The position numbers were made by a program, and so were the translations under genes. DNA of 63,524 bases, counting the filler, from Dirinaria sp. TL-2023a (taxonomy: Eukaryota): the NCBI GenBank assembly GCA_051941275.1. It is 7 parts of 7 records of this genome, joined end to end, with 100 filler letters (N's around TTAATTAATTAA, not from the genome) between each part and the next. Parts side by side here need not be neighbours in the genome. Positions count along the whole stretch, not along the records: positions 45,476 to 54,454 come from JAVEBF010001111.1; 6 more parts are not named here. One strand, 5' to 3'. This document shows positions 1 to 63,524 of the stretch, piece after piece (the first letter of the stretch is position 1; each line of letters starts with the position of its first letter). The notes under the pieces were generated by a model, which searched no databases, had not been told where the DNA came from, and saw only the letters and a list, made by a program, of their open reading frames with translations.

Positions 1-225
1 GGTAAGGGGGGCCTGGGGGCGGGGCCACTTGAGGCGGCACTTCGTTAGGCGCTCCGCAGACCGCAGCAAGCGCAGCCAGGCGAGGTCAACGCTAAAATTC
101 TAGCCATGACGAGGGGCCACATAACGATACATTTCTGTGGCTCAACGTTGGATATACCTCTTAGCACGACGACATAATGATATGGCTATGCTACGATCAA
201 TGGAAAAACCTGACCAGCTTAACCC

Positions 226-1709
226 TTATTTGACATAGACATCGATATGATCCATATCGCTGAGCTCTGTCGTACCAACGTGGGTTTCGAGCTCTAAACG
301 ATCTCCATCGAACACAAGGTAAACTTCTTTACCTTCCGTGCGTTCCGGGTTGGCTTGACGGAAAGCCTTGATGATTCGTGAGACAGAGGTGGACTTAAAA
401 GAATGCTTAGTATACAGAACCCGAGAATGAAGATGTATGCTAGACTTACTGGCTTTACAATGAGCTTGAAATCATCGAAACCCTTCGCTTTAAGGATAAT
501 CCTGACTTGAGCTTCCTGAGGCTTGTGCAGTTCTGGTGCTTGCTCCTCCTCTAACTCTGGCTCTTCTGTCCTACGCTTCTTCGTCTTCCTGTATTGCTCC
601 AGGAGCTCCTCGGTCATGGCTTCCATGTGGATCTTTTTCTCCTCGTCCCCGAACATATCCTCCAGACCTTTAGTCGTGACGTTGCCCTCTGCGTCCACAG
701 CGATTCCCAAGCTCTTGCAAGACGTGACATCGAAAAGACGTTTGCCACGCCAAGTGAGAAAGATGGTGCTGGTCATGTCCGGGGTGAACTGTTGATGCTG
801 GCACCAGGTGATTCTGACATCCTTTAATCGCTGCGACAGTTTCCGTTTAATGATCAGAGGTTTCGTATTCTCTATTGCTGATGTGACAAGTATGTAGATT
901 TCCGGATCGGACACGGCTGACGGGGAAGTCGGCCGCTGCGCTGATAACGAGCGTCGAGGATGACTTTCTGGTTCCGCCGAGGAGGAAGGCTTTTTAATGA
1001 CAGATACTAGGTCGTCCTCCAAACGCTTCGTCCTGGCTTTTTCACGCGCTTTGCGTGCCAACTCTGCGTATTCGTCATCCGAGGCGGGAAAATCATCGTC
1101 ATCAGGCGGTACGGTTTCCTTTGGCTGAGTGGATGCATGATTCCCGTCTTTTGCCGATGATGAAGCATCGTCGCTCTCATCCTCCAAGTCGATGATATCA
1201 GTTGCACACGATTTCGGCTGTGTTGCAGATATGCTGGCATTAGATAGATATCCATAGCGCTTCGAAATCGATGCCGGGGAGGAGTGGCGGGTGGTCTCAA
1301 CGTTCCGTTGCTCGGCTTTCTGTTCCTCATGCTTAGCTGGCCTTGTGCGAAACTTCTCCTCTTTTGAGCTCGTCCGCTGCGCATGATGCTTCGAGGAAGC
1401 GCTAGATTGATCACTGTCTTCTTCACTATCGCTCGAAAGGCGTCTGCGCTTCCCTCCTCCATCATTGTCTATCTCATCTTTGGCCTGTTCTGTATTTTTC
1501 CTCGCTAGCTTTGCCTTGCGCTTGCGTTCGGTTTCAGCGGCTAAGTCTGCATAAGAAGAGCTAGAGCGGTGAAATATTTCCTCTGCGCTCCCAATGTTCT
1601 GCGGTCTGGACCACGCCGGCCTGTTGAAGAGTGATCGCTTCAACGGCGGCTTCTGGGCTTGATTCGTTGCTCCGGCGATCATGGTCATTGTGGGATTGTT
1701 GAAGTCCAT
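226..1709 (-). CDS. ESC2: Rad60/Esc2 (RENi)-like protein with tandem SUMO-like domains
   Basis: Disordered N-terminus with SIM-like DIIDLEDESDD, then two ubiquitin/SUMO-like folds (IYILVTSAIENTKPLIIKRKLSQRL...FLTWRGKRLF and VRIILKAKG...). An intron at 394-449 (GTAAGT...AAG) restores the end STSVSRIIKAF...VFDGDRLELE...DMDHIDVYVK*. The start Met is uncertain (several in-frame ATGs). Confidence 0.75.
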
Positions 1710-2255
1710 CCAGGGCGGGGACACTGTGATAATTGACCCTGCTAGCTCTGCTCACGTTCAAATCAATATCAGGGAGTGAATCAATGCTGCCGTGGCTAGT
1801 TGGAGTTGAGGAATGGTAGATCGGAGGTTAACTCACAGTAACTCTAACTACATAGTACAGTACATGCGAGGATCCCTGGCGTGCCTGGCTAGCGCGATGT
1901 ATGCCAAGACTAGTCACTTGACTCGCCCAGGCGAGTACAGGTGCGCCTTGATCAGGACAGGTGCATATCAGTTACTTTACCATCCGTAGTCCGTATAGGT
2001 AGCTAAGGTAATTGTCCCGTCTGGGTGACAGATAAGGAAGGTAATGTAGATAATGTTGGGTGGTATTCCAGGTACGCTCTAAGGTAGTTAGCCGCCTGAG
2101 TTATGCACACCCGAGGGCCGAGGCACCCTTTAGTACTAACGCGCTAGCCATGACTTTGATCTTCTCACCAAGTAGCTAGTGATCTTCCACTTTGTGTCGC
2201 CAACGGCTCGCATTTCCTTAGATACCGAGTCAATATTCGTCTTTCATCGACCAAT

Positions 2256-2613
2256 ATGGAGAACGGGGCAGCCGCTGAAGGGAGCGACCCGAGCTCCTTC
2301 CTCCAGGAAATTATTGGTGCACCAGTCACTGTTAAACTCAACTCAGGCGTCTTGTATAAAGGTTAGTTTCACGTCGAAACTTGACGAAAGGCCAGCATTC
2401 ACAATCTCTCTGTATCACAGGGGAGCTGCAGTCGGTCGATGGTTACATGAATATCGCCCTAGAAAAGACCGCCGAATATGTCAACGGCCAGCTGCGCCGA
2501 AATTACGGCGACGCTTTTGTCAGAGGAAATAACGGTACCTTTCCCTATACCTCAGAACACGGAGTCGGATCACTAACTGAAGCCCAGTACTATACATATC
2601 CGCCGACTTATGA
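2256..2613 (+). CDS. LSM6: U6 snRNA-associated Sm-like protein LSm6 (3 exons)
   Basis: Spliced product MENGAAAEGSDPSSFLQEIIGAPVTVKLNSGVLYK-GELQSVDGYMNIALEKTAEYVNGQLRRNYGDAFVRGNN-VLYISADL*; canonical GT..AG introns. Confidence 0.92.
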
Positions 2614-2725
2614 TGCATCAACATTTCCAACGACAACCCAGGGCTAGCACGGGTATTGATTACCTGCCTTTGGCTCCCGCTCATCGATTGCCAATCCTGA
2701 AAAGATTTCTGATACATAAGGAATA

Positions 2726-3837
2726 CTAGCCGCCATCCTTCAACGATGCTCCGGGCACAGCCGTCGTCCAAGCCCATACTGTTCGCCCGTGCAGTGCAAC
2801 TTCACCTTGCTCGTTCCTTTCAACGTCCTCGCCCTTCAGTGCTTCAAATACTTGACTCTTCGTGTCCTTCTCTAGAGTCAATGTATGCTTAAAAGCATGA
2901 TTGTAGATTGCTTGCTTACAGCCAGACCCTCGCCTTTTAGCACTGATATCTGGCTTAAGGAGTGATATCGCTCCCAAATAGCCTCTGGACTCAGCCAGTA
3001 TGTGAATTCCTCCGAATTCTCACCAAGCGGCAACGAAAATAGCGGATCAGCGGACTGGATGCTAAATGGGGTGGAGGACAGCTGCTTCTCGAACACCTCG
3101 CGCCATCTCTCATGCCTAAAGCGAGGTTGAGAGTCATCAAAGGACCAGGTTATGTCCTTCAACTTAGCTTCCCATTGGGTGCTTAGAGTCCAGGATTTCG
3201 GAGCATTATCTTGGGCACGTAAGCAAAATAACAAACCAACTTTCACAAATAGGGAGCGAACAGTCCTCTATATTCCAGATCATGCCTAACGAACCTCCCG
3301 GCACCAGCGCTTTGTGGATCTCCTTGAGCGCATCACCCGTTGCGAACCTATGATTACTAAGTTATGATTTCTTCCGTACCGCTACCGCATACCAATGAAA
3401 TGCCTGCAAGCAATGAGCTCACTTGAACATCGGTATCAATCTACGCCATATTGTAACGTCCCGAAAACATCGAATTGCGGGAGACTAACCTGTGCACAAA
3501 TGACTGCGTCTGCCGACGCATTTTCAGCGTCAATACTCTCTGCAGTCCCTCGTCTGACCTGAACACCCTTTAATCGTTTCTCCACCAATTCGCTTCTCAT
3601 CGCTTCATGCGGCTCGATTGCCAGTATTTCATAGCTTTCCTCCTGCGCTGCAAGTATCTGTGTGAATTTACCTGTTCCAGCACCGAGCTCTATTATCCTT
3701 GCGCCCTTTCCGCCTCTGAGCTTAAGAGCTGAGAGGAAAGATGAGACTGCATTTTCCGGGTATGAGGGACGATGAGTGTCGTAGGCGGACGCGGAAGAAA
3801 ATCCAGACTTTGCCAGTGGGGATATCGTGAACACCAT
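2726..3837 (-). CDS. Class I SAM-dependent methyltransferase (Methyltransf_11 type), multi-exon
   Basis: YDTHRPSYP, motif I IIELGAGTGKFT, AIEPH, ADAVICAQ-AFHW-F, LVPGGSLGMIWNIEDYNAP; exons joined by GT..AG introns. Confidence 0.85.
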
Positions 3838-4452
3838 CACGAGCACACAGCAAGCGCTGGTCCGAATTTAGCAGAACGCGACCGGCACCATTGATAGTTC
3901 AATATATTGAGTAGTAACTCAGATACCTGGAAAATGACCGGTTGAAGTTCAGTTGCGGTTAGACCAGCGTCTATGGTAAGGTATAGTAATTCTAGGGTTG
4001 CATTATTGGTGCATCATTCTTGCCTAGACCCTCAAGGTACATGTGGCTTAAAAATGCTTTTTGAGCTCTTGATCGTGTAGCTTCCGTGTCGATTTATACA
4101 TCCGAGGATTCGTCGAATGTCTGATGCTGCCAGTATTTGAGCACTTACTATCCTCACAGTGCAAAGTAGGCTTGTTCAGCAGCATCTATAGGATGCTGCT
4201 AACTTGCCACCACCTGGGACCAAGCCTCCTCACTGTAATTCCAGACTCCACTGCCCATCGCATTATGAGATCGCCAGGAAGAGGCTGCATATATACAATG
4301 TGCTCCCCAACGCTTTTATGCCTTTTATTTTGGAGGGCTGAGCCTAAGTGAGACTGATGCTGTACTGTACTAATGGGAAATCCCCACCCTCTGTCCATGA
4401 AAACCTGCGAACTCCAACGCTACGCATGCAGACTGCAAATGCCAGCCATGGT

Positions 4453-6709
4453 CTATGCCAGCTTACCTGCCATACCAACGAATAGAGCTTGTACAACAAG
4501 CTGTAGGGACCAGAGACCAACTGTCTTGAAGCGCCTTACTCTGGCTTGATCATCCGTAACATTTTTCGCAAATGCCTCGTATGTCTATCTTGCGTCAGAC
4601 TGATGCACCAAGAGTGACCGCTACTCCAGCACGTACCTCTGCTGAAAGATCATCCATTAGGCCACTGTCAAAAATGGTCCAACTGCCGTCGAACTCGCTT
4701 GCTCTTTTCACCACGCGGCAATTGATGGGAATGAAGGTTTTTCTCGAATTGATGAAGGCTACGATAGGCCGTATCAAAGCATTGTTGACATAGGACAGGT
4801 CTCGGGTGAAAATTGGGACAGCGGCGCGTACGTCGTTAAGGTGGATTCTTAGATCCATAACAAGGAATCTTTTATCGTCTCTCAGGGATCCGTTAATGGT
4901 TTGTATTTGACTTGGCTTGTCTTCGCCAGACTCGTTAATAATGGAGTTATCAGTGTGGCGATGTCTCCCGAATGCTACTGTTGCTTCCATGCGGTCATAA
5001 AAATCAGACATCACCTTTGCAATGCTCTCATCATCATCAGCTGGGAACAAAATGTCTGCAACAATGTCTACATTGCCTTCGTGGATCCACGAAAAGGGCC
5101 CTTCGACGCCGCGGTTGAGATGATCAATTTTCAGGCCATCGATCCTCAATCTGCTCTGTTTCTTCCACACGGTAGCCTCATCCTCACTGCGCAAGTATGG
5201 TCCAGTCTGACTATGCGTTTGCCGAGGGTGGATCGTAAATAGGGATTCATCAAACGATCCGGACATAGTGTTGGCGGACAGGAAGTCGTAGAAGAGCCAC
5301 TGCCTGCGAAGTCTAGGAAGGTCACACGAGAATATGCTTACAGAGAAAGGGCGGAAATCGTGAGGTTGGTGGACTGTTACCAAAACATCTTCCAATTTGA
5401 ACGAGTCCGTCTCGAAATCGCCAGGGGTATGTTCATGCTTGTACGCCCTTGGATCGACATAATCGACAGTAGGATGCACTGAGGTTCGATCGATGACGCC
5501 TCGTACACCTTTAATTTCCACGTCCCGCAGTAGTCCCTTGCTGTTGAACCATTTCGTGAATGAAAGGGTAACGTTGACGGTATCTATTGACACGTCGAAT
5601 TGGGTATAATTTTTGTCTTCCTCGGCATTACTGCTAGTAGAGTTTCTGAAGGGAGCTTCGCTAGCGTCCTTTGCTGCAGCTGCTGCGGTCGAAATTGAGC
5701 CTTTGGTGACTCTGCCGGTGCCCTGACCAGGGCGCTGTGAAACAAAGACATTCTTGAATGTTATGACTCCGTCTCCCCATCTAGGAACGATTGCCGATTC
5801 GAAGACAACCTTGACGCCCGATGATTTTGTTAAATAGTTGCCTACCCAACGAGCCAATGTTTCTGGCAGTCGTCAGTGCCGTCCTTGTACCATGAAATCA
5901 CACTTACCTTGAGCAAAGACCGTGTTTACGGCGAGGATAGCAAGGGAGAAAAAAGTAGTAGTGCCTAGGAATATCCAGAGTACATGGCCTACTAGTACCC
6001 ACGAGAAGAAGGCCCCGATTTCATCTGCATTGAATGGTCGCACGCTGCGGATGGAGAACCATTTGAAGCGAATCTTGAGCCGCGACCAAAAGCCGTTGGC
6101 AGCGGCCAGTAGTTCTTCTTTCCCTGGCCTTTGTATCTGTGGCATATGCGGTAAACGGTCCATGAGGTGCTTTTGGGCAACCGCAGAAGCAATGCCCTTG
6201 CCCGCGGAGTATTCCTTCTTTATTTTCGACTTCGCATTTGTTTCCGATTTCGGCGCATCCGGTCCGTTCTTGCTAATGCCGGCATCTCGTGGGGTATCTG
6301 TGCTTCCGTGACTTTTGCTTGAAATGCTATAACGCCTTTTTGGGCCTTTGCTTCTGGGATATTTGCATCTATTTCGGAGGAAGTTGCGCTGTTTCCTCCC
6401 AGCTACAGCCTCAGGTGAGGATTCCAAGCGTCCATCGCAACCAGCCCATATTCGATGTCGTAGAGCATTGGAGTATACTGAACTTCCACCCGTTGTAGCC
6501 CTTAGGACGCTGCTGAATGCTACTGATCTGCCCGGCGACTGCTGTGTATGGAGGCATCGAATGAGATGGTTGGTAGAAAGAGCTATTTCAGAAGAGAACT
6601 TTGTGATGGAGGCTGGGCCGCGAAGAAAACCTGCATGGATATGAAGAGTGTGAAAATTACGGATGCCCAAAGCGTTGACAGACAAATTGCACGTTGCATA
6701 ACGTTGCAT
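4453..6709 (-). CDS. MDM31: Mitochondrial distribution and morphology protein Mdm31/Mdm32 family
   Basis: RFKWFSIRSVRPFN, GTTTFFSL, MSGSFDESLFTIHPRQ, IDGLKIDHLNRGVEGPFSWI, YVNNALIRPIVAFINS; last exon ends VGLWSLQLVVQALFVGMAGKLA*. Basic N-terminus consistent with mitochondrial targeting; start approximate. Confidence 0.9.
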
Positions 6710-7072
6710 CCTTCTCAAGTCATGGTCACGTAAGTACGCCACCAAGGGACTTTGCTGTGCATAAGATGAAATTAGGCGGTCGATATTGAAGTGAAAAAGA
6801 AATAGTACTTGTAAAGCAAGGTAGGTAAGGTAAGGTACATGTAGCTAGAGCTCGGATTTTTGGATTAAGTAAATAAGGTAAGGTATGATACAATCTTTCC
6901 AACTTCCAGAACGGGCCGCTTCTGCCTCTGGAAAGCCCGCCACAGTCTCCGTAATTGTTCAATTTTGATTTCGATTCCAAGAAAAATATTTTTTTTTACC
7001 ACAATATCCCCACAAATCGCTATCACGACCTCTGGGATTCTGTGGCATGACAATCCTACAATTAAAATTACA

Positions 7073-7886
7073 ATGCCTGCGCCGACGGCCTTGTTAAGAC
7101 GGCATAACCAGCTCGCCGAAACTATACCCCTACCAGCAAATGGTAAATGATCCTCACGTCTAACCGCTTCAACATTGGCTAATGAACTTGCTAGACGACG
7201 ATGATTTTCTTTTCGATACAGTCAACCCCGTTCCCGCGGATCCTCAGCTATCGAACACCCAAACCGAGACCATGGCAATGCAAATTGATGAAGAAGGCCG
7301 TCCACGATTCCCACCAGCGAAGAACAGCGACGCTCCGCATACTACAGAAACTAGGAAAGTTCTCATCCCACCGCATCGAATGACACCGTTCAAGGCGTCT
7401 TGGCCAAAAATATATCCTCCACTGGTGGAGCACCTGAAGCTCCAAGTCCGAATGAATGTCAAAGCGCGGGCCGTCGAACTACGTTCATCTAGACATACTT
7501 TAGACAGTGGAGCGCTGCAGAAGGGCGAAGATTTCGTGAAGACATTCAGCCTAGGCTTCGATGTAGATGATGCTATCGCATTGCTACGGCTGGATGATCT
7601 GTACATTGAAACTTTCGAAATTAAAGATGTCAAAACGCTTAATGGTGAGCATCTGGGCCGAGCTATTGGGCGTATAGCGGGCAAAGATGGAAAGACCAAG
7701 TTCGCGATTGAGAATGCTAGCAGGACTAGGGTCGTGCTGGCAGATCAGAAGATCCATATTCTGGGTGGTTTCAAGAACATTCACATTGCCAGGGAAGCCA
7801 TAGTCAGCTTAATTTTGGGTAGTCCGCCCGGCAAGGTCTATGGCAATCTACGTACTGTTGCATCGCGGATGAAAGAACGTTTCTGA
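7073..7886 (+). CDS. PNO1: Pre-rRNA-processing KH-domain protein Pno1/Dim2
   Basis: RKVLIPPHRMTPFKASWPKIYPPLVEHLKLQVRMN, GEHLGRAIGRIAGKDGKTKFAIENASRTR, PPGKVYGNLRTVASRMKERF; short first exon MPAPTALLRR then one intron. Confidence 0.95.
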
Positions 7887-8146
7887 CCGTACCTATTGAT
7901 TGAGAATGGGCTACATGAGCGAGGCGTTTTTGGTGAGCGTTCAAAGCTCAATCCGCGTTTTCTGCACACTCAATCACTTGAGTATTACATGAAGTATCAG
8001 AGCTTAGGGAGTCGAGTTTGCTCATAGCGATCGGCAATACTCAATACAACCGCACAAAGCAGACGTCAACAAACTCCAGATGTGATCTTAAAAATTCCAT
8101 GCAATCCAGTATGTCGAATGATGAAGTTTAAACATGGATCCTACAC

Positions 8147-8992
8147 CTAGTCCTTCTTCAGAGGGTGATATACCTCCTCTATCCCAGCTTTCGTGACTAC
8201 TAGCATCTGCAATCCGTCGCCGACCTCGATATGCCTCTCTGTTGCACTTGTGAAGGCATCCCTGACGAGTTGCTCTACCTCACTCCTTGGCAATGGTTCC
8301 GCTGCACGAGCCTCCAATTCATGTCCTTCGCCGCTTCCTGGGATATATTGATTCTTGAAATTCACCTGATTGTCCAGGAATGGCATGATTAAGCTGGCTG
8401 CTGCGCCAGCAGCCCTGCACTGTTCACGTTCGTATGAGCCAACAGGGTCGTAGCTATACAGTGAGCCTTTTCCATCTTCATCCAAGCCGCCTAATATAGC
8501 ATGGACGTAGTAGGGAAAGAAGCGTTTCTGGTACAATATCGTAGAAAGTCTCTGTGCGCAAGCCTTGACGGACATGTTCTTCCCATGCTGGTATCTGTAC
8601 ATTTTGACTACCGCATCTAGACGCTCCTTAAGTGCTCGGCCGTCCGCGGCAAACCCTACAACCGAGAGGACAATGTGAGCGCCTTCGCCAGTCTCATCAT
8701 CACCGCCTATCTTGAAGACTTTTGGGGCATAACGTGTGTTGATATTGTATCCAGAAGTTGAGCGAGTGTCGCCAGCAAGGATGGCAAAGTCATTGCCTGT
8801 TATGCCGAGCGTAGAACCGCCATTATCTGTGTACCTGCGAAGAAAAGTTAGCTAAATTCGAAGTTTCTCACGTATTGCATACGGATAAAAGCTATGTTGC
8901 TTAACGTCTGCTGCAGCACTGCTTGCGGCGTTGGAGAACGAGTAGCTTGGGCCTGAGGCTAAGGCTGGGTTGGTTAACATCGAGGCGGCCAT
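8147..8992 (-). CDS. PRE7: 20S proteasome beta-6 subunit
   Basis: FYP-YTDNGGSTLGITGNDFAILAGDTR, KRFFPYYVHAILGGLD, YSYDPVGSYERE, DAFTSATERHIEVGDGL, C-terminal LKKD; one intron. Confidence 0.93.
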
Positions 8993-9009
8993 TCTGGGAA
9001 GGGGGGGTT

Positions 9010-9109
9010 NNNNNNNNNNNNNNNNNNNNNNNNNNNNNNNNNNNNNNNNNNNNTTAATTAATTAANNNNNNNNNNNNNNNNNNNNNNNNNNNNNNNNNNN
9101 NNNNNNNNN
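9010..9109. other. Artificial contig spacer (N44-TTAATTAATTAA-N44)
   Basis: Exact 100-bp linker with stops in all six frames; occurs six times in the window. Confidence 0.99.
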
Positions 9110-10486
9110 TTCCTGAAGATCTCCCGTCCCGCTTCTCTAGGGTTGACGCTGCCGAATCTGCCTATTAAGGTCAGGGCTCCCTTAAGCTACCTCAGGTAGG
9201 ATATCCGGCCGGCGATGAGGATCACCTGTACGTGGTGCCGGCTACGAACCTATTGCAATGTCAATAGAGCCAAGTATCCTCCTTCTTTCTGTTGACGATG
9301 AGGGCATAATGGGAGCAGTGTGTCCTCGTGGTGACAACTGTGGCCTGGTCTGCTACACGCGTCTGGACTCGAAATCCGCGTCGTCAACGTCGATTGTTCT
9401 AAGTCAAGAGAGAAGGTAGAAAGAGTTCGACTTGTTTCACGCGACTCCGCCTTCAGCGACATCGATACTGTTACTGCCGAGAACATCCCCTTCGATTCGT
9501 CATCCTTCATCAGCTACAGTACTATGTTTTATAGACTGCCAGCAAGTCCTCCTCGATATTCAACACGTCACGAGTACTACGATTTAAGAGATGGAGACCT
9601 CGGTATTACGAATACAAAGATGTTAATAGGCCGGGGAAGAGCTTCAGTTCTAAAGGTTGTTTCTTTACTTATTTACACAGGATGAACCACGGGTATCGAA
9701 ACGATCCTCTGAAGTGACAGAGGAGACGTCGATTAGGGGACCGAGGCGATTGTGCCGGAGAAAACCACCCATTAGAATATCGTTATTACAGATGGATTAT
9801 AGATAGATTGTTTTGATGGCCGCATAGCTAGTCCAGATTGAGGACGGGCTCCGAGTGCCTAATGAAGTAATCAATCAATCAATCAGGTAGGATATCCGAT
9901 TCTTCGGTTGCCTCTGGTTACGGTCAAGTAATGGAATCTTACTTAAAAGTGAGTTATGCAAAAGAAGTAGCGTGAACACAAATGATGCTCTATTTGACAT
10001 TCATCACATTGACCAGATACCATTGCTTTGTCGATTTTTCTATGGCAGGCATTGCTACTTTGACGACACCTTCAGTATCTCCCGATCGTTTTTAAGATTT
10101 CAGACAGATGACAATCTTTTGCAATGCTCCAGTAAGCTCGAAAAGTATAGTCAAACCGCCTCAAAACCTCATTCGAGGGATAAGCGTATAAGAATCAAGA
10201 ATTTATGTAGATATTTGTCGAGACCAGCCGCTTATGCCGTCTGAACGGAGCTGAAAGCTAAGGAAGTTGAGGAGAAACGCCGCAGCCGGGATGGTGCAAC
10301 ACATCGATGTAGATGAAAATCCAGAATCCTTCGATGAACTCTGCACTTGAGTCTGAGCCAAGTTGCTCTCAATTTTCCTATTTCCTTCCAATGACTTATC
10401 AGGAAGATAATGCATTGTAAGCCAAAGTCTCCTCGCCACAGCGAGTAAATGAAGTAGCGATGCCAAGCCGTAGTTGTGAGGCAGAT

Positions 10487-11633
10487 CTACTTTCCGTTCG
10501 TGCTCGAAGCCGCAAGCTCCTTTCTAAAGTGCTTGATCACTGCTCGGCTAGTCTCTCGCTCAGCTTGCAAGGCTTCGATACTGCCCTGCAACTCTGCGAT
10601 CTTCTCATCTCGTTTAGCAACAAGCGCCCGTGAGGCATCCCGACCTTTAAGGACCCCATGCGTGAATAAACTTTGCTTGTTGCAAAGGTCCTTGACATCC
10701 TCACGTACATTATGTGGCAACGAGATCTTGCCACGTTGTAGAACTGCCAGAACCTCAGTCGTGAGCGAAGGTTCTGTACCACTTTTGGGGAGAACGTCCT
10801 GAAAGCGCGTAGGCGTTGGAGTTTCCTGGCCCGAGGACGAGGAAAACAAGTTCTTCATGTTGACCAGTGTGGCTGGCGTGCTGAAGATATCGTCTCCATT
10901 CTTGCTCGAAACAGGCGTCGGCCAAGCTTCCAGTTCGCCGTGGCTGATCTCATCAAATCTACGTTTCCCGGGGGTTGAGAGAATGTCCGTTTTGCCAGCT
11001 TTGCGGGGCGTTTCTGGAGGTGGCATTGCAGTAGCAGAAGAAGCCTGATCCGCGATCATTGACAGTTCTTCATTGTCACTTAATGCCCACTCGTAGTATT
11101 CTTCATCGGAGTCATCCTGTGTGGTTGCTTGGCTCGCCGACCGTGGTTTCTGCGCAGCTGCTTGTGTAGGGCGAGAAGAAATGGCTGAAGCGGAATGCGG
11201 AGTAGCTTCAGTGCTTTGCTGCCTTGGTTTAGAACCCGATTCGGGGGTCAGGTACCCAGCGTTCGAGATGGGCTTCGATGGCGTCTGAGGAGTAGGCTGT
11301 GGCTCCGAGCGGGAGTTATTCAATACGACCGCGGCTTCTCTGGGTTTGGCCTCATCGTCCCAGAGGAAGAAATCGCACCTGGTGGGCTGGGGCTTCTGAC
11401 ATGTGTAGACTATGAATAGATGAGATGAGTGGCTACTCGTTCACCGGGAATGAGAACATACACCAGCGCCCATGATTCTTCCCACCATTTTTCGTCTGGA
11501 AATGCTGAGCAGGCAAGCGAGGTTCACAATTGCAGTGCCACACTCCATCTGTGAAGAGACCTTTTAGCGGCGCTTTTTGGACGGGCCCATTTCCTCGCCC
11601 TCTAAACAGCCCTTTGCTGCGGCCTTTAAACAT
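10487..11633 (-). CDS. GRF-type zinc-finger protein with low-complexity middle and C-terminal coiled coil
   Basis: Spliced N-terminus WHCNCEPRLPAQHFQTKNGGKNHGRW-FYTCQKPQPTRCDFFLWDD fits the zf-GRF pattern; C-terminus KGRDASRALVAKRDEKIAELQGSIEALQAERE. Confidence 0.8.
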
Positions 11634-12284
11634 CGAAGAGCGGACGCACGAGCATCGTCAAGTTTTGGTATATTGACTGCATGGAGCGAGCAAAATCTGA
11701 AGAACACTTAGCTCCCGAGGCGTGTGCATCGCTCAATTGTTGATGGAGACGTTCTGGTTTTCCCTAGTGTGATAAGATAGTTGCTAGGCGCGATATCAGA
11801 GCCTAAGCTCTTTTGGGAGTGGCTGCCTAGGAGAGACTGGTGAGGCTCACCTTCAGCCTTGTTCTGCATCGATACTATTAATGAGGGACTTGATATTGTT
11901 GCAAGTATCGTCGTGTCTTTCATGTAGCGAGAATCTCCAATCGATGTTTCTAGCTATACTCCGCCGCGATGTCAAGCTGCGGCAACACATACCTTCATGT
12001 GGGCCGTGCAACAAGGAACGCATATTGATAAAATATCATCAATCTAACAGCAAGTCGGCTTCCATGTATTTGTTTTCTGCTTGAGCTCGCTGGTGCTATT
12101 CATCCAGCAACCTCCTAACTTTGATCCGGCATAAAAGTCACGGCAAGACTGTACCGTAGATGCGTTGAGCGGTCCTAAAGGGATATTGCACCGACCCCTA
12201 ACGTCGAGATTGGAGTAGAATAGGCTTTTCTTATATAGCTGACACCTTTGTGTAGCTTGCAGCTGAAAATTCCCCCTTGGTAAG

Positions 12285-13574
12285 ATGAGGAAATTACCGG
12301 AGAATCTCCGATTCAAATCCAGAAAACGCGGCTGCCCATGCCTCTTGGACCAAGGGCTTCACGATGATGCCTCGACAATACCTAGATGGCTATCCGGTTC
12401 ATCTGAACAGCCTACGGCTCAGTTGATCCGCGGTCCTGTACGGACATGCAATGGCACAATCGCCAAAGCCAAATCGCCAGGCATTATTGATCTTCCCGCC
12501 GAACTCTTCGACGCATTCTATGATCTCTTGGATCTAGTCTCTATCATCAGGTTACGGCAGACCTGCCGGGCTTTGTACTACCATGGGTCTGATATACACC
12601 GGCTGATGCGTAGCTTAAGCGTGGCGAAAGATCCCAAATCTAGATTCGCTCGACTTTGCTTTGCTGAGCGCTCCTATACCAAGAGTCCCTGCGATATAGG
12701 CATGCCTCTGTGTGGTGGTTGTCAAACTTACCATTCTGAGGGAGCGTTTAGCGACAAGGACAAGAAGAAGCAGCCAGAGGAAAGACTGTGCTTTGGGCAA
12801 ACCGGCCGCCTATACTTCAGTCCTGAGCACAGCGTCTCTTTCAGAGAACTTGAAATGCACTCTAGCGCTCCAGCTTTCGTGCGTTCTTTGGCGACGGATA
12901 TAAAGAAAGAAAGTCAATACGGCTGGCGACCAATAGATAATACCCACCGTCTCACGCCTTATCTGGTTTCTCCTATATACCAGCAGTGCAACCCTATCTA
13001 TGGACACCGCTTTGACTATTTCTGGAGGTTTGATATATGCGGAGACGCAGGCGACGAAGGTACTGCCCAGTCATTGAAAGAAAAGCTTGGAGCGCGCGCT
13101 ATTAAGCTGTGCCCTCACATTCGGTCAGACGACCCTATGATGATCGATGCAATCCACAAATGCCGGCGCAAACACATTTATATACACAAAAACGCTTCGA
13201 AAGTCTCGTGCCAAAAATGCCAAATGCACGCATGCGTTATGCTGAGAGCTGTGGACCCCTGGTCTAACAATCACGAGTCTCAGCACCGCGTTATCGTTCA
13301 CATCGCTAGATACATTGGACAAATCGCACGCTCTAGTGAGTACAGACACTGGTTTTCGGCGCGCTGCGAGTGTGGCGATGATGTACGCAAGGCTATGCAG
13401 CCCCAATGGGTTTTTCAGTTGGATCAACCAAGACTTCGCGCTCACTACAGGTTTACGAAAGAGAACATACCGCTCATGAACCCTAGGCCTGAACTGGCAC
13501 GAAGATATCGTCTTTGGTTTCGTCACTTTGACAATGACGTGGAACTCGAGTGGGGGGCTTGCGGGCATTGGTAA
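12285..13574 (+). CDS. F-box domain protein, Cys-rich
   Basis: Single 429-aa ORF containing IIDLPAELFDAFYDLLDLVSIIRLRQTCRALY (F-box consensus LP.E...I...L.....LR.TCR), plus LCGGC..YH and LCPH motifs. Confidence 0.7.
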   Translation: MRKLPENLRFKSRKRGCPCLLDQGLHDDASTIPRWLSGSSEQPTAQLIRGPVRTCNGTIAKAKSPGIIDLPAELFDAFYDLLDLVSIIRLRQTCRALYYHGSDIHRLMRSLSVAKDPKSRFARLCFAERSYTKSPCDIGMPLCGGCQTYHSEGAFSDKDKKKQPEERLCFGQTGRLYFSPEHSVSFRELEMHSSAPAFVRSLATDIKKESQYGWRPIDNTHRLTPYLVSPIYQQCNPIYGHRFDYFWRFDICGDAGDEGTAQSLKEKLGARAIKLCPHIRSDDPMMIDAIHKCRRKHIYIHKNASKVSCQKCQMHACVMLRAVDPWSNNHESQHRVIVHIARYIGQIARSSEYRHWFSARCECGDDVRKAMQPQWVFQLDQPRLRAHYRFTKENIPLMNPRPELARRYRLWFRHFDNDVELEWGACGHW

Positions 13575-14236
13575 GCCGATCCTGAGTCGTCCTCTTAGGA
13601 TTTTCGTGTAATCTCAAGCTACAGGCAACTTGAATGGCACAAGAAACGAACAGCGCTAGTTCATAGGCTCGGGTTCTAGGAGCATTCTGAAGGTTGAGGG
13701 TGTAGTTTCAATGGACAAAGTCGGCGCATCTCGTTTTTTTCTTCTCTCTTTTAATTCCCTTCGAAAGATATGACAACGAATCGTAATTCAGTAGATTGGA
13801 TCATAATGTACAATTAATGGGTATGATGCATCGCTCTTAATTTGTTTTATGCCTCGTGATGGGTTTTGAAAATCTTGGAAAGCAGGGCCACCTCAGTTCT
13901 GACTTCACACTAACCGAAGACGATATTGTGAGTTGCCCTGTGTGAATCTGAAGAGAACCGTGCATGAGATACGCTTTGGATCAGTTCGACTGAAGCTGGC
14001 AAATGGTATGAAATGATGAAGGGACTGGAGAAATACATTACGTATTGATACCAAAGAAGCAGTCGGAGAGTTGGTCTTGTTTGTATACCTCACTTCCTTA
14101 GCCTCCACATGAAGTGTCGCCAACCAAAAGTTCACTCACATATGAACCAGGCCCGAGACCAAGTGTGCCTAGAAGCACTGCAATCCGAGCAGCTTCTCCT
14201 AGAACTGAGCAGCCTCCGTGGGCCCTCATAGTCGAT

Positions 14237-17200
14237 ATGCCGACCCTCAAGCAGCTGACCTGCACTGTCGAGTGGAGCGGTAATAATCTACCGTTGCAGG
14301 AATTCTACCCAACATATGGCGACGGCTTCGTGCACACTTACATTGCTGTACCTCCCATCCAGACTCCCTTCTCAGTGCACCTTACGTCTCAGGGATACAT
14401 TGCACGTAAGTTCAATGAGGAAAAATCCATTGCCTCGCCGTAATTTACTGATAAACACATGTATCTATAGCTGGGCTAGCAATGTTCGTCTACGTAAGTT
14501 CCTTCGAACCTTCGTTTCCTCTGTCTGCTAATGCTCACTCCGAACTTCAATACAGATGGATGGTGAATACCAGTGCAACCGTAACCGTCGCAACCTAAAG
14601 CTACCGGACGGCTCGACCACGTCGAAGCAGACCGAGATCGACTTTCGAGTTCGACAAAAGGAAGAGTTGCAGCCCGACTATTCTTTCCGTGGCCAGCAAT
14701 GGAAGTTCAAGGAGCTCAACATTGGTCGGCCGTACCCATCCCGGCATGATGCAAACAGCTTACATATTGCAGTTTCTGATCTGAACGAGGGGCTGGAGAA
14801 TCCTGCACCTCATAACGCGGAATATGTTGGGACCATCGAAGTTGTGGTTCTCCGCTGTTATCCTGCCGCTATTGGGGAGAGTGCATCTTTCAAACGAGGT
14901 GCTACACCCACGGCCCCTAAAGATGAACCAGAGCGGACCAAATACATCTCTCCTGCTGTGTGTTCCGACTCATCCAGCAACAGCGATGGCAACTACAGCG
15001 AAGATGGTTCAGATTCTGGATTTGGAGGCCTCTTTGACGGGACCTGTGACGTTAATCCGGATCGGTTCCCCAGCATGGCGTGTGGAGGCGATGCGACATG
15101 GGAGAATGGAGACGGCTGGAATAATGCTCCCCACAGCAGTCCTAGTGGAAACCACAATCATACTTCAGACCGGGAATGGAACCTTATTCCGGCAAATACT
15201 GGTGGCCCTCCACAATGGGACACTCGCGCTAGCTCTACGAGTAATCATTTCAACGATGATTGGGATAAACCTAGCCAGGCGATGCAGGAACCAGCACAAG
15301 ATCCGTCGAGCAGTCGTGGTACTCACAGCAGTAGGAACCGTCTTCGGTCGTCCTCGAGTCACCACAACTCCCCTGCTCCGAGGAATCCCAATGAGTGGTC
15401 AGGCGGCATTGCAAATCAGCCATCACCCGCCATCGTTATCAATGTTAATCATGGCCCTCCGTCAAGCAGAATCGGACCACCATCGGTGGCCGACAGCTGG
15501 AAGACAAAATCATTACCGGATCATCTAAAGCCGTCTTTCGATTCCTACCCGCCACCGCAAGGAAACAACAATTCTCCTACTGGCTCGAACCGCAGCGGAT
15601 CAATCAAAACCGGCTCCAATAGGAGTGATTCGAACAATAGCGGGAATAGCAAGGGTTCCAAGAAACAGAATGGTGGCACTGACTGGCAAGCTAACGGAGG
15701 ACAGAATGGAAGCTGGGTTGGAGGAACTCCACATATCCCCGGCGCTTTCGACAACCCACCCGCGAACAATTGGAGCAATGACAATACAGTCGATAATGCA
15801 GGCTGGGACTCAAACAATCATCGCCAGAACGACCAGAACAATAACAATGATGGCAACTGGAACACCGGAGGCGCGTATAATAACTGGCAGGGAAATAATG
15901 GCAGCACGATGAACGGACAAGCACAAACAAGCCAATGGACCAATGAACAAATGGCCGCAGCGTACCCGGAATGGGCTAGTCCCACGGCTCCAAATCAGCA
16001 GCAGCCCAGTGACAACAATAATAATAATAGCAACGGGCAGGGGCAAAATTCGTGGGTGAACGGTGCAAACAACGGCTATTTTCAGGCACACCAACAGAGT
16101 ACAATGGCAAATGAAAATGGTGGCGGTAGCAATGGAGTCGGCAATGGTTATAATGGCGGTAATGACGACAAACAGCCATTTCAAGAACAAAACCTCGGAG
16201 CCAACAAGGCGACTGACGAGGCTGGTGATGTGCCTATAGGTCTGTTTGGAGGGAAAATACCAGTTCCGGCTTCGGAATCGGCAAAACGAGAAGGATCCAT
16301 CCTGGCAAAGCGTTCAAGGAATGCCCCAGGCTTTACCTATGGAACCCAATCCCTGAGTCTGCAACACGGTCTTGGGAATCCGGGCCTTGATACTTTGGCG
16401 TCCGCGCCAGTCGCTGCTTTTGCCAAACCTTATTGGTCAACGTGGAATCATGTCTCAGCAGCAGAAGAGGAAGTAGTCGAACCCGAGCCTGAAGAAGAAG
16501 TAGAGGAACTCGAAGGACCGATCTATAGTGTGCCAGCAGACGTGGCTCAGAGGAATAATACTTCACACCAGGTCCAAGTGGGCCGGCCAGCTGTTTACCT
16601 TCATAAGATGTCAAAACCGAGATACATAGACAGCCACGATAACCCTTACGCAGCTTTTACCTTTCACTATCGGTCCAGAGGTGAGCTAAACCTCCATTGA
16701 AGGGGGATCGTGAAGTAATTTTGTTCGCAGCGGTCATTGAGAAGATGTTCAATGTCTCCTTGGCAGAAACAGAACAAGAAGAAAAGGAGAGGTTGAGCTG
16801 TCTATCGAAGGATGAGCTCATTGAGCAATACCTCAAAGCTAAGGTGCGTATAGCCCCAGCTCCGTATGATCATCGTGCTACTCTGACCAACCGTACAGGC
16901 GAGCAAAAGCTCGCAGAACTCTTCTGGCTCGAATGACAGCAAAAAGCCGAGCAAGGCGACGAATGCAGGACTCGGCTTTGGCGGGGAACTTGCTGAGAAG
17001 CTCGCTCAGCTTAACACTGAGAGTAAAGCCTTCAGTGACAAGATGTCTATTAACCCTGAGCTTCACTGGGATCGTCCCGCCCCTCAGGGTGACAGCACAA
17101 GCTGGAACAACGCTGCCGCAACCGCAAATCAGAACGTTACTGGTTGGCTTACGAACGGCGGGGGTGGGGGAATAGCCAACAGCCCAGTCGCTAGCCCGCC

Positions 17201-17801
17201 CCCCAATGGGTCAGGTGGTTACAATAATGGCAATGAAGGAAAGTCGTGGTCCAACGGTAACCAGCATTCAGGCAATGGGCCGCAGTCCGGTCATCAATTT
17301 GCAAGTAACAATGGAAATGGAGCCGGCGACCAGAACTTGAATCCGTGGAACGGGAATACTGCTGGAACTCAGCACGGAGACCCTAGAACCGGCAATGGAG
17401 ATTCTTGGAACAACAACCATCGAAACAATGACCACAGTAATCAGGGCGGTAACAATTCTCCGTGGAACAATAATGGCAGAGGCAGTCATCAAGGAGGGTC
17501 GTTGAAAGGTAGCAGTGGCGGCAATTTCCAACATGGGTACACCTCTTCACGGAATCACAACAGCGCAGGAAACCAGGGCGGAGGATCTCTGAATGGTGGC
17601 CATCAATTCAGTCCAGGTAAAGGTTCTTCGAAGGGCAGCCATCAACCCGGCCCGTCGTGGGCTGCAGGCAGCGGCAATCAGAACCCAAGCGACTAGAACC
17701 AGCGCGACCAAGGCAACAACAACAACAACAACAACTCGTGGAACGCTGGGGGCGGCGATAGTGCGGAGCAAGCAAACGCTGAAGCACACGTGGAATGGTA
17801 G
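14237..17801 (+). CDS. Fungal hypothetical protein: globular N-terminal domain plus long Asn/Gly/Trp-rich low-complexity regions; first stop 17694-17696, second stop 17799-17801
   Basis: Exons join ORFs 14114, 14556, 16697 and 17043 in frame through GT..AG introns, including a 23-nt exon at 14471-14493: MPTLKQLTCTVEW...YIA-PGLAMFVY-MDGEYQCNRNR...GTIEVVVLRC... Confidence 0.75.
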
Positions 17802-18111
17802 ATGGCCCAGCGCGAATGCTTGCTGCTCCTTTGCAGGCGTATCTTGAAGGAAGGCGAAGGAAAGACTCGGCGGCTTGCTGTTGTTCGATTTGCATCCCAA
17901 GACGAGGGGACCAGCGGTAGTGTCGATTTTCTGCCTTGAAGCTCATTGTGTCGGACTTTGAGGATGGTGAAATAAGGGGTTAGCGATCCAGATCAGATTG
18001 AAAAATCTCTAGGGTACATGAATTTTCCCCGATTGATGCTTCCCAATTCGGACGGCGATCCCTGCCCATTGAGCCAATCAGCGTCGCTGTCTGTCACTGT
18101 CACGAGAACCC

Positions 18112-18211
18112 NNNNNNNNNNNNNNNNNNNNNNNNNNNNNNNNNNNNNNNNNNNNTTAATTAATTAANNNNNNNNNNNNNNNNNNNNNNNNNNNNNNNNN
18201 NNNNNNNNNNN
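18112..18211. other. Artificial contig spacer
   Basis: N44-TTAATTAATTAA-N44. Confidence 0.99.
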
Positions 18212-18297
18212 CGAGAATACTTCTGTATTTTACTTTACCTTCAAGAGAAAACGTGATCCAAGATCTCATGACTCAAAAGAAAAAGCAAACGCAAATC

Positions 18298-18348
18298 GAA
18301 GAAGAAGAAGAAGAAGAAGAAGAAGAAGAAGAAGAAGAAGAAGAAGAA
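18298..18348 (+). repeat. (GAA)17 microsatellite
   Basis: 17 perfect GAA units near the contig edge; apparently non-coding. Confidence 0.95.
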
Positions 18349-18767
18349 AGAAGCGAAAACGATATAAAAAGATGTGGGAGAAGAAAGAGAACGGGAGATA
18401 GTAGAGAATATAGGGGGGAAAGGAGCAGTCAGAGGTTCAAATACTTATTCAGGTAGCCTGCTTTGACATGATTGCTCCTTGCCAAGAAAGTAAGGGAGTT
18501 AAGGCAGCAGTGAGGGCGTCTCCAGCTTCTGATAATGTTATAGAAGTAAATACAGTATGAATGATACGTTCGATCATGCAACCCATAGATATATCACCCA
18601 TTAGATTAGGGAAATACTTGAGATAATCTCCTTCCAAGAGCAGGTCCTCGCAATTCCACTCGAGCCACAACGTTCTCCCGAGACCATCAGCGATTCCTTG
18701 ATCAGTACTCTCGACCTTGACTTCAGATAAGTGAGTAAGCTAGATTTCTTGGTCGCAGTCATCACGC

Positions 18768-20157
18768 TCATTGATTCGTCGACCGTATCGCTGCCGCTGC
18801 GGCTGGAACTACCTGGTCCAGAGGGAAAATATCCGGTACAGGCCCTACTGGGGTGATACTCTGCGTGCAATCAGCTCCCTACCTAATTCTGTGAAGACTT
18901 CATCCAGAAGTAGGGGAAAAACAGTGGCAGGATGAGGCGAGAGATGAAGACATACATGCGGATTAATCTGCTTATGGCTTTTCGTGTAATGTTTCTTGAT
19001 ATGTTCAAACTGGGTCGTCTCCCCAAACGCAGGTACATTCCAATATAGGTTGCGCAACCAGTCATGCAGTGCCGGATAGCCGGAGCGGATATCGCGGATG
19101 TTACATTTGAAATGCTGGACGTAGACAGGATCGAAACGGACGATGGTCGTGTAAAGGCGTACATCTGCTTCGGTGATTTGAGCACCGAAGTAGTATGGCT
19201 TTGCGTGGGCCGCGAGATGGTTTTCGGCGCGGTCAAGAGCGGCGAAAAGGGGCTGCACGGCTTTTTCGTAGGCTTCTTGTGTGCTGTATATTCATCGGGT
19301 TAGGTAAGGATATGGAAGAAGTGGGAATCGCTGCTTTCTTACGTTGCGAAACCCGATTTATAGACGCCGTTGTTGATATCGTTATATGTCCAGTCATTTG
19401 TGCCCTCGATCTCCTTCCGTAGGTTTTCTGGGAAGAGCTCGACCTTTTTATATTCGTCCGAGATCAATTCATCGAATTCTGTGTAGAACATGCGGATGAT
19501 CTCGCTCGACTTCGTCCGTGCTCGTCAGTCTCATTCCTGCGGTTTTGAATCCACACATACCTCATTGCTGACGATCTTGTTCTGCTTCTTGTCATACAGG
19601 GTGGGAACCGTGAAGCGTCCGTCGTAATCCGGGTCCACATTGAAGTAAACATCTCTGATGTGGGTAAAATCCTTGTGAAGGGGATCTGGGGTCACGTGTT
19701 CTCCGGGCAGCTTCTCGTCAGACTTTGTAAATCTCCAGCCTGCCATATTCAATCAGCTTTCAAGAAGTACGGACCAAGATCGCGAGCTTACCCTTTTCTA
19801 GCATTTCCCAGTGAGCAGCAGTATATGGGATAATGTCCTCGAGTCCTTTGAGCTTCCGCACGATGAGGGTTCGATGTGCTGTGAAGAAGTTCAATCATCT
19901 GATTGTCATTCTTCATAAACTTTGAACCCTTGACTAACCCCACGGACATGCGTAAGAGACATACAGGTGATATCTCCCTTCTTCAGGCGGGAATTCGGCG
20001 CCTGGTCGCCTGGAAATGTAATTGCGGAACTGCGACTGGGCTCTTTTGTACTCGCCAGTCTTGTTCGCCGAATTGGTGATGCTGCCACCAGCGGTATTCT
20101 ATGCGAATATCAGAAAAAGACATGAGAGGAAATACAACAACAATGACTTACCGACAT
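18768..20157 (-). CDS. ECM4: Glutathionyl-hydroquinone reductase / omega-like glutathione transferase (multi-exon)
   Basis: GRYHLYVSYACPWAHRTLI (catalytic CPWA), YDGRFTVPTLYDKK...IVSNE-SSEIIRM, INNGVYKSGFA, ITEADVRLYTTIVRFDPVYVQHFKCN, HIKKHYTKSH..INP-SITPVGP. Confidence 0.92.
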
Positions 20158-20851
20158 CTTACGCTTGATATAGTGGATTTGGAAATGGGAGATTCGGGGC
20201 GCTCTACTGGAAGACACAACAGTGCAAAGAAAGGAGCGTAAGGAGAACATATACAACTTTTGAGCAGCAAAGCAAGATGTGATTACTTAATGTGATTACT
20301 TAATGTGATATCAGGGAAAGGAGAAGACGTCATGCCTTGTAGGCGAACGGTGACGAGGGGTCGAAAAGCCAAGAGGGAAAAGTACTCATACCTGCCCTAT
20401 GACGGCTGGCAGGCCCGAACCCTCCGAATCTAGCAATATGATTAGGCGCCCTCGGCGCGATTTCTAATTGGAGTGTAAGTAAGCAAGCTAAGGGACAGTA
20501 GGTACAGCTGTCCAGTCCAAAAAATTGGTAGTGGGCACGCGGCAGAAGAGGCAGATATCATCGACGGGCAGCTCAATCGGGTATGAGTTCCAATGCTAGA
20601 GTTTGTATCTTCTAAGGGTACTGTGCCTTCTATTCTTCCAGGCTCCTGATCGCAACAGCCAAGTAAGGTATGCTAAGGTATTCCTAAGGTAAGATGCATG
20701 ATTGGATACGTCTGTCTTTACATACCGTCTGGGCTCTATTGCGCAGTATCACTCCCCTTCCGGGTCCTTGCATTAACAAAACCATTCCGAAAAAACTCCT
20801 CTTTGCTCGCATGATGATGCTCAAGTAATAAGATGCAGCATCATTGCCACT

Positions 20852-23800
20852 CTATTTCCGAAGTCTGAGCATAACGTATGGTACCTCAACATCTTCCTCC
20901 GTCGCATCTTCACAAGTCACCTCGAAAATCACATTCTTCTGGTGCGCAGGGATAGGCTTCTTGCTGATCGTCTCGACGAGCTCGCTCAACCTAGAGATTG
21001 ATCAGTACCGTGTGTGTAGGCCACGGATTACTCCACGTACCGAAGACCCATCCGGTCTTTCAACTTATTCGGCGGGTAGAAGCTGGCGTACAGCAAACTG
21101 ACCCCCGAGCTCAACATCGTGATGCTGAGGCTCTTCTCCTCGAAGTCGTCGAGGAACTGGCGCAGAGTAACGTTCTCGACCTCGAACCGATCCCAGATCA
21201 GGTCGATGCTCTTTTCGCCGTCCTTGCCCTGATACTTGCCCTTCGGGCTGGCGATCGGCTCGCTAAATCCGAAAAATGGCAAGGCGAGGTTGACGAAGCC
21301 ATTCTTGTACTGTTCAATGTCATCCTTGCCATCGAGGATTTTGTACAGCTCCAGCACCACCAGACCCGTCACTAACGCTGTCGTGGTCGCAATGGCCGGG
21401 ATGATCTTGCCGGCGATGAATTTGGTCTTGTGGCGATCGGCTTGCGCAATCTGGTAATTCTCCGCACGTAGATTGCTCGACGCGGTGATGAAGTCGATGT
21501 GGTGATTGGTATCATCGTCCTTCTCAAACTCTACAGGCTCTAATTTGTAGCCTGCAAGAGATTTTGGTGGAGGCAATTGAGAGCTAAGCTCCTCAAGCTG
21601 GCCATCATCATTGAAGCCCGACCCTGCCGGAGCAGCGTTTGGATCTGGCTCGTTATCGTCCGCTTGGATCTTGACTGACGAGCTAGGCTTGAAATCCGGT
21701 ATGAGCATACTATCCATGACCTGCTCGTAATGCTTCTCTGTGATGGCTTTCGGAGCTTGGATTCCGTAATTGAATGCGTGAAGGTTAGCCGCCGCCACAA
21801 CGAACCCCATGTGGGTAGCATTGCCAGCATCGAATCGTAGTGGATCCGGAGCTCGCTTGGGCCCGGACCAGAAAGGAGCGCCACTTGATGTTGTGGAGTC
21901 TTTGGGGAAATTGTAGAGGAGCTGCTGGATCTCGTTATTGTACTCATGCTCGAAGCGTGTCCGCGCCCATCTGATGCAGTCATCAAAAGACTGCGGCTTC
22001 TGAGAAACTAGGAAGTCGCGAATGGTCTCCAGAGTCGGAATCTCGTTGCCTGCTTGCTTCAATGTTTGCTCGATGTAATTTGGCTGTGTGAGGTACAAAT
22101 TGACCGTTTCGGGTGGACCGACGAAGTACTGATGGAACTTCTCCTTAGCCCAAGCTATAGTATGCTCAATCTTATTTGGAAAGCTCCGGAGCGTGCACTG
22201 TGGGAAGGATTGCTCGGGAGGATCTTGCGAGTTTGAATATGACTCGGTGAGATGCGGCAAGACAACCTGAGTATTGCCTTTGGTACCAAGAGTCCCACTC
22301 TCGAGTAACGGCTTCCGGAAGAAGACACATCGTCGATCAACGTATTGCCTAGCATCAACATTATCCAGAGCATTCGTCACACCGTCGAGACCCTCCCAGA
22401 AATCCTCGTTAAAGATATGTTCGGTTTCGGGGCCGACTCGGTCCGGTAGTGTCGTGATCTTGCCTTCTAGGTGGGGATTCATGGCTTGGACAGCTTCAGC
22501 AGCACACTGACTCTTTAACTTGCCGACATCTTTAGGCCGGAACAAGAATTGGCGGTTGAGATTGCTCTTCTCGATTTGATCCATATCCGCGATACTAATC
22601 CTGCCTCTAGCACCTGTAGCAAGACCGATCATTGCCCAATTTTTCAGCATTTCACAGCCAATAGCACCAGCACCGACAAGGAATTCGTTCGTAGCAGCAA
22701 GTTTCTCCTGGAAATCCTTTCCAAACACAGTAATCTGTCCGTCGTAACGACTGCCGAGAGGCTTGCAAAGCTCCTCGGAGCGCTGAAATGATGTAGGAAG
22801 TGATTCAAGAGAATCAAAGTAAAGCCATTGTTGTATTGGGTGGAATTTTCCTGACACAGATTTGAGTACCTCCTGCGCGGCCAATCCACCAAAGAAAGCA
22901 GCCATAGGAGCCAGGTCGCCACGAGCCTGATAGCTCAACTCCTTCATCAGCTTTTCATCAAGCTCGACCGGCTCTTCCCCTTGCTTGTTCAACGATTGAA
23001 CAATCTGGAGGAATTGGGAAGCGTCTTCCTCATTATGGGCTCGGGGAAGACCACCCTTGTGGGCTGCAAACTCATGCAGGGCTTGAAAGCCGATGTGCAG
23101 TTGAGCCGGTCGATCAAACTTAGCAAAATCCGACATCAGTAATTCAGGCTTCTTCAGCTGCTGCTTCAAAGGCTCAAAGTCGAGGATCTTCGGCATCTTG
23201 ACCTGCGTGTATAGACCTCCCCGCTTGTACTGGCCTAAGCCGGAGACGTCTCCAATGGAAAATGTGTATGGTCCTTTGACTGTAATCTTGCGTGGCTCTG
23301 CATCGTTCAGTGCTTCCAGGCCCTGGACCTCCGAGAACGTGACAAAATCGCCATCCTCCAGCCCATGTCGAGTCTCATCAAGGGCAGACACTAGACCTTC
23401 CTGATCGATGCCGGCTACGATACCGCTCAAAGGGTTCTCTCCAGTGGGATCCGCAACAGCGAATTTGCTACCAAAGTCCGTGAAGATCGAACCGAAAAGT
23501 CCAAAGATATCAGCGATAACAAGGTAGATGCCGTTTTGGTGACAGTATTCTGAGATGTCTAGCTGGTCTTTGAGTGAAGTTCCAGTCAGAACGACGACTT
23601 GATATTGGCTGAGCTGGTTTACGTCCTCGCTCAGACTTTTTGAAGGGTGTACAGTGACGGGAGTGTAGGCATTCAGCTCTGCTACACGTGGGGCAGTAAC
23701 CTCTGCTCGTGGTTTGCCGACGTCCTCCGGGTGCAGAAAGAATTGAGAGGATAGATCGGAAAGCGTAGCCGGCTCGGGGTCGAAGAGTGTCAAAGATTTG

Positions 23801-24283
23801 ACTCCGGCAAGGGCAATATTCTTAGCTTCACCGTCATCAGCACCGTGCAGACTTATAGTTCCTGCCACAGCCTACCTATCTCTACTCCTAAGCCCCTCAT
23901 GCCGACTATCAACACGTGGGACGCGCTCATGCGCTTCATGGCCTCATGGCCAAGAACGTAGAGTTGGCGGCTGTACAACGACTCGTCGATATCCCCATTC
24001 TTTAGCTGCCCCACATCCATTCCCGGTCCATCGATCTCCATGTTGTTCCCCTGTATATTGTGGTAGTTAGCAAAGAAGATACTCGATCGTGGTGAGGCGA
24101 ACAGGGTGCTGCGTAATTCTGGTGAGCTGTAACTCGAAGGGACGTAGGCAAGATGCTCGAGCGATCGAAGAAGATATATTCGTGACCGTGAGGTATGATG
24201 AGTAGTTGCTGAAAGCGGCAGCAGCTCCCGGGTCTTTTTATGGTGGGCTATGACTGGTGCAGGAGCTGTTCACGTACCGTCAT
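20852..24283 (-). CDS. UBA1: Ubiquitin-activating enzyme E1
   Basis: [41 protein letters not shown], active-site [35 protein letters not shown]; first exon ATG ACG followed by a 227-nt intron; last exon ends [14 protein letters not shown]. Confidence 0.97.
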
Positions 24284-25074
24284 GACCTTCTTTTCTGGGC
24301 GAAGATGTTCGTCAGAGGCTTTTCTCTTACCCAACTTGGGCCTCTGCGTGATGTCGACTTGGGAAGGAATGGTGAATGAGTATTACGGTGCTTGCTCGCT
24401 CGAATGAGCAAGCAAGCAAGGCTTTTGAAGGGACGTAAGGCGGCGAACTAGTGTGATGCGATCATGTAAGACTTGAATCAGCGTTTGAATTCCTGAGTCG
24501 GAGATAGAAAGAGCTTCTTTTGGGAGTCACTGGGGGTTGAAGGGGTATGATGCAGTTTTAAGAGCTGGAGAAGGGCAAGTACGACGCGACGAAGAAGAAG
24601 CCGCTGTCGTGAAGGAAGGAAACGGGAGATGCAGAGCTTGAAAGAGTGAAGCAAGTTTCAGAAGCAGCGTCAATATCCCAGTCCGATGGTCGGCAAGCTT
24701 GCGCCCTATGAGATGATCGGCTGCAGGGTTCTTGGGGGGGGTTCAATCAATACGATACAACAGAAATATAATATTAATAGCTTCAATTGATTATCTGTCC
24801 ATCTAGTCACTCTCTTTGGCAGAATCTTCGTTGTTTTAGAACTCGGTAGCATTGGCCATTCGGCAGCGACGTCATGCTTCTGAAGGCTACCCTTCCTGTG
24901 ATAATTACTATCCTTCAAAGCAGATAGAGCACATGGATGTACCAACGACCACTAAAAATTCCACAACCAGAAGCTCAACAGGGTACTTCTCTAGTTCAGT
25001 AGAGGCAGAGGGCAGAGTCGAAGCCAGGCGGAGAGGAGGATTCCAACAACCTCGTACGGCGGCCTCTTGCAGCG

Positions 25075-26834
25075 ATGGTCCTGCTCAGCATCTGCCTCCT
25101 GTTACTGGCGGGAAGCTTCATAGCCAGCGTGCAAGGAACCGGTGACAGCCATGGCAAAGCGAAACAAGAGCCGTTGGTGGCAGCAGGAGATGAAGAAAAA
25201 TACAAAAAGGCCTGCCCAGACTACAACCACTATTCAATCTTTCCTCATCGCCCATGGAGCGAAGGCCCTCTAAAACTGCCCTATCAACGCCCCTCTACCC
25301 ATTGCCGGACATTCCATTCGCCGCTCGTCGAGAAAGTTATTGAAGACATTACCTCGCGCATGAGAGACAAAGACCTCGCCCGCCTCTTCGAGAACGCTTT
25401 TCCCAACACCCTTGACACTACCATAAGGTGGCACGACGAGGGCACCGGCAAGAAAAAGCTTAAGCATGGGCAAGAAGCTTGGGGACAATGGGACCGCGTG
25501 CAAACTTTCGTCGTGACGGGCGATATCAACGCTGAATGGCTGCGGGACTCTACAAACCAGCTCTTGCAATATCAAGGGCTGGCGAAGAAAGAGAAGAAGC
25601 TGGAGAACCTCATATTGGGCGCCATAAACACCCAAGCCGAGTTTGTGATCGAATCACCCTACTGCAACGCCTTCCAGCCTCCTCCCCCCTCCCATCAACC
25701 CGCTGTGGGTAACGGCCAAAACGACCACGTCCACCCCGCCTACGAGCCCGTGCGTGTTTTCGAGTGCAAGTGGGAAATCGATAGCCTTGCGAATTTCCTG
25801 GCCCTCGGGAACCAGTTCCACGCCAGCACAGGCTCCAAGGCCTTCCTCCACGATCGCTATTTCCTCGCTCTAGAAACCGTCCTCGGCGTCCTCGACCAGC
25901 AAGCCAAACCAACGTTCGATCCCGCGACGGGCAAATTCCAGAAGAACGACTATACCTTCCGCCGCACGACCAACTCTGCGACCGAAACCCTCAATCTCGG
26001 CGGGGTAGGGAATCCTCTTGCAGCGGGGACGGGGCTAGTCCGGTCGGCTTTCCGTCCCAGCGACGATGCCACGATCCTGCAGTTCCTCATCCCGTCCAAT
26101 GCGCAGCTCTCTGTCGAGCTCAAACGCACAGCCGCCATCCTGCGCTCCGCAGGGAAAGCGCAGCTGGCGAAAGACTTCGAAGGGGCCGGCGAACGGATCG
26201 AAGCCGGGATCTGGGAGCACGGCGTGTTCACCCACAAGAAATACGGAGAGGTATTCGCCTTCGAAGTCGACGGCTACGGGTCGGCGATCATGATGGACGA
26301 CGCCAACATCCCGTCCCTGCTGGCCTTGCCGCTGCTCGGTTTCTGCAAAGCGAGCAACAAGATCTATCAGAACACGCGCACGATGGTGCTGGAAAAGGCG
26401 GGGAACCCGTACTATTTGACGGGGAGGGCGTTTGACGGGATCGGCGGGCCGCATATCGGCCTGCAGCACGTGTGGCCGATGAGTCGGCTGGTGCAAGCGA
26501 TGACGAGCAGCGACGATCAGGAAATCGTAGAGGCGCTGAACGCGGTGAAGGCGACCAGTAAACTGGGGCTGGTGCACGAGAGTATTAATGTGGAGCGGGT
26601 CACGGATTATACAAGTGAGTCGGCACCAAACATTTCCTTTTTCTCATTACTTTTCATTTTTGCTTTTCACGATTCCCAAGGACTGGACACTGATATCTTC
26701 TGGAATAATATGCAGGGAGTTGGTTCGCGTGGGCGAATTCGGTCTTCGCCCAGACGATCTTGGACGTGGCGCGGCGCAAACCGGAGCTCTTGTTTGGCAA
26801 AGGCGCGGAGCCGTATCGGATCGAGGATATATGA
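25075..26834 (+). CDS. Secreted glycoside hydrolase family 125 (DUF1237, alpha-mannosidase-like)
   Basis: Signal peptide; LFENAFPNTLDTT, TGDINAEWLRDS, FECKWEIDSL, SAFRPSDDA, FEVDGYG..MDDANIPSLL, GIGGPH; after a 3' intron YT-RSWFAWANSVFAQTIL...EDI*. Confidence 0.92.
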
Positions 26835-26967
26835 TGGGGATTGGCATAGCTTACCTGACTTAAGTTATGATCTCTGAACTTTTAATAATATCTTATTCGC
26901 TTAATTGTCTCGCGCGCGTAGATCATTTCCTCAGAAATTCGATTGTTTTATGGCATATATACATTAC

Positions 26968-27208
26968 TCAAGGACTCAACCTTTCAATCCTCCACTTCCA
27001 CTTGGCTTCTCCTTCTTCTCCTTCCTCCTGCTCCCCTCCCTTCCCCTCCACACCCGCATCATCAACCCTCGTGTACCGAAACCGATCATGCAGCCTGCTC
27101 TGCCTGCCCTGCCAGAACTCGATCGCGTCAGGCCAGATCCTCAAGCCGCCCCAGAAGGGAGGCAGGGGGATCTCTTCCTCGGGAACACCATCGAACCTCT
27201 CCTCCACC
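26968..27208 (-). CDS. PDX3: Pyridoxamine 5'-phosphate oxidase, C-terminal fragment (cut by contig end)
   Basis: [29 protein letters not shown]...WRIERLSP* is the PNPOx C-terminal signature. Confidence 0.9.
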
Positions 27209-27308
27209 NNNNNNNNNNNNNNNNNNNNNNNNNNNNNNNNNNNNNNNNNNNNTTAATTAATTAANNNNNNNNNNNNNNNNNNNNNNNNNNNNNNNNNNNN
27301 NNNNNNNN
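27209..27308. other. Artificial contig spacer
   Basis: N44-TTAATTAATTAA-N44. Confidence 0.99.
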
Positions 27309-28095
27309 GGGGAAGGGTGTCCTGTGCCGGGTTGTTCGGATGATGGAGGGTAAAGTAAGTCGGTCGATAACTTTTATTTTTATGAGCGTGAAAGGGAATC
27401 CCAGTTTAGCGGCATACATACATACATAGTTAAGATCAGTTGCGAGCCATTGATTTTATACATAACATAACACATGTACATGTACATAAACCCCCCTTCC
27501 CCACCCCCCTCCTCTTCTCCTTTCTCGACTGAGTTGAGATATGGGATCAAAAGGGGTGCGTTAGGTTAGGTGAGGTCAGTTCGGCTTCAGATATTCATCA
27601 TACAAAGGCGAAGGGGTGGATGGTGGGGATCGAGAGGCAAATTCCAAGCAAGCAAGCAAGCAAGTATATCCAGATCTCTCTCAATTTACCCATCTGTTCT
27701 TGTCCTTTCCTCTACAAATCCAAACCAAAGAACCAAACTATCCCAAAAATATGTATGTCACAAGGGGAACGAACGATATTTGTTTTTTTTTTTTTTTAAA
27801 TGGTGGTGGCCTTTGATTAATTGTTGTATCAACAATCTGCTAAAGGTGAAGCGACAGTCGAAGTACTTAACAAATGCAAAATTAAAACAAAAGGCCACCC
27901 CGCCGCCGCCCGTCTCTCTCTCTCATGAAGAAGAAGTAAAAAAAAAACATATTCTAATCGCCAGTTTCAACCATGCAAGACCGGCCATTGTGCATATTAA
28001 TGTCCTGCGTGTGAACTATGGTACAAGATTGCTCTCTATCCTGCGCTACCAATTCCCGCCGAATACAAGGTAGCCCCGAGCAAGCCGGTGGACGT

Positions 28096-29121
28096 CTAGG
28101 CGAGGAGAACGACGCTACCAGTCAAGGCAGCCACCACAAGCACGAAGATGCTGGCGGAGCTCTTGTTGCCTGTGTTGCTGGCAGGCAGAACGCTGCTGGA
28201 GGTAGAAGCAGGCGTGGTTCCGCTTGCCGGTGTCGTGGTTTTAGTCTCGGATTCGGTGCTAGTCGAGGACTCGGTTTCAGTGGAGGTAGGGCTGGCTTTA
28301 GCAGTAGGCTTCAAAGTGCTTCCAGAGCCGACCGGCACAGGGACATTGGCTCCAGTGGTTGCGTTGGTGGAGGTTAAAACCGGAACTGGGGCGACCGGAG
28401 AGGCACCGGAGGGAAGGTTAGAGGCTTTAGCCTTGCTTGAAATCGGAGCGGCACCGGAGGGATGACCGGAGGCTTGAGCCGGGCTTGCAACTGGAGCGGG
28501 AGCGCCAGGAGTGATGGTAGCTTCGTTCTTGGTCAGTGGGCAATTCGCATCAATGAGCGGCGCTGAAGCTTACCACCCGGAGATGGAACATTGTAAGTGG
28601 CTGTCTCAGACTGAGTGCCAGGGACGACGATAACGGGCTGGCTACCGGCCGCAGGAACAGCTGGAGTCGCAGCTGGCTTGCCAGTGGACGCAGTGCAAGA
28701 CTCGGGAATGAAGGTCACGGTGACGGTGACGGTCTCCGTATCTGGTCAGACAGGATTAGCCAGATGTTTTCCTCACGGTGTTCGGCAAAGCTCACCTCCA
28801 CGAGCGATGATTTCATTGAAGCGACGAGCGCCATCATGAAGACCTGAGGCGTATGGTCAGCAACAAGACATAATGATCATGAACGAGTGTTTGGTAAATG
28901 CAGGCACATCGGTTGCACCGCTTCTGTTGTACGATCCGTCAAGTGGTGAAACTCAGTCACCGCGGGATTTGTGTGACAACAACAAGCATTCGCTAGTGCA
29001 AGATGCCATGATCAAGTTGCAGCAGGTACACAGGGCAAAAGGGATACTTACCAGCCATATTCGCGGTCGAGAGACCAGCGAAGCTCATCAAGCCGACAGC
29101 GGCGATGCTGAGATAATGCAT
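28096..29121 (-). CDS. Small secreted Ser/Thr/Pro/Ala-rich GPI-anchored cell-wall protein (4 exons)
   Basis: Signal peptide MHYLSIAAVGLMSFAGLSTA; in-frame exons GLHDGARRFNEIIARG-DTETVTVTVTFIPESC...-ATITPGAPAP...; GPI-type tail NTGNKSSASIFVLVVAALTGSVVLLA*. Confidence 0.75.
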
Positions 29122-29986
29122 TGTAGAGAAATGGTAAGGTGCTGATGTGTGAGATCGATAGAGAACAATATCCGATGTAGTTGCTGATAGCAATAGCCAA
29201 AGGCGCACGTTTGATAAGGGGGGGTTGGAAGATGTCAAACGGTGTCTTAAGTCTGCTTAGGAGTAAGATGCTCTTGAAGTGTGTACTTAAGTAAAAGTAT
29301 CTGATGATGGGGGGGAACAAAGAAGAAGAAGAAGAAAAATCAGTGAAGTTGGGGAAGTGAGTCAGGTAGATAAAGTGAGGTAAGAGGCAGCACAAGCCAA
29401 CGAGGAAGACGCTAGTGAAGCAGGCAAGCGCGCTTCAATCGGTCACCTACAGCTTCCCTTACCGCGGTAACCGTCAGATTCGTTGAGTGTTCGCTTGATT
29501 GCATCATCTACACTTTCCCATTGGGTCTGCAACTGCTGACCTGGCCTTACTCTAGGTAATCGATACACCAGTAATAGATAGATACATCTCCTCCTCAGGT
29601 GCATGTAGGCTTCCGGAAGCTGCCACCCAGACCATCTACCGTATAGTATGCTCTCTACGCCTTGTATGACACTGGCAAGCACGTCAGAAGCCTAGGTACC
29701 CTGAACTACCTGAAGGTACAGTATCTTGCTCGTTACCTAAGATATCTAGTCGTCACGTGATCTCTACTTTCCCTTAGCCCTAGTACCATACATAACATAC
29801 CTCTACCTCACAACACTTATGGGAAAAGGGGAGCATCCACTCCCTTTCTCCCTCTCGCTCTAGATCCCCATCTCACCTCTCATGATGAGTATCCTCGTAA
29901 ACCTCTTAGAAATGTAGATAAGTAGAGAGAGAAAGAAGAAGGAAAGAAAAAGAAAAAAGAAAAAAAAAGGAAAAAAGAAAAAAATT

Positions 29987-30113
29987 CGGGGACCCTGGGG
30001 AATTGAACCCCCGGCTTTGTCTTCGATCCGTAGATACTCCCGTTGCAAACTGTGAGCTCTTCCCACAGAGAAGAAGACCACGCTGGACTGTCCCGTTGCG
30101 CCATTGGGCCCCC
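29987..30113 (-). tRNA. Atypical intron-containing tRNA or tRNA-derived Pol III gene (anticodon ambiguous: TCT/Arg or CTC/Glu)
   Basis: Minus strand GGGGGCCCAA-TGGCGCAACGG (A box)...GTCTTC/GAAGAC stem around an insert...GGTTCAATTCC (B box)...GGGTCCCC then a T-run; TATA-like sequence about 20-30 nt upstream. Several departures from the cloverleaf. Confidence 0.55.
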
Positions 30114-30895
30114 GGTGAGGAAATTGCGTCTTATTATATATAAATTTTCTAAAAAAAAAAGATTTATCAGAGGATTTTCATAAAATCATGTTCAGCAATC
30201 ACTCTTACATTTACTCTGCATTTGATTGATTGTTACGGTACTGATGGTAGAACCGTAGAAGATAAACGCGTGTGCAGTCCTTTTATCTATGCACTCCCTT
30301 GCCGCTCAGCCAAAATCCTCCACCCCCCTTACACTCCAATTGTTTGCCGGCTTATCGAGTCATCCGGGAAGCATTAGCAACTCGCGACGCGACTCCATTG
30401 CACTCTCAAAAATGCAATTGAGTTGATTATCTGCTTTTCCTAATAATTTAGCCGCTTTCAATGCTGTAACCGCAATGTATGCTCAGATGTTGTAGGCCCA
30501 AGGTCGAGGGAGTACCAAATCCTTGAGCTTGACATTCTCCTTCCATTTTTTGCATGTCAGATGTTTGGTAGTGATACCTCTTTCCTTCAGTCTCAATATG
30601 GAGGTGAGGTATCCAGTGGAGGTACACGATGCTTCTCGGTTGGGAAAGCGGTCCTTCCTTGTCTGATATTGCCAAGCCCCCTTCTGAGCGTCGTCCACGT
30701 TAGTAATCGCCATTCGTTCTTCCTACCAACGTCTGTTCTCCTCCTTCTTCGTCTCTTCCTCTTCTTGCTTTGCCATCTCCTACTAAGTCACTCGTTTATC
30801 CTGTCTCCTCATAGTTGCAATTCCTTATCCGTCTTCTGTTTGGTTGTTGTCCTGCTGCCGAGCTGGTGAGCATTCAGCGGACTCGGGTTACCAAT

Positions 30896-33800
30896 ATGCA
30901 TTTTGCCAAAGTCTTGCTCGCTGCTGCTTTGGCTACTCCCATTGCCGCTATAGCAGCAAGCCCACGAGGTGAATAGCATTCTCCTCGAAGTCCGGATTCT
31001 CACTGCAGCGGTGCTGATGAATGCTTTAGTAGATAATGGTCTATGGAGAAGAACTGGGAATGGTAGGCTTCTGCATTTCGTAAAAGGGTTCCGTTCGATC
31101 CTTTACAGTCCTGCTGGGGCATTCACAGGGCTTCTAAAAGCTCCATGCTACTCATCCTGGCCCCAAATTATCATTTTGTCTGAGCTGACGATTATGGTTT
31201 TGCAGATGACAAGGACAAGAACAACAGCTCATCGATAGCCATTGCAACCTCTACTCATACAATAGTCAGCACGGTACCGTTCAAAGACAAAACCTCGTCT
31301 TCAAGCAGCCTATCTTCCATCTCCGACAAAGACAAGGACAAATCCTCAGCCAACGACAAGTCTAGCAGCACGTCTTCGCTTGGACTGCCTTCGACAACAT
31401 TGCCAACAAAAGACAGGACTATCACCACAAGCCATCCAAGCCTAGCCACATCTGACAAGAGTGACAAGTTTTCTCAAACATTCTCATCGTCTGGCACTTC
31501 CACCAAGGATCAAGACAAGTACTCCACCAATGACAAGTCTAGCAGTACTTCTTCGCTTGCTGTGGCTTCCGCTACACTACCATCTAAGGATAAGACTACG
31601 ACCGCAACTCTTCCTACCCTAGTAACTTCAACTATTGCCACCAAAGACAAACCCTTTACCAATGATAAGTCCAGCAGTAGTTCTCCACATGGTGTAGCTT
31701 CAACCACACTACCAGCCAAGGATAAGACAACAACTACAACTTTTCTATCATTGGCAACTTCGAACAAAGATGAAAAACCTTCTCCACCATCCTCGAAGTC
31801 AAGCATTGGCACCAAGGACAATAGTTCTGCGTCCTCGGTTTCGAATAAGGACGATAAATCTAGCACTTCAATACCAGATAAGGATAAGAGAACCAGTTCA
31901 TCAGCCTCGGACAAGGACAAATCTACATCAACGTCAGTTCCAGCCTACAACACCTCCTCAGTGCCTGCCAAAGACAAGTTCTCCAGCTCTTCCATTCCAG
32001 CCAAAGACCTTACAAGCTCCATTGCGAAGACCGTTCTTGTAAGCCTGATAGCTACGACGGAAAGACAAGGAGGTACAAGCAGCTCCAATTCTTCTGTCAA
32101 GGCTTCTGCTACCGTCTCATTCGTGGTGCAAGAGACTTCCTTATTGCAGACCGTCACATCGACTGGCTTGAGTTCCGCTGTTCCAGAGGTGCCTTTGACG
32201 TATACCGATATTTATAGCATCAAAACAGTATCTGCTGTACCTTTGAGTACTGGCAAATCGATATCTTCGATATCTGACAAAGATAAGACCTCCATCAAGC
32301 CAGCTATCTTCACAAATACAACGACTTTGATTGTGCCTCTTTGGACGCCCAGCATGCTTGGCAATGCCTATGGTGGCGGTTATGTCACTACACCATCGAT
32401 CTACGTAAAAGTGACGAGTCCAGAACGCGTTCCTCCAGGATATGGGTTCACTCTCAAATCTGAGGGAACGCCAACACCTAGCTCCGGCTTATCAGGACCC
32501 AGAATAACCTCGTACAAAGGTGTAAGCCAGGATAAAACTGCTGCCACGACTATTTTGCCCAAGGACAAAACCAAAACATCCAATCTCACGGCTTCCTTCA
32601 CTACGGCCACAAGTTTGTACACCACGACTAATGCCCAAGGCTCTACCTACGTGACAACCACGACAGTTGTCGTGCCTTGCCCAACGACAACTTCTGAGGC
32701 CGCCGTTGGCAATAGTAGCGTTACGTCCAGCGCTTCTATTTCAACAGGGTTCACTTTGCTTACGACGACGAATGCCCAGGGGTCCAGCACGGTAATTACT
32801 ACCACTGTGGTCGTTACTTGCCCTTGTTCCAAGTCTCTTACTGTCATCCCATATACCACGCTGAACTCGGCCGGTTCAATCGTTGGGTCATCAAGGACCG
32901 TCACTTTTCTACTTCCCAGCTCGTCTGCCACTCCAGTGAGCAGTTCCGTGAACGATAAGACATCCGCCCAGTCCGGTACTACTAGCCAAATTTTGTCAGT
33001 GCCTGCAAAGAGCGGAACGTCTAAATCGGACAGTATCTCTCCTGGCCACGTCGGCTCATCAACAAAGGACACTTTTCAGAGCAAAGCAAGTCAAGTAGTA
33101 ACATCCCTGAGCTTGCTGAACGGTAGTGATGTAGATCATACCTTAGCACCGTACAGCCATTCCAGCACAAGTTCTTCATCTGCCAGAACAGCAGTCTTAT
33201 TACACACTACGATAATTGTGATGCCATCGCCTGCAACCAGTGCGATCAATGATAAGTCGCGCCCGGCGAGCGGCACTACAACGATGCCAAATGGGGAGGT
33301 CATCATCCTTAGCTTCGCTAGCAGCGGTAACACGTCCCCATCAACTCGAGTCCCAAGCACTGTGACGCAACCTAATGGAAGCATCATTGTTATCCAAGAA
33401 ACTTCGAGCTCGAATCAGGCAACAAGTGGCCCTGCCATCAGGACTTTGACTTTGTCCAATGGCAACATCATTGTCACTACTCTACCACAAGCTACCACCA
33501 CGATCAAGTCTAGCAAATCTGCTGGCACCATCATCGTGTCGAATGGAAACACGCCTGCCAATACTAAGGTGCCAATTACCAGCCCTACGAAATCAAACAG
33601 TGGTGAAAGTAGCACGACTGTTCCTGCTCAAGAGGCGTCTGTTGCAACACGCCCAAGCGCTAGCAAGATAGAGCTAAGTAAGTCAGACAGCTATACAACA
33701 TCACCCAGCGGCAATATTATCATCTCCACACTCTCTGCGACCAAAGCAGAAGCCAGTTCGTCCGTGGCATCTCGTACTCTACCGAGTAACAACGATGTAA

Positions 33801-35254
33801 AGCCCTCTATCTCAACTAGTAAGGCTGAAATAAGCAAGTCTGTCCTCTCGGTCACACTGCCTAATGGAAGCATTGTGACATCCACAGCAGCAGTCAACAA
33901 GCCTAAAGCAAGCAGGTCTATCAGCTCAGTCACACTGCCTAATGGTAGTGAAGTGATTTCCACTATTTCGCCGAAGCCTGAAGCAAGCAAGTCTGTCAGC
34001 TCAGTCACATTGCCCAACGGCAGCGTAGTGGCTTCTACCGTCTCTGCCAGCAAGCCTGAAGCAAGCACATCGGCCATCTCGGTCGCGCCACCTAATGGAA
34101 GCGTTGGAGCATCTACGGCAGTCGATACCAAGCCTGAAGCAGGCAAGTCTGTCAGCTCAGTCACATTGCCCAACGGAAGCGTTGTTCTGTCTACGAAAGC
34201 TGTTAGCAATCCTGAAGCAAGCACGACTGTAATTTCACTTACCCTATCCAATGGGAGCATCAGTAGGGTCATCGTTCCTGTCAGCTCCTCTGCTACTCGT
34301 GGCTCTGCTGTCAATATTCCGACATATAGCGTACTGCAGTCGTTTTCACAAATACACGTCATTACTTGTTCTAGTGTTCCTGCGCCCTCGGGTATTTCGA
34401 TAGCCTTTCCTGGTGCCTCGCTCCTAAGCACAGCGCTCAGCGGGTCGACCCTTGATTCTCTATCGGCTCACGTATCAACTCTGAGGTCTTCTAAAGGCAA
34501 CGCTGGTGAGGTCAAGACGTCGAGTCTTGGCAGATCCAGTCACTCTATCAATGGCGTGTCTCCGTTAGCCAGCATTAGCAACGTCCCAAATACGCCGCCT
34601 GCCGGGTCCCCTAGCACAAATACGTCGCCCAATGGAGCTATCACGACACCGGTTAATACCTCGCCCGGAGTCACCTTGTCGCCTTCCACAGGAGCAGACT
34701 CGAGTCTTCTGTCACCTGCATCTAGCGGAAGTTTAGATAGTCAAAACTCACATACAGGTGGCGCTGTCACGCCAGCAGATACTTCTAAGAACCGAGATTT
34801 GACAGCTGTGGGTAGCGAGACGCCTGGGCTTACGAGTTCTCCAACGGGACCATCTTCAAGCACCAGCTCTGCAGCTATCTTACCTCCAGGTCCGCTTGTC
34901 GGCGGCTCGAAGAGTGAGACATCACCACCTTCATCTCCTGCCAAATCTAGTGGTGATACTCCTGGCGGATCAACTCCTGGTCTCACTTCCACCAGTGAAA
35001 CGGAGGTTCCTAAACCACTACCAGGAGTTCCACAGAGCGAGACGACCGTCAATCCGGCATTGACACCTTCAGCTGGAGTGGTGCCTTTACCGACCGGCTT
35101 GATACCCCTAGCAGGGAATGGCGGAGACAGCAATATTACTGTGAAAGTGAACCCAACAGCAATGCCCATCATGTTCGAGGGTTCCGGTTTCAAGCACGCA
35201 TTCGGATACGTTGTTGGACTTGTCAGCGTTATTGTTTTTGTCTTCTTACTATGA
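30896..35254 (+). CDS. Large mucin/adhesin-like Ser/Thr-rich GPI-anchored protein with internal repeats
   Basis: Exon 1 signal peptide MHFAKVLLAAALATPIAAIAASPR, a 33-nt exon (VDNGLWRRTGN), then a long exon from 31206 (DDKDK...) continuous with the 1284-aa ORF; GPI-type tail FEGSGFKHAFGYVVGLVSVIVFVFLL*. Confidence 0.85.
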
Positions 35255-35750
35255 GCGTCAAGAGGATCAAGCAGAGTGTTTATTTCGAGGCATCAATATA
35301 GGCATACATAGGGGAGCCACTAGACAGGATCGGCTTAATTTGCTTTCAAGAGATTTGCTTGTTTCGGTCGCTCGGCGTTTTGTAAGTTTCAAAAGGCTAG
35401 ATCGCTTCATTAGACTCTGTACCGCAATCTTAGAAAGCATGTAGGTACATTTGTATAGTTTTAACACCCACCAACTTACTTATGCCCCCCTGTAGGCTGC
35501 AAAGCCGTCAAGCACGCTTTCTGCAGGTTATTATAGATCTTCCGCTGTATCTCCGTAGCCTGACATAGCCAATCATATGTTACAATTTGCCTTTTCTCCT
35601 TCAGTGCGCAGGCTCACAAATCTTGGTCTATCCAGAGTCCCGGGCTGGGCGTTATATAACTTCAAACAGGCCCGAGAAGTTGACTACCAGTAGCTTCCCT
35701 ACTATCACGCAAACTCGCCATTCGCCTCAGCTCCTTGATTACCGCTCTTA

Positions 35751-36294
35751 TTATTGGCCCTCCTGCATCTGACTCTGCAATCGAAAGACCTATTCATTAT
35801 TTTCCACATATCAGTCAGTCTTTGAACTATGCCGATCCATCGAATATGGATCACGTCAGGGCAACAACGTTATTATACACACCTCCATCTTCTTCCCCTC
35901 GCTCTTCTCCTGGATCTCCTTGATCTGTTTCTCGATCCGCTTTCTGTAACCTCGCCCACACGCGCGCGCGCATCTTGCATTAGCGAATATCCCTTCCATA
36001 ATCATCTTATTAAAAAAAAAAAAAAAAAAAAATCCAATGAATGGATATATGGTGGGAGAGGAGGAAAGGGGGAGATAGGACGCGTACATTTCCTTGTCGA
36101 TAAACTCCAACCGGCCATCCACGGCCATGACCGCTTCGCCCCGCTCCTGTTTCAACAGCACCGGCCCCACGAGCTTGTAGATGTTTGAAGTGGGGGAAAG
36201 GGAAGAGAATTCTTTCGCCACGGCTTTGTTCTCTTGTTGTTGTGCTTCGAGTCTTTGACGCGCGGTTATGGAGGTTTGGAGGTCTGTAAACGGG
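35751..36294 (-). CDS. YKE2: Prefoldin subunit 6, 5' end cut by contig edge
   Basis: ARQRLEAQQQENKAVAKEF...IYKLVGPVLLKQERGEAVMAVDGRLEFIDKE-KRIEKQIKEIQEKSEGKKME-VFRLQSQMQEGQ*. Confidence 0.9.
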
Positions 36295-36394
36295 NNNNNN
36301 NNNNNNNNNNNNNNNNNNNNNNNNNNNNNNNNNNNNNNTTAATTAATTAANNNNNNNNNNNNNNNNNNNNNNNNNNNNNNNNNNNNNNNNNNNN
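36295..36394. other. Artificial contig spacer
   Basis: N44-TTAATTAATTAA-N44. Confidence 0.99.
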
Positions 36395-38142
36395 CGCAAA
36401 AAGAGGGCGATATTCAAACATCTGCAGTGCAGCCGCTGCCAGCAGTAGGGAAGATTCCACAGTCTGGGGCGCATCAAGCTTCAACGCTTTTACTTCAAAT
36501 GATCCCCTATAGACCGATCCCATCAAATCCTGCCAACCTTGATCTGTCGGGCCAACTCATCACCTTGGGCTCTGGCGGTGATACCGGCCTCACAAATGAT
36601 ACTAAACCCGCAATGGAAGAAGCTACGAAGAGTGTCCGTTTGTTGTTAGACAAGTGGACGACATCAGGTTCTGGCCCTGTTGCTGGCTTGTTGGACGAAC
36701 AACAAACTAAGGACGATTACAAGGAGTAAGGACCACACGGTTCGCCATTGGAAAACGCTAATTTACCTGAGCTTCTTAGAGAGAGAAAAAATTCATACGA
36801 CCGAAACCGCCCCAGGCAATCTTATGGTGGAGCCCAAAGAGCGTCATATCCACCGCCAGATCATTTTTGGGACGATGATTTAGGCAAAGATGACTATTTC
36901 CCATCGTATCACCGTCCCTCTCCTCACGTACCAAGCTACATGCCACCACACGAGTCTCATCACCCGCAATATCATCCGGACCATGAGCCTTCATTTAGAA
37001 CAACGAATCCACCAACCATGGATGTTTGGAAAGCTCCCTATGTTCCACGATGGCAGAACACGGGACACATTCAGGACTTCTTCTTGAAGGCAGTTCGTTC
37101 CACTGGAGGCGGCATACTGTATACGAAACGGAATGACTTCCAATGTTTGCAATATGTCGATCAGCGCGTAGTATGTAGACTCCGTTTGGTACCTCCGTGG
37201 CTGATTCCCTCTGGTGAGCCAGAAGTCCTATTCACTGAGATAGGCAAAGGCTGGGTACGTCAGGAGGTTCTCGATCTCCTTGGGCTTAGATATAGTGAGA
37301 CCCAAACCGGGCAATTCTGCGTCTCTGGCAATCTCGATTTTGTGGGCTGAACGTCTTCGAATCGTGGAGAATTGATGTTGCTAACGGTGTGTCAGAACGA
37401 GATTGAGGAGCTCGTAAGGCTTTCTTACCAAGGCTATTATCGAATCTTGGAAAAGCTTTCAGGTCAGACGATTGACGAGCGAGGTTGGCGGCAAGCAGTC
37501 GATGCTCTCAAGCAGGAGGTGCCGATCACAGAACCTAGAGCACCTTATACAACCCCTCCCTCGTTTCAGTACTGGACACACCCATACCCGGAATACCAGC
37601 GTGTGCAAGTTCGCAGAGAATCCCCACCCTTTAATTGGGACACTGTGTACTATCCTTCAAGCTCTATTCCACCTCCTGACCTCTCAAGCTTCCCCCCACC
37701 ACCACCAGCTCAAAATATAGATCCTGAGAGGAAAGCGACTAGAGTTGACCGTACAAAAGAAGGCCAACCGACGCGTGCAGAGCTTAGATATACTCTTCCA
37801 CAAAGAATTCCGGCCTTCAGCTCCCCTGCCGTCGAGGTGCTGCCTGGCTCTGCATCTAAAACGAGCACCAACACACTGGACCTCCAACAAGCGCGGGATA
37901 AGCTCGAGCAGCTCATAAAGAAGAGGGATGAAGCCGAAAAAGCGAAAAATACCACTGTTGCCTCCGATCTCACTTATTACGCCATTCCGGACATGAGAAA
38001 GCGCATTGAAGAGATGGAGCGTGGCATGCAAGAAGACAAGAAACCGGATGCCGATCAACCACCAGCTCGTTCGCGGCCCGCTGAGATCGAAACGGACGGC
38101 AGCGGGTCAAGCGACGAGAGCGCTCCGGATCTGTATGAGTAA
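36395..38142 (+). CDS. Hypothetical protein (5' truncated) ending in an Hsp104/ClpB middle-domain-like coiled coil
   Basis: Three ORF segments joined by GT..AG introns (about 36726-36779 and 37342-37395); Pro/His/Tyr-rich linkers; C-terminal LQQARDKLEQL...ASDLTYYAIPDMRKRIEEME. Confidence 0.7.
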
Positions 38143-40178
38143 TGACGGCGTCAAAAAGTGCATACAACAATTCAGCTTATAATCCTCGATCTGAACGAAG
38201 ACGTCAACAGACATAACACAAGAATTCTTTTCAAATTTAAGAATGTCAGAAAGAAATGTCAACGTTTCTCAGTCGATGCAGCAGTGCGTTTCGATGTCTA
38301 TGGGAGCATGATCCCTCCTCGAAAGGCATTCTCGGTGCTGGTTTCTGCACAGAAAAAAGACTTTTGCGCATTGAATAAAAGACTGCTCAGCGCTTGATTT
38401 CTAGACCGTCTTGCTAGTGGCTTTCGCGCTGATACTTTTTGGCTACCATGGAGTACAATATCAATGGTGGCAGTAAAGCAGGTTAATATCGACATGTATC
38501 GCCTCTGGAGAGTCCTCTTCAAAATAATGTTATTTTTCCTAGCCTACTTTTCCCAGGCGAAAGTTAATCTTCCATTAGCATTATTAGGCATAAATAATTA
38601 AGAGATTATATACAATGCCTTCAGTTCCTCGCAACACTCCAAACCACGATATAGTCTGCAGCGGACAGACGTTCTACATAGTCAATTGTCCCGGTCTTCA
38701 CTCTCACAATTATCTTATCAACTCAGATCTCTGTTTCTATGGCATACCATATTCTGCATGCGCAGATCGATCTCTGAAAAACACCGCACTTAAATATCAT
38801 GCATAGTGTTCTGCGTGCTCTCAACGAGAACTCATTATTCAAAAATCTCGTCATCTCGTGTCAACTCGACGAAATATACTTTCGCGACGATTATCTTGGT
38901 ATTAGATATATCTTTCGCTAGCTAGTGAGTGAGGTGATAAATCAGTCGCTTTAATGCGCATTGATTGCTCGAGTTGATTCATCCTTGTTCCGGCCCCAGA
39001 TTTTGCAAGAATGTCGATTCTTCAGAGGTGTGAAAAAAAGGAAAACCATGATTTTGAGATCTCTCGCAAAAGAACTAAATTCAGCTGACATTGACACATA
39101 TAACGTCAACAGAACCATGACACCGGGTGGTACACTGTTAGTCAATTGATCACAGAGGTTGATTTTCTCATGTACGTGTGGAGAGTCTCGATCGACTCAC
39201 TTCATGGAGAATACCCACCTCCACGTCGTATGATCGTTGATCAATCCACCAAGTATCGAGCCTAGAATGACTGAGAAAGCATAAGCCGACGATAGAGTTG
39301 TAGATAGAGATGCCAGACGATCCTTAAAGACCATCTCAAGACTCACCACAAAGACAAGAGAATAGATTCCTTCCCCTCCGATACCTTGAAAAGCTCTCAG
39401 AGCAACGCTACGAAGTTGTTATTGCCCGAGCCTGCTATAAATTGCTGATTGCTGACGTACAGATCTGTAAGTTTCCGTGCTGCTTCACAAGCACCGGAAA
39501 AGGCTGTGAAGAGAAAGACGAAATAAGACTGAGACAAGAGACATGGCCCCCTTCCCAAAAAGAACGAAGTAATCAAGACGAGCTCCGTTGAATAGATTGA
39601 TATTTGATTCTTACATTCGACACACACAAAAAAAAAACAACCAAACGTATGATAGAAAGCCTTCGAAAAAGAAGCTGATGAGAAACCCCCAAAAGTTGCT
39701 AGCTTTTTACCGCTTCCAAACCATGAGATGAAAGAAACGTGAGCGATCGATTTGGTTTGATTTGTCTATCAGCAGTCTATCGCAGATGAATCTACTTATT
39801 CAGTACTCCGATCTTATATACAAACATTATAGCTATCAAAAACAAACGCGGCAAAGGAAAATGGAAGGAGCTGCGTCGCTGTATTTCCACAAAGGGTAGC
39901 GTTTGTATAGCTTGTCATGATCACTATGTAGCTTATCCAGCATCTTTTTCTCTTTTTTTCTGTTCCCAAAGAAAACCAATCTCAAGAAGTCGTAAGTCGT
40001 CTCTCGGCTCTACTGATGAGACTGACTTTCGCAGTCAGCCTGGCCTACCTAGGCCTGATTCAAGTTTCTATGACGTAGATACCTCCTCACTCTTTGCACG
40101 GCTTAGTTGGCGCTTCGTACTCCAAAACAAAAAAAAAAAAAAAAAAAAAAAAAAAAAGCAGCATTTTCTCAGGGAAAT

Positions 40179-40881
40179 GTGTACGAAGATCGGTCTCGGA
40201 GTAGGTAGACCAACAAAAATAACACACTTCGCTGGTTTTTGTAGTGTTCAGATTGTGAACACGATCGCAGAGGTATTTTCCAGCTGCCAACAATCGCAGA
40301 AATGGACGAGCCGAATGAAGCTTGCTATAAAGTTGAGGAGGTCGTATAGGAACGTGGCTTTTGGTGCGAGCTTCTACTTGACCTCGAGCGGAAACTGCTA
40401 GACGAGGGGGGTGGGTGCGATGAACATGACGAGTCTGTCGATGATGTTCGGAATGGCGAGGGAGTCTGTGATGGATTAATAAATAGCTTAGGCATTGTCT
40501 TCCCGGGATCGATCTGTCTCATGCGATTTTGATTGGTGGAAATTGGAGGAAGGCTAGGAACATGTAGGTGGCGTCAAGCGTGATGATGATCGAGGCGCAG
40601 ATTCCGAGGGTAAGTGCCTAGACGCGCTTCGGGGCTGTGAAGACGTGAAGGTAGCTTAAGAGCATTGATAGCCTGGAGGTGATGATCGAGTGGGCATAGA
40701 GAGCTTTGAAGACTATGAAAGCCTTGTTGGCGTTTTGGGGGTAATGCGTTATGAGAGTGTTAGATTGGATCATAGCTTCGATGTATGAGACTGGGTGGGA
40801 ACTGTTAGCTGTTTGGTATGTAAGGCCGGCTCGAATCTTGGGGGATGGCATACATGCAATTGCTAATGCGCAGAGTGTCAT
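40179..40881 (-). pseudogene. PTH11-like (fungal rhodopsin-domain) GPCR pseudogene
   Basis: Conceptual translation keeps family motifs SRLSMLLSYLHVF, FLQFPPIKIA*DRSIPGRQC, AIPNIIDRLVMFIAPTPLV*QFPLEVK*KLA, FIASFIRL and I*TLQKPA..VIFVGLPTPRPIF, with five in-frame stops and a frameshift. Confidence 0.8.
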
Positions 40882-42799
40882 TGAGAAAACCTTGTTCTAA
40901 TATCAAGAGTCGAACTCCGCTTTCAGATGCTTGACTGACTATTGCCAAAAGAAGCACGTACTTACCTGCTCCTAAATTCGCTTTCTATGGTCAGCTAGCA
41001 AACATTCACCAAGTGATCAAGGGTATATGTATGAAGACAAGCATAATTTTAGCGATGACTAGTTGATACTTATTGTGAGTCGAGGCATCCATAGCGCTAG
41101 ATATCAGCATCAAGCAGTTGACGCTCAAGCAGTGACTAGGGGAACTGACTATACAGAGACTTCTAGTTCAAAAATAAGAAGAAAATTGTACGTTCACATA
41201 GACATGAAGAAATTTAGTACAAGAGAAACGGGTCTGATCAGATATTCTCAGGAAGAAGTTATACTTAATACTTGGCATAACGTTCTCCCTTGAATTTCAG
41301 TCGCATCGCAGTCAGTACGGACGCAGCGGAGGAGGAACTTGACTGAATGATATCATCAGCATCATCTGACAAGAGATATTGTACTTCTGATGTCATATGC
41401 TGCGTTGAGCGACATCGATTGAGACAAAATTAGAAGTTCTACTAAAATGTTGTGGATAAGAAGTTGTTGAAAGAGACATTTTATGTGTCGCAAAGATAAA
41501 GAGATTGATTAGGCAACGGGCACTAGGCTTTTTTGTCAAAGATCGTATCAGATACATACATCGCGAGACTCCTGAATCGCTAGTGAGAACTAGTATCATG
41601 GAATCGTGATGCAGAACTCGACTCGGAGGATGAACTTCAAGAATTTTCGTTGTGCATAGATGCAGCTCTCATGGCGCTTCGTTGCAGCTTTGCGAAGTGA
41701 GTGATTGACTCTCATTGAGGACTAGCGATTTAGCTACAGATTCATAGCTCATCTTATACAAGTTCTTCGAGCTATCGCGTCATATCGTGGTCCAGAACTC
41801 GGATGTAATACTCTCTGAAGCATAAGAAGCCGACTTCAGGTTACACATTCCATGTCGCTGCGTTAATCACGGCACATGGTAGACATCGAAGTAAAGCCTT
41901 CATATTCTGTGGATAACGATCAATGAAAAATATCTTCCTATTTGTCGGCCTTACTCTTAAGGCTTAAGTGTCTTGAATAAATCGAACAAGGAATGCAAGC
42001 CGAGTCGAGGTAACAAAAGAGGGGGTAACAAGATTGATTCTTCTGTGTACTTGTAGCAGATTTCCAACTAATAATATCTTCAAAATTCGGCGGCGGAGTT
42101 TTCTGATTCTGCTATCGCATACGAAAGACCCACATCGGCACTGATTCACAAAGCTCACAAAGACTGAGCTCAGCTGTCAGTGTGCGCCCGAATCTGTTCT
42201 GCAAAGTCTGGACACTAACTTTTGTAAGACTATCATGAAGCATGAAGTCGGTTTCCCAATACAATAGTGTTTCTTGAGTAATGGTCTGCATCATTGGTCC
42301 GCAGCTTTCGAACGAATAACAACAGAACCGTCACTAGTGAAACTTCGTTTCGAATGGACGTCCAACACCCCCGAACGCCCAAGTGTATCTACGCTTAAGG
42401 CCTTCGCGTTCCGGGGTATAGGCATGGCCAAACCTTTAGATGGTGGAAGGTATTTTGGTGGGGTGCAAAATTTCTCATAACCCTAACCCTCCCAAGAAAG
42501 TAGGTGACCCAAGCGAGCCAAGAAAGGGGGTGAATAAGGTAAGGTAGATACAAGTATCCGGCGCTAATCCCTATCGGGCATGCTCTCCGCAACACACTAA
42601 GGCATGAAAAATCCACAACATTGTGCCTACCTTGTGAAAAGCAGTCAGTGGTTGGCCGGTAACGTGAGGTAGGTACCTATGTTCCATACTTTATGTATGA
42701 ACTTGGCTTGCTAGGTAACCTAACCGGCGCATCCCCTAGTCGCTTTGCTCGTGGTTCTCTCAGTGCGGGCATCCACGCCGTATCTTAATGTCTGCTTGG

Positions 42800-43084
42800 C
42801 TCCCTGTTTGCAAGAAAAACCGGACACTATCCCCAATAGAGTGCGCGCGCCACACACCACCAATTTCCTATGCGCTTTCCAGCTTTCTTTTTCTTTCACA
42901 TAAGGTAGCTTTAACATCATCATGACGTATGCTTTTTTTGAATGCCTAGAAGATAGGTTATAGGATGTATAATGTAGATGCTATTATAAAAGAAGAAAGC
43001 TGGAAAGCGCATAGGAATTTGGTGGTGTGTGGCGCGCGCGCACTCTATTGGGGATAGTGTCCGGTTTTTCTTGCAAACAGGGAG
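42800..43084. mobile_element. MITE-like non-autonomous element, 285 bp, ~90-bp terminal inverted repeats, CTTGG direct repeat on both sides
   Basis: 42800-42889 is the reverse complement of about 42993-43084 (one substitution, one GC indel). AT-rich ~100-bp interior. CTTGG at 42795-42799 and 43085-43089. Confidence 0.85.
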
Positions 43085-44583
43085 CTTGGTTACCTTATGT
43101 CCGTTCCACCCACTAATTATTAGCGGTGTCGGACTGAGCAGGGTTTATTATGTGGCTGGGCCCGCTGGGCTGACAGGTTCGTTCCCACGGCTGTGTGTCT
43201 GGGCACCGAAACGTCCCACGGTCGCAGGCTCTCTCAGTCATGTGACCTTAGGAAGATTCGAGCTATGATCGATGCCGACCATGGTTGCCACACCGGCATC
43301 TTCTCTTCTCAATGGGCTTTGGGCATTCGCACATTGGCCAAATGGCCGAATGCACTCAATTCAGAAGGTTGAAACGAGCGTAGAGGCATCTCTATGAGAA
43401 TTTCCAGTATAGCTCCTAAGATTCAATCATATGTGGGTTTGATGAGGTGTAAGACAGGTGCCAAAAGGTCGAGCTTTTGAGCTTTCTCTCTAATACTTGT
43501 CTATCCGAGTAGTCCGAGATCTTACGTTCGGGATTGGCGATCTCTCATTCGCTGCACAGCCTCCATCGCGTCACAAGAGATCCGAAGAGAGCCCGACGTA
43601 CGGAGGTCGACGCCATAAGTCCTGGCTAGCGCGGTCAATGCTACAGGGACCACCTAATATTATCACCCGAGCGTTCCAATTTGCTACCCAGGCTCTGCAA
43701 AGTCTACCTTTAGCTACCTGGACGACTGGTCTTGGCGTACATGACGCTAGCCAGGAATTATGGCGTCGACCTCCGTAAGGTCGCCCGACGTAAGGTCCCG
43801 TTGTGTCTGAGTCTCAGAGGTGGGGGGATGAAAGTAAAGTGATTGTTTTCCGCCAAATCACAACCTACATTATTATTACCTTACCTTATTTCTGGCATCT
43901 CTTTGCACTCAACTCCTTTGCACGTACTTATACTTTCTCTCATTCTCCACTTTTGGGACAACATCTCCGTGTACACTTTGCACATACTCAGCTGCTGCTA
44001 CGTACATTTCTATAGACATCGTCACTGCTCTGGAGGAGCCAGCAGCCCAGACAGTGGGAAGCTGCCAGTGACATCATATTTTGATTCCTTCCTCCACTGT
44101 CCACCCCACCAAGACACCTCTCTCACCAATACAGTTCGCGAACACCACCACCACCACCAACATTCTTCGCTTTGGGTTTCCGCTGCAGATATTAGCCTTT
44201 CGCGATCGATATACTACATAGATCAAGCGCTCGTAAGCATCTCGGTCGTTATCCCTTCTCCTTGGACACCTCTAACCTTCCTTGAACATAGGCACATTTC
44301 CAATCTACCAAAGACCAATTAGATCCTACTTTAACGTCGCCCAACATCCTTTTCCCTCCTCCTTATCAACCAAGCCGTGACTAGTCAGAGCGAAGGGAGA
44401 AACAACTGTATTTCTTTGCCCGCCTTCGGTCGAAGTCATAGTAAGACCTTCCCTACTCGATACGCGATCACATGGTAGTGGATGTTTGCAGCGAGCAGGA
44501 TGGGGTTGGGGACCCTACGCTGCAGCTTCCGATACGGCCATAAGGCCGCGGGACATGTCACCGTGCTGACAACGGTGTTGCAG

Positions 44584-45247
44584 AATACCCGCTTCGACTC
44601 CTTCACGCCTTCTTCCGCACCCTTCTCGCCTTACTCGCAAACGAAGACAGCGCCATGCAAGTCTCCAAAACCGGTGATGTATCGCCATTGGACGAGGGGT
44701 TTGCCGATATTGTCGCTCTACTTACCGTGGTCTTCACATTGTCCACGAGGGTATGGCCAGAGTATTTCGAAAACACGACCATGTCGGTATCCCTGCTTTT
44801 CTTTTCGACTCTCGGTGTATATTATGTCCTCCCGGACATTGCAACTTCGAACGCTCTTCTTCTCAGGTATGTCATCCGGACCTCTCGCTGGAGCAATGGC
44901 TGATGATTGCTTAGCATTTTGCTGCTCCAGTTCAATCTCTGCCTATTCTTGGTGAGAGGCCGTCACCAAATAACACCCGGCCACCACTATACGATGAGCA
45001 TCCAGTAAGCTTGTGTCTCTTTGAACGGCCAACGGAGATGTTACTGATTTGCTGCAGTTATTACCCTCCTATAATGATCCTGACATTCGTCCTGGCTTAC
45101 TTCGTAAGTTCGCCGACGATGTATAGCGACAGCACGCAATTACAGTGGCTCCCATTTACGGTCCCATATTTAGGGGTCAGTGTATTGCTCTTCTTCTATA
45201 TTTCATTTGTTCAAGCTTCACGGACCGGGCCACTCCTTCCCACATAA
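44584..45247 (+). CDS. Hypothetical multi-pass membrane protein (spliced, 5' end unresolved)
   Basis: Hydrophobic exons in frame across GT..AG introns with CTGAC/CTGAT branch sites: ...FADIVALLTVVFTL...SVSLLFFSTLGVYYVL...ILLLQFNLCLFLV...PPIMILTFVLAYFV...PYLGVSVLLFFYISFVQ...PT*. No family recognised. Confidence 0.45.
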
Positions 45248-45375
45248 ACAGGCGAGTGATGGACTATCTGGAATCTATAGCAAAAGCTTTAGGAAAAAGT
45301 TCTCGCCATTGTTTAATTTCGTCGATAAGGTGGCGAGCAACCTAGTGTAGGTCCGTTAAGACTGGTCCTGGCATC

Positions 45376-45475
45376 NNNNNNNNNNNNNNNNNNNNNNNNN
45401 NNNNNNNNNNNNNNNNNNNTTAATTAATTAANNNNNNNNNNNNNNNNNNNNNNNNNNNNNNNNNNNNNNNNNNNN
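45376..45475. other. Artificial contig spacer
   Basis: N44-TTAATTAATTAA-N44. Confidence 0.99.
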
Positions 45476-47476
45476 ATATGCACAACTGTCAGGCGGGTTC
45501 ATCCACAGCCGTCGCGTACACATACTGCATAGATATCGGTCACTTTTTGAAAATTATACCTTATTTCCCCTCCAGCTTCTACTATGTGTGCTATGGTATG
45601 GCGACGACGTCGTGCACACGAAGGAGGGCAGTAAGGTAGGATCCCTGGCGCTGCTGCTGGCACACGAGACCATCCAACGCGAGACTAAGCAGACCAACAC
45701 ATCCAACACATCCCATCCCATCCCTTCATGTGATCGGCTGAGTATCGAGTAGAATAATAGAGTAGCGATAGACAAATGAGACTGCCTGCTGTAGAGTGTG
45801 TGCTCGAGGTACCTTACCTCTGACTCATCCACAGCACACAACACCACTCGGCGGTGGCTCGGGTTCCGCCCGGGTCCGACGCTTGCTCCTACCAATGGAA
45901 CTGCGTGTTTGGACCAGAGTTAACGCCAAGTTTTCCTTCCACCGATCGTGGTGAGTGGTGACGGATTTTGTGTGAAAAGTTTCTTCTTGTAGTAGAAGTC
46001 AGAGACGAACCGACCTTGGCGAGGTCCCTTAGTAGTTCCCCAGAACCGTTCTGAGCGTACATAAGCCGGTCGAGCGGGTTTGAAACCGAAACCCCTAACT
46101 CCGGGCTTGGCATGTTAAAAAGAACGGCAGCATTATTTACTAAAGTCAGGTGAAAAAGGACCAGCTTCCCACTAATTATTGCCTCACACCGCTTTCTTGG
46201 CCTTTGCATCAGTCAGCAATTAGTCCAGATATGTATCTAACTAGGTAAGTACCTTATGAAGTCTACTTGAACATGTGATTCGGCTTTGAAGCCGGACTAT
46301 AAACAGAAAATTGTCTATCAGATTTCTAACGTAAGCAACGATAAGAATGAAGGTTTAGCATGCTAGATCTGAGATCGCTCCACTTACTATGCAATACTGC
46401 CTTACTAGTATTACTGCGGCTATAGAACAAGTCAGAGCATGGCTTGGCCACTTTGAGTATCAAGAATAAACATCGGGCAGAGTTCACCCGTCTCCTTTGA
46501 AGTGAGGTCTTGGGTGGTTGATAGCTCGATTTGGTCAAAGGACCGGTGGTAAGCTGATTTTATCTTTAGTGCTACAGAGGAGTCTCTTGTACAGTCGTGT
46601 AGTCCTCTTTGTAGATGGAATGCCAAATGCATTGATTCTCTGAAGCTCAAGTGGACTAAGAGTCTGATCCAAAACATAACAAGTGATTGTATGAAGCGAG
46701 TGTTTGCTACAGCTTGGAAGTGGAGTACTATCCATCTCCGCGGTGATATTCATGATTGTAATAATTTCTTGAACAAGCTTTTGAATGAACCATCAGGTCC
46801 AGATTATCCTGAATTGTTTTTCACTGTGTTCATTAAGTCTCCTTTCGGCTCTGAACCATCTTTTCTAACCGTGACTTAACGCGTTGAGGTCTTCCTACAA
46901 TATTGTCAATTTTCTTCAGCATTGACTAGCAGACAGGGAGTATTTGGTAGGTACTCTGCGAAGAACTTTGATCGTTATGTGTAGTGAAGACCTCCAAAAC
47001 GGAAATCTTCGAGTTTTGGCCTTCCCGACACTGCTTCCCGAGTTTTGTGGGGGCTTGCGAAAGTTCTTCAATGGTGTTGGCTTCTTGACGGCAGATAAGG
47101 ATATTGCCCGTGGACGCCATACCGGATTTTAATGCCGTCATAAAAATCCATTCAGGACACGGAGAAGCTAGATGAGAGACCAATGAGACCTGCCCAGGCT
47201 ACCGCCGAAGGTTTTGATTTAATAATGATTTGATAGCTTAGCAACTGGTATATCGTGGTTAATTGGAACTTGGCCATATTAGAAATGTTTAGTGTGACCA
47301 ACATATTTTTGCCAATTTGCCAAGTCTTTGCGAAATGTGGCAGCAATATAATTAGGTAAGCTCTAATTACTCTTTTCGGATCGGGCACATACGATGGCTT
47401 ACTCGTCTATTGCGAGACTTTAACTCAACGGCGACTCAGACGAAGTATGTGACTGACCGATCGGCATAGATTGCTG

Positions 47477-48512
47477 TCAATCATAGGGTGTATATCTGTC
47501 GACACGGGACTGTTTGTTCCTTAAATTGGGATTCTGTGTCGTATTTCGGTATCCCGATACTCTTTCGCGTCGTAACTCAAGCTCGCCAGCAGCGCCATGT
47601 GAGTTGCCTGATGTAGGCAATGCTTCGAGAGGTGCATTGTACTGTACATGGCGATCCCAATCCTCCAAAGAGCTATAAGGACTCCTGAGCCAAGCTCTGA
47701 GCTCGTGAAGGAAAAGCCGAGTGTTATCTTTGCCCAGGAAGTCCGACAGCATATCCTCGGCTTGTCCTCCGCTACCCTTAACATTGACTGTCCTGAGTAT
47801 GGCCACAATGTATTCAAGTAAGAACTCGGCGTTATTGGCCTTTCTTGGAACGTTGTTTCCTTCTTCAGCATTCAAGTGTTCAAATACTTGCAATTCCCGT
47901 CTTATCCACTTGCGCGCTCGTGACATAAGCTCTTGATCTTGGACAAACAGCTGAGGCGTAAGATCTCGAAAACGGGACAGGCGATTGGAGCCCACGTGCA
48001 AGGAATAAAGCTGTTGGCGATAGACTACCCTCCTTCGACGAAGAGCTACGTCAGCACCTATCGATCCGCTTGATCGAGTTATTCTATGAGCGTGGCTGAC
48101 GGGCCTCTGGCGACGATATCCGAACGTCCTGTGGGCTGTAGAAGTCACAGATTGGTCCCGCGGGACGCTTTTAGTAGATCTAACTGTATAGCTCTTAAAG
48201 TCCTGAGGTGATCTCCAGTCATACTCGACAGAACGAATCTCGGTTTTACCTGCTTATGCATTAGAATCGCTGATCATCGGCGGATGAAGACCACTGACAT
48301 AATGGGCAGGTCGAGTGCTCCTGTAGCCAGCTCACGAGGCAAAGAAAGTCGAAGCTGCAGTGACTGCAAGGAGAGGTTATAGCTCGCTCTGAGATGGGTT
48401 CTAAACAGATAACACAAGGATCAAGTGAGGGATGGCACTCCCTATTTTTTGTTCTTGCCTCCTCGAGCGTACTCGCCAGCAATTTTTGCTCAATGCTTAC
48501 GCTCGTGTCCAT
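47477..48512 (-). CDS. RING-finger E3 ubiquitin ligase (Topors-like fungal family)
   Basis: [40 protein letters not shown]; second exon [60 protein letters not shown]. Confidence 0.85.
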
Positions 48513-48838
48513 TCGTTGCGCGGCGAATGAACGTTCCAATATTGCGACCTCAGCTTTGAATGTGCATGCAACAACGAAGGTACCTTACGGTGTACATGAA
48601 ATGAAATCTCGCGTTATGCCTCTTTGGGCGGCTTGGCGATGTTTGGCGTAGTGTAGAATACTGAAGCTATTAGATGCTAAGTCTCATATTGATACCCTGG
48701 TTAAATCAACGGTTCTTTCTTGTAGAATCCTTTGAGACTCAGAGTTGGATTTCCATGTGGAACATGTAAACTCAGGCTTTGTCTCCTCATAACTCTTGAA
48801 AAACCTCCTTGCTGCCGCCAGGGCTTTCTCATGACGCG

Positions 48839-50784
48839 ATGAGCGCTCCTCTTACGAACGGATCCATGAACCACAGCGCTGCGAGAAAGATCGTTTCTTA
48901 TACGACAACCGCGTTGAAGCGATGGTCATGTTATAGCCCGCGAGAGCTTCCACGTAAGCTAAGCGTGTAATGCTCCGTTCTCTGGCTAATTCCTCGAAAG
49001 CTGTATTTCAGGTGAAAGCTCTCCATGTCTACGATTTTGATAACACATGTGGGTCCCTCAAACGCTAATTGAGGAATATGTCTCTAATTGGCGGAAGTGT
49101 TCATGAGTCCTCTTCCCAACAAAAAGCTCTGGACTGGGGAGACGGTAGGCTGGCTGCAGAATCAAGATCCACTCCTCAATGGGGGCTGGTGGCACGATGA
49201 GCGCATACTGGAAGCTACAGGAGAAGGCATGGAGCAAGAAGAACGGCAAGCTTGGAAAGGTTGGTGGAACGAGAACATCGTACGGTCCTTCAGCGCACAT
49301 CATAATCCAGGACTAATATGGAGAAGGTAGACCTCGTCCGGTTGAGCATGAAACAGGATGATGCACTCACTGTACTCCTCACCGGTCGAGCGGAGCATAA
49401 CTTTACTGAAGTCATCAAAAGAATTGTCGCCAGCAAGCAATTGACGTTCGACATGATCTGTCTGAAACCTCAGGCTGGCCCGAACAATCAACGCTTCAGC
49501 TCAACCATGAAGTATAAGCAAGCTATACTGGAAGATCTGGTCCATACTTACGTAGATGCTAACGAGATTCGCGTCTATGAAGACAGACCAAGACAGTGAG
49601 ATAACCGCCCACAGACAATTACGCTCATATTAACAAGCAATAGCACCGAAGGATTCAGAGAATACTTTGAAAAGTTCAACGAGACCCTCCAGCTTTCCGC
49701 TCCTCCAAGCCGGCGTCCGATCAAAGCAGAAATCATCCAGGTTGCTGACACGGTGACCACACTTGACCCCGTGGTAGAAGTCAGCGAGGTTCAACGGATG
49801 ATCAACGCGCATAACGTTGCCATTCGTTCCGCAAATCCCAACCACCTCTTGCCGTACGAGATAAAGCGCACAGTCTTCTTTACTGGGTATCTCCTAGTAC
49901 CGAGTGACGGCGCGAAGCTCGTTGAGATATTGAAACGCTCTCGAGGTGTGACCGACAACGGCATAACATACCTAGCCAATTGCATCTTGATCTCCCCACG
50001 TCCACCGTCTGGGTCGATACTGAAAAAAGTTGGCGGCTGGGGCCAGAAGCAAAAATGGCAAGTGACCGGTATCGGCAGCTTCGAAAACAGAGACTACCAA
50101 ATCTGGGCAGCCCGGGTGGCTCCCGTCCCACCGCAGTCTTCTATCCACACCGAGACACCGATCCCCCTGGTCGTCCTAGCAATGACGAGGAACGCTCGGC
50201 CCATTGACGCTAATAAAATCCAGAGTTGGCAGTCTACGAGCCCCAATGACTCGTTCGTTTTCGAGACGTCGGTGGGCGAGAAGGTTCAATTACGTGTCGA
50301 ACCAGAGAGTGACGTCGACAGCGAGTATGAGAACGCGAACGGGAACAAAGACCCCAAGCGATCCTTCCAGAACGATAACGGTCGGGATAGATCCTATCGA
50401 CCAAACAGAGGTGGCCACGGCAATGAGGACAACCGGAGACCCAGTGGCCAAGGTGGGTATCGCGGTGGTTACCAGAACCGCGGCAGAGGAGGCGGAGGCG
50501 GAGGCGGAGGCGGGAACGGACCATCTAGCGGCCAGAACCGGGGTAGGGGCGGAGGTGGTGGCCGCAGTGGAGGGAATATGAGGGGCCGAGGAAGGGGAAA
50601 GGCGTACAGGTCACTCGATGATGTCGGGCCTGGGAACGACCGGTACATCGGACAAGGTCGAAGTCAACATCAAGCCCACCACAACGACGGGCCCGGCGGC
50701 TACGGCCACGATTACAAATCGACCTTTCCGCCTCTGGGTGGGGGAGATGGCGCAGCGGATGCGGGACTGCCCTATGGAGGGTAA
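48839..50784 (+). CDS. Swiss-Army-Knife RNA-repair-like HAD domain protein with C-terminal RGG region
   Basis: HAD motif I LHVYDFDNT-LF, GGWWHD, WWNE, VLLTGR, MICLKP, YEDRP across four introns; tail RGGYQNRGRGGGG...RGRGRG. Confidence 0.85.
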
Positions 50785-51473
50785 AGTAGAGCTGCTAATC
50801 TAACGATATGACGGCGGATATGGTTGTATGATATATGTACGTTCTTCAGCGTCGGCGCGCGGAAGGTAGGCAGCTGGATAGGTAGGAATAAAATGCTGCT
50901 ATGATTGCCGCAAAAGTACAAGAAATGTAAGGGTCTTGTTCGTCTACTAGCTTGTCAAATGGATCAAGCATCTTTCTGATCCGTATCAAAGATTATCGCA
51001 GAGCTCACATGTGCAGTGCAGTGCATGCTTATCTTTGTATTTGGTCTTGCATAACAGTGTGTTAGATGGATAGGTTCTTTGAACAATCTTCGTCTGTTTC
51101 TCTCTTTCGTCTTCACCACTATGTACACCGACCCCTCTCCTCTCTCCTCTCTCTCTCCCTCTCTCCATATGCAATCTATTTTCTCCGCCATACTTCGATT
51201 TCCCAATTTCGATTATCCTTAATCCGCATTCAGAACCTGGAGTTTAAATAAAAAAAACCCCCCACCCCTTGCATACTCAGAACCCCTGTAAATGCGAGCC
51301 CCACTGTACATGACTCGGCCGCTCGGGCCTCAGGTACCTAGAAAAGGGTATTGCAATGCACGCTGAAATCAAAGCCTGTCGATTATGATTCCTCTCCTTT
51401 CGTCCGTTTTTTCTCTCGTTCTTCCAACGGCGCTGATCACATCCCTCCCTACAAGGCCTTTTGCAAGACTCGA

Positions 51474-52393
51474 TCAATCGTCCGTCAACCGATCCAATAA
51501 ACTGATGCTCAGTATCATCACCAACAGCCCTATCGTCACTATGATGAGCAACGCGAACCCGAACCATCCCAGTATCATGGCCGTGGCGCCCACTCCCGAT
51601 TTGAGGCTGCCGTTCCCTAGATCCTGCGCTATGGTGCTGGCGCCGACGGATGCCGTGTGCTGCCACAACACGGACACCAGCACGAAGACGGACGAGATGA
51701 AGATGAGCGCCAGCGCGACTTGGGAGACTGCACGGGAGGGGAAGGGTTTGACGTCTCGCTCAGAACCCCTTTCGTCAGTCTCTTGGTGCCAGCCCGGGAA
51801 TGTGGCGAGGAGTAAGAAGGTGATAAAGGCCAGGATTATGGCGACGATGCTTGGAATGGCGTGTTAGCCAATGGTTAGGAGTGACTGGGAGCCTTAGGAC
51901 TTACATTAGGTATGGGAACACGATCGAATCTTTGAAGGTGCTGGCGACCCAGATCAGATTCAGGGGATCCTGATCCACGCTGACTTGTCCCGCCAAGCTG
52001 GATGCGTTGTTGCTGCATAGGAATGATCCGCCGTCGGGATTGATACAGAGGCCGAAATATCCCACCCGGACCTCCAATTGAGCTTGTCCCACAATATTCG
52101 CTATTGCAGTCGTCACGCCCGGGTCCACTTGTGCCGGGTCGAAGACCGGAGGGTATGATTGGTAGTAAAGTGAGATGAGGAAGATGTTGGGGATCAGTGG
52201 CGATGATGAAGAACAGCCAGCGAGGAGCAGTGAGAGGAGGATGATGGCAACGGCGATGAAGATCATGAGAACATGGTGGTACCCGAAGAAAGGGATGATT
52301 CCTGGTGCACCATTAGCGGTCTATCCTTTCTTCGCAGTGAGGCTCGAGGGATGACATACGGTTCAAGCCCAGTGCGAATCTTAAATTCGCCAT
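51474..52393 (-). CDS. FIG1: Ca2+ regulator / mating membrane-fusion protein Fig1
   Basis: LLLAGCSSSSPLIPNIFLISLYY, LEVRVGYFGLC..DGGSFLCS, DPLNLIWVASTFKD, LLATFPGWHQETD...EVKPFPSR, SVLWQHTASV; claudin-like four-TM layout; three exons. Confidence 0.9.
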
Positions 52394-53544
52394 AGTGACG
52401 GTGGTGCTGGCTTAAACCAGTTGCTAGAGGCTGCCCTCGAGCAGTCCTCCGCTTCGCCTAGTCCTTCGAAAAGGACGGATTCTGAATTGACGCTCAATCC
52501 TCGTGGCAGCTCGTGGCTATCCGGGCAATGCTTGGAGATGTTTTAGATCGGTGCGAGATGGAATGTGGAGGAAATTGGAATGCAAGATTCCAAAGAAGCG
52601 AGTGTCAATTGCGGAGGTGATAATAGAGGTGGCGATGATATTCCGAGGACTAAAAAACACTTTGTCAGAACGGATATCCTTTTTCCCTAAACTCTGCAGT
52701 AGATGATAATAATTAGAGTGTAGCTCAGCTCAGCTCAGGAAGATTTGTCCAGGTCCCCAAGACCTGACATGCGCACGACTAGTAAGAGAGACGTCTCGTA
52801 GAAATCCATGGAGGCTGGTGCGCTGAAATTAGGCTGGGAATAAGCCGTTGGCATCCCAACCTCCCTCTTTTCGCCTGACGTACATATTTACGGGTCGGTT
52901 GCGAGGAGTAACGGGCTCGCTTAGATGCAGGGGCAACCGTTTGGCTCCCGCCGCTAATGTGGAGCCGCATCGTCTTGGCAGAGGAGGCGGTTCGAGTACC
53001 GAGACTACATTCCATTCCTGAAAACCACATCATACCTTCGAAAATGCGGGATACCTATCGTCGATGATTGCTGCCAATTATTGTATCTATGCGCAGCTTT
53101 GAATAGATAAGTCATCACTGCTATCTTCAATGACAGGCCCATCTCAATCATGTATATCCGGATCTTAGCCACCTGCTGCAATCGTGTCAAGAAATTGATG
53201 AATGTTTCGTAAAACGTAGTGACACAGCCGAAATCGCCTTGCTCGCTCCTGAGATATTTGATCTGGATCTCTAGAAAATATTCTACTCCACTCGTCGAAA
53301 GCATTGCCCAAATTCTCGCTTTTGGAACCAATCTTCCTCCCACGAGTCGGAGGACTGTGCAAGTAAGCAATCCCTTACTCCCAAGTAGTAAATACGCAAG
53401 AAAGAAGAAATTCAATCAAGATATCCCATTCGTGGTTCGCGAATACACTTCATATGGTCATTGATTGTTTAGTCTATCATAAGTAATAAATAGAAAGACA
53501 TACTGCCCCGGAGAGAAGGGAGAAGAAAAAAAAAAAGATATGTG

Positions 53545-53728
53545 CCTGCCTATAAGGATTCGAACCCTCGACCTTGTCAAGAACATTAACAACTTGCCAA
53601 AAAATGGTGCAGCCGTATCGGGTGAGGGTTAGACGATGGAATTCCAAGGCCTTTCGCGGAGTCATGCCGCTACACCACACCGTGCTACGTGGTAACCTTG
53701 AAAACCTTTGTTACAATTATAATATATA
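53545..53728 (-). ncRNA. Putative Pol III small RNA gene, copy 1 of a tandem pair (family not recognised)
   Basis: Minus strand: TATA-like element, A box TGGTGTAGCGG (53667-53677), structured core, T6 at 53599-53604, B box GGTTCGAATCC (53556-53566), second T-run. Confidence 0.6.
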
Positions 53729-53884
53729 TCCTTTTTTTTCTCTTTTCTTCATTTCAACTCTCTATGCTATTAAGCCACCACACTGCTCCATGGTAACATT
53801 ATCATTTATCTTGTATTTAATCTAGATATACTTTCGTTTCCATTTAGGTTTTAACATGCTCAAGCCAAAAATAAAAAACAAAAG

Positions 53885-54066
53885 GTGAGCCTATGAGGAT
53901 TCGAACCCTCAACCTTGCCAAAAACATTAGAGCTTGCCAAAAAATGGTGCAGCCGTATCGGGTGAGGGTTAGACGATGGAATTCCAAGGCCTTTCGCGGA
54001 GTCATGCCGCTACGCCATCACTGTACTACGTGGTAACCTTGAAAAACCTCGTTCCCAATTATAAAA
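53885..54066 (-). ncRNA. Putative Pol III small RNA gene, copy 2 of a tandem pair
   Basis: Same layout 340 bp away: A box TGGCGTAGCGG (54007-54017), core 53933-54013 identical to 53593-53673, B box at 53897-53907. Confidence 0.6.
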
Positions 54067-54454
54067 TAAATACTTTATTCCCCCCAAGTTCGGTCCCCAC
54101 TGAATTACTCACTCACTCACGCTTACTAACTTTTTCATTTTTTGAATGTATGCAGAGTTCTACAGGCTATTGCTATATAATGTACATTGACCTCCTCTGC
54201 TTTAAAACTTAATTGACAATAACAACTGTTCAGCCAGTCATCATAATATATGCCTTCTTTAGCAACTTCTACTTTCCCCTACATTCCCGCCTGCCTCTCC
54301 AGCCTTGCCCCACATATCTATCTCCGCCAGCATGCACTTCCAAGACGAATTTTTTACAAAAATCCTTCCTTCCCTTCCAACAACCGCTCTACTACTTACT
54401 TGCTGTGTACAGTATGGATAAATAAATATCCTCCCCCTTTCCATGCTATATCTC

Positions 54455-54554
54455 NNNNNNNNNNNNNNNNNNNNNNNNNNNNNNNNNNNNNNNNNNNNTT
54501 AATTAATTAANNNNNNNNNNNNNNNNNNNNNNNNNNNNNNNNNNNNNNNNNNNN
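54455..54554. other. Artificial contig spacer
   Basis: N44-TTAATTAATTAA-N44. Confidence 0.99.
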
Positions 54555-55185
54555 AAGCAGTCCCAGAAAAGCGGTCCAAGATGTGCAGTTCGAGAGGAGC
54601 GGTTTGATAAGAACGGGCCACGAGGAGCGCTTTCAGAAGAGCGGCCTCAGAAGAGCAGTGTGAGAAGAACGATGTCTATGACACTGAAGGGAGCTTTAGT
54701 TGGTTCGAAGGAATTGAGGGAAGAGGGCTTGTGGGGCGTCAAAATAAGCTCACCGATGCAATGACCGAAAAATCTTCTTTTGGAAGGACGCTTAGGCTTA
54801 GGGGGTCGCGCTGTCTGAGGGCTGGCTTGGCTGGTGGGTTGCTGCTCTGTCTCTGCTTGCACGCCCGGCCTTACTCGAGACTGGTCTGTTTGTTGGGGTG
54901 TTTCGTCCGTGTGCTGCTCTTCAGATGCTTCATGGAGTTCTCTTTCATGCTTCCCACACTCCACACGCTCTGTTTGGCATCTGCTTAGTAGCTTCAGGGG
55001 TTTAGTGATAGCTGGCCTCACTGACCGAGCTTGATCTCTTCCCTCCTCCTCTGCGCGGACAATCCGGAATCAGTCAGTTGGGTGATAGCATCTTCATATA
55101 GTAAAGCCGCGTTGATGGCTCTACGGGTCTCAGGATCGAGTACAGGCTCTCCAGCAGCTGTGTCAGTGGGATTGTTTGAGTTCAT
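54555..55185 (-). CDS. Hypothetical protein (spliced, probably 3' truncated)
   Basis: MNSNNPTDTAAGEPVLDPETRRAINAALLYEDAI... can be spliced in frame to a Q/E/P-rich exon; no recognised domain. Confidence 0.35.
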
Positions 55186-55513
55186 TGTGCCTTCACGACT
55201 GAGTGTCGTCTGTGAATCGAGGGCAGTTAACAAAGCTTGTAAGGTAAGATGGAATGTGTTGCTCTTGGATGGTTCAGTCTGGAGGAAAGTGGGAAGAAGG
55301 TGAGAAGAAAAGGGAAATGAAATGAGATGGGAAGATAGCTGCTGAGGTAGGCGCCTCTTCTCGGCGCACAAATATGCACAGACAAGGTCATTCTTATGCA
55401 GCCAGCTTCAAAAGACAATGCATTCACAGGAGCCTAGCCAGGAGATATTGTAACGTTAATGAATGGCAGGCAGGTCCTGCAATAGTTGGACCGCAAGGTA
55501 AGTAGTCCAGAGC

Positions 55514-56304
55514 TCAATCATATTTCCCATCAGTGCGGACAAGTCCGGCTTTCTCATTCTCTGCCTTGCTCTTTCTGCTCCAGTCTGGAGCCTCGTCTTT
55601 TCCATTCTCTTCTTCCTCATCTCCTTCCTCCTTGGTCTTATGCACGGTCTGAGGATCGTGCTCGGCGGGTGAATATATTGTGTAAAGAATCTGACGCAGC
55701 TCTTAGCGGAGAAGTTTTTGACGACCACGTGCAATATTGGCAGGAGGTTCTCGTCAAAAGCTTCTATGAAAGTGCCCTCTTACCAAGGGAGTTGGACCAG
55801 TGTTGACGAATTGGTGTTGGGTCCCGGCTGGTACCACCATCAGGTCTCCAGCCTTTACATCCTGATCTTTGCCATTGATCGTTGCTTTTCCTACGCCAGA
55901 CGTGAAAGTCAAGGCTTGATCCACAGTATGTACCTGAGAAACTCTCAGCAGATCGTTCTCCCTGGCCCTTATATATATATAATGCATATCGGAAGACTAA
56001 TGCTAGGAACAGGGCGACGAGATACCTCATCACCGATGTCTCCCCCCACTGGGACGGTCATTAAAACCACCTGAGAATACAATCCAGTCCATAGCACTCG
56101 CCGGAATTCCCCGGACTTTGAGGGCAAGGCATTTCCCATGTTGGGGAAGTATTGCATCTCATGTTTAGGGGGTCCCGAGGGCATCTTGGGGTCTTTGGCA
56201 AAGAAATAGGCTGAGCTGGAAAGGGGCCTTCTTCTACTGAGTCTGGCTTGGAGGGATACACGCGGGGCTCTGGGGAGAGTTCGAGGGGCCCGGAACAAGA
56301 TCAT
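55514..56304 (-). CDS. RmlC-like cupin (Cupin_2) protein with predicted mitochondrial presequence (3 exons)
   Basis: FRRVLWTGLYSQVVLMTVPVGGDIGDE-VHTVDQALTFTSG...AGDLMVVPAGTQHQFVNTG.TPL-ILYTIYSPAEH...YD*. Confidence 0.88.
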
Positions 56305-56665
56305 GAAGATGATTGTCAGTCTCTGTGCACCTCCAAGTGAGATGTCGTTACAATTAACATCACTGAATGACGTCTACACGGTTGTGGCGCAGAGTGGCGC
56401 AAAATGACTTTTTTTGTCACGTGACTAGAATTTTCCAGTGGTTCAGTACCGGGTATCGACTTCTGCGCGAAGTGGAGAACCAGAAGTGGAGAGAAAGGGA
56501 GCCATTATCAAACACTGGAGGCTCTTGGTATTGCAGGATAATCCAAACAATCAATCATTGAAATAATTGTTCTGGCATCCAACACTGAAAGGGTTTTGGT
56601 ACTTCCGGATAACTCAAGCCCTCAACTGTCGGAACAGCCACATTTTGAGATCAAAACAATCCAGC

Positions 56666-58234
56666 ATGTCCTCTTCCACCTGGGCCCTCAACCAGCTATC
56701 TAAGCTCATCCAACTTGATGACCAGTCCTTACAGGAAATTCTCGATTACACAAATACCCTTGACAAGACTGCTGCAGCAGAACATTTGAAAAATCTGCTT
56801 GGAGATTCGCCAAAATCCCTTGAATTTATTAGCTCTTTTAACTCACGTCGTGAGGCTCCTGGGGCTCCGAAGGTAAGTACTGAGGCAGCGAAACCGAATC
56901 GAAAGCCCAAGAAGAAGTCGGCCCCCCTCCACAACCTGCCAGCTCGGCGCATCGAGAACCATGGAAATGTCACTGGCGGATATCAGAAAAGCGCCGAAGA
57001 GGATTACGTGACTCAGTCTCGTAAGTCTCGCAAAGAGCCAGCATTAGCAAAGGCGTTGGCCCTTTCAGAGACACCTGATGCCCGCCAACTACCCGTCAAA
57101 GTGCCAGTTACGTCAACTCCATCAACCAAGCTTCCACCTTCGGCTTCCGGGCAGCTCATATCGGATTTGCCTAATGTACGAACATCTTCACACTCCCGAA
57201 ACTCTTCCAGAACCGCATCGCCCGCGGCCAAGAAAAGGATCAACGTTGCCGGAGGGCAGTCTATGCATGGAGCATCAACTACCATCCAAGACCTCGATTC
57301 CGCCATACGAGCTCTGGAGATCCAGACTAATCCTTCCATCGCCAGTGATCCTGCTAAGCGACGCTGCGACTGCCTTGCCACAAGACATCCCCTCCTCGCC
57401 GCGGCACCTAATTGCCTAAATTGTGGTAAGATTATCTGCGTCAAGGAGGGCATCGGCCCGTGTACTTTCTGCGGTCATGCGCTGCTGTCGCCCGAAGACA
57501 TCAATTCCATGGTTCGGTCGCTGAAAGAGGAACGCGGAAAGGAGAGGATGGATGTTAACAACAGCGCCTACCGCCGTGCCGACGTCGCTTCAACCCCCAG
57601 GCCTTTCTCGAGCACTTCACCAGATAGCGCAGATGCTACATTAGCGCAAGCTCGTCAGCATCGTGACAAGCTTCTGAACTTCCAGGCCGAAAACGCTCGC
57701 CGCACCCGCATCATCGACGAAGTCGCTGACTTTGAGACTCCGACTGCTGGGCAGAGCATGTGGAGCAGTCCCATGGAGAGGGCAGCGCAGCTGAAGAGGC
57801 AACAAAAGGTTCTCAGGGAACAGGAATGGAATGCTAAGCCAGAGTACGAGAAGCGGAAAATGGTGGTTAGTGTGGATATCAAGGGCGGCAAAGCAGTGAG
57901 GAGAATGGCAGAGATGGAGCGTCCCTCGGATGATGAGGACCTTGATGAGGGTCTAGCTTCCGTCGATGGGGCAGAAATTGAGAATTTCACTGGCACGCAA
58001 GGAGCTCTCAGTAAGAATCCTCTCATGGGCGGCTTGATCCGTCCTATGTGGAAGGGCAAAGGCAAAGACGAGGCAGGCGATGACACTGCAGACAAGGAGA
58101 ACCGAACGAAGAACATGTGGAGGCGAGTACAGGATGATCAGGATGACAATGAAGAATGGATCCTGGACGGAGGCCTCTACGGCGGTGATACTTCGGAGAG
58201 AATACTGGGCGATGAAGAGCATGCACATGGCTAG
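56666..58234 (+). CDS. RQT4: C2HC5 zinc-finger protein (TRIP4/ASC-1/Rqt4 family)
   Basis: CDCLATRHPLLAAAPNCLNCGKIICVKEGIGPCTFC; N-terminal HLKNLLGDSP..LEFISSF; ARQHRDKLLNFQAENARRTRIIDEVADF. Confidence 0.88.
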   Translation: MSSSTWALNQLSKLIQLDDQSLQEILDYTNTLDKTAAAEHLKNLLGDSPKSLEFISSFNSRREAPGAPKVSTEAAKPNRKPKKKSAPLHNLPARRIENHGNVTGGYQKSAEEDYVTQSRKSRKEPALAKALALSETPDARQLPVKVPVTSTPSTKLPPSASGQLISDLPNVRTSSHSRNSSRTASPAAKKRINVAGGQSMHGASTTIQDLDSAIRALEIQTNPSIASDPAKRRCDCLATRHPLLAAAPNCLNCGKIICVKEGIGPCTFCGHALLSPEDINSMVRSLKEERGKERMDVNNSAYRRADVASTPRPFSSTSPDSADATLAQARQHRDKLLNFQAENARRTRIIDEVADFETPTAGQSMWSSPMERAAQLKRQQKVLREQEWNAKPEYEKRKMVVSVDIKGGKAVRRMAEMERPSDDEDLDEGLASVDGAEIENFTGTQGALSKNPLMGGLIRPMWKGKGKDEAGDDTADKENRTKNMWRRVQDDQDDNEEWILDGGLYGGDTSERILGDEEHAHG

Positions 58235-58925
58235 AGTTGAGGCATACCTACTCCGTACCTACTGCCGCTACTGCAGCTGCTGCAGTACGAGTACTTCTAC
58301 GGAGCACATCTAGGAATTACTGGAGCCAGCAAATGTATGTACTGTACAGTACATACGGAGGTATTCCGTAGCATAGCGAACCCGCCGATGCTCGCTTGCA
58401 CATAGTATCGATAAGGGTGCAGCAATGGAGTACGTCGGTCGGTAACTTTGCGTTATTGCGGTGTCATGTTCCACTACTGCTTGTACTTTCCGTCGCCCGT
58501 GCCAGATACTGCTGGCAACCGTGGAGCCCGTGGGACATTTAATTAGCGATGTTCCCAATGATGCGGGCGGTAAGCGCCGAGAGACAGCCGATCTCTCCAT
58601 GTACCGTACTACTACTGGCGGTTAGGATATTCGATGCCGTAATGAAAGCAGCACTCCATATTCACTGTATAAAAGGGGCAATAATTGTAGACGCTGTCGT
58701 CTATGCATGCCAGATTTATGAATTGAATGTGAAGGCGATCTTGGTCAATTTTCCACGACCAGGCAATCTTACATTGTTGCTTCCCTCACAGTACTTTATT
58801 GATTAAGATACCTACCTTATTCCCTCATCATCGTCTCTGCCACACGCCCGCCTTCTAGAAGTGGACTAGACTCAGGGCAATAATATGTAGAGTAGAGGTA
58901 GAGCTTCAGGAAAGGGACTGAGGTG

Positions 58926-59868
58926 TGAGCAAACAGTGCAAACCAGCGTCTAGACTCGACAACGGTTCCAGTGCAGCTTCTCACTGGCCCGCCAATCAAG
59001 CTCCGATGCACCATCGCAGCTCCTCGTCACGGCCCGCGAGCACTCGAACCAGCAAATCAGCGACGGGACGATGCAGCTCATCAACGACATCCTCCCGATT
59101 TCCATTTAGTCAATTTAGTGTCCGCTCGGCTCAATCCTCAATGCATCAGGGATCGCGGTCGGATTGGCTGGAGCTTTGATGGGGAATTTCTGCAGAGCGC
59201 ATCCAATGCTTGGCACAGAATCCGCACTGGTCGCACTGAGTCGCACTGAGCAATGAGCAATGAGCAATTAATGAGCATCCCATTATTCCCCCGACCCTGC
59301 GCAAAAATCCCTCCAGGTTCTAGGAGTACCTTAGTACATGTAGATTGACTTCCAAAAAGCTTGAGCCGTCTCCACTGCATCTCGATCCTCGAACGAGTTT
59401 GGCCTGCTGTATACGCCACTCCCCCCTCCGACCATCTAGCCCCGTCACATCCCCCCTCCAAGCGCCAATTAACGGGGTGTGATGCACTTCCTTCTAGCGG
59501 TCGAGCCATGGTGGGAGCTATGGCTTGCCTTCTCTCCGCAATGCAAGGGACTACTACATCCCAACGTTGGCTCCCGGAACTTTTCTTCCTCCTCTTGCGC
59601 ATCATCGTCGACTGACTCGAGCTCTCCCACAGCCTTCACCGACCTTTCGCACGTCGCTGCAGTCTCTACTGATATTCGCCATACCGAGGAGCTGGCTTCC
59701 TTGCTTTCCCTTGCGTCTTCCATCTCAATTAGCATAGCGCGGCGTTTAGCGGATCGAACAAGACAAGATACCCCACTCGTCTCCAATTTCATAGAATTCG
59801 AATGATCACGACGGCGCAAGCCCAACTTATTGTAGTACCAGATCCTCGCTATCGAGACGAATTGCTCA
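58926..59868. promoter_or_regulatory. Cluster of copper-response-element-like motifs upstream of the metalloreductase
   Basis: TGAGCAAA (58926-58933) and TGCGCAAA (59298-59305) match the reverse complement of TTTGC(T/G)C(A/G); tandem TGAGCAA x3 at 59247-59268; ATTGCTCA at 59861. Confidence 0.4.
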
Positions 59869-60037
59869 ATCAGCGCATGACCGCTTTTGAGGCCTCAAAC
59901 TGCATTTGAAACATCGGAGGCGCGACTGGCACAGCTGAACCATATCCACCGCAGAGAAATCGACGACGCTCGTGCAGCGACTGCTACAAAAGTGGTGGGG
60001 GTTTCCAATACTGGGCCAGGATTGTCCAGTCATCATC

Positions 60038-62395
60038 ATGCCTTCCCTACGATACTCCTTCGCCGACCTCCTCGATACGCCTACACAGACTTTAGCAAAG
60101 CGAATAAAAATACCTGTAACAGCCACAAGCCCACCGGGACTGGCAGCGGCGGAACAACAGGATCCATGGACGAAGTCCGGCAAATATGCCCTTGGCTGGG
60201 TCTACTTCTCGATCATACTTCTCATCCTTACTTGTGCCATACATTGCTATCACTGGTGGACGGACAAAATCACAAGGGCGGAATATAAGGAGGAGGTTGC
60301 CAAGTCGTCGAAAACGTCGTCACCCGACCCGGATTATGAGTTGTCAAATCTACCCACCAACTGCTCGTCAAGAAAGTTTTTTCCTCGGATCGAGAACGAT
60401 TCGGTGCATTCGGTCGAAGCGGTAACTTCATTCGCATCCTTTGGCCCATTGAACAAGCTCATCGCGCTGGTGCGATGGGGCGTTTATCGACCACTGCCAG
60501 TTCTACAGATTAGGAAAAGGGCAATAGGCTCTCTTCGCATTCGCCGCAGAGAGTTCAGCTTCCCATCATTGGGAACGGTATTTATTGTCACGGCAGCTCT
60601 TGCTTTTGTCGCCTGCTATTGTTTCATACCTAACCCACTGTACTACGCTAGTATCCAGTTTGGCTCTCCGCCTGTGGCTATCCGTGCCGGGATGCTTGCA
60701 GTGGCTATGATGCCATGGATCGTGGCACTCAGCATGAAGGCGAATCTAATAACGATGCTGACGGGGATTGGCCATGAAAGACTCAACGTACTACACAGAT
60801 GGGCAGCTTACGTCTGCCTGTTCCTTAGCTTGGTGCACACTATACCTTTCTACGTCACGCCTATATGGGACCAGGGGGGCCTAGTGATTTTCAAGAGCTA
60901 TTTCAAAGGCCAGACTTACATCTACGGCACTGGTGTAGCCGCGCTTGTACCCTTGCTCGTGCTGTGCATTCATTCTCTACCAATTCTAAGGTCAAAAATG
61001 TACGAGCTCTTTGTCGCTCTGCATGTCCCCATCTCTATCGTTTACCTCGCCATGCTCTTCTGGCATTGCCACAACTACCTTACATCGTGGAATTACCTGG
61101 CTGCGACCGCCGGAATCTGGTTTGTGTCATACTGTATCCGGCTGTTTTATCTGAATTGGGCCAATCCCAGACGGATGTCATGGCTGATCGGAGAGGAGGC
61201 TGCTGTCACTATCCTTCCGGAGAATGCGGTCAAGGTCACCATTCCTACACAGGTCAAATGGAGCCCCGGTCAATACGTCTATCTTCGTATGCCCGGCATC
61301 TCCATCTTCGAGAATCACCCTTTCACCATCGCCTCTCTGTGCAGCGAAGACTTTCCCTCTGACTATGGTGAGCAGTACCGGGATATGACGCTAGTCTTCC
61401 GCCCCTTTGGCGGCTTCACTCGTAAAGTCCTGAACGCTGCCGTCGAAAAAGGGCCTTACAAAACCTACCGCGCATTCATCGATGGACCCTACGGGGGTAT
61501 GCAGCGCGACCTGGCCTCTTTTGAAACTGTGGTGCTCTTTGCTGGTGGCAGTGGCATCACGGCTATTGTATCACAACTCCTAGACCTTATCAAGAAGATG
61601 CGCGATGGAAAAGCAGTGACTAAGCAAGTGCACGTGGTTTGGGCACTGAAACGTCCCGAAACCATGGAATGGTTCAAAGAGGAACTACGCATCTGCCGCG
61701 AGTTCGCCCCACCCGAGACCGTTCACTGCCAGTTCTTCATCACAGCAGCGAAACGCCACGTGGGTCCAGTCAATGGTCTGGGCATCTGTCCTCCTTCGCC
61801 CGCTCGCATAGTCACAGATATGGTTCATGGCAAAATCAACAGCGCATTTCAAGGCGTTGCCGAGAAGCGCAACTCGGCGCTTATTCGTGAGGAAGCCGGC
61901 GGCGATATCGAAAAGGAGATGGAGCTCCGCCGCGAGAACGAGGACAATGTCTCTGCGCTACCCCAACAAACGACTCTCCGCTTCCCGCCTCCTCCCGCAA
62001 AAGCTCATACCCGAAAACCAGGCAAACTCACCATCCCTCCCCTCCACACCAATTTCCAACCGCAGAACGCGGGAAACGAAGCCGGATCGAGCTTCGACGT
62101 CGGCTTCCCTTCCACACCGACCATGCTGCAGAAGAACCTCATGCGCTTCGCCTTTCTACCTTCGGTCGCCACCAAGAAGGAGGGATGGAGGACCGAGTAC
62201 GGGCGCCCGGACATCCCCTTCATGCTGCGCGGCTTCGAGCGAGAATTTGGCAAGCGAACGTGTGTGTTTGTGTGTGGACCCCCGAGTATGAGACGAGATG
62301 TCCAAATGTGTGTGGCGGGCATGCAGAAGGCCGTGATGACGGGGGAGAAGGGCAGGGAAGAAATCTATCTGCATACTGAGAATTACGCGATATGA
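60038..62395 (+). CDS. Ferric/cupric reductase transmembrane protein (FRE/NOX superfamily)
   Basis: Heme ligands LNVLHRW...SLVHTIP and FVALH...FWHC; FAD-binding PGQYVYL...HPFTIAS; NADPH-binding FIDGPYGG, LFAGGSGIT, VFVCGP; terminal LHTENYAI. Intronless. Confidence 0.93.
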   Translation: MPSLRYSFADLLDTPTQTLAKRIKIPVTATSPPGLAAAEQQDPWTKSGKYALGWVYFSIILLILTCAIHCYHWWTDKITRAEYKEEVAKSSKTSSPDPDYELSNLPTNCSSRKFFPRIENDSVHSVEAVTSFASFGPLNKLIALVRWGVYRPLPVLQIRKRAIGSLRIRRREFSFPSLGTVFIVTAALAFVACYCFIPNPLYYASIQFGSPPVAIRAGMLAVAMMPWIVALSMKANLITMLTGIGHERLNVLHRWAAYVCLFLSLVHTIPFYVTPIWDQGGLVIFKSYFKGQTYIYGTGVAALVPLLVLCIHSLPILRSKMYELFVALHVPISIVYLAMLFWHCHNYLTSWNYLAATAGIWFVSYCIRLFYLNWANPRRMSWLIGEEAAVTILPENAVKVTIPTQVKWSPGQYVYLRMPGISIFENHPFTIASLCSEDFPSDYGEQYRDMTLVFRPFGGFTRKVLNAAVEKGPYKTYRAFIDGPYGGMQRDLASFETVVLFAGGSGITAIVSQLLDLIKKMRDGKAVTKQVHVVWALKRPETMEWFKEELRICREFAPPETVHCQFFITAAKRHVGPVNGLGICPPSPARIVTDMVHGKINSAFQGVAEKRNSALIREEAGGDIEKEMELRRENEDNVSALPQQTTLRFPPPPAKAHTRKPGKLTIPPLHTNFQPQNAGNEAGSSFDVGFPSTPTMLQKNLMRFAFLPSVATKKEGWRTEYGRPDIPFMLRGFEREFGKRTCVFVCGPPSMRRDVQMCVAGMQKAVMTGEKGREEIYLHTENYAI

Positions 62396-63236
62396 CACCG
62401 GGGGGGGCTAGCATTTATGGATTTAGCTGTGTGTATATATATATAAATTCCACGGGCTTTGGGACCCAGGGCTAGGGCCAGGTCGGTTTGTTTCTAAGGG
62501 CGGCGGCATATCATTCTCGGTTATAAGCGTGCTGCTCACTTGGTCCACCTTATCTGAAGGGGAATGATGACCGCAGAGAGGCTCTAAGCGTTTAGAATTG
62601 GCATCGTTGTAATTCTTCGAACCGTCATTCAAAACTAATATACCCCATTTCATCTCCTGAATCTCTTTGCGAGCCTCGTCACTCCATTCACCGCTTGTTG
62701 TATCAATGCTTTACCCGAAGGAATTGGAAGGATTACTATACCTTATACAAGTCTAGGGTTTCCATAGGTCTACAAATCAAGAGTATCTTACATCCTTACG
62801 AGAACACGAGAGCTTCGAGTTACAACTCCATTCACTTGTCGCAGTTGTGGGCATGATTTCAAATCAAAACTGCTGGCTCGGGTTTGAAGGGCTTTTCGAA
62901 GTCGCTGATTATTTTTTTGGTGAAGGAGAAATGTTCTGATGGGTTGTGCAATAATCGGAGGAGAGGGAGTTAATGGTATGGCTTCGGGCCGGAAAAATGT
63001 GAGGATTGATAGGGCTTTGATTGGTCGGATCAGCTGAGTCAGGAGCACTAGGGAGCGCTGGGATTGGTTGGGGAGGGCCTTTACGTACAACGCTCTACGA
63101 TGTGTCTTATATCATAGGCTTTATAATGAGGAACACGAAAAAGTGCTAGAGCACTGCTGCGTTGTTGTTTACGATCACGCTTTTTAATTGTACCCTGCTG
63201 CACTTTAGGAGCTCTAGGATTCTGGAGTATTTCTGC

Positions 63237-63524
63237 ATGGATCCACTGAGCATCACGGCCAGCGTCATTACAGTCATACAAGCTACAGAAGCAGTCATAT
63301 CAATATGCTGTAATTATAGAACGGCAATCAAGGGTGCTTCATGGGAAGTGTCCAGGGTGTTGGAGGAAACTAGAAGCCTGAGGAACGTGCTATTGAAACT
63401 TGAAGAGCTCGCCGACAAGGCTGAGACAGGAAGTCAAAAGGAGAAATTCGCGCTACCTACCCTTAAAGAGCTGTGCGAGCCTCATTCAGGTTCCCTTGCA
63501 CAATGTTTCGAGACCTTGACAGCT
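63237..63524 (+). CDS. N-terminus of a HeLo-like (fungal STAND N-terminal domain) protein, probable NLR; truncated
   Basis: Not in the ORF track because there is no stop: MDPLSITASVITVIQATEAVISICCNYRTAIKGASWEVSRVLEETRSLRNVLLKLEEL...GSLAQCFETLTA, the typical MDPLS.AS helical N-terminus. Confidence 0.8.
   Translation, partial: MDPLSITASVITVIQATEAVISICCNYRTAIKGASWEVSRVLEETRSLRNVLLKLEELADKAETGSQKEKFALPTLKELCEPHSGSLAQCFETLTA

What the first reader, a model, noticed from the sequence alone, without database searches (positions are those of the whole stretch)
53545..54066. Tandem pair of unrecognised Pol III-type small RNA genes with an invariant core and a B box beyond the terminator
Seen on the minus strand, twice at a 340-bp period: TTATAATTG, then CAAGGTTACCACGTAG, A box TGGYGTAGCGG, core CATGACTCCGCGAAAGGCCTTGGAATTCCATCGTCTAACCCTCACCCGATACGGCTGCACCA, T6, then about 30 nt later the B box GGTTCGAATCC and another T-run. 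The 81 bp at 53593-53673 and 53933-54013 are identical, flanks carry many substitutions and the spacer is unrelated, suggesting selection on the core. The ends pair (TGGTGTAGC/GCTGCACCA; one mismatch in copy 2), enclosing a tRNA-sized 72-nt unit ending in CCA but without a cloverleaf. Established: TATA, internal A box and a B box downstream of the terminator is the budding-yeast U6 promoter layout, yet the U6 ACAGAGA box is absent and I do not recognise U5, SRP, 5S or RNase P motifs. Inference: a possibly undescribed 70-90-nt structured RNA family (Y/vault-like architecture) or a tRNA-derived SINE. Strongest novelty candidate in the window.
Basis: partly seen in the sequence, partly recalled or inferred. 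Interest (0 to 1): 0.8.

Follow-up and report, generated by a model that had tools for sequence, protein, structure and literature searches.

The report
Twin tRNA-derived Pol III-type units
Two neighbouring 210-base repeats in a lichen-forming fungus look like RNA polymerase III genes built from the remains of a tRNA gene and could make an unknown RNA of about 90 bases, but nothing yet shows that they are transcribed or occur anywhere else.

Summary
On the minus strand two units (54079-53870 and 53737-53523) share TTATAATTG, a 16-mer, an A box, an 85-nt block with one difference (81 nt identical), T6, an exact B box 31-32 nt later and further T-runs. The 131-nt spacer and the outer flanks do not align. 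The identical run is more than chance: 1/85 differences inside against 32/132 outside. No Rfam family, tRNA or U6 matches. By motif reading, each unit looks like a remodelled tRNA gene. It has a D-arm/A box in front, and a variable-loop, T-arm/B box, acceptor-like part and terminator behind. About 68 nt carrying its own T6 sit where the anticodon arm begins. The signals copy the yeast SNR6 layout and predict a 90-94-nt U-tailed RNA. My best reading (0.4) is a pair of tRNA-gene-derived Pol III small-RNA genes with a constrained RNA body. Rivals are decaying tDNA relics with a gene-conversion tract (0.25) and a TRIMp3/Helenus-type miniature LTR element (0.15). The element's size and a purine tract fit the latter; TG..CA ends, a PBS and a TSD were not found. 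There is no evidence on expression, on homologues or on stable structure (z about 0). The window is from a Lecanoromycete. Moderate interest.

The parts
53870..54079 (-). Unit 2 (upstream copy on the minus strand): the whole stretch homologous to unit 1
   Evidence: Local alignment; blastn 86.6-86.9% identity over 214-217 columns
53523..53737 (-). Unit 1 (downstream copy on the minus strand): the whole stretch homologous to unit 2
53738..53868 (-). Spacer between the units. It is not alignable to the sequence upstream of unit 2. Its match to the sequence downstream of unit 1 is borderline.
   Evidence: best local score 18 against a shuffle mean of 18.2 (110 of 200 shuffles at least as good) for the upstream flank; score 21 against 15.7 (8 of 200) for the downstream flank
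53725..53756 (-). Purine-rich tract that abuts the start of unit 1. It could be promoter-flank poly(dA) or, in the TRIM reading, a polypurine tract.
   Evidence: one of 13 such tracts (at least 22 purines in 24) on this strand in 63.5 kb
53714..53722 (-). TATA-like TTATAATTG of unit 1. The predicted start site is about 53693-53690, 29-32 nt downstream.
   Evidence: the start site is inferred from the SNR6 rule (TATA at -30)
54056..54064 (-). TATA-like TTATAATTG of unit 2. The predicted start site is about 54034-54031.
53685..53700 (-). Conserved 16-mer CAAGGTTACCACGTAG of unit 1, which spans the predicted start site
   Evidence: It is part of a 20-nt identical run, which is within what the flank divergence allows.
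54026..54041 (-). The same 16-mer in unit 2
53667..53677 (-). A box TGGTGTAGCGG of unit 1 (tRNA D-arm-like)
   Evidence: The same 11 letters stand in a Neurospora crassa tRNA-Glu primer printed in PMC3547838.
54007..54017 (-). A box TGGCGTAGCGG of unit 2. It holds the only difference inside the 85-nt block.
53593..53677 (-). 85-nt near-identical block of unit 1, running from the A box through CCA and T6 to GGCAAG. 53593-53673 is identical to unit 2. It is the predicted RNA body.
53933..54017 (-). 85-nt near-identical block of unit 2
53599..53604 (-). T6 of unit 1, the predicted Pol III terminator directly after ...GCTGCACCA
53939..53944 (-). T6 of unit 2
53575..53591 (-). Anticodon-arm-like hairpin of unit 1, TGTTA-ATGTTCT-TGACA, followed by AGGTC (variable-loop-like). 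The homologous stretch in unit 2 keeps only 3 of the 5 pairs.
   Evidence: My reading. ARAGORN at a lowered threshold used GTT here as anticodon in an otherwise spurious model.
53556..53566 (-). B box GGTTCGAATCC of unit 1 (T-loop-like), 32 nt after the T6
53897..53907 (-). B box of unit 2, 31 nt after the T6
53526..53536 (-). T11 of unit 1: second terminator, presumably that of the ancestral tRNA gene
53867..53883 (-). T4-G-T6-A-T5 of unit 2: second terminator region

Best explanation
Each unit is a Pol III transcription unit that evolved from a tRNA gene.

Anatomy:
- The front of the old gene (D arm = A box) is kept.
- The back of the old gene (variable loop, T arm = B box, acceptor-like tail, T-run) is also kept.
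- About 68 nt that end in ...GCTGCACCA-T6 sit between them, roughly where the anticodon arm should begin.

Inferred mechanism, step by step:
1. TFIIIC binds the downstream B box and the internal A box.
2. TFIIIB is placed on the TATA element.
3. Pol III starts about 14-17 nt upstream of the A box.
4. Pol III stops at the first T6.
5. The product is a 90-94-nt RNA with an oligo-U tail, and the tRNA-like back half serves only as DNA.

This is how budding-yeast SNR6 is built. The RNA is not a tRNA and not U6. Its 5' A-box segment can pair with its 3' end (9 bp).

The two paralogues keep the RNA body unchanged while promoter flanks drift and everything else is unalignable. This suggests that the RNA body is under purifying selection, possibly helped by gene conversion.

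Shown: the motifs, their spacing and the uneven conservation. Inferred: transcription, the ends of the RNA, selection, and any function.
For: - Motifs and spacing in both copies. They match the SNR6 layout as described in PMC13475603 and PMC5356446.
- PMC5356446 also says that TFIIIC copes with variable A-B distances and that Pol III stops at a stretch of T.
- The exact B box occurs only here in 63.5 kb (2 matches against 0.01 expected).
- Conservation is uneven: 1/85 against 32/132 differences, p = 4e-7. In the conservative test the 81-nt run was reached in 96 of 200000 permutations.
- The identical run begins inside the A box, 4 nt from its start, and ends 6 nt past the T6. That is the predicted RNA body.
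- By my count on the rows printed, 6 of 6 CpG sites inside the identical run are intact. Of 6 CpG sites outside it, 4 differ between the copies. The two that survive lie in the 16-mer and in the B box.
- The T-arm and anticodon-arm pairings decay in copy 2 (T-stem pair 50-64 A-T becomes A-C; anticodon-like stem 5 bp becomes 3 bp) while the 11-nt B box stays exact. That fits a B box used as DNA rather than as RNA structure (my reading).
- The spacer is not alignable to the upstream flank, and its match to the downstream flank is borderline. A young tandem duplication that merely drifts is therefore unlikely.
- No protein reading holds up. ORFs over the core on both strands have no homologues. 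One of the two has no Pfam match and the other only a sub-threshold one (16.6 bits against a cut-off of 27.1). A 1-nt indel puts the two copies in different frames.
Against: - No evidence of transcription could be obtained.
- No homologue was found anywhere that could be searched. No fungal genome collection was available.
- Folding energy is no better than shuffles: z = -0.14, 0.13, 0.32, 0.79.
- With two sequences there is no covariation to test.
- Outside the core, the survival of the TATA and B box is only weakly surprising. Identical runs of 20 and 15 nt are about what 16% divergence gives.
- A short gene-conversion tract would give the same identical block without any function.
- Two repeats around a 131-nt spacer with a purine tract in front of the second repeat also fit a TRIMp3 element.
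- A T6 may be a leaky terminator (recalled for S. cerevisiae; not tested here).
Confidence: 0.4

Rival explanations
1. These are tDNA relics. Two decaying copies of a disrupted tRNA gene have lost tRNA function. They may still bind TFIIIC or be weakly transcribed, as yeast ZOD1 and iYGR033C are. The identical 81 nt come from a recent short gene-conversion tract between neighbouring paralogues, not from selection on an RNA.
For: - The parts look tRNA-like, but no cloverleaf is found and the acceptor ends do not pair (my reading).
- Structure-keeping pairs are lost in copy 2.
- There is no folding signal.
- Outside the core, conservation is about what uniform drift at 16% gives.
- tRNA-gene relics that keep the Pol III machinery are known in yeast (PMC5356446 passages).
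Against: - The spacer and the outer flanks do not align at all, while the unit flanks are about 84% identical. Plain drift after a 340-bp tandem duplication does not fit.
- The conversion tract would have to coincide with the stretch from A box to terminator.
- All four classes of Pol III signal are intact in both copies.
Confidence: 0.25
2. The locus is a TRIMp3/Helenus-type element: one miniature, non-autonomous LTR retrotransposon of about 557 bp (54079-53523, minus strand). Its two LTRs each carry a tRNA-derived Pol III promoter. The 131-nt spacer is the internal region.
For: PMC10886601 (abstract, Results part 1 of 2, Discussion, legends and tables) describes the family:
- tRNA-like A and B boxes in both LTRs.
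- Total length 311-1263 bp, LTRs 120-323 bp, internal part 85-621 bp.
- Unlikely to encode a working tRNA.

Here:
- The repeats are 210 and 215 bp and the spacer is 131 bp.
- Homology ends sharply.
- A 26-32-nt purine tract abuts the downstream repeat where a PPT would lie. There are 13 such tracts on that strand in 63.5 kb.
- TGGCTTGAGCATG follows the T-run of the upstream repeat, where a PBS would lie (my reading).
Against: - I found no TG...CA ends at the homology boundaries in either orientation.
- No 5-bp target-site duplication is consistent with boundaries set by the purine tract and the TGG. AGTAT and GGGG matches appear only if the boundaries are shifted freely.
- No complementarity of the PBS candidate to a tRNA could be checked, and none to the recalled initiator-tRNA anticodon region was seen.
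- Unit 2 also has a purine run upstream, which suggests that the tract belongs to the repeat.
- LTRs of one insertion should diverge evenly, so the identical core still needs a second cause.
- T6 and T11 inside the LTR would stop a Pol III genomic transcript.
- Helenus is listed only from Basidiomycota among fungi (Table 1).
- There are no other copies or solo LTRs in the window.
Confidence: 0.15
3. The conserved block works on the plus strand or as double-stranded DNA: either a short ORF or first exon (ATG at 53604 and 53944, MVQPYRVRVRRWNSKAFRGVMPL...) or a cluster of palindromic transcription-factor sites (AAGGCCTT, TGGAATTCCA, GGTTACC) for a Pol II gene.
For: - An ATG in an A-rich context opens an ORF in both copies.
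- The core holds an 8-nt and a 10-nt palindrome.
Against: - The ORFs differ after residue 24 because of a 1-nt indel. They end at different places: 74 aa from the ATG in copy 1 and 31 aa in copy 2 (89 and 53 aa stop-to-stop).
- There are no homologues and no Pfam family.
- Identity also covers 11 nt upstream of the ATG.
- No downstream exon is shared.
- An 81-nt block without a single change is unlike a cluster of short sites.
Confidence: 0.05
4. Each unit is a working tRNA gene with a long or misplaced intron.
For: - A and B boxes in the right order.
- An anticodon-arm-like hairpin in unit 1.
- ARAGORN at lowered thresholds proposes intron-bearing models.
Against: - ARAGORN at default, with or without introns, finds nothing.
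- Its relaxed models differ between the copies: Asn-GTT with a 150-nt intron against Leu-CAA with a 101-nt intron. They borrow unrelated upstream sequence.
- Rfam's tRNA model gives no match even at E up to 10 on short stretches.
- The acceptor strands do not pair.
- The supposed intron holds a T6.
Confidence: 0.02

Closest known systems
SNR6 (U6 snRNA gene) of Saccharomyces cerevisiae: promoter layout only
   Same: TATA about 30 bp upstream of the start site, A box inside the transcribed part, T-run terminator, and a B box beyond the terminator that acts as DNA (PMC13475603; PMC5356446).
   Different: - The RNA is not U6. There is no ACAGAGA and no Rfam U6 match.
- The B box lies 31-32 nt after the terminator. 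The much larger distance in SNR6 is recalled, not checked here.
- The terminator is T6, against T10 in SNR6.
- The B-box region still looks like a tRNA T arm.
tDNA relics ZOD1 and iYGR033C of S. cerevisiae
   Same: Derived from ancient tRNA genes, no longer tRNAs, and still occupied by the Pol III machinery and weakly transcribed (PMC5356446 passages).
   Different: Here there is a tandem pair with a perfectly kept 81-nt body, an upstream TATA and an internal terminator. Occupancy and transcription were not tested.
TRIMp3 / Helenus (miniature LTR retrotransposons with tRNA-derived Pol III promoters in their LTRs)
   Same: Two direct repeats of about 210 bp, each with tRNA-like A and B boxes, around a short unrelated internal part. 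The total length is within the published range. A purine tract precedes the second repeat.
   Different: - No TG..CA ends, no clear PBS and no consistent 5-bp duplication were found.
[quoted passage not shown]
- The family is not reported from Ascomycota.
- Copy number is unknown.
BC1 RNA and other tRNA-derived Pol III small RNAs of mammals (recalled; the papers appeared only in a search listing)
   Same: A tRNA-derived gene whose product no longer folds as a cloverleaf and is made by Pol III as a lineage-restricted small RNA.
   Different: BC1 keeps both boxes inside the RNA and arose by retroposition. Here the B box is outside the RNA, and homology includes the upstream TATA, so the duplication happened at the DNA level.

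Membership tests
tRNA (Rfam RF00005; cloverleaf) | Cloverleaf detectable by a tRNA finder or covariance model | tested here: not met
   - ARAGORN found 0 genes at default and with introns.
- Rfam gave no tRNA match at gathering score or at E up to 10, also on 66- and 106-nt stretches.
- Relaxed ARAGORN models are inconsistent between the copies.
tRNA (Rfam RF00005; cloverleaf) | Paired acceptor stem between the 5' end and the stretch after the T arm | tested here: not met
   My reading: CACGGTG against TAGGCAG in unit 1 and ACAGTGA against TAGGCTC in unit 2. At most 3 of 7 pairs form.
U6 snRNA | ACAGAGA box and a match to the U6 model | tested here: not met
   ACAGAGA is absent from 53400-54200 on both strands. 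There is no Rfam U6 or U6atac match.
SNR6-type Pol III promoter layout | Upstream TATA, internal A box, T-run terminator and downstream B box, in this order on one strand | tested here: met
   Coordinates, in both copies. The layout is as described.
SNR6-type Pol III promoter layout | Transcription by Pol III that depends on TFIIIC and the B box | not testable with these tools
   No read data could be used for this question. It needs ChIP, in vitro transcription or a Northern blot.
TRIMp3 / Helenus | Two LTRs with a tRNA-like sequence (A and B boxes) and sizes in the family's range | tested here: met
   Repeats of 210 and 215 bp, internal part 131 bp, total 557 bp. Published ranges: total 311-1263 bp, LTR 120-323 bp, internal part 85-621 bp.
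TRIMp3 / Helenus | Polypurine tract just upstream of the 3' LTR | tested here: inconclusive
   The purine tract 53756-53725 abuts unit 1. Its last bases align with a purine run in front of unit 2, so it may be part of the repeat.
TRIMp3 / Helenus | Primer-binding site complementary to a tRNA just after the 5' LTR | tested here: inconclusive
   TGGCTTGAGCATG follows the T-run of unit 2. No tRNA of this fungus was at hand to test complementarity (0 tRNAs in the window).
TRIMp3 / Helenus | LTR ends TG...CA and a 5-bp target-site duplication (fungal families) | tested here: not met
   By inspection. There is no TG/CA at the homology boundaries. Flanks are AAAGT against CTTCT with boundaries set by the purine tract and the TGG. 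Matches (AGTAT, GGGG) appear only with freely shifted boundaries.
TRIMp3 / Helenus; SINE | Many dispersed copies in the genome | not testable with these tools
   No genome is held. There are only two copies in the 63.5-kb window.
SINE (tRNA-derived) | The copy starts at the Pol III start site, has both boxes in the tRNA-like head, a tail, and target-site duplications | tested here: not met
   Homology runs about 45 nt upstream of the predicted start site and includes the TATA. The boxes are 100 nt apart with a terminator between them. No flanking duplications were seen.
Y RNA / vault RNA | Match to the family models | tested here: not met
   No Rfam match at E up to 10. Resemblance is limited to size and a possible terminal stem.

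The most novel reading that the evidence does not exclude
A small Pol III RNA family, so far undescribed and perhaps restricted to lichen-forming ascomycetes, born from a tRNA gene. A terminator-bearing insert turned the gene's back half into a purely extragenic B-box promoter. The result is a U6-style split promoter driving a new 90-nt RNA whose body is kept unchanged between paralogues.
Probability: 0.35. Interest if true: 0.65.

Novelty: new variant of a known kind. Interest (0 to 1): 0.45.

Why it matters
Outside tRNAs, 5S, U6, RNase P and SRP RNA, very few Pol III products are known in fungi. The SNR6 layout, with a B box beyond the terminator, is treated as unusual.

- If these units are transcribed, they show how a tRNA gene can be turned into a new small-RNA gene while its T arm lives on as a DNA promoter element. 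They would also add a lineage-specific Pol III RNA in a group (Lecanoromycetes) whose non-coding RNAs are almost unstudied.
- If the locus instead proves to be a TRIMp3 element, it would extend that class to Ascomycota.
- If it is a relic, it warns against reading Pol III-like signals as genes.

Tried and rejected
**Known families**
- Rfam at gathering score on the whole window found 0 matches.
- At E up to 10 on 53300-54300 it gave only three chance-level matches: STnc230, mir-592 and CrcZ, at 10-20 bits against cut-offs of 50-95.
- On 53535-53600 it gave only a 15-nt B-box look-alike in a plastid 3'UTR model, 9.8 bits. On 53595-53700 it gave none.

**tRNA finders**
- ARAGORN found none. Its relaxed models were judged spurious.

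**Whole genome**
- None is held.

**Sequencing runs**
- None was listed and no RNA holder was listed. Read laying could therefore not be used.

**Earlier findings of the scan**
- None by place, by sequence or by words.

**Metagenome contigs**
- One scan with a 20-mer of the core gave 2 loci, both chance matches. One was a GC-rich coding-like stretch and one an AT-rich stretch. Neither had any other part of the unit.

**Prokaryotic genome contigs and viral contigs**
- There were 0 matches with a 21-mer, a 20-mer and an A-box...B-box gapped pattern. These collections hold no fungal genomes, so the blanks say little.

**Protein route to homologous DNA**
- Translations of the ORFs over the core on both strands found no protein. 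The queries did not even find themselves, so such small ORFs are not in that collection.
- Pfam gave nothing for the plus-strand ORF. For the minus-strand ORF it gave a sub-threshold DUF3493 match at 16.6 bits against a cut-off of 27.1.

**Papers**
- No paper holds any of six 16-18-mers of the core.
- A search for lichen, small RNA, Pol III and tRNA-like brought nothing on lichens. It did bring the Helenus paper.

**Considered and dropped**
- C/D and H/ACA snoRNA: the only C-box-like GUGAUGG lies in the variable leader of copy 2, and there is no D box.
- Hammerhead-like CGAAA: no Rfam match.
- Telomerase template: CUAACCCU is 8 nt only, and the resemblance is recalled.
- Selenocysteine tRNA: not expected in Ascomycota (recalled), and no Rfam match.
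- Assembly artefact: the two copies have different flanks and 16 differences.
- MITE: the 27-nt inverted repeat around unit 1 (74% complementary) is purine against pyrimidine low complexity.
Full report
**What is there.** Read on the minus strand, the region holds two units with the same order of parts.
- TTATAATTG: 53722-53714 and 54064-54056.
- CAAGGTTACCACGTAG: 53700-53685 and 54041-54026.
- A box TGGYGTAGCGG: 53677-53667 and 54017-54007.
- A core ending in GCTGCACCA, then T6: 53604-53599 and 53944-53939.
- Exact B box GGTTCGAATCC, 32 and 31 nt after the T6: 53566-53556 and 53907-53897.
- Further T-runs: T11 at 53536-53526; T4-G-T6-A-T5 at 53883-53867.

The repeat finder reports an 85-nt pair at 99% identity, spaced 340 nt. 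A local alignment bounds the homologous units at 54079-53870 and 53737-53523 (blastn about 87% identity). No other copy is in the window, even at 3 mismatches in a 30-mer or by sensitive blastn.

**Is it more than chance?** Yes.
- Inside the 85-nt block there is one difference. In the remaining 132 aligned columns there are 32 (Fisher p = 4e-7). No permutation of 100000 gave an 81-nt identical run.
- I then kept only the securely aligned stretch from TATA to TAGGC: 177 columns with 16 differences (11 transitions, 2 transversions, 3 indel columns). The 81-nt run was reached in 96 of 200000 permutations.
- The exact B box occurs only at these two places in 63.5 kb, against 0.01 expected.
- The loose A-box pattern is not rare: 14 matches against 6.0 expected.
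- Outside the core the longest identical runs are 20 and 15 nt. That is about what 16% divergence gives. The survival of the TATA and B box is therefore only weak evidence of constraint on its own.

**Setting.**
- The TRIP4-like protein at 56666-58234 has its best named relatives in lichen-forming Lecanoromycetes (71% to a Heterodermia speciosa protein; many Teloschistales, Lecanorales and Umbilicariales at 58-65%). The window is therefore from a lichen-forming ascomycete.
- The units lie in a stretch of about 2.7 kb without a recognisable gene. On one side is a Fig1/SUR7-like ORF (51904-52320, minus strand). On the other are an ORF at 55021-55407 and a cupin gene (55757-55996, minus strand).
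- The paired 44-nt N runs near 54455-54554 recur about every 9.08 kb through the window. I take them as masking, not as an assembly gap.

**What it is not.**
- Not a tRNA. ARAGORN finds nothing at default, with or without introns. At lowered thresholds it gives different, far-fetched models for the two copies (Asn-GTT with a 150-nt intron; Leu-CAA with a 101-nt intron) that borrow unrelated upstream sequence.
- No Rfam family matches at gathering score or at E up to 10, even on short stretches.
- Not U6. ACAGAGA is absent.
- Not visibly structured. RNAfold z-scores against dinucleotide shuffles are -0.14, 0.13, 0.32 and 0.79. In the predicted 90/91-nt transcripts it lies 0.9 and 0.1 kcal/mol above the minimum. 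It is possible, not demonstrated.
- Not convincingly coding. ORFs cross the core on both strands, but a 1-nt indel shifts the frame between the copies. Neither translation has a homologue. One has no Pfam match and the other only a sub-threshold one.

**What it looks like: a remodelled tRNA gene.** This paragraph is my reading of the letters, not a model hit.
- The A box is a tRNA D-arm. The same TGGTGTAGCGG stands in a Neurospora crassa tRNA-Glu primer printed in PMC3547838 (passages).
- Behind the T6, unit 1 reads TGTTA-ATGTTCT-TGACA (a 5-bp stem with a 7-nt loop), then AGGTC, then GAGGG-TTCGAAT-CCTTA, then TAGGCAG-G, then a T-run after a few more bases. That is the order anticodon arm, variable loop, T arm, acceptor strand, terminator.
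- The acceptor strands do not pair.
- In unit 2 the anticodon-like stem keeps 3 of 5 pairs and the T stem loses one pair, while the 11-nt B box stays exact.
- About 68 nt, ending in ...GCTGCACCA-T6-GGCAAGT, sit between the D-arm part and the anticodon-like arm.
- Rfam's tRNA model does not score either half, so the derivation is an inference.

**Most likely mechanism (confidence 0.4).** The signals reproduce the layout of yeast SNR6. [quoted passage not shown] The same review states that TFIIIC copes with variable A-B distances and that Pol III stops at a stretch of T.
- By these rules, TFIIIC would bind the B box and A box and TFIIIB would bind the TATA.
- Pol III would start near 53693-53690 and 54034-54031, 14-17 nt before the A box, and stop at the T6.
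- The product would be a U-tailed RNA of 90-94 nt. The tRNA-like back half would serve only as DNA.

The pattern of conservation fits this reading.
- The identical run begins inside the A box, 4 nt from its start, and ends 6 nt past the T6.
- All 6 CpG sites in the identical run are intact. Of 6 CpG sites elsewhere in the unit, 4 differ between the copies. The two that survive lie in the 16-mer and the B box (my count on the rows printed).

All steps from factor binding onward are inferred.

**Why a simple young duplication does not fit.**
- The spacer (53738-53868) does not align with the sequence upstream of unit 2: score 18 against a shuffle mean of 18.2, with 110 of 200 shuffles at least as good.
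- It aligns only marginally, through pyrimidine-rich low complexity, with the sequence downstream of unit 1: score 21 against 15.7, with 8 of 200 as good.
- At the 16% divergence of the unit flanks, a duplicated spacer would still align.
- So there are two possibilities. Either the pair is old and the whole 210-bp unit is constrained, with the core most strongly. Or the units are discrete repeats by origin.

**Rival 1 (0.25): relics plus gene conversion.** Yeast has tRNA-gene relics that still hold the Pol III machinery (ZOD1 and iYGR033C; PMC5356446). A short conversion tract between neighbours 340 nt apart could give the identical block without any function. With two sequences I cannot separate this from selection.

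**Rival 2 (0.15): a TRIMp3/Helenus element.** PMC10886601 describes miniature LTR retrotransposons of 311-1263 bp whose two LTRs carry tRNA-like A and B boxes. I read its abstract, part 1 of 2 of the Results, the Discussion, the legends and the tables. These elements have a PBS and a PPT between the LTRs and 5-bp duplications in fungi. Among fungi they are listed only from Basidiomycota.

In favour:
- The sizes fit: 557 bp in all, repeats of 210 and 215 bp, internal part 131 bp.
- A purine tract (53756-53725) abuts unit 1. It is one of 13 such tracts on that strand in 63.5 kb.
- A TGG-led 13-mer follows unit 2.

Against:
- I found no TG..CA ends.
- No duplication is consistent with those boundaries.
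- No tRNA of this fungus was at hand to test the PBS.
- The start of the repeat aligns into the purine tract.
- An even LTR divergence would still leave the identical core unexplained.

**Lesser rivals.** A plus-strand ORF or a cluster of factor sites gets 0.05. A working intron-bearing tRNA gets 0.02.

**What could not be done.**
- No genome of this fungus is held.
- The single metagenome scan gave two chance matches.
- The other collections hold no fungi.
- Copy number, orthologues, covariation and expression are all open.

**Verdict.**
- The Pol III reading is reasonable and is now better anchored, as a remodelled tRNA gene with an SNR6-type layout.
- 'Structured Y/vault-like RNA' is unsupported.
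- Two ordinary explanations remain alive.
- If the gene reading is true, this is a new variant of a known kind: a tRNA-derived Pol III small-RNA gene with a U6-style split promoter.
- Interest is 0.45.

Noticed in passing
window 9010-9109, 18112-18211, 27209-27308, 36295-36394, 45376-45475, 54455-54554: Pairs of 44-nt N runs recur about every 9.08 kb. The regular spacing suggests deliberate masking rather than assembly gaps. The last pair lies about 375 nt upstream of unit 2.
   Followed up: partly
window 53620-53632 and 53960-53972 (minus strand): The core holds CTAACCCTCACCC. Its first 8 nt equal the start of the template motif of telomerases that make TTAGGG repeats (recalled). The match stops after 8 nt, so it is most likely chance.
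   Followed up: no
window 53515-53541 and 53724-53750: Unit 1 is bracketed by a 27-nt inverted repeat, 74% complementary. It is a purine tract upstream and its pyrimidine mirror downstream. This is low complexity and could be chance, promoter/terminator flanks or element ends.
   Followed up: partly
window 31569-31579 (minus strand) and 12 other sites: The loose A-box pattern TRGYNNARYGG is about twice as frequent as in shuffles: 14 matches against 6.0, a count no shuffle of 100 reached. TAGTGTAGCGG at 31569-31579 is close to the units' A box. No B box lies near any of these sites.
   Followed up: no
window 18293-18362; 36009-36032; 40123-40163: A long (GAA)n microsatellite and two long poly(A) runs.
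   Followed up: no
window 294-1709 (minus), 12285-13574, 32354-35254, 49798-50784: Four long ORFs (328-966 aa) without any Pfam family at E up to 0.001. They may be lineage-specific proteins of lichen fungi or intron-broken genes.
   Followed up: no
window 21028-23196 (minus), 25075-26877, 51904-52320 (minus), 55757-55996 (minus), 56666-58234, 60038-62395: Ordinary fungal genes around the locus: ubiquitin-activating E1 (a partial ORF, so introns are likely), GH125 alpha-mannosidase, a Fig1/SUR7-like membrane protein, a cupin, a TRIP4/C2HC5 zinc-finger protein and a ferric reductase.
   Followed up: partly
window 53920-53924 (minus strand): Unit 2 has an extra T5 between its T6 and its B box, where unit 1 reads TTCTT. 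TTTTTGGCAAG therefore occurs twice in unit 2, 20 nt apart.
   Followed up: no
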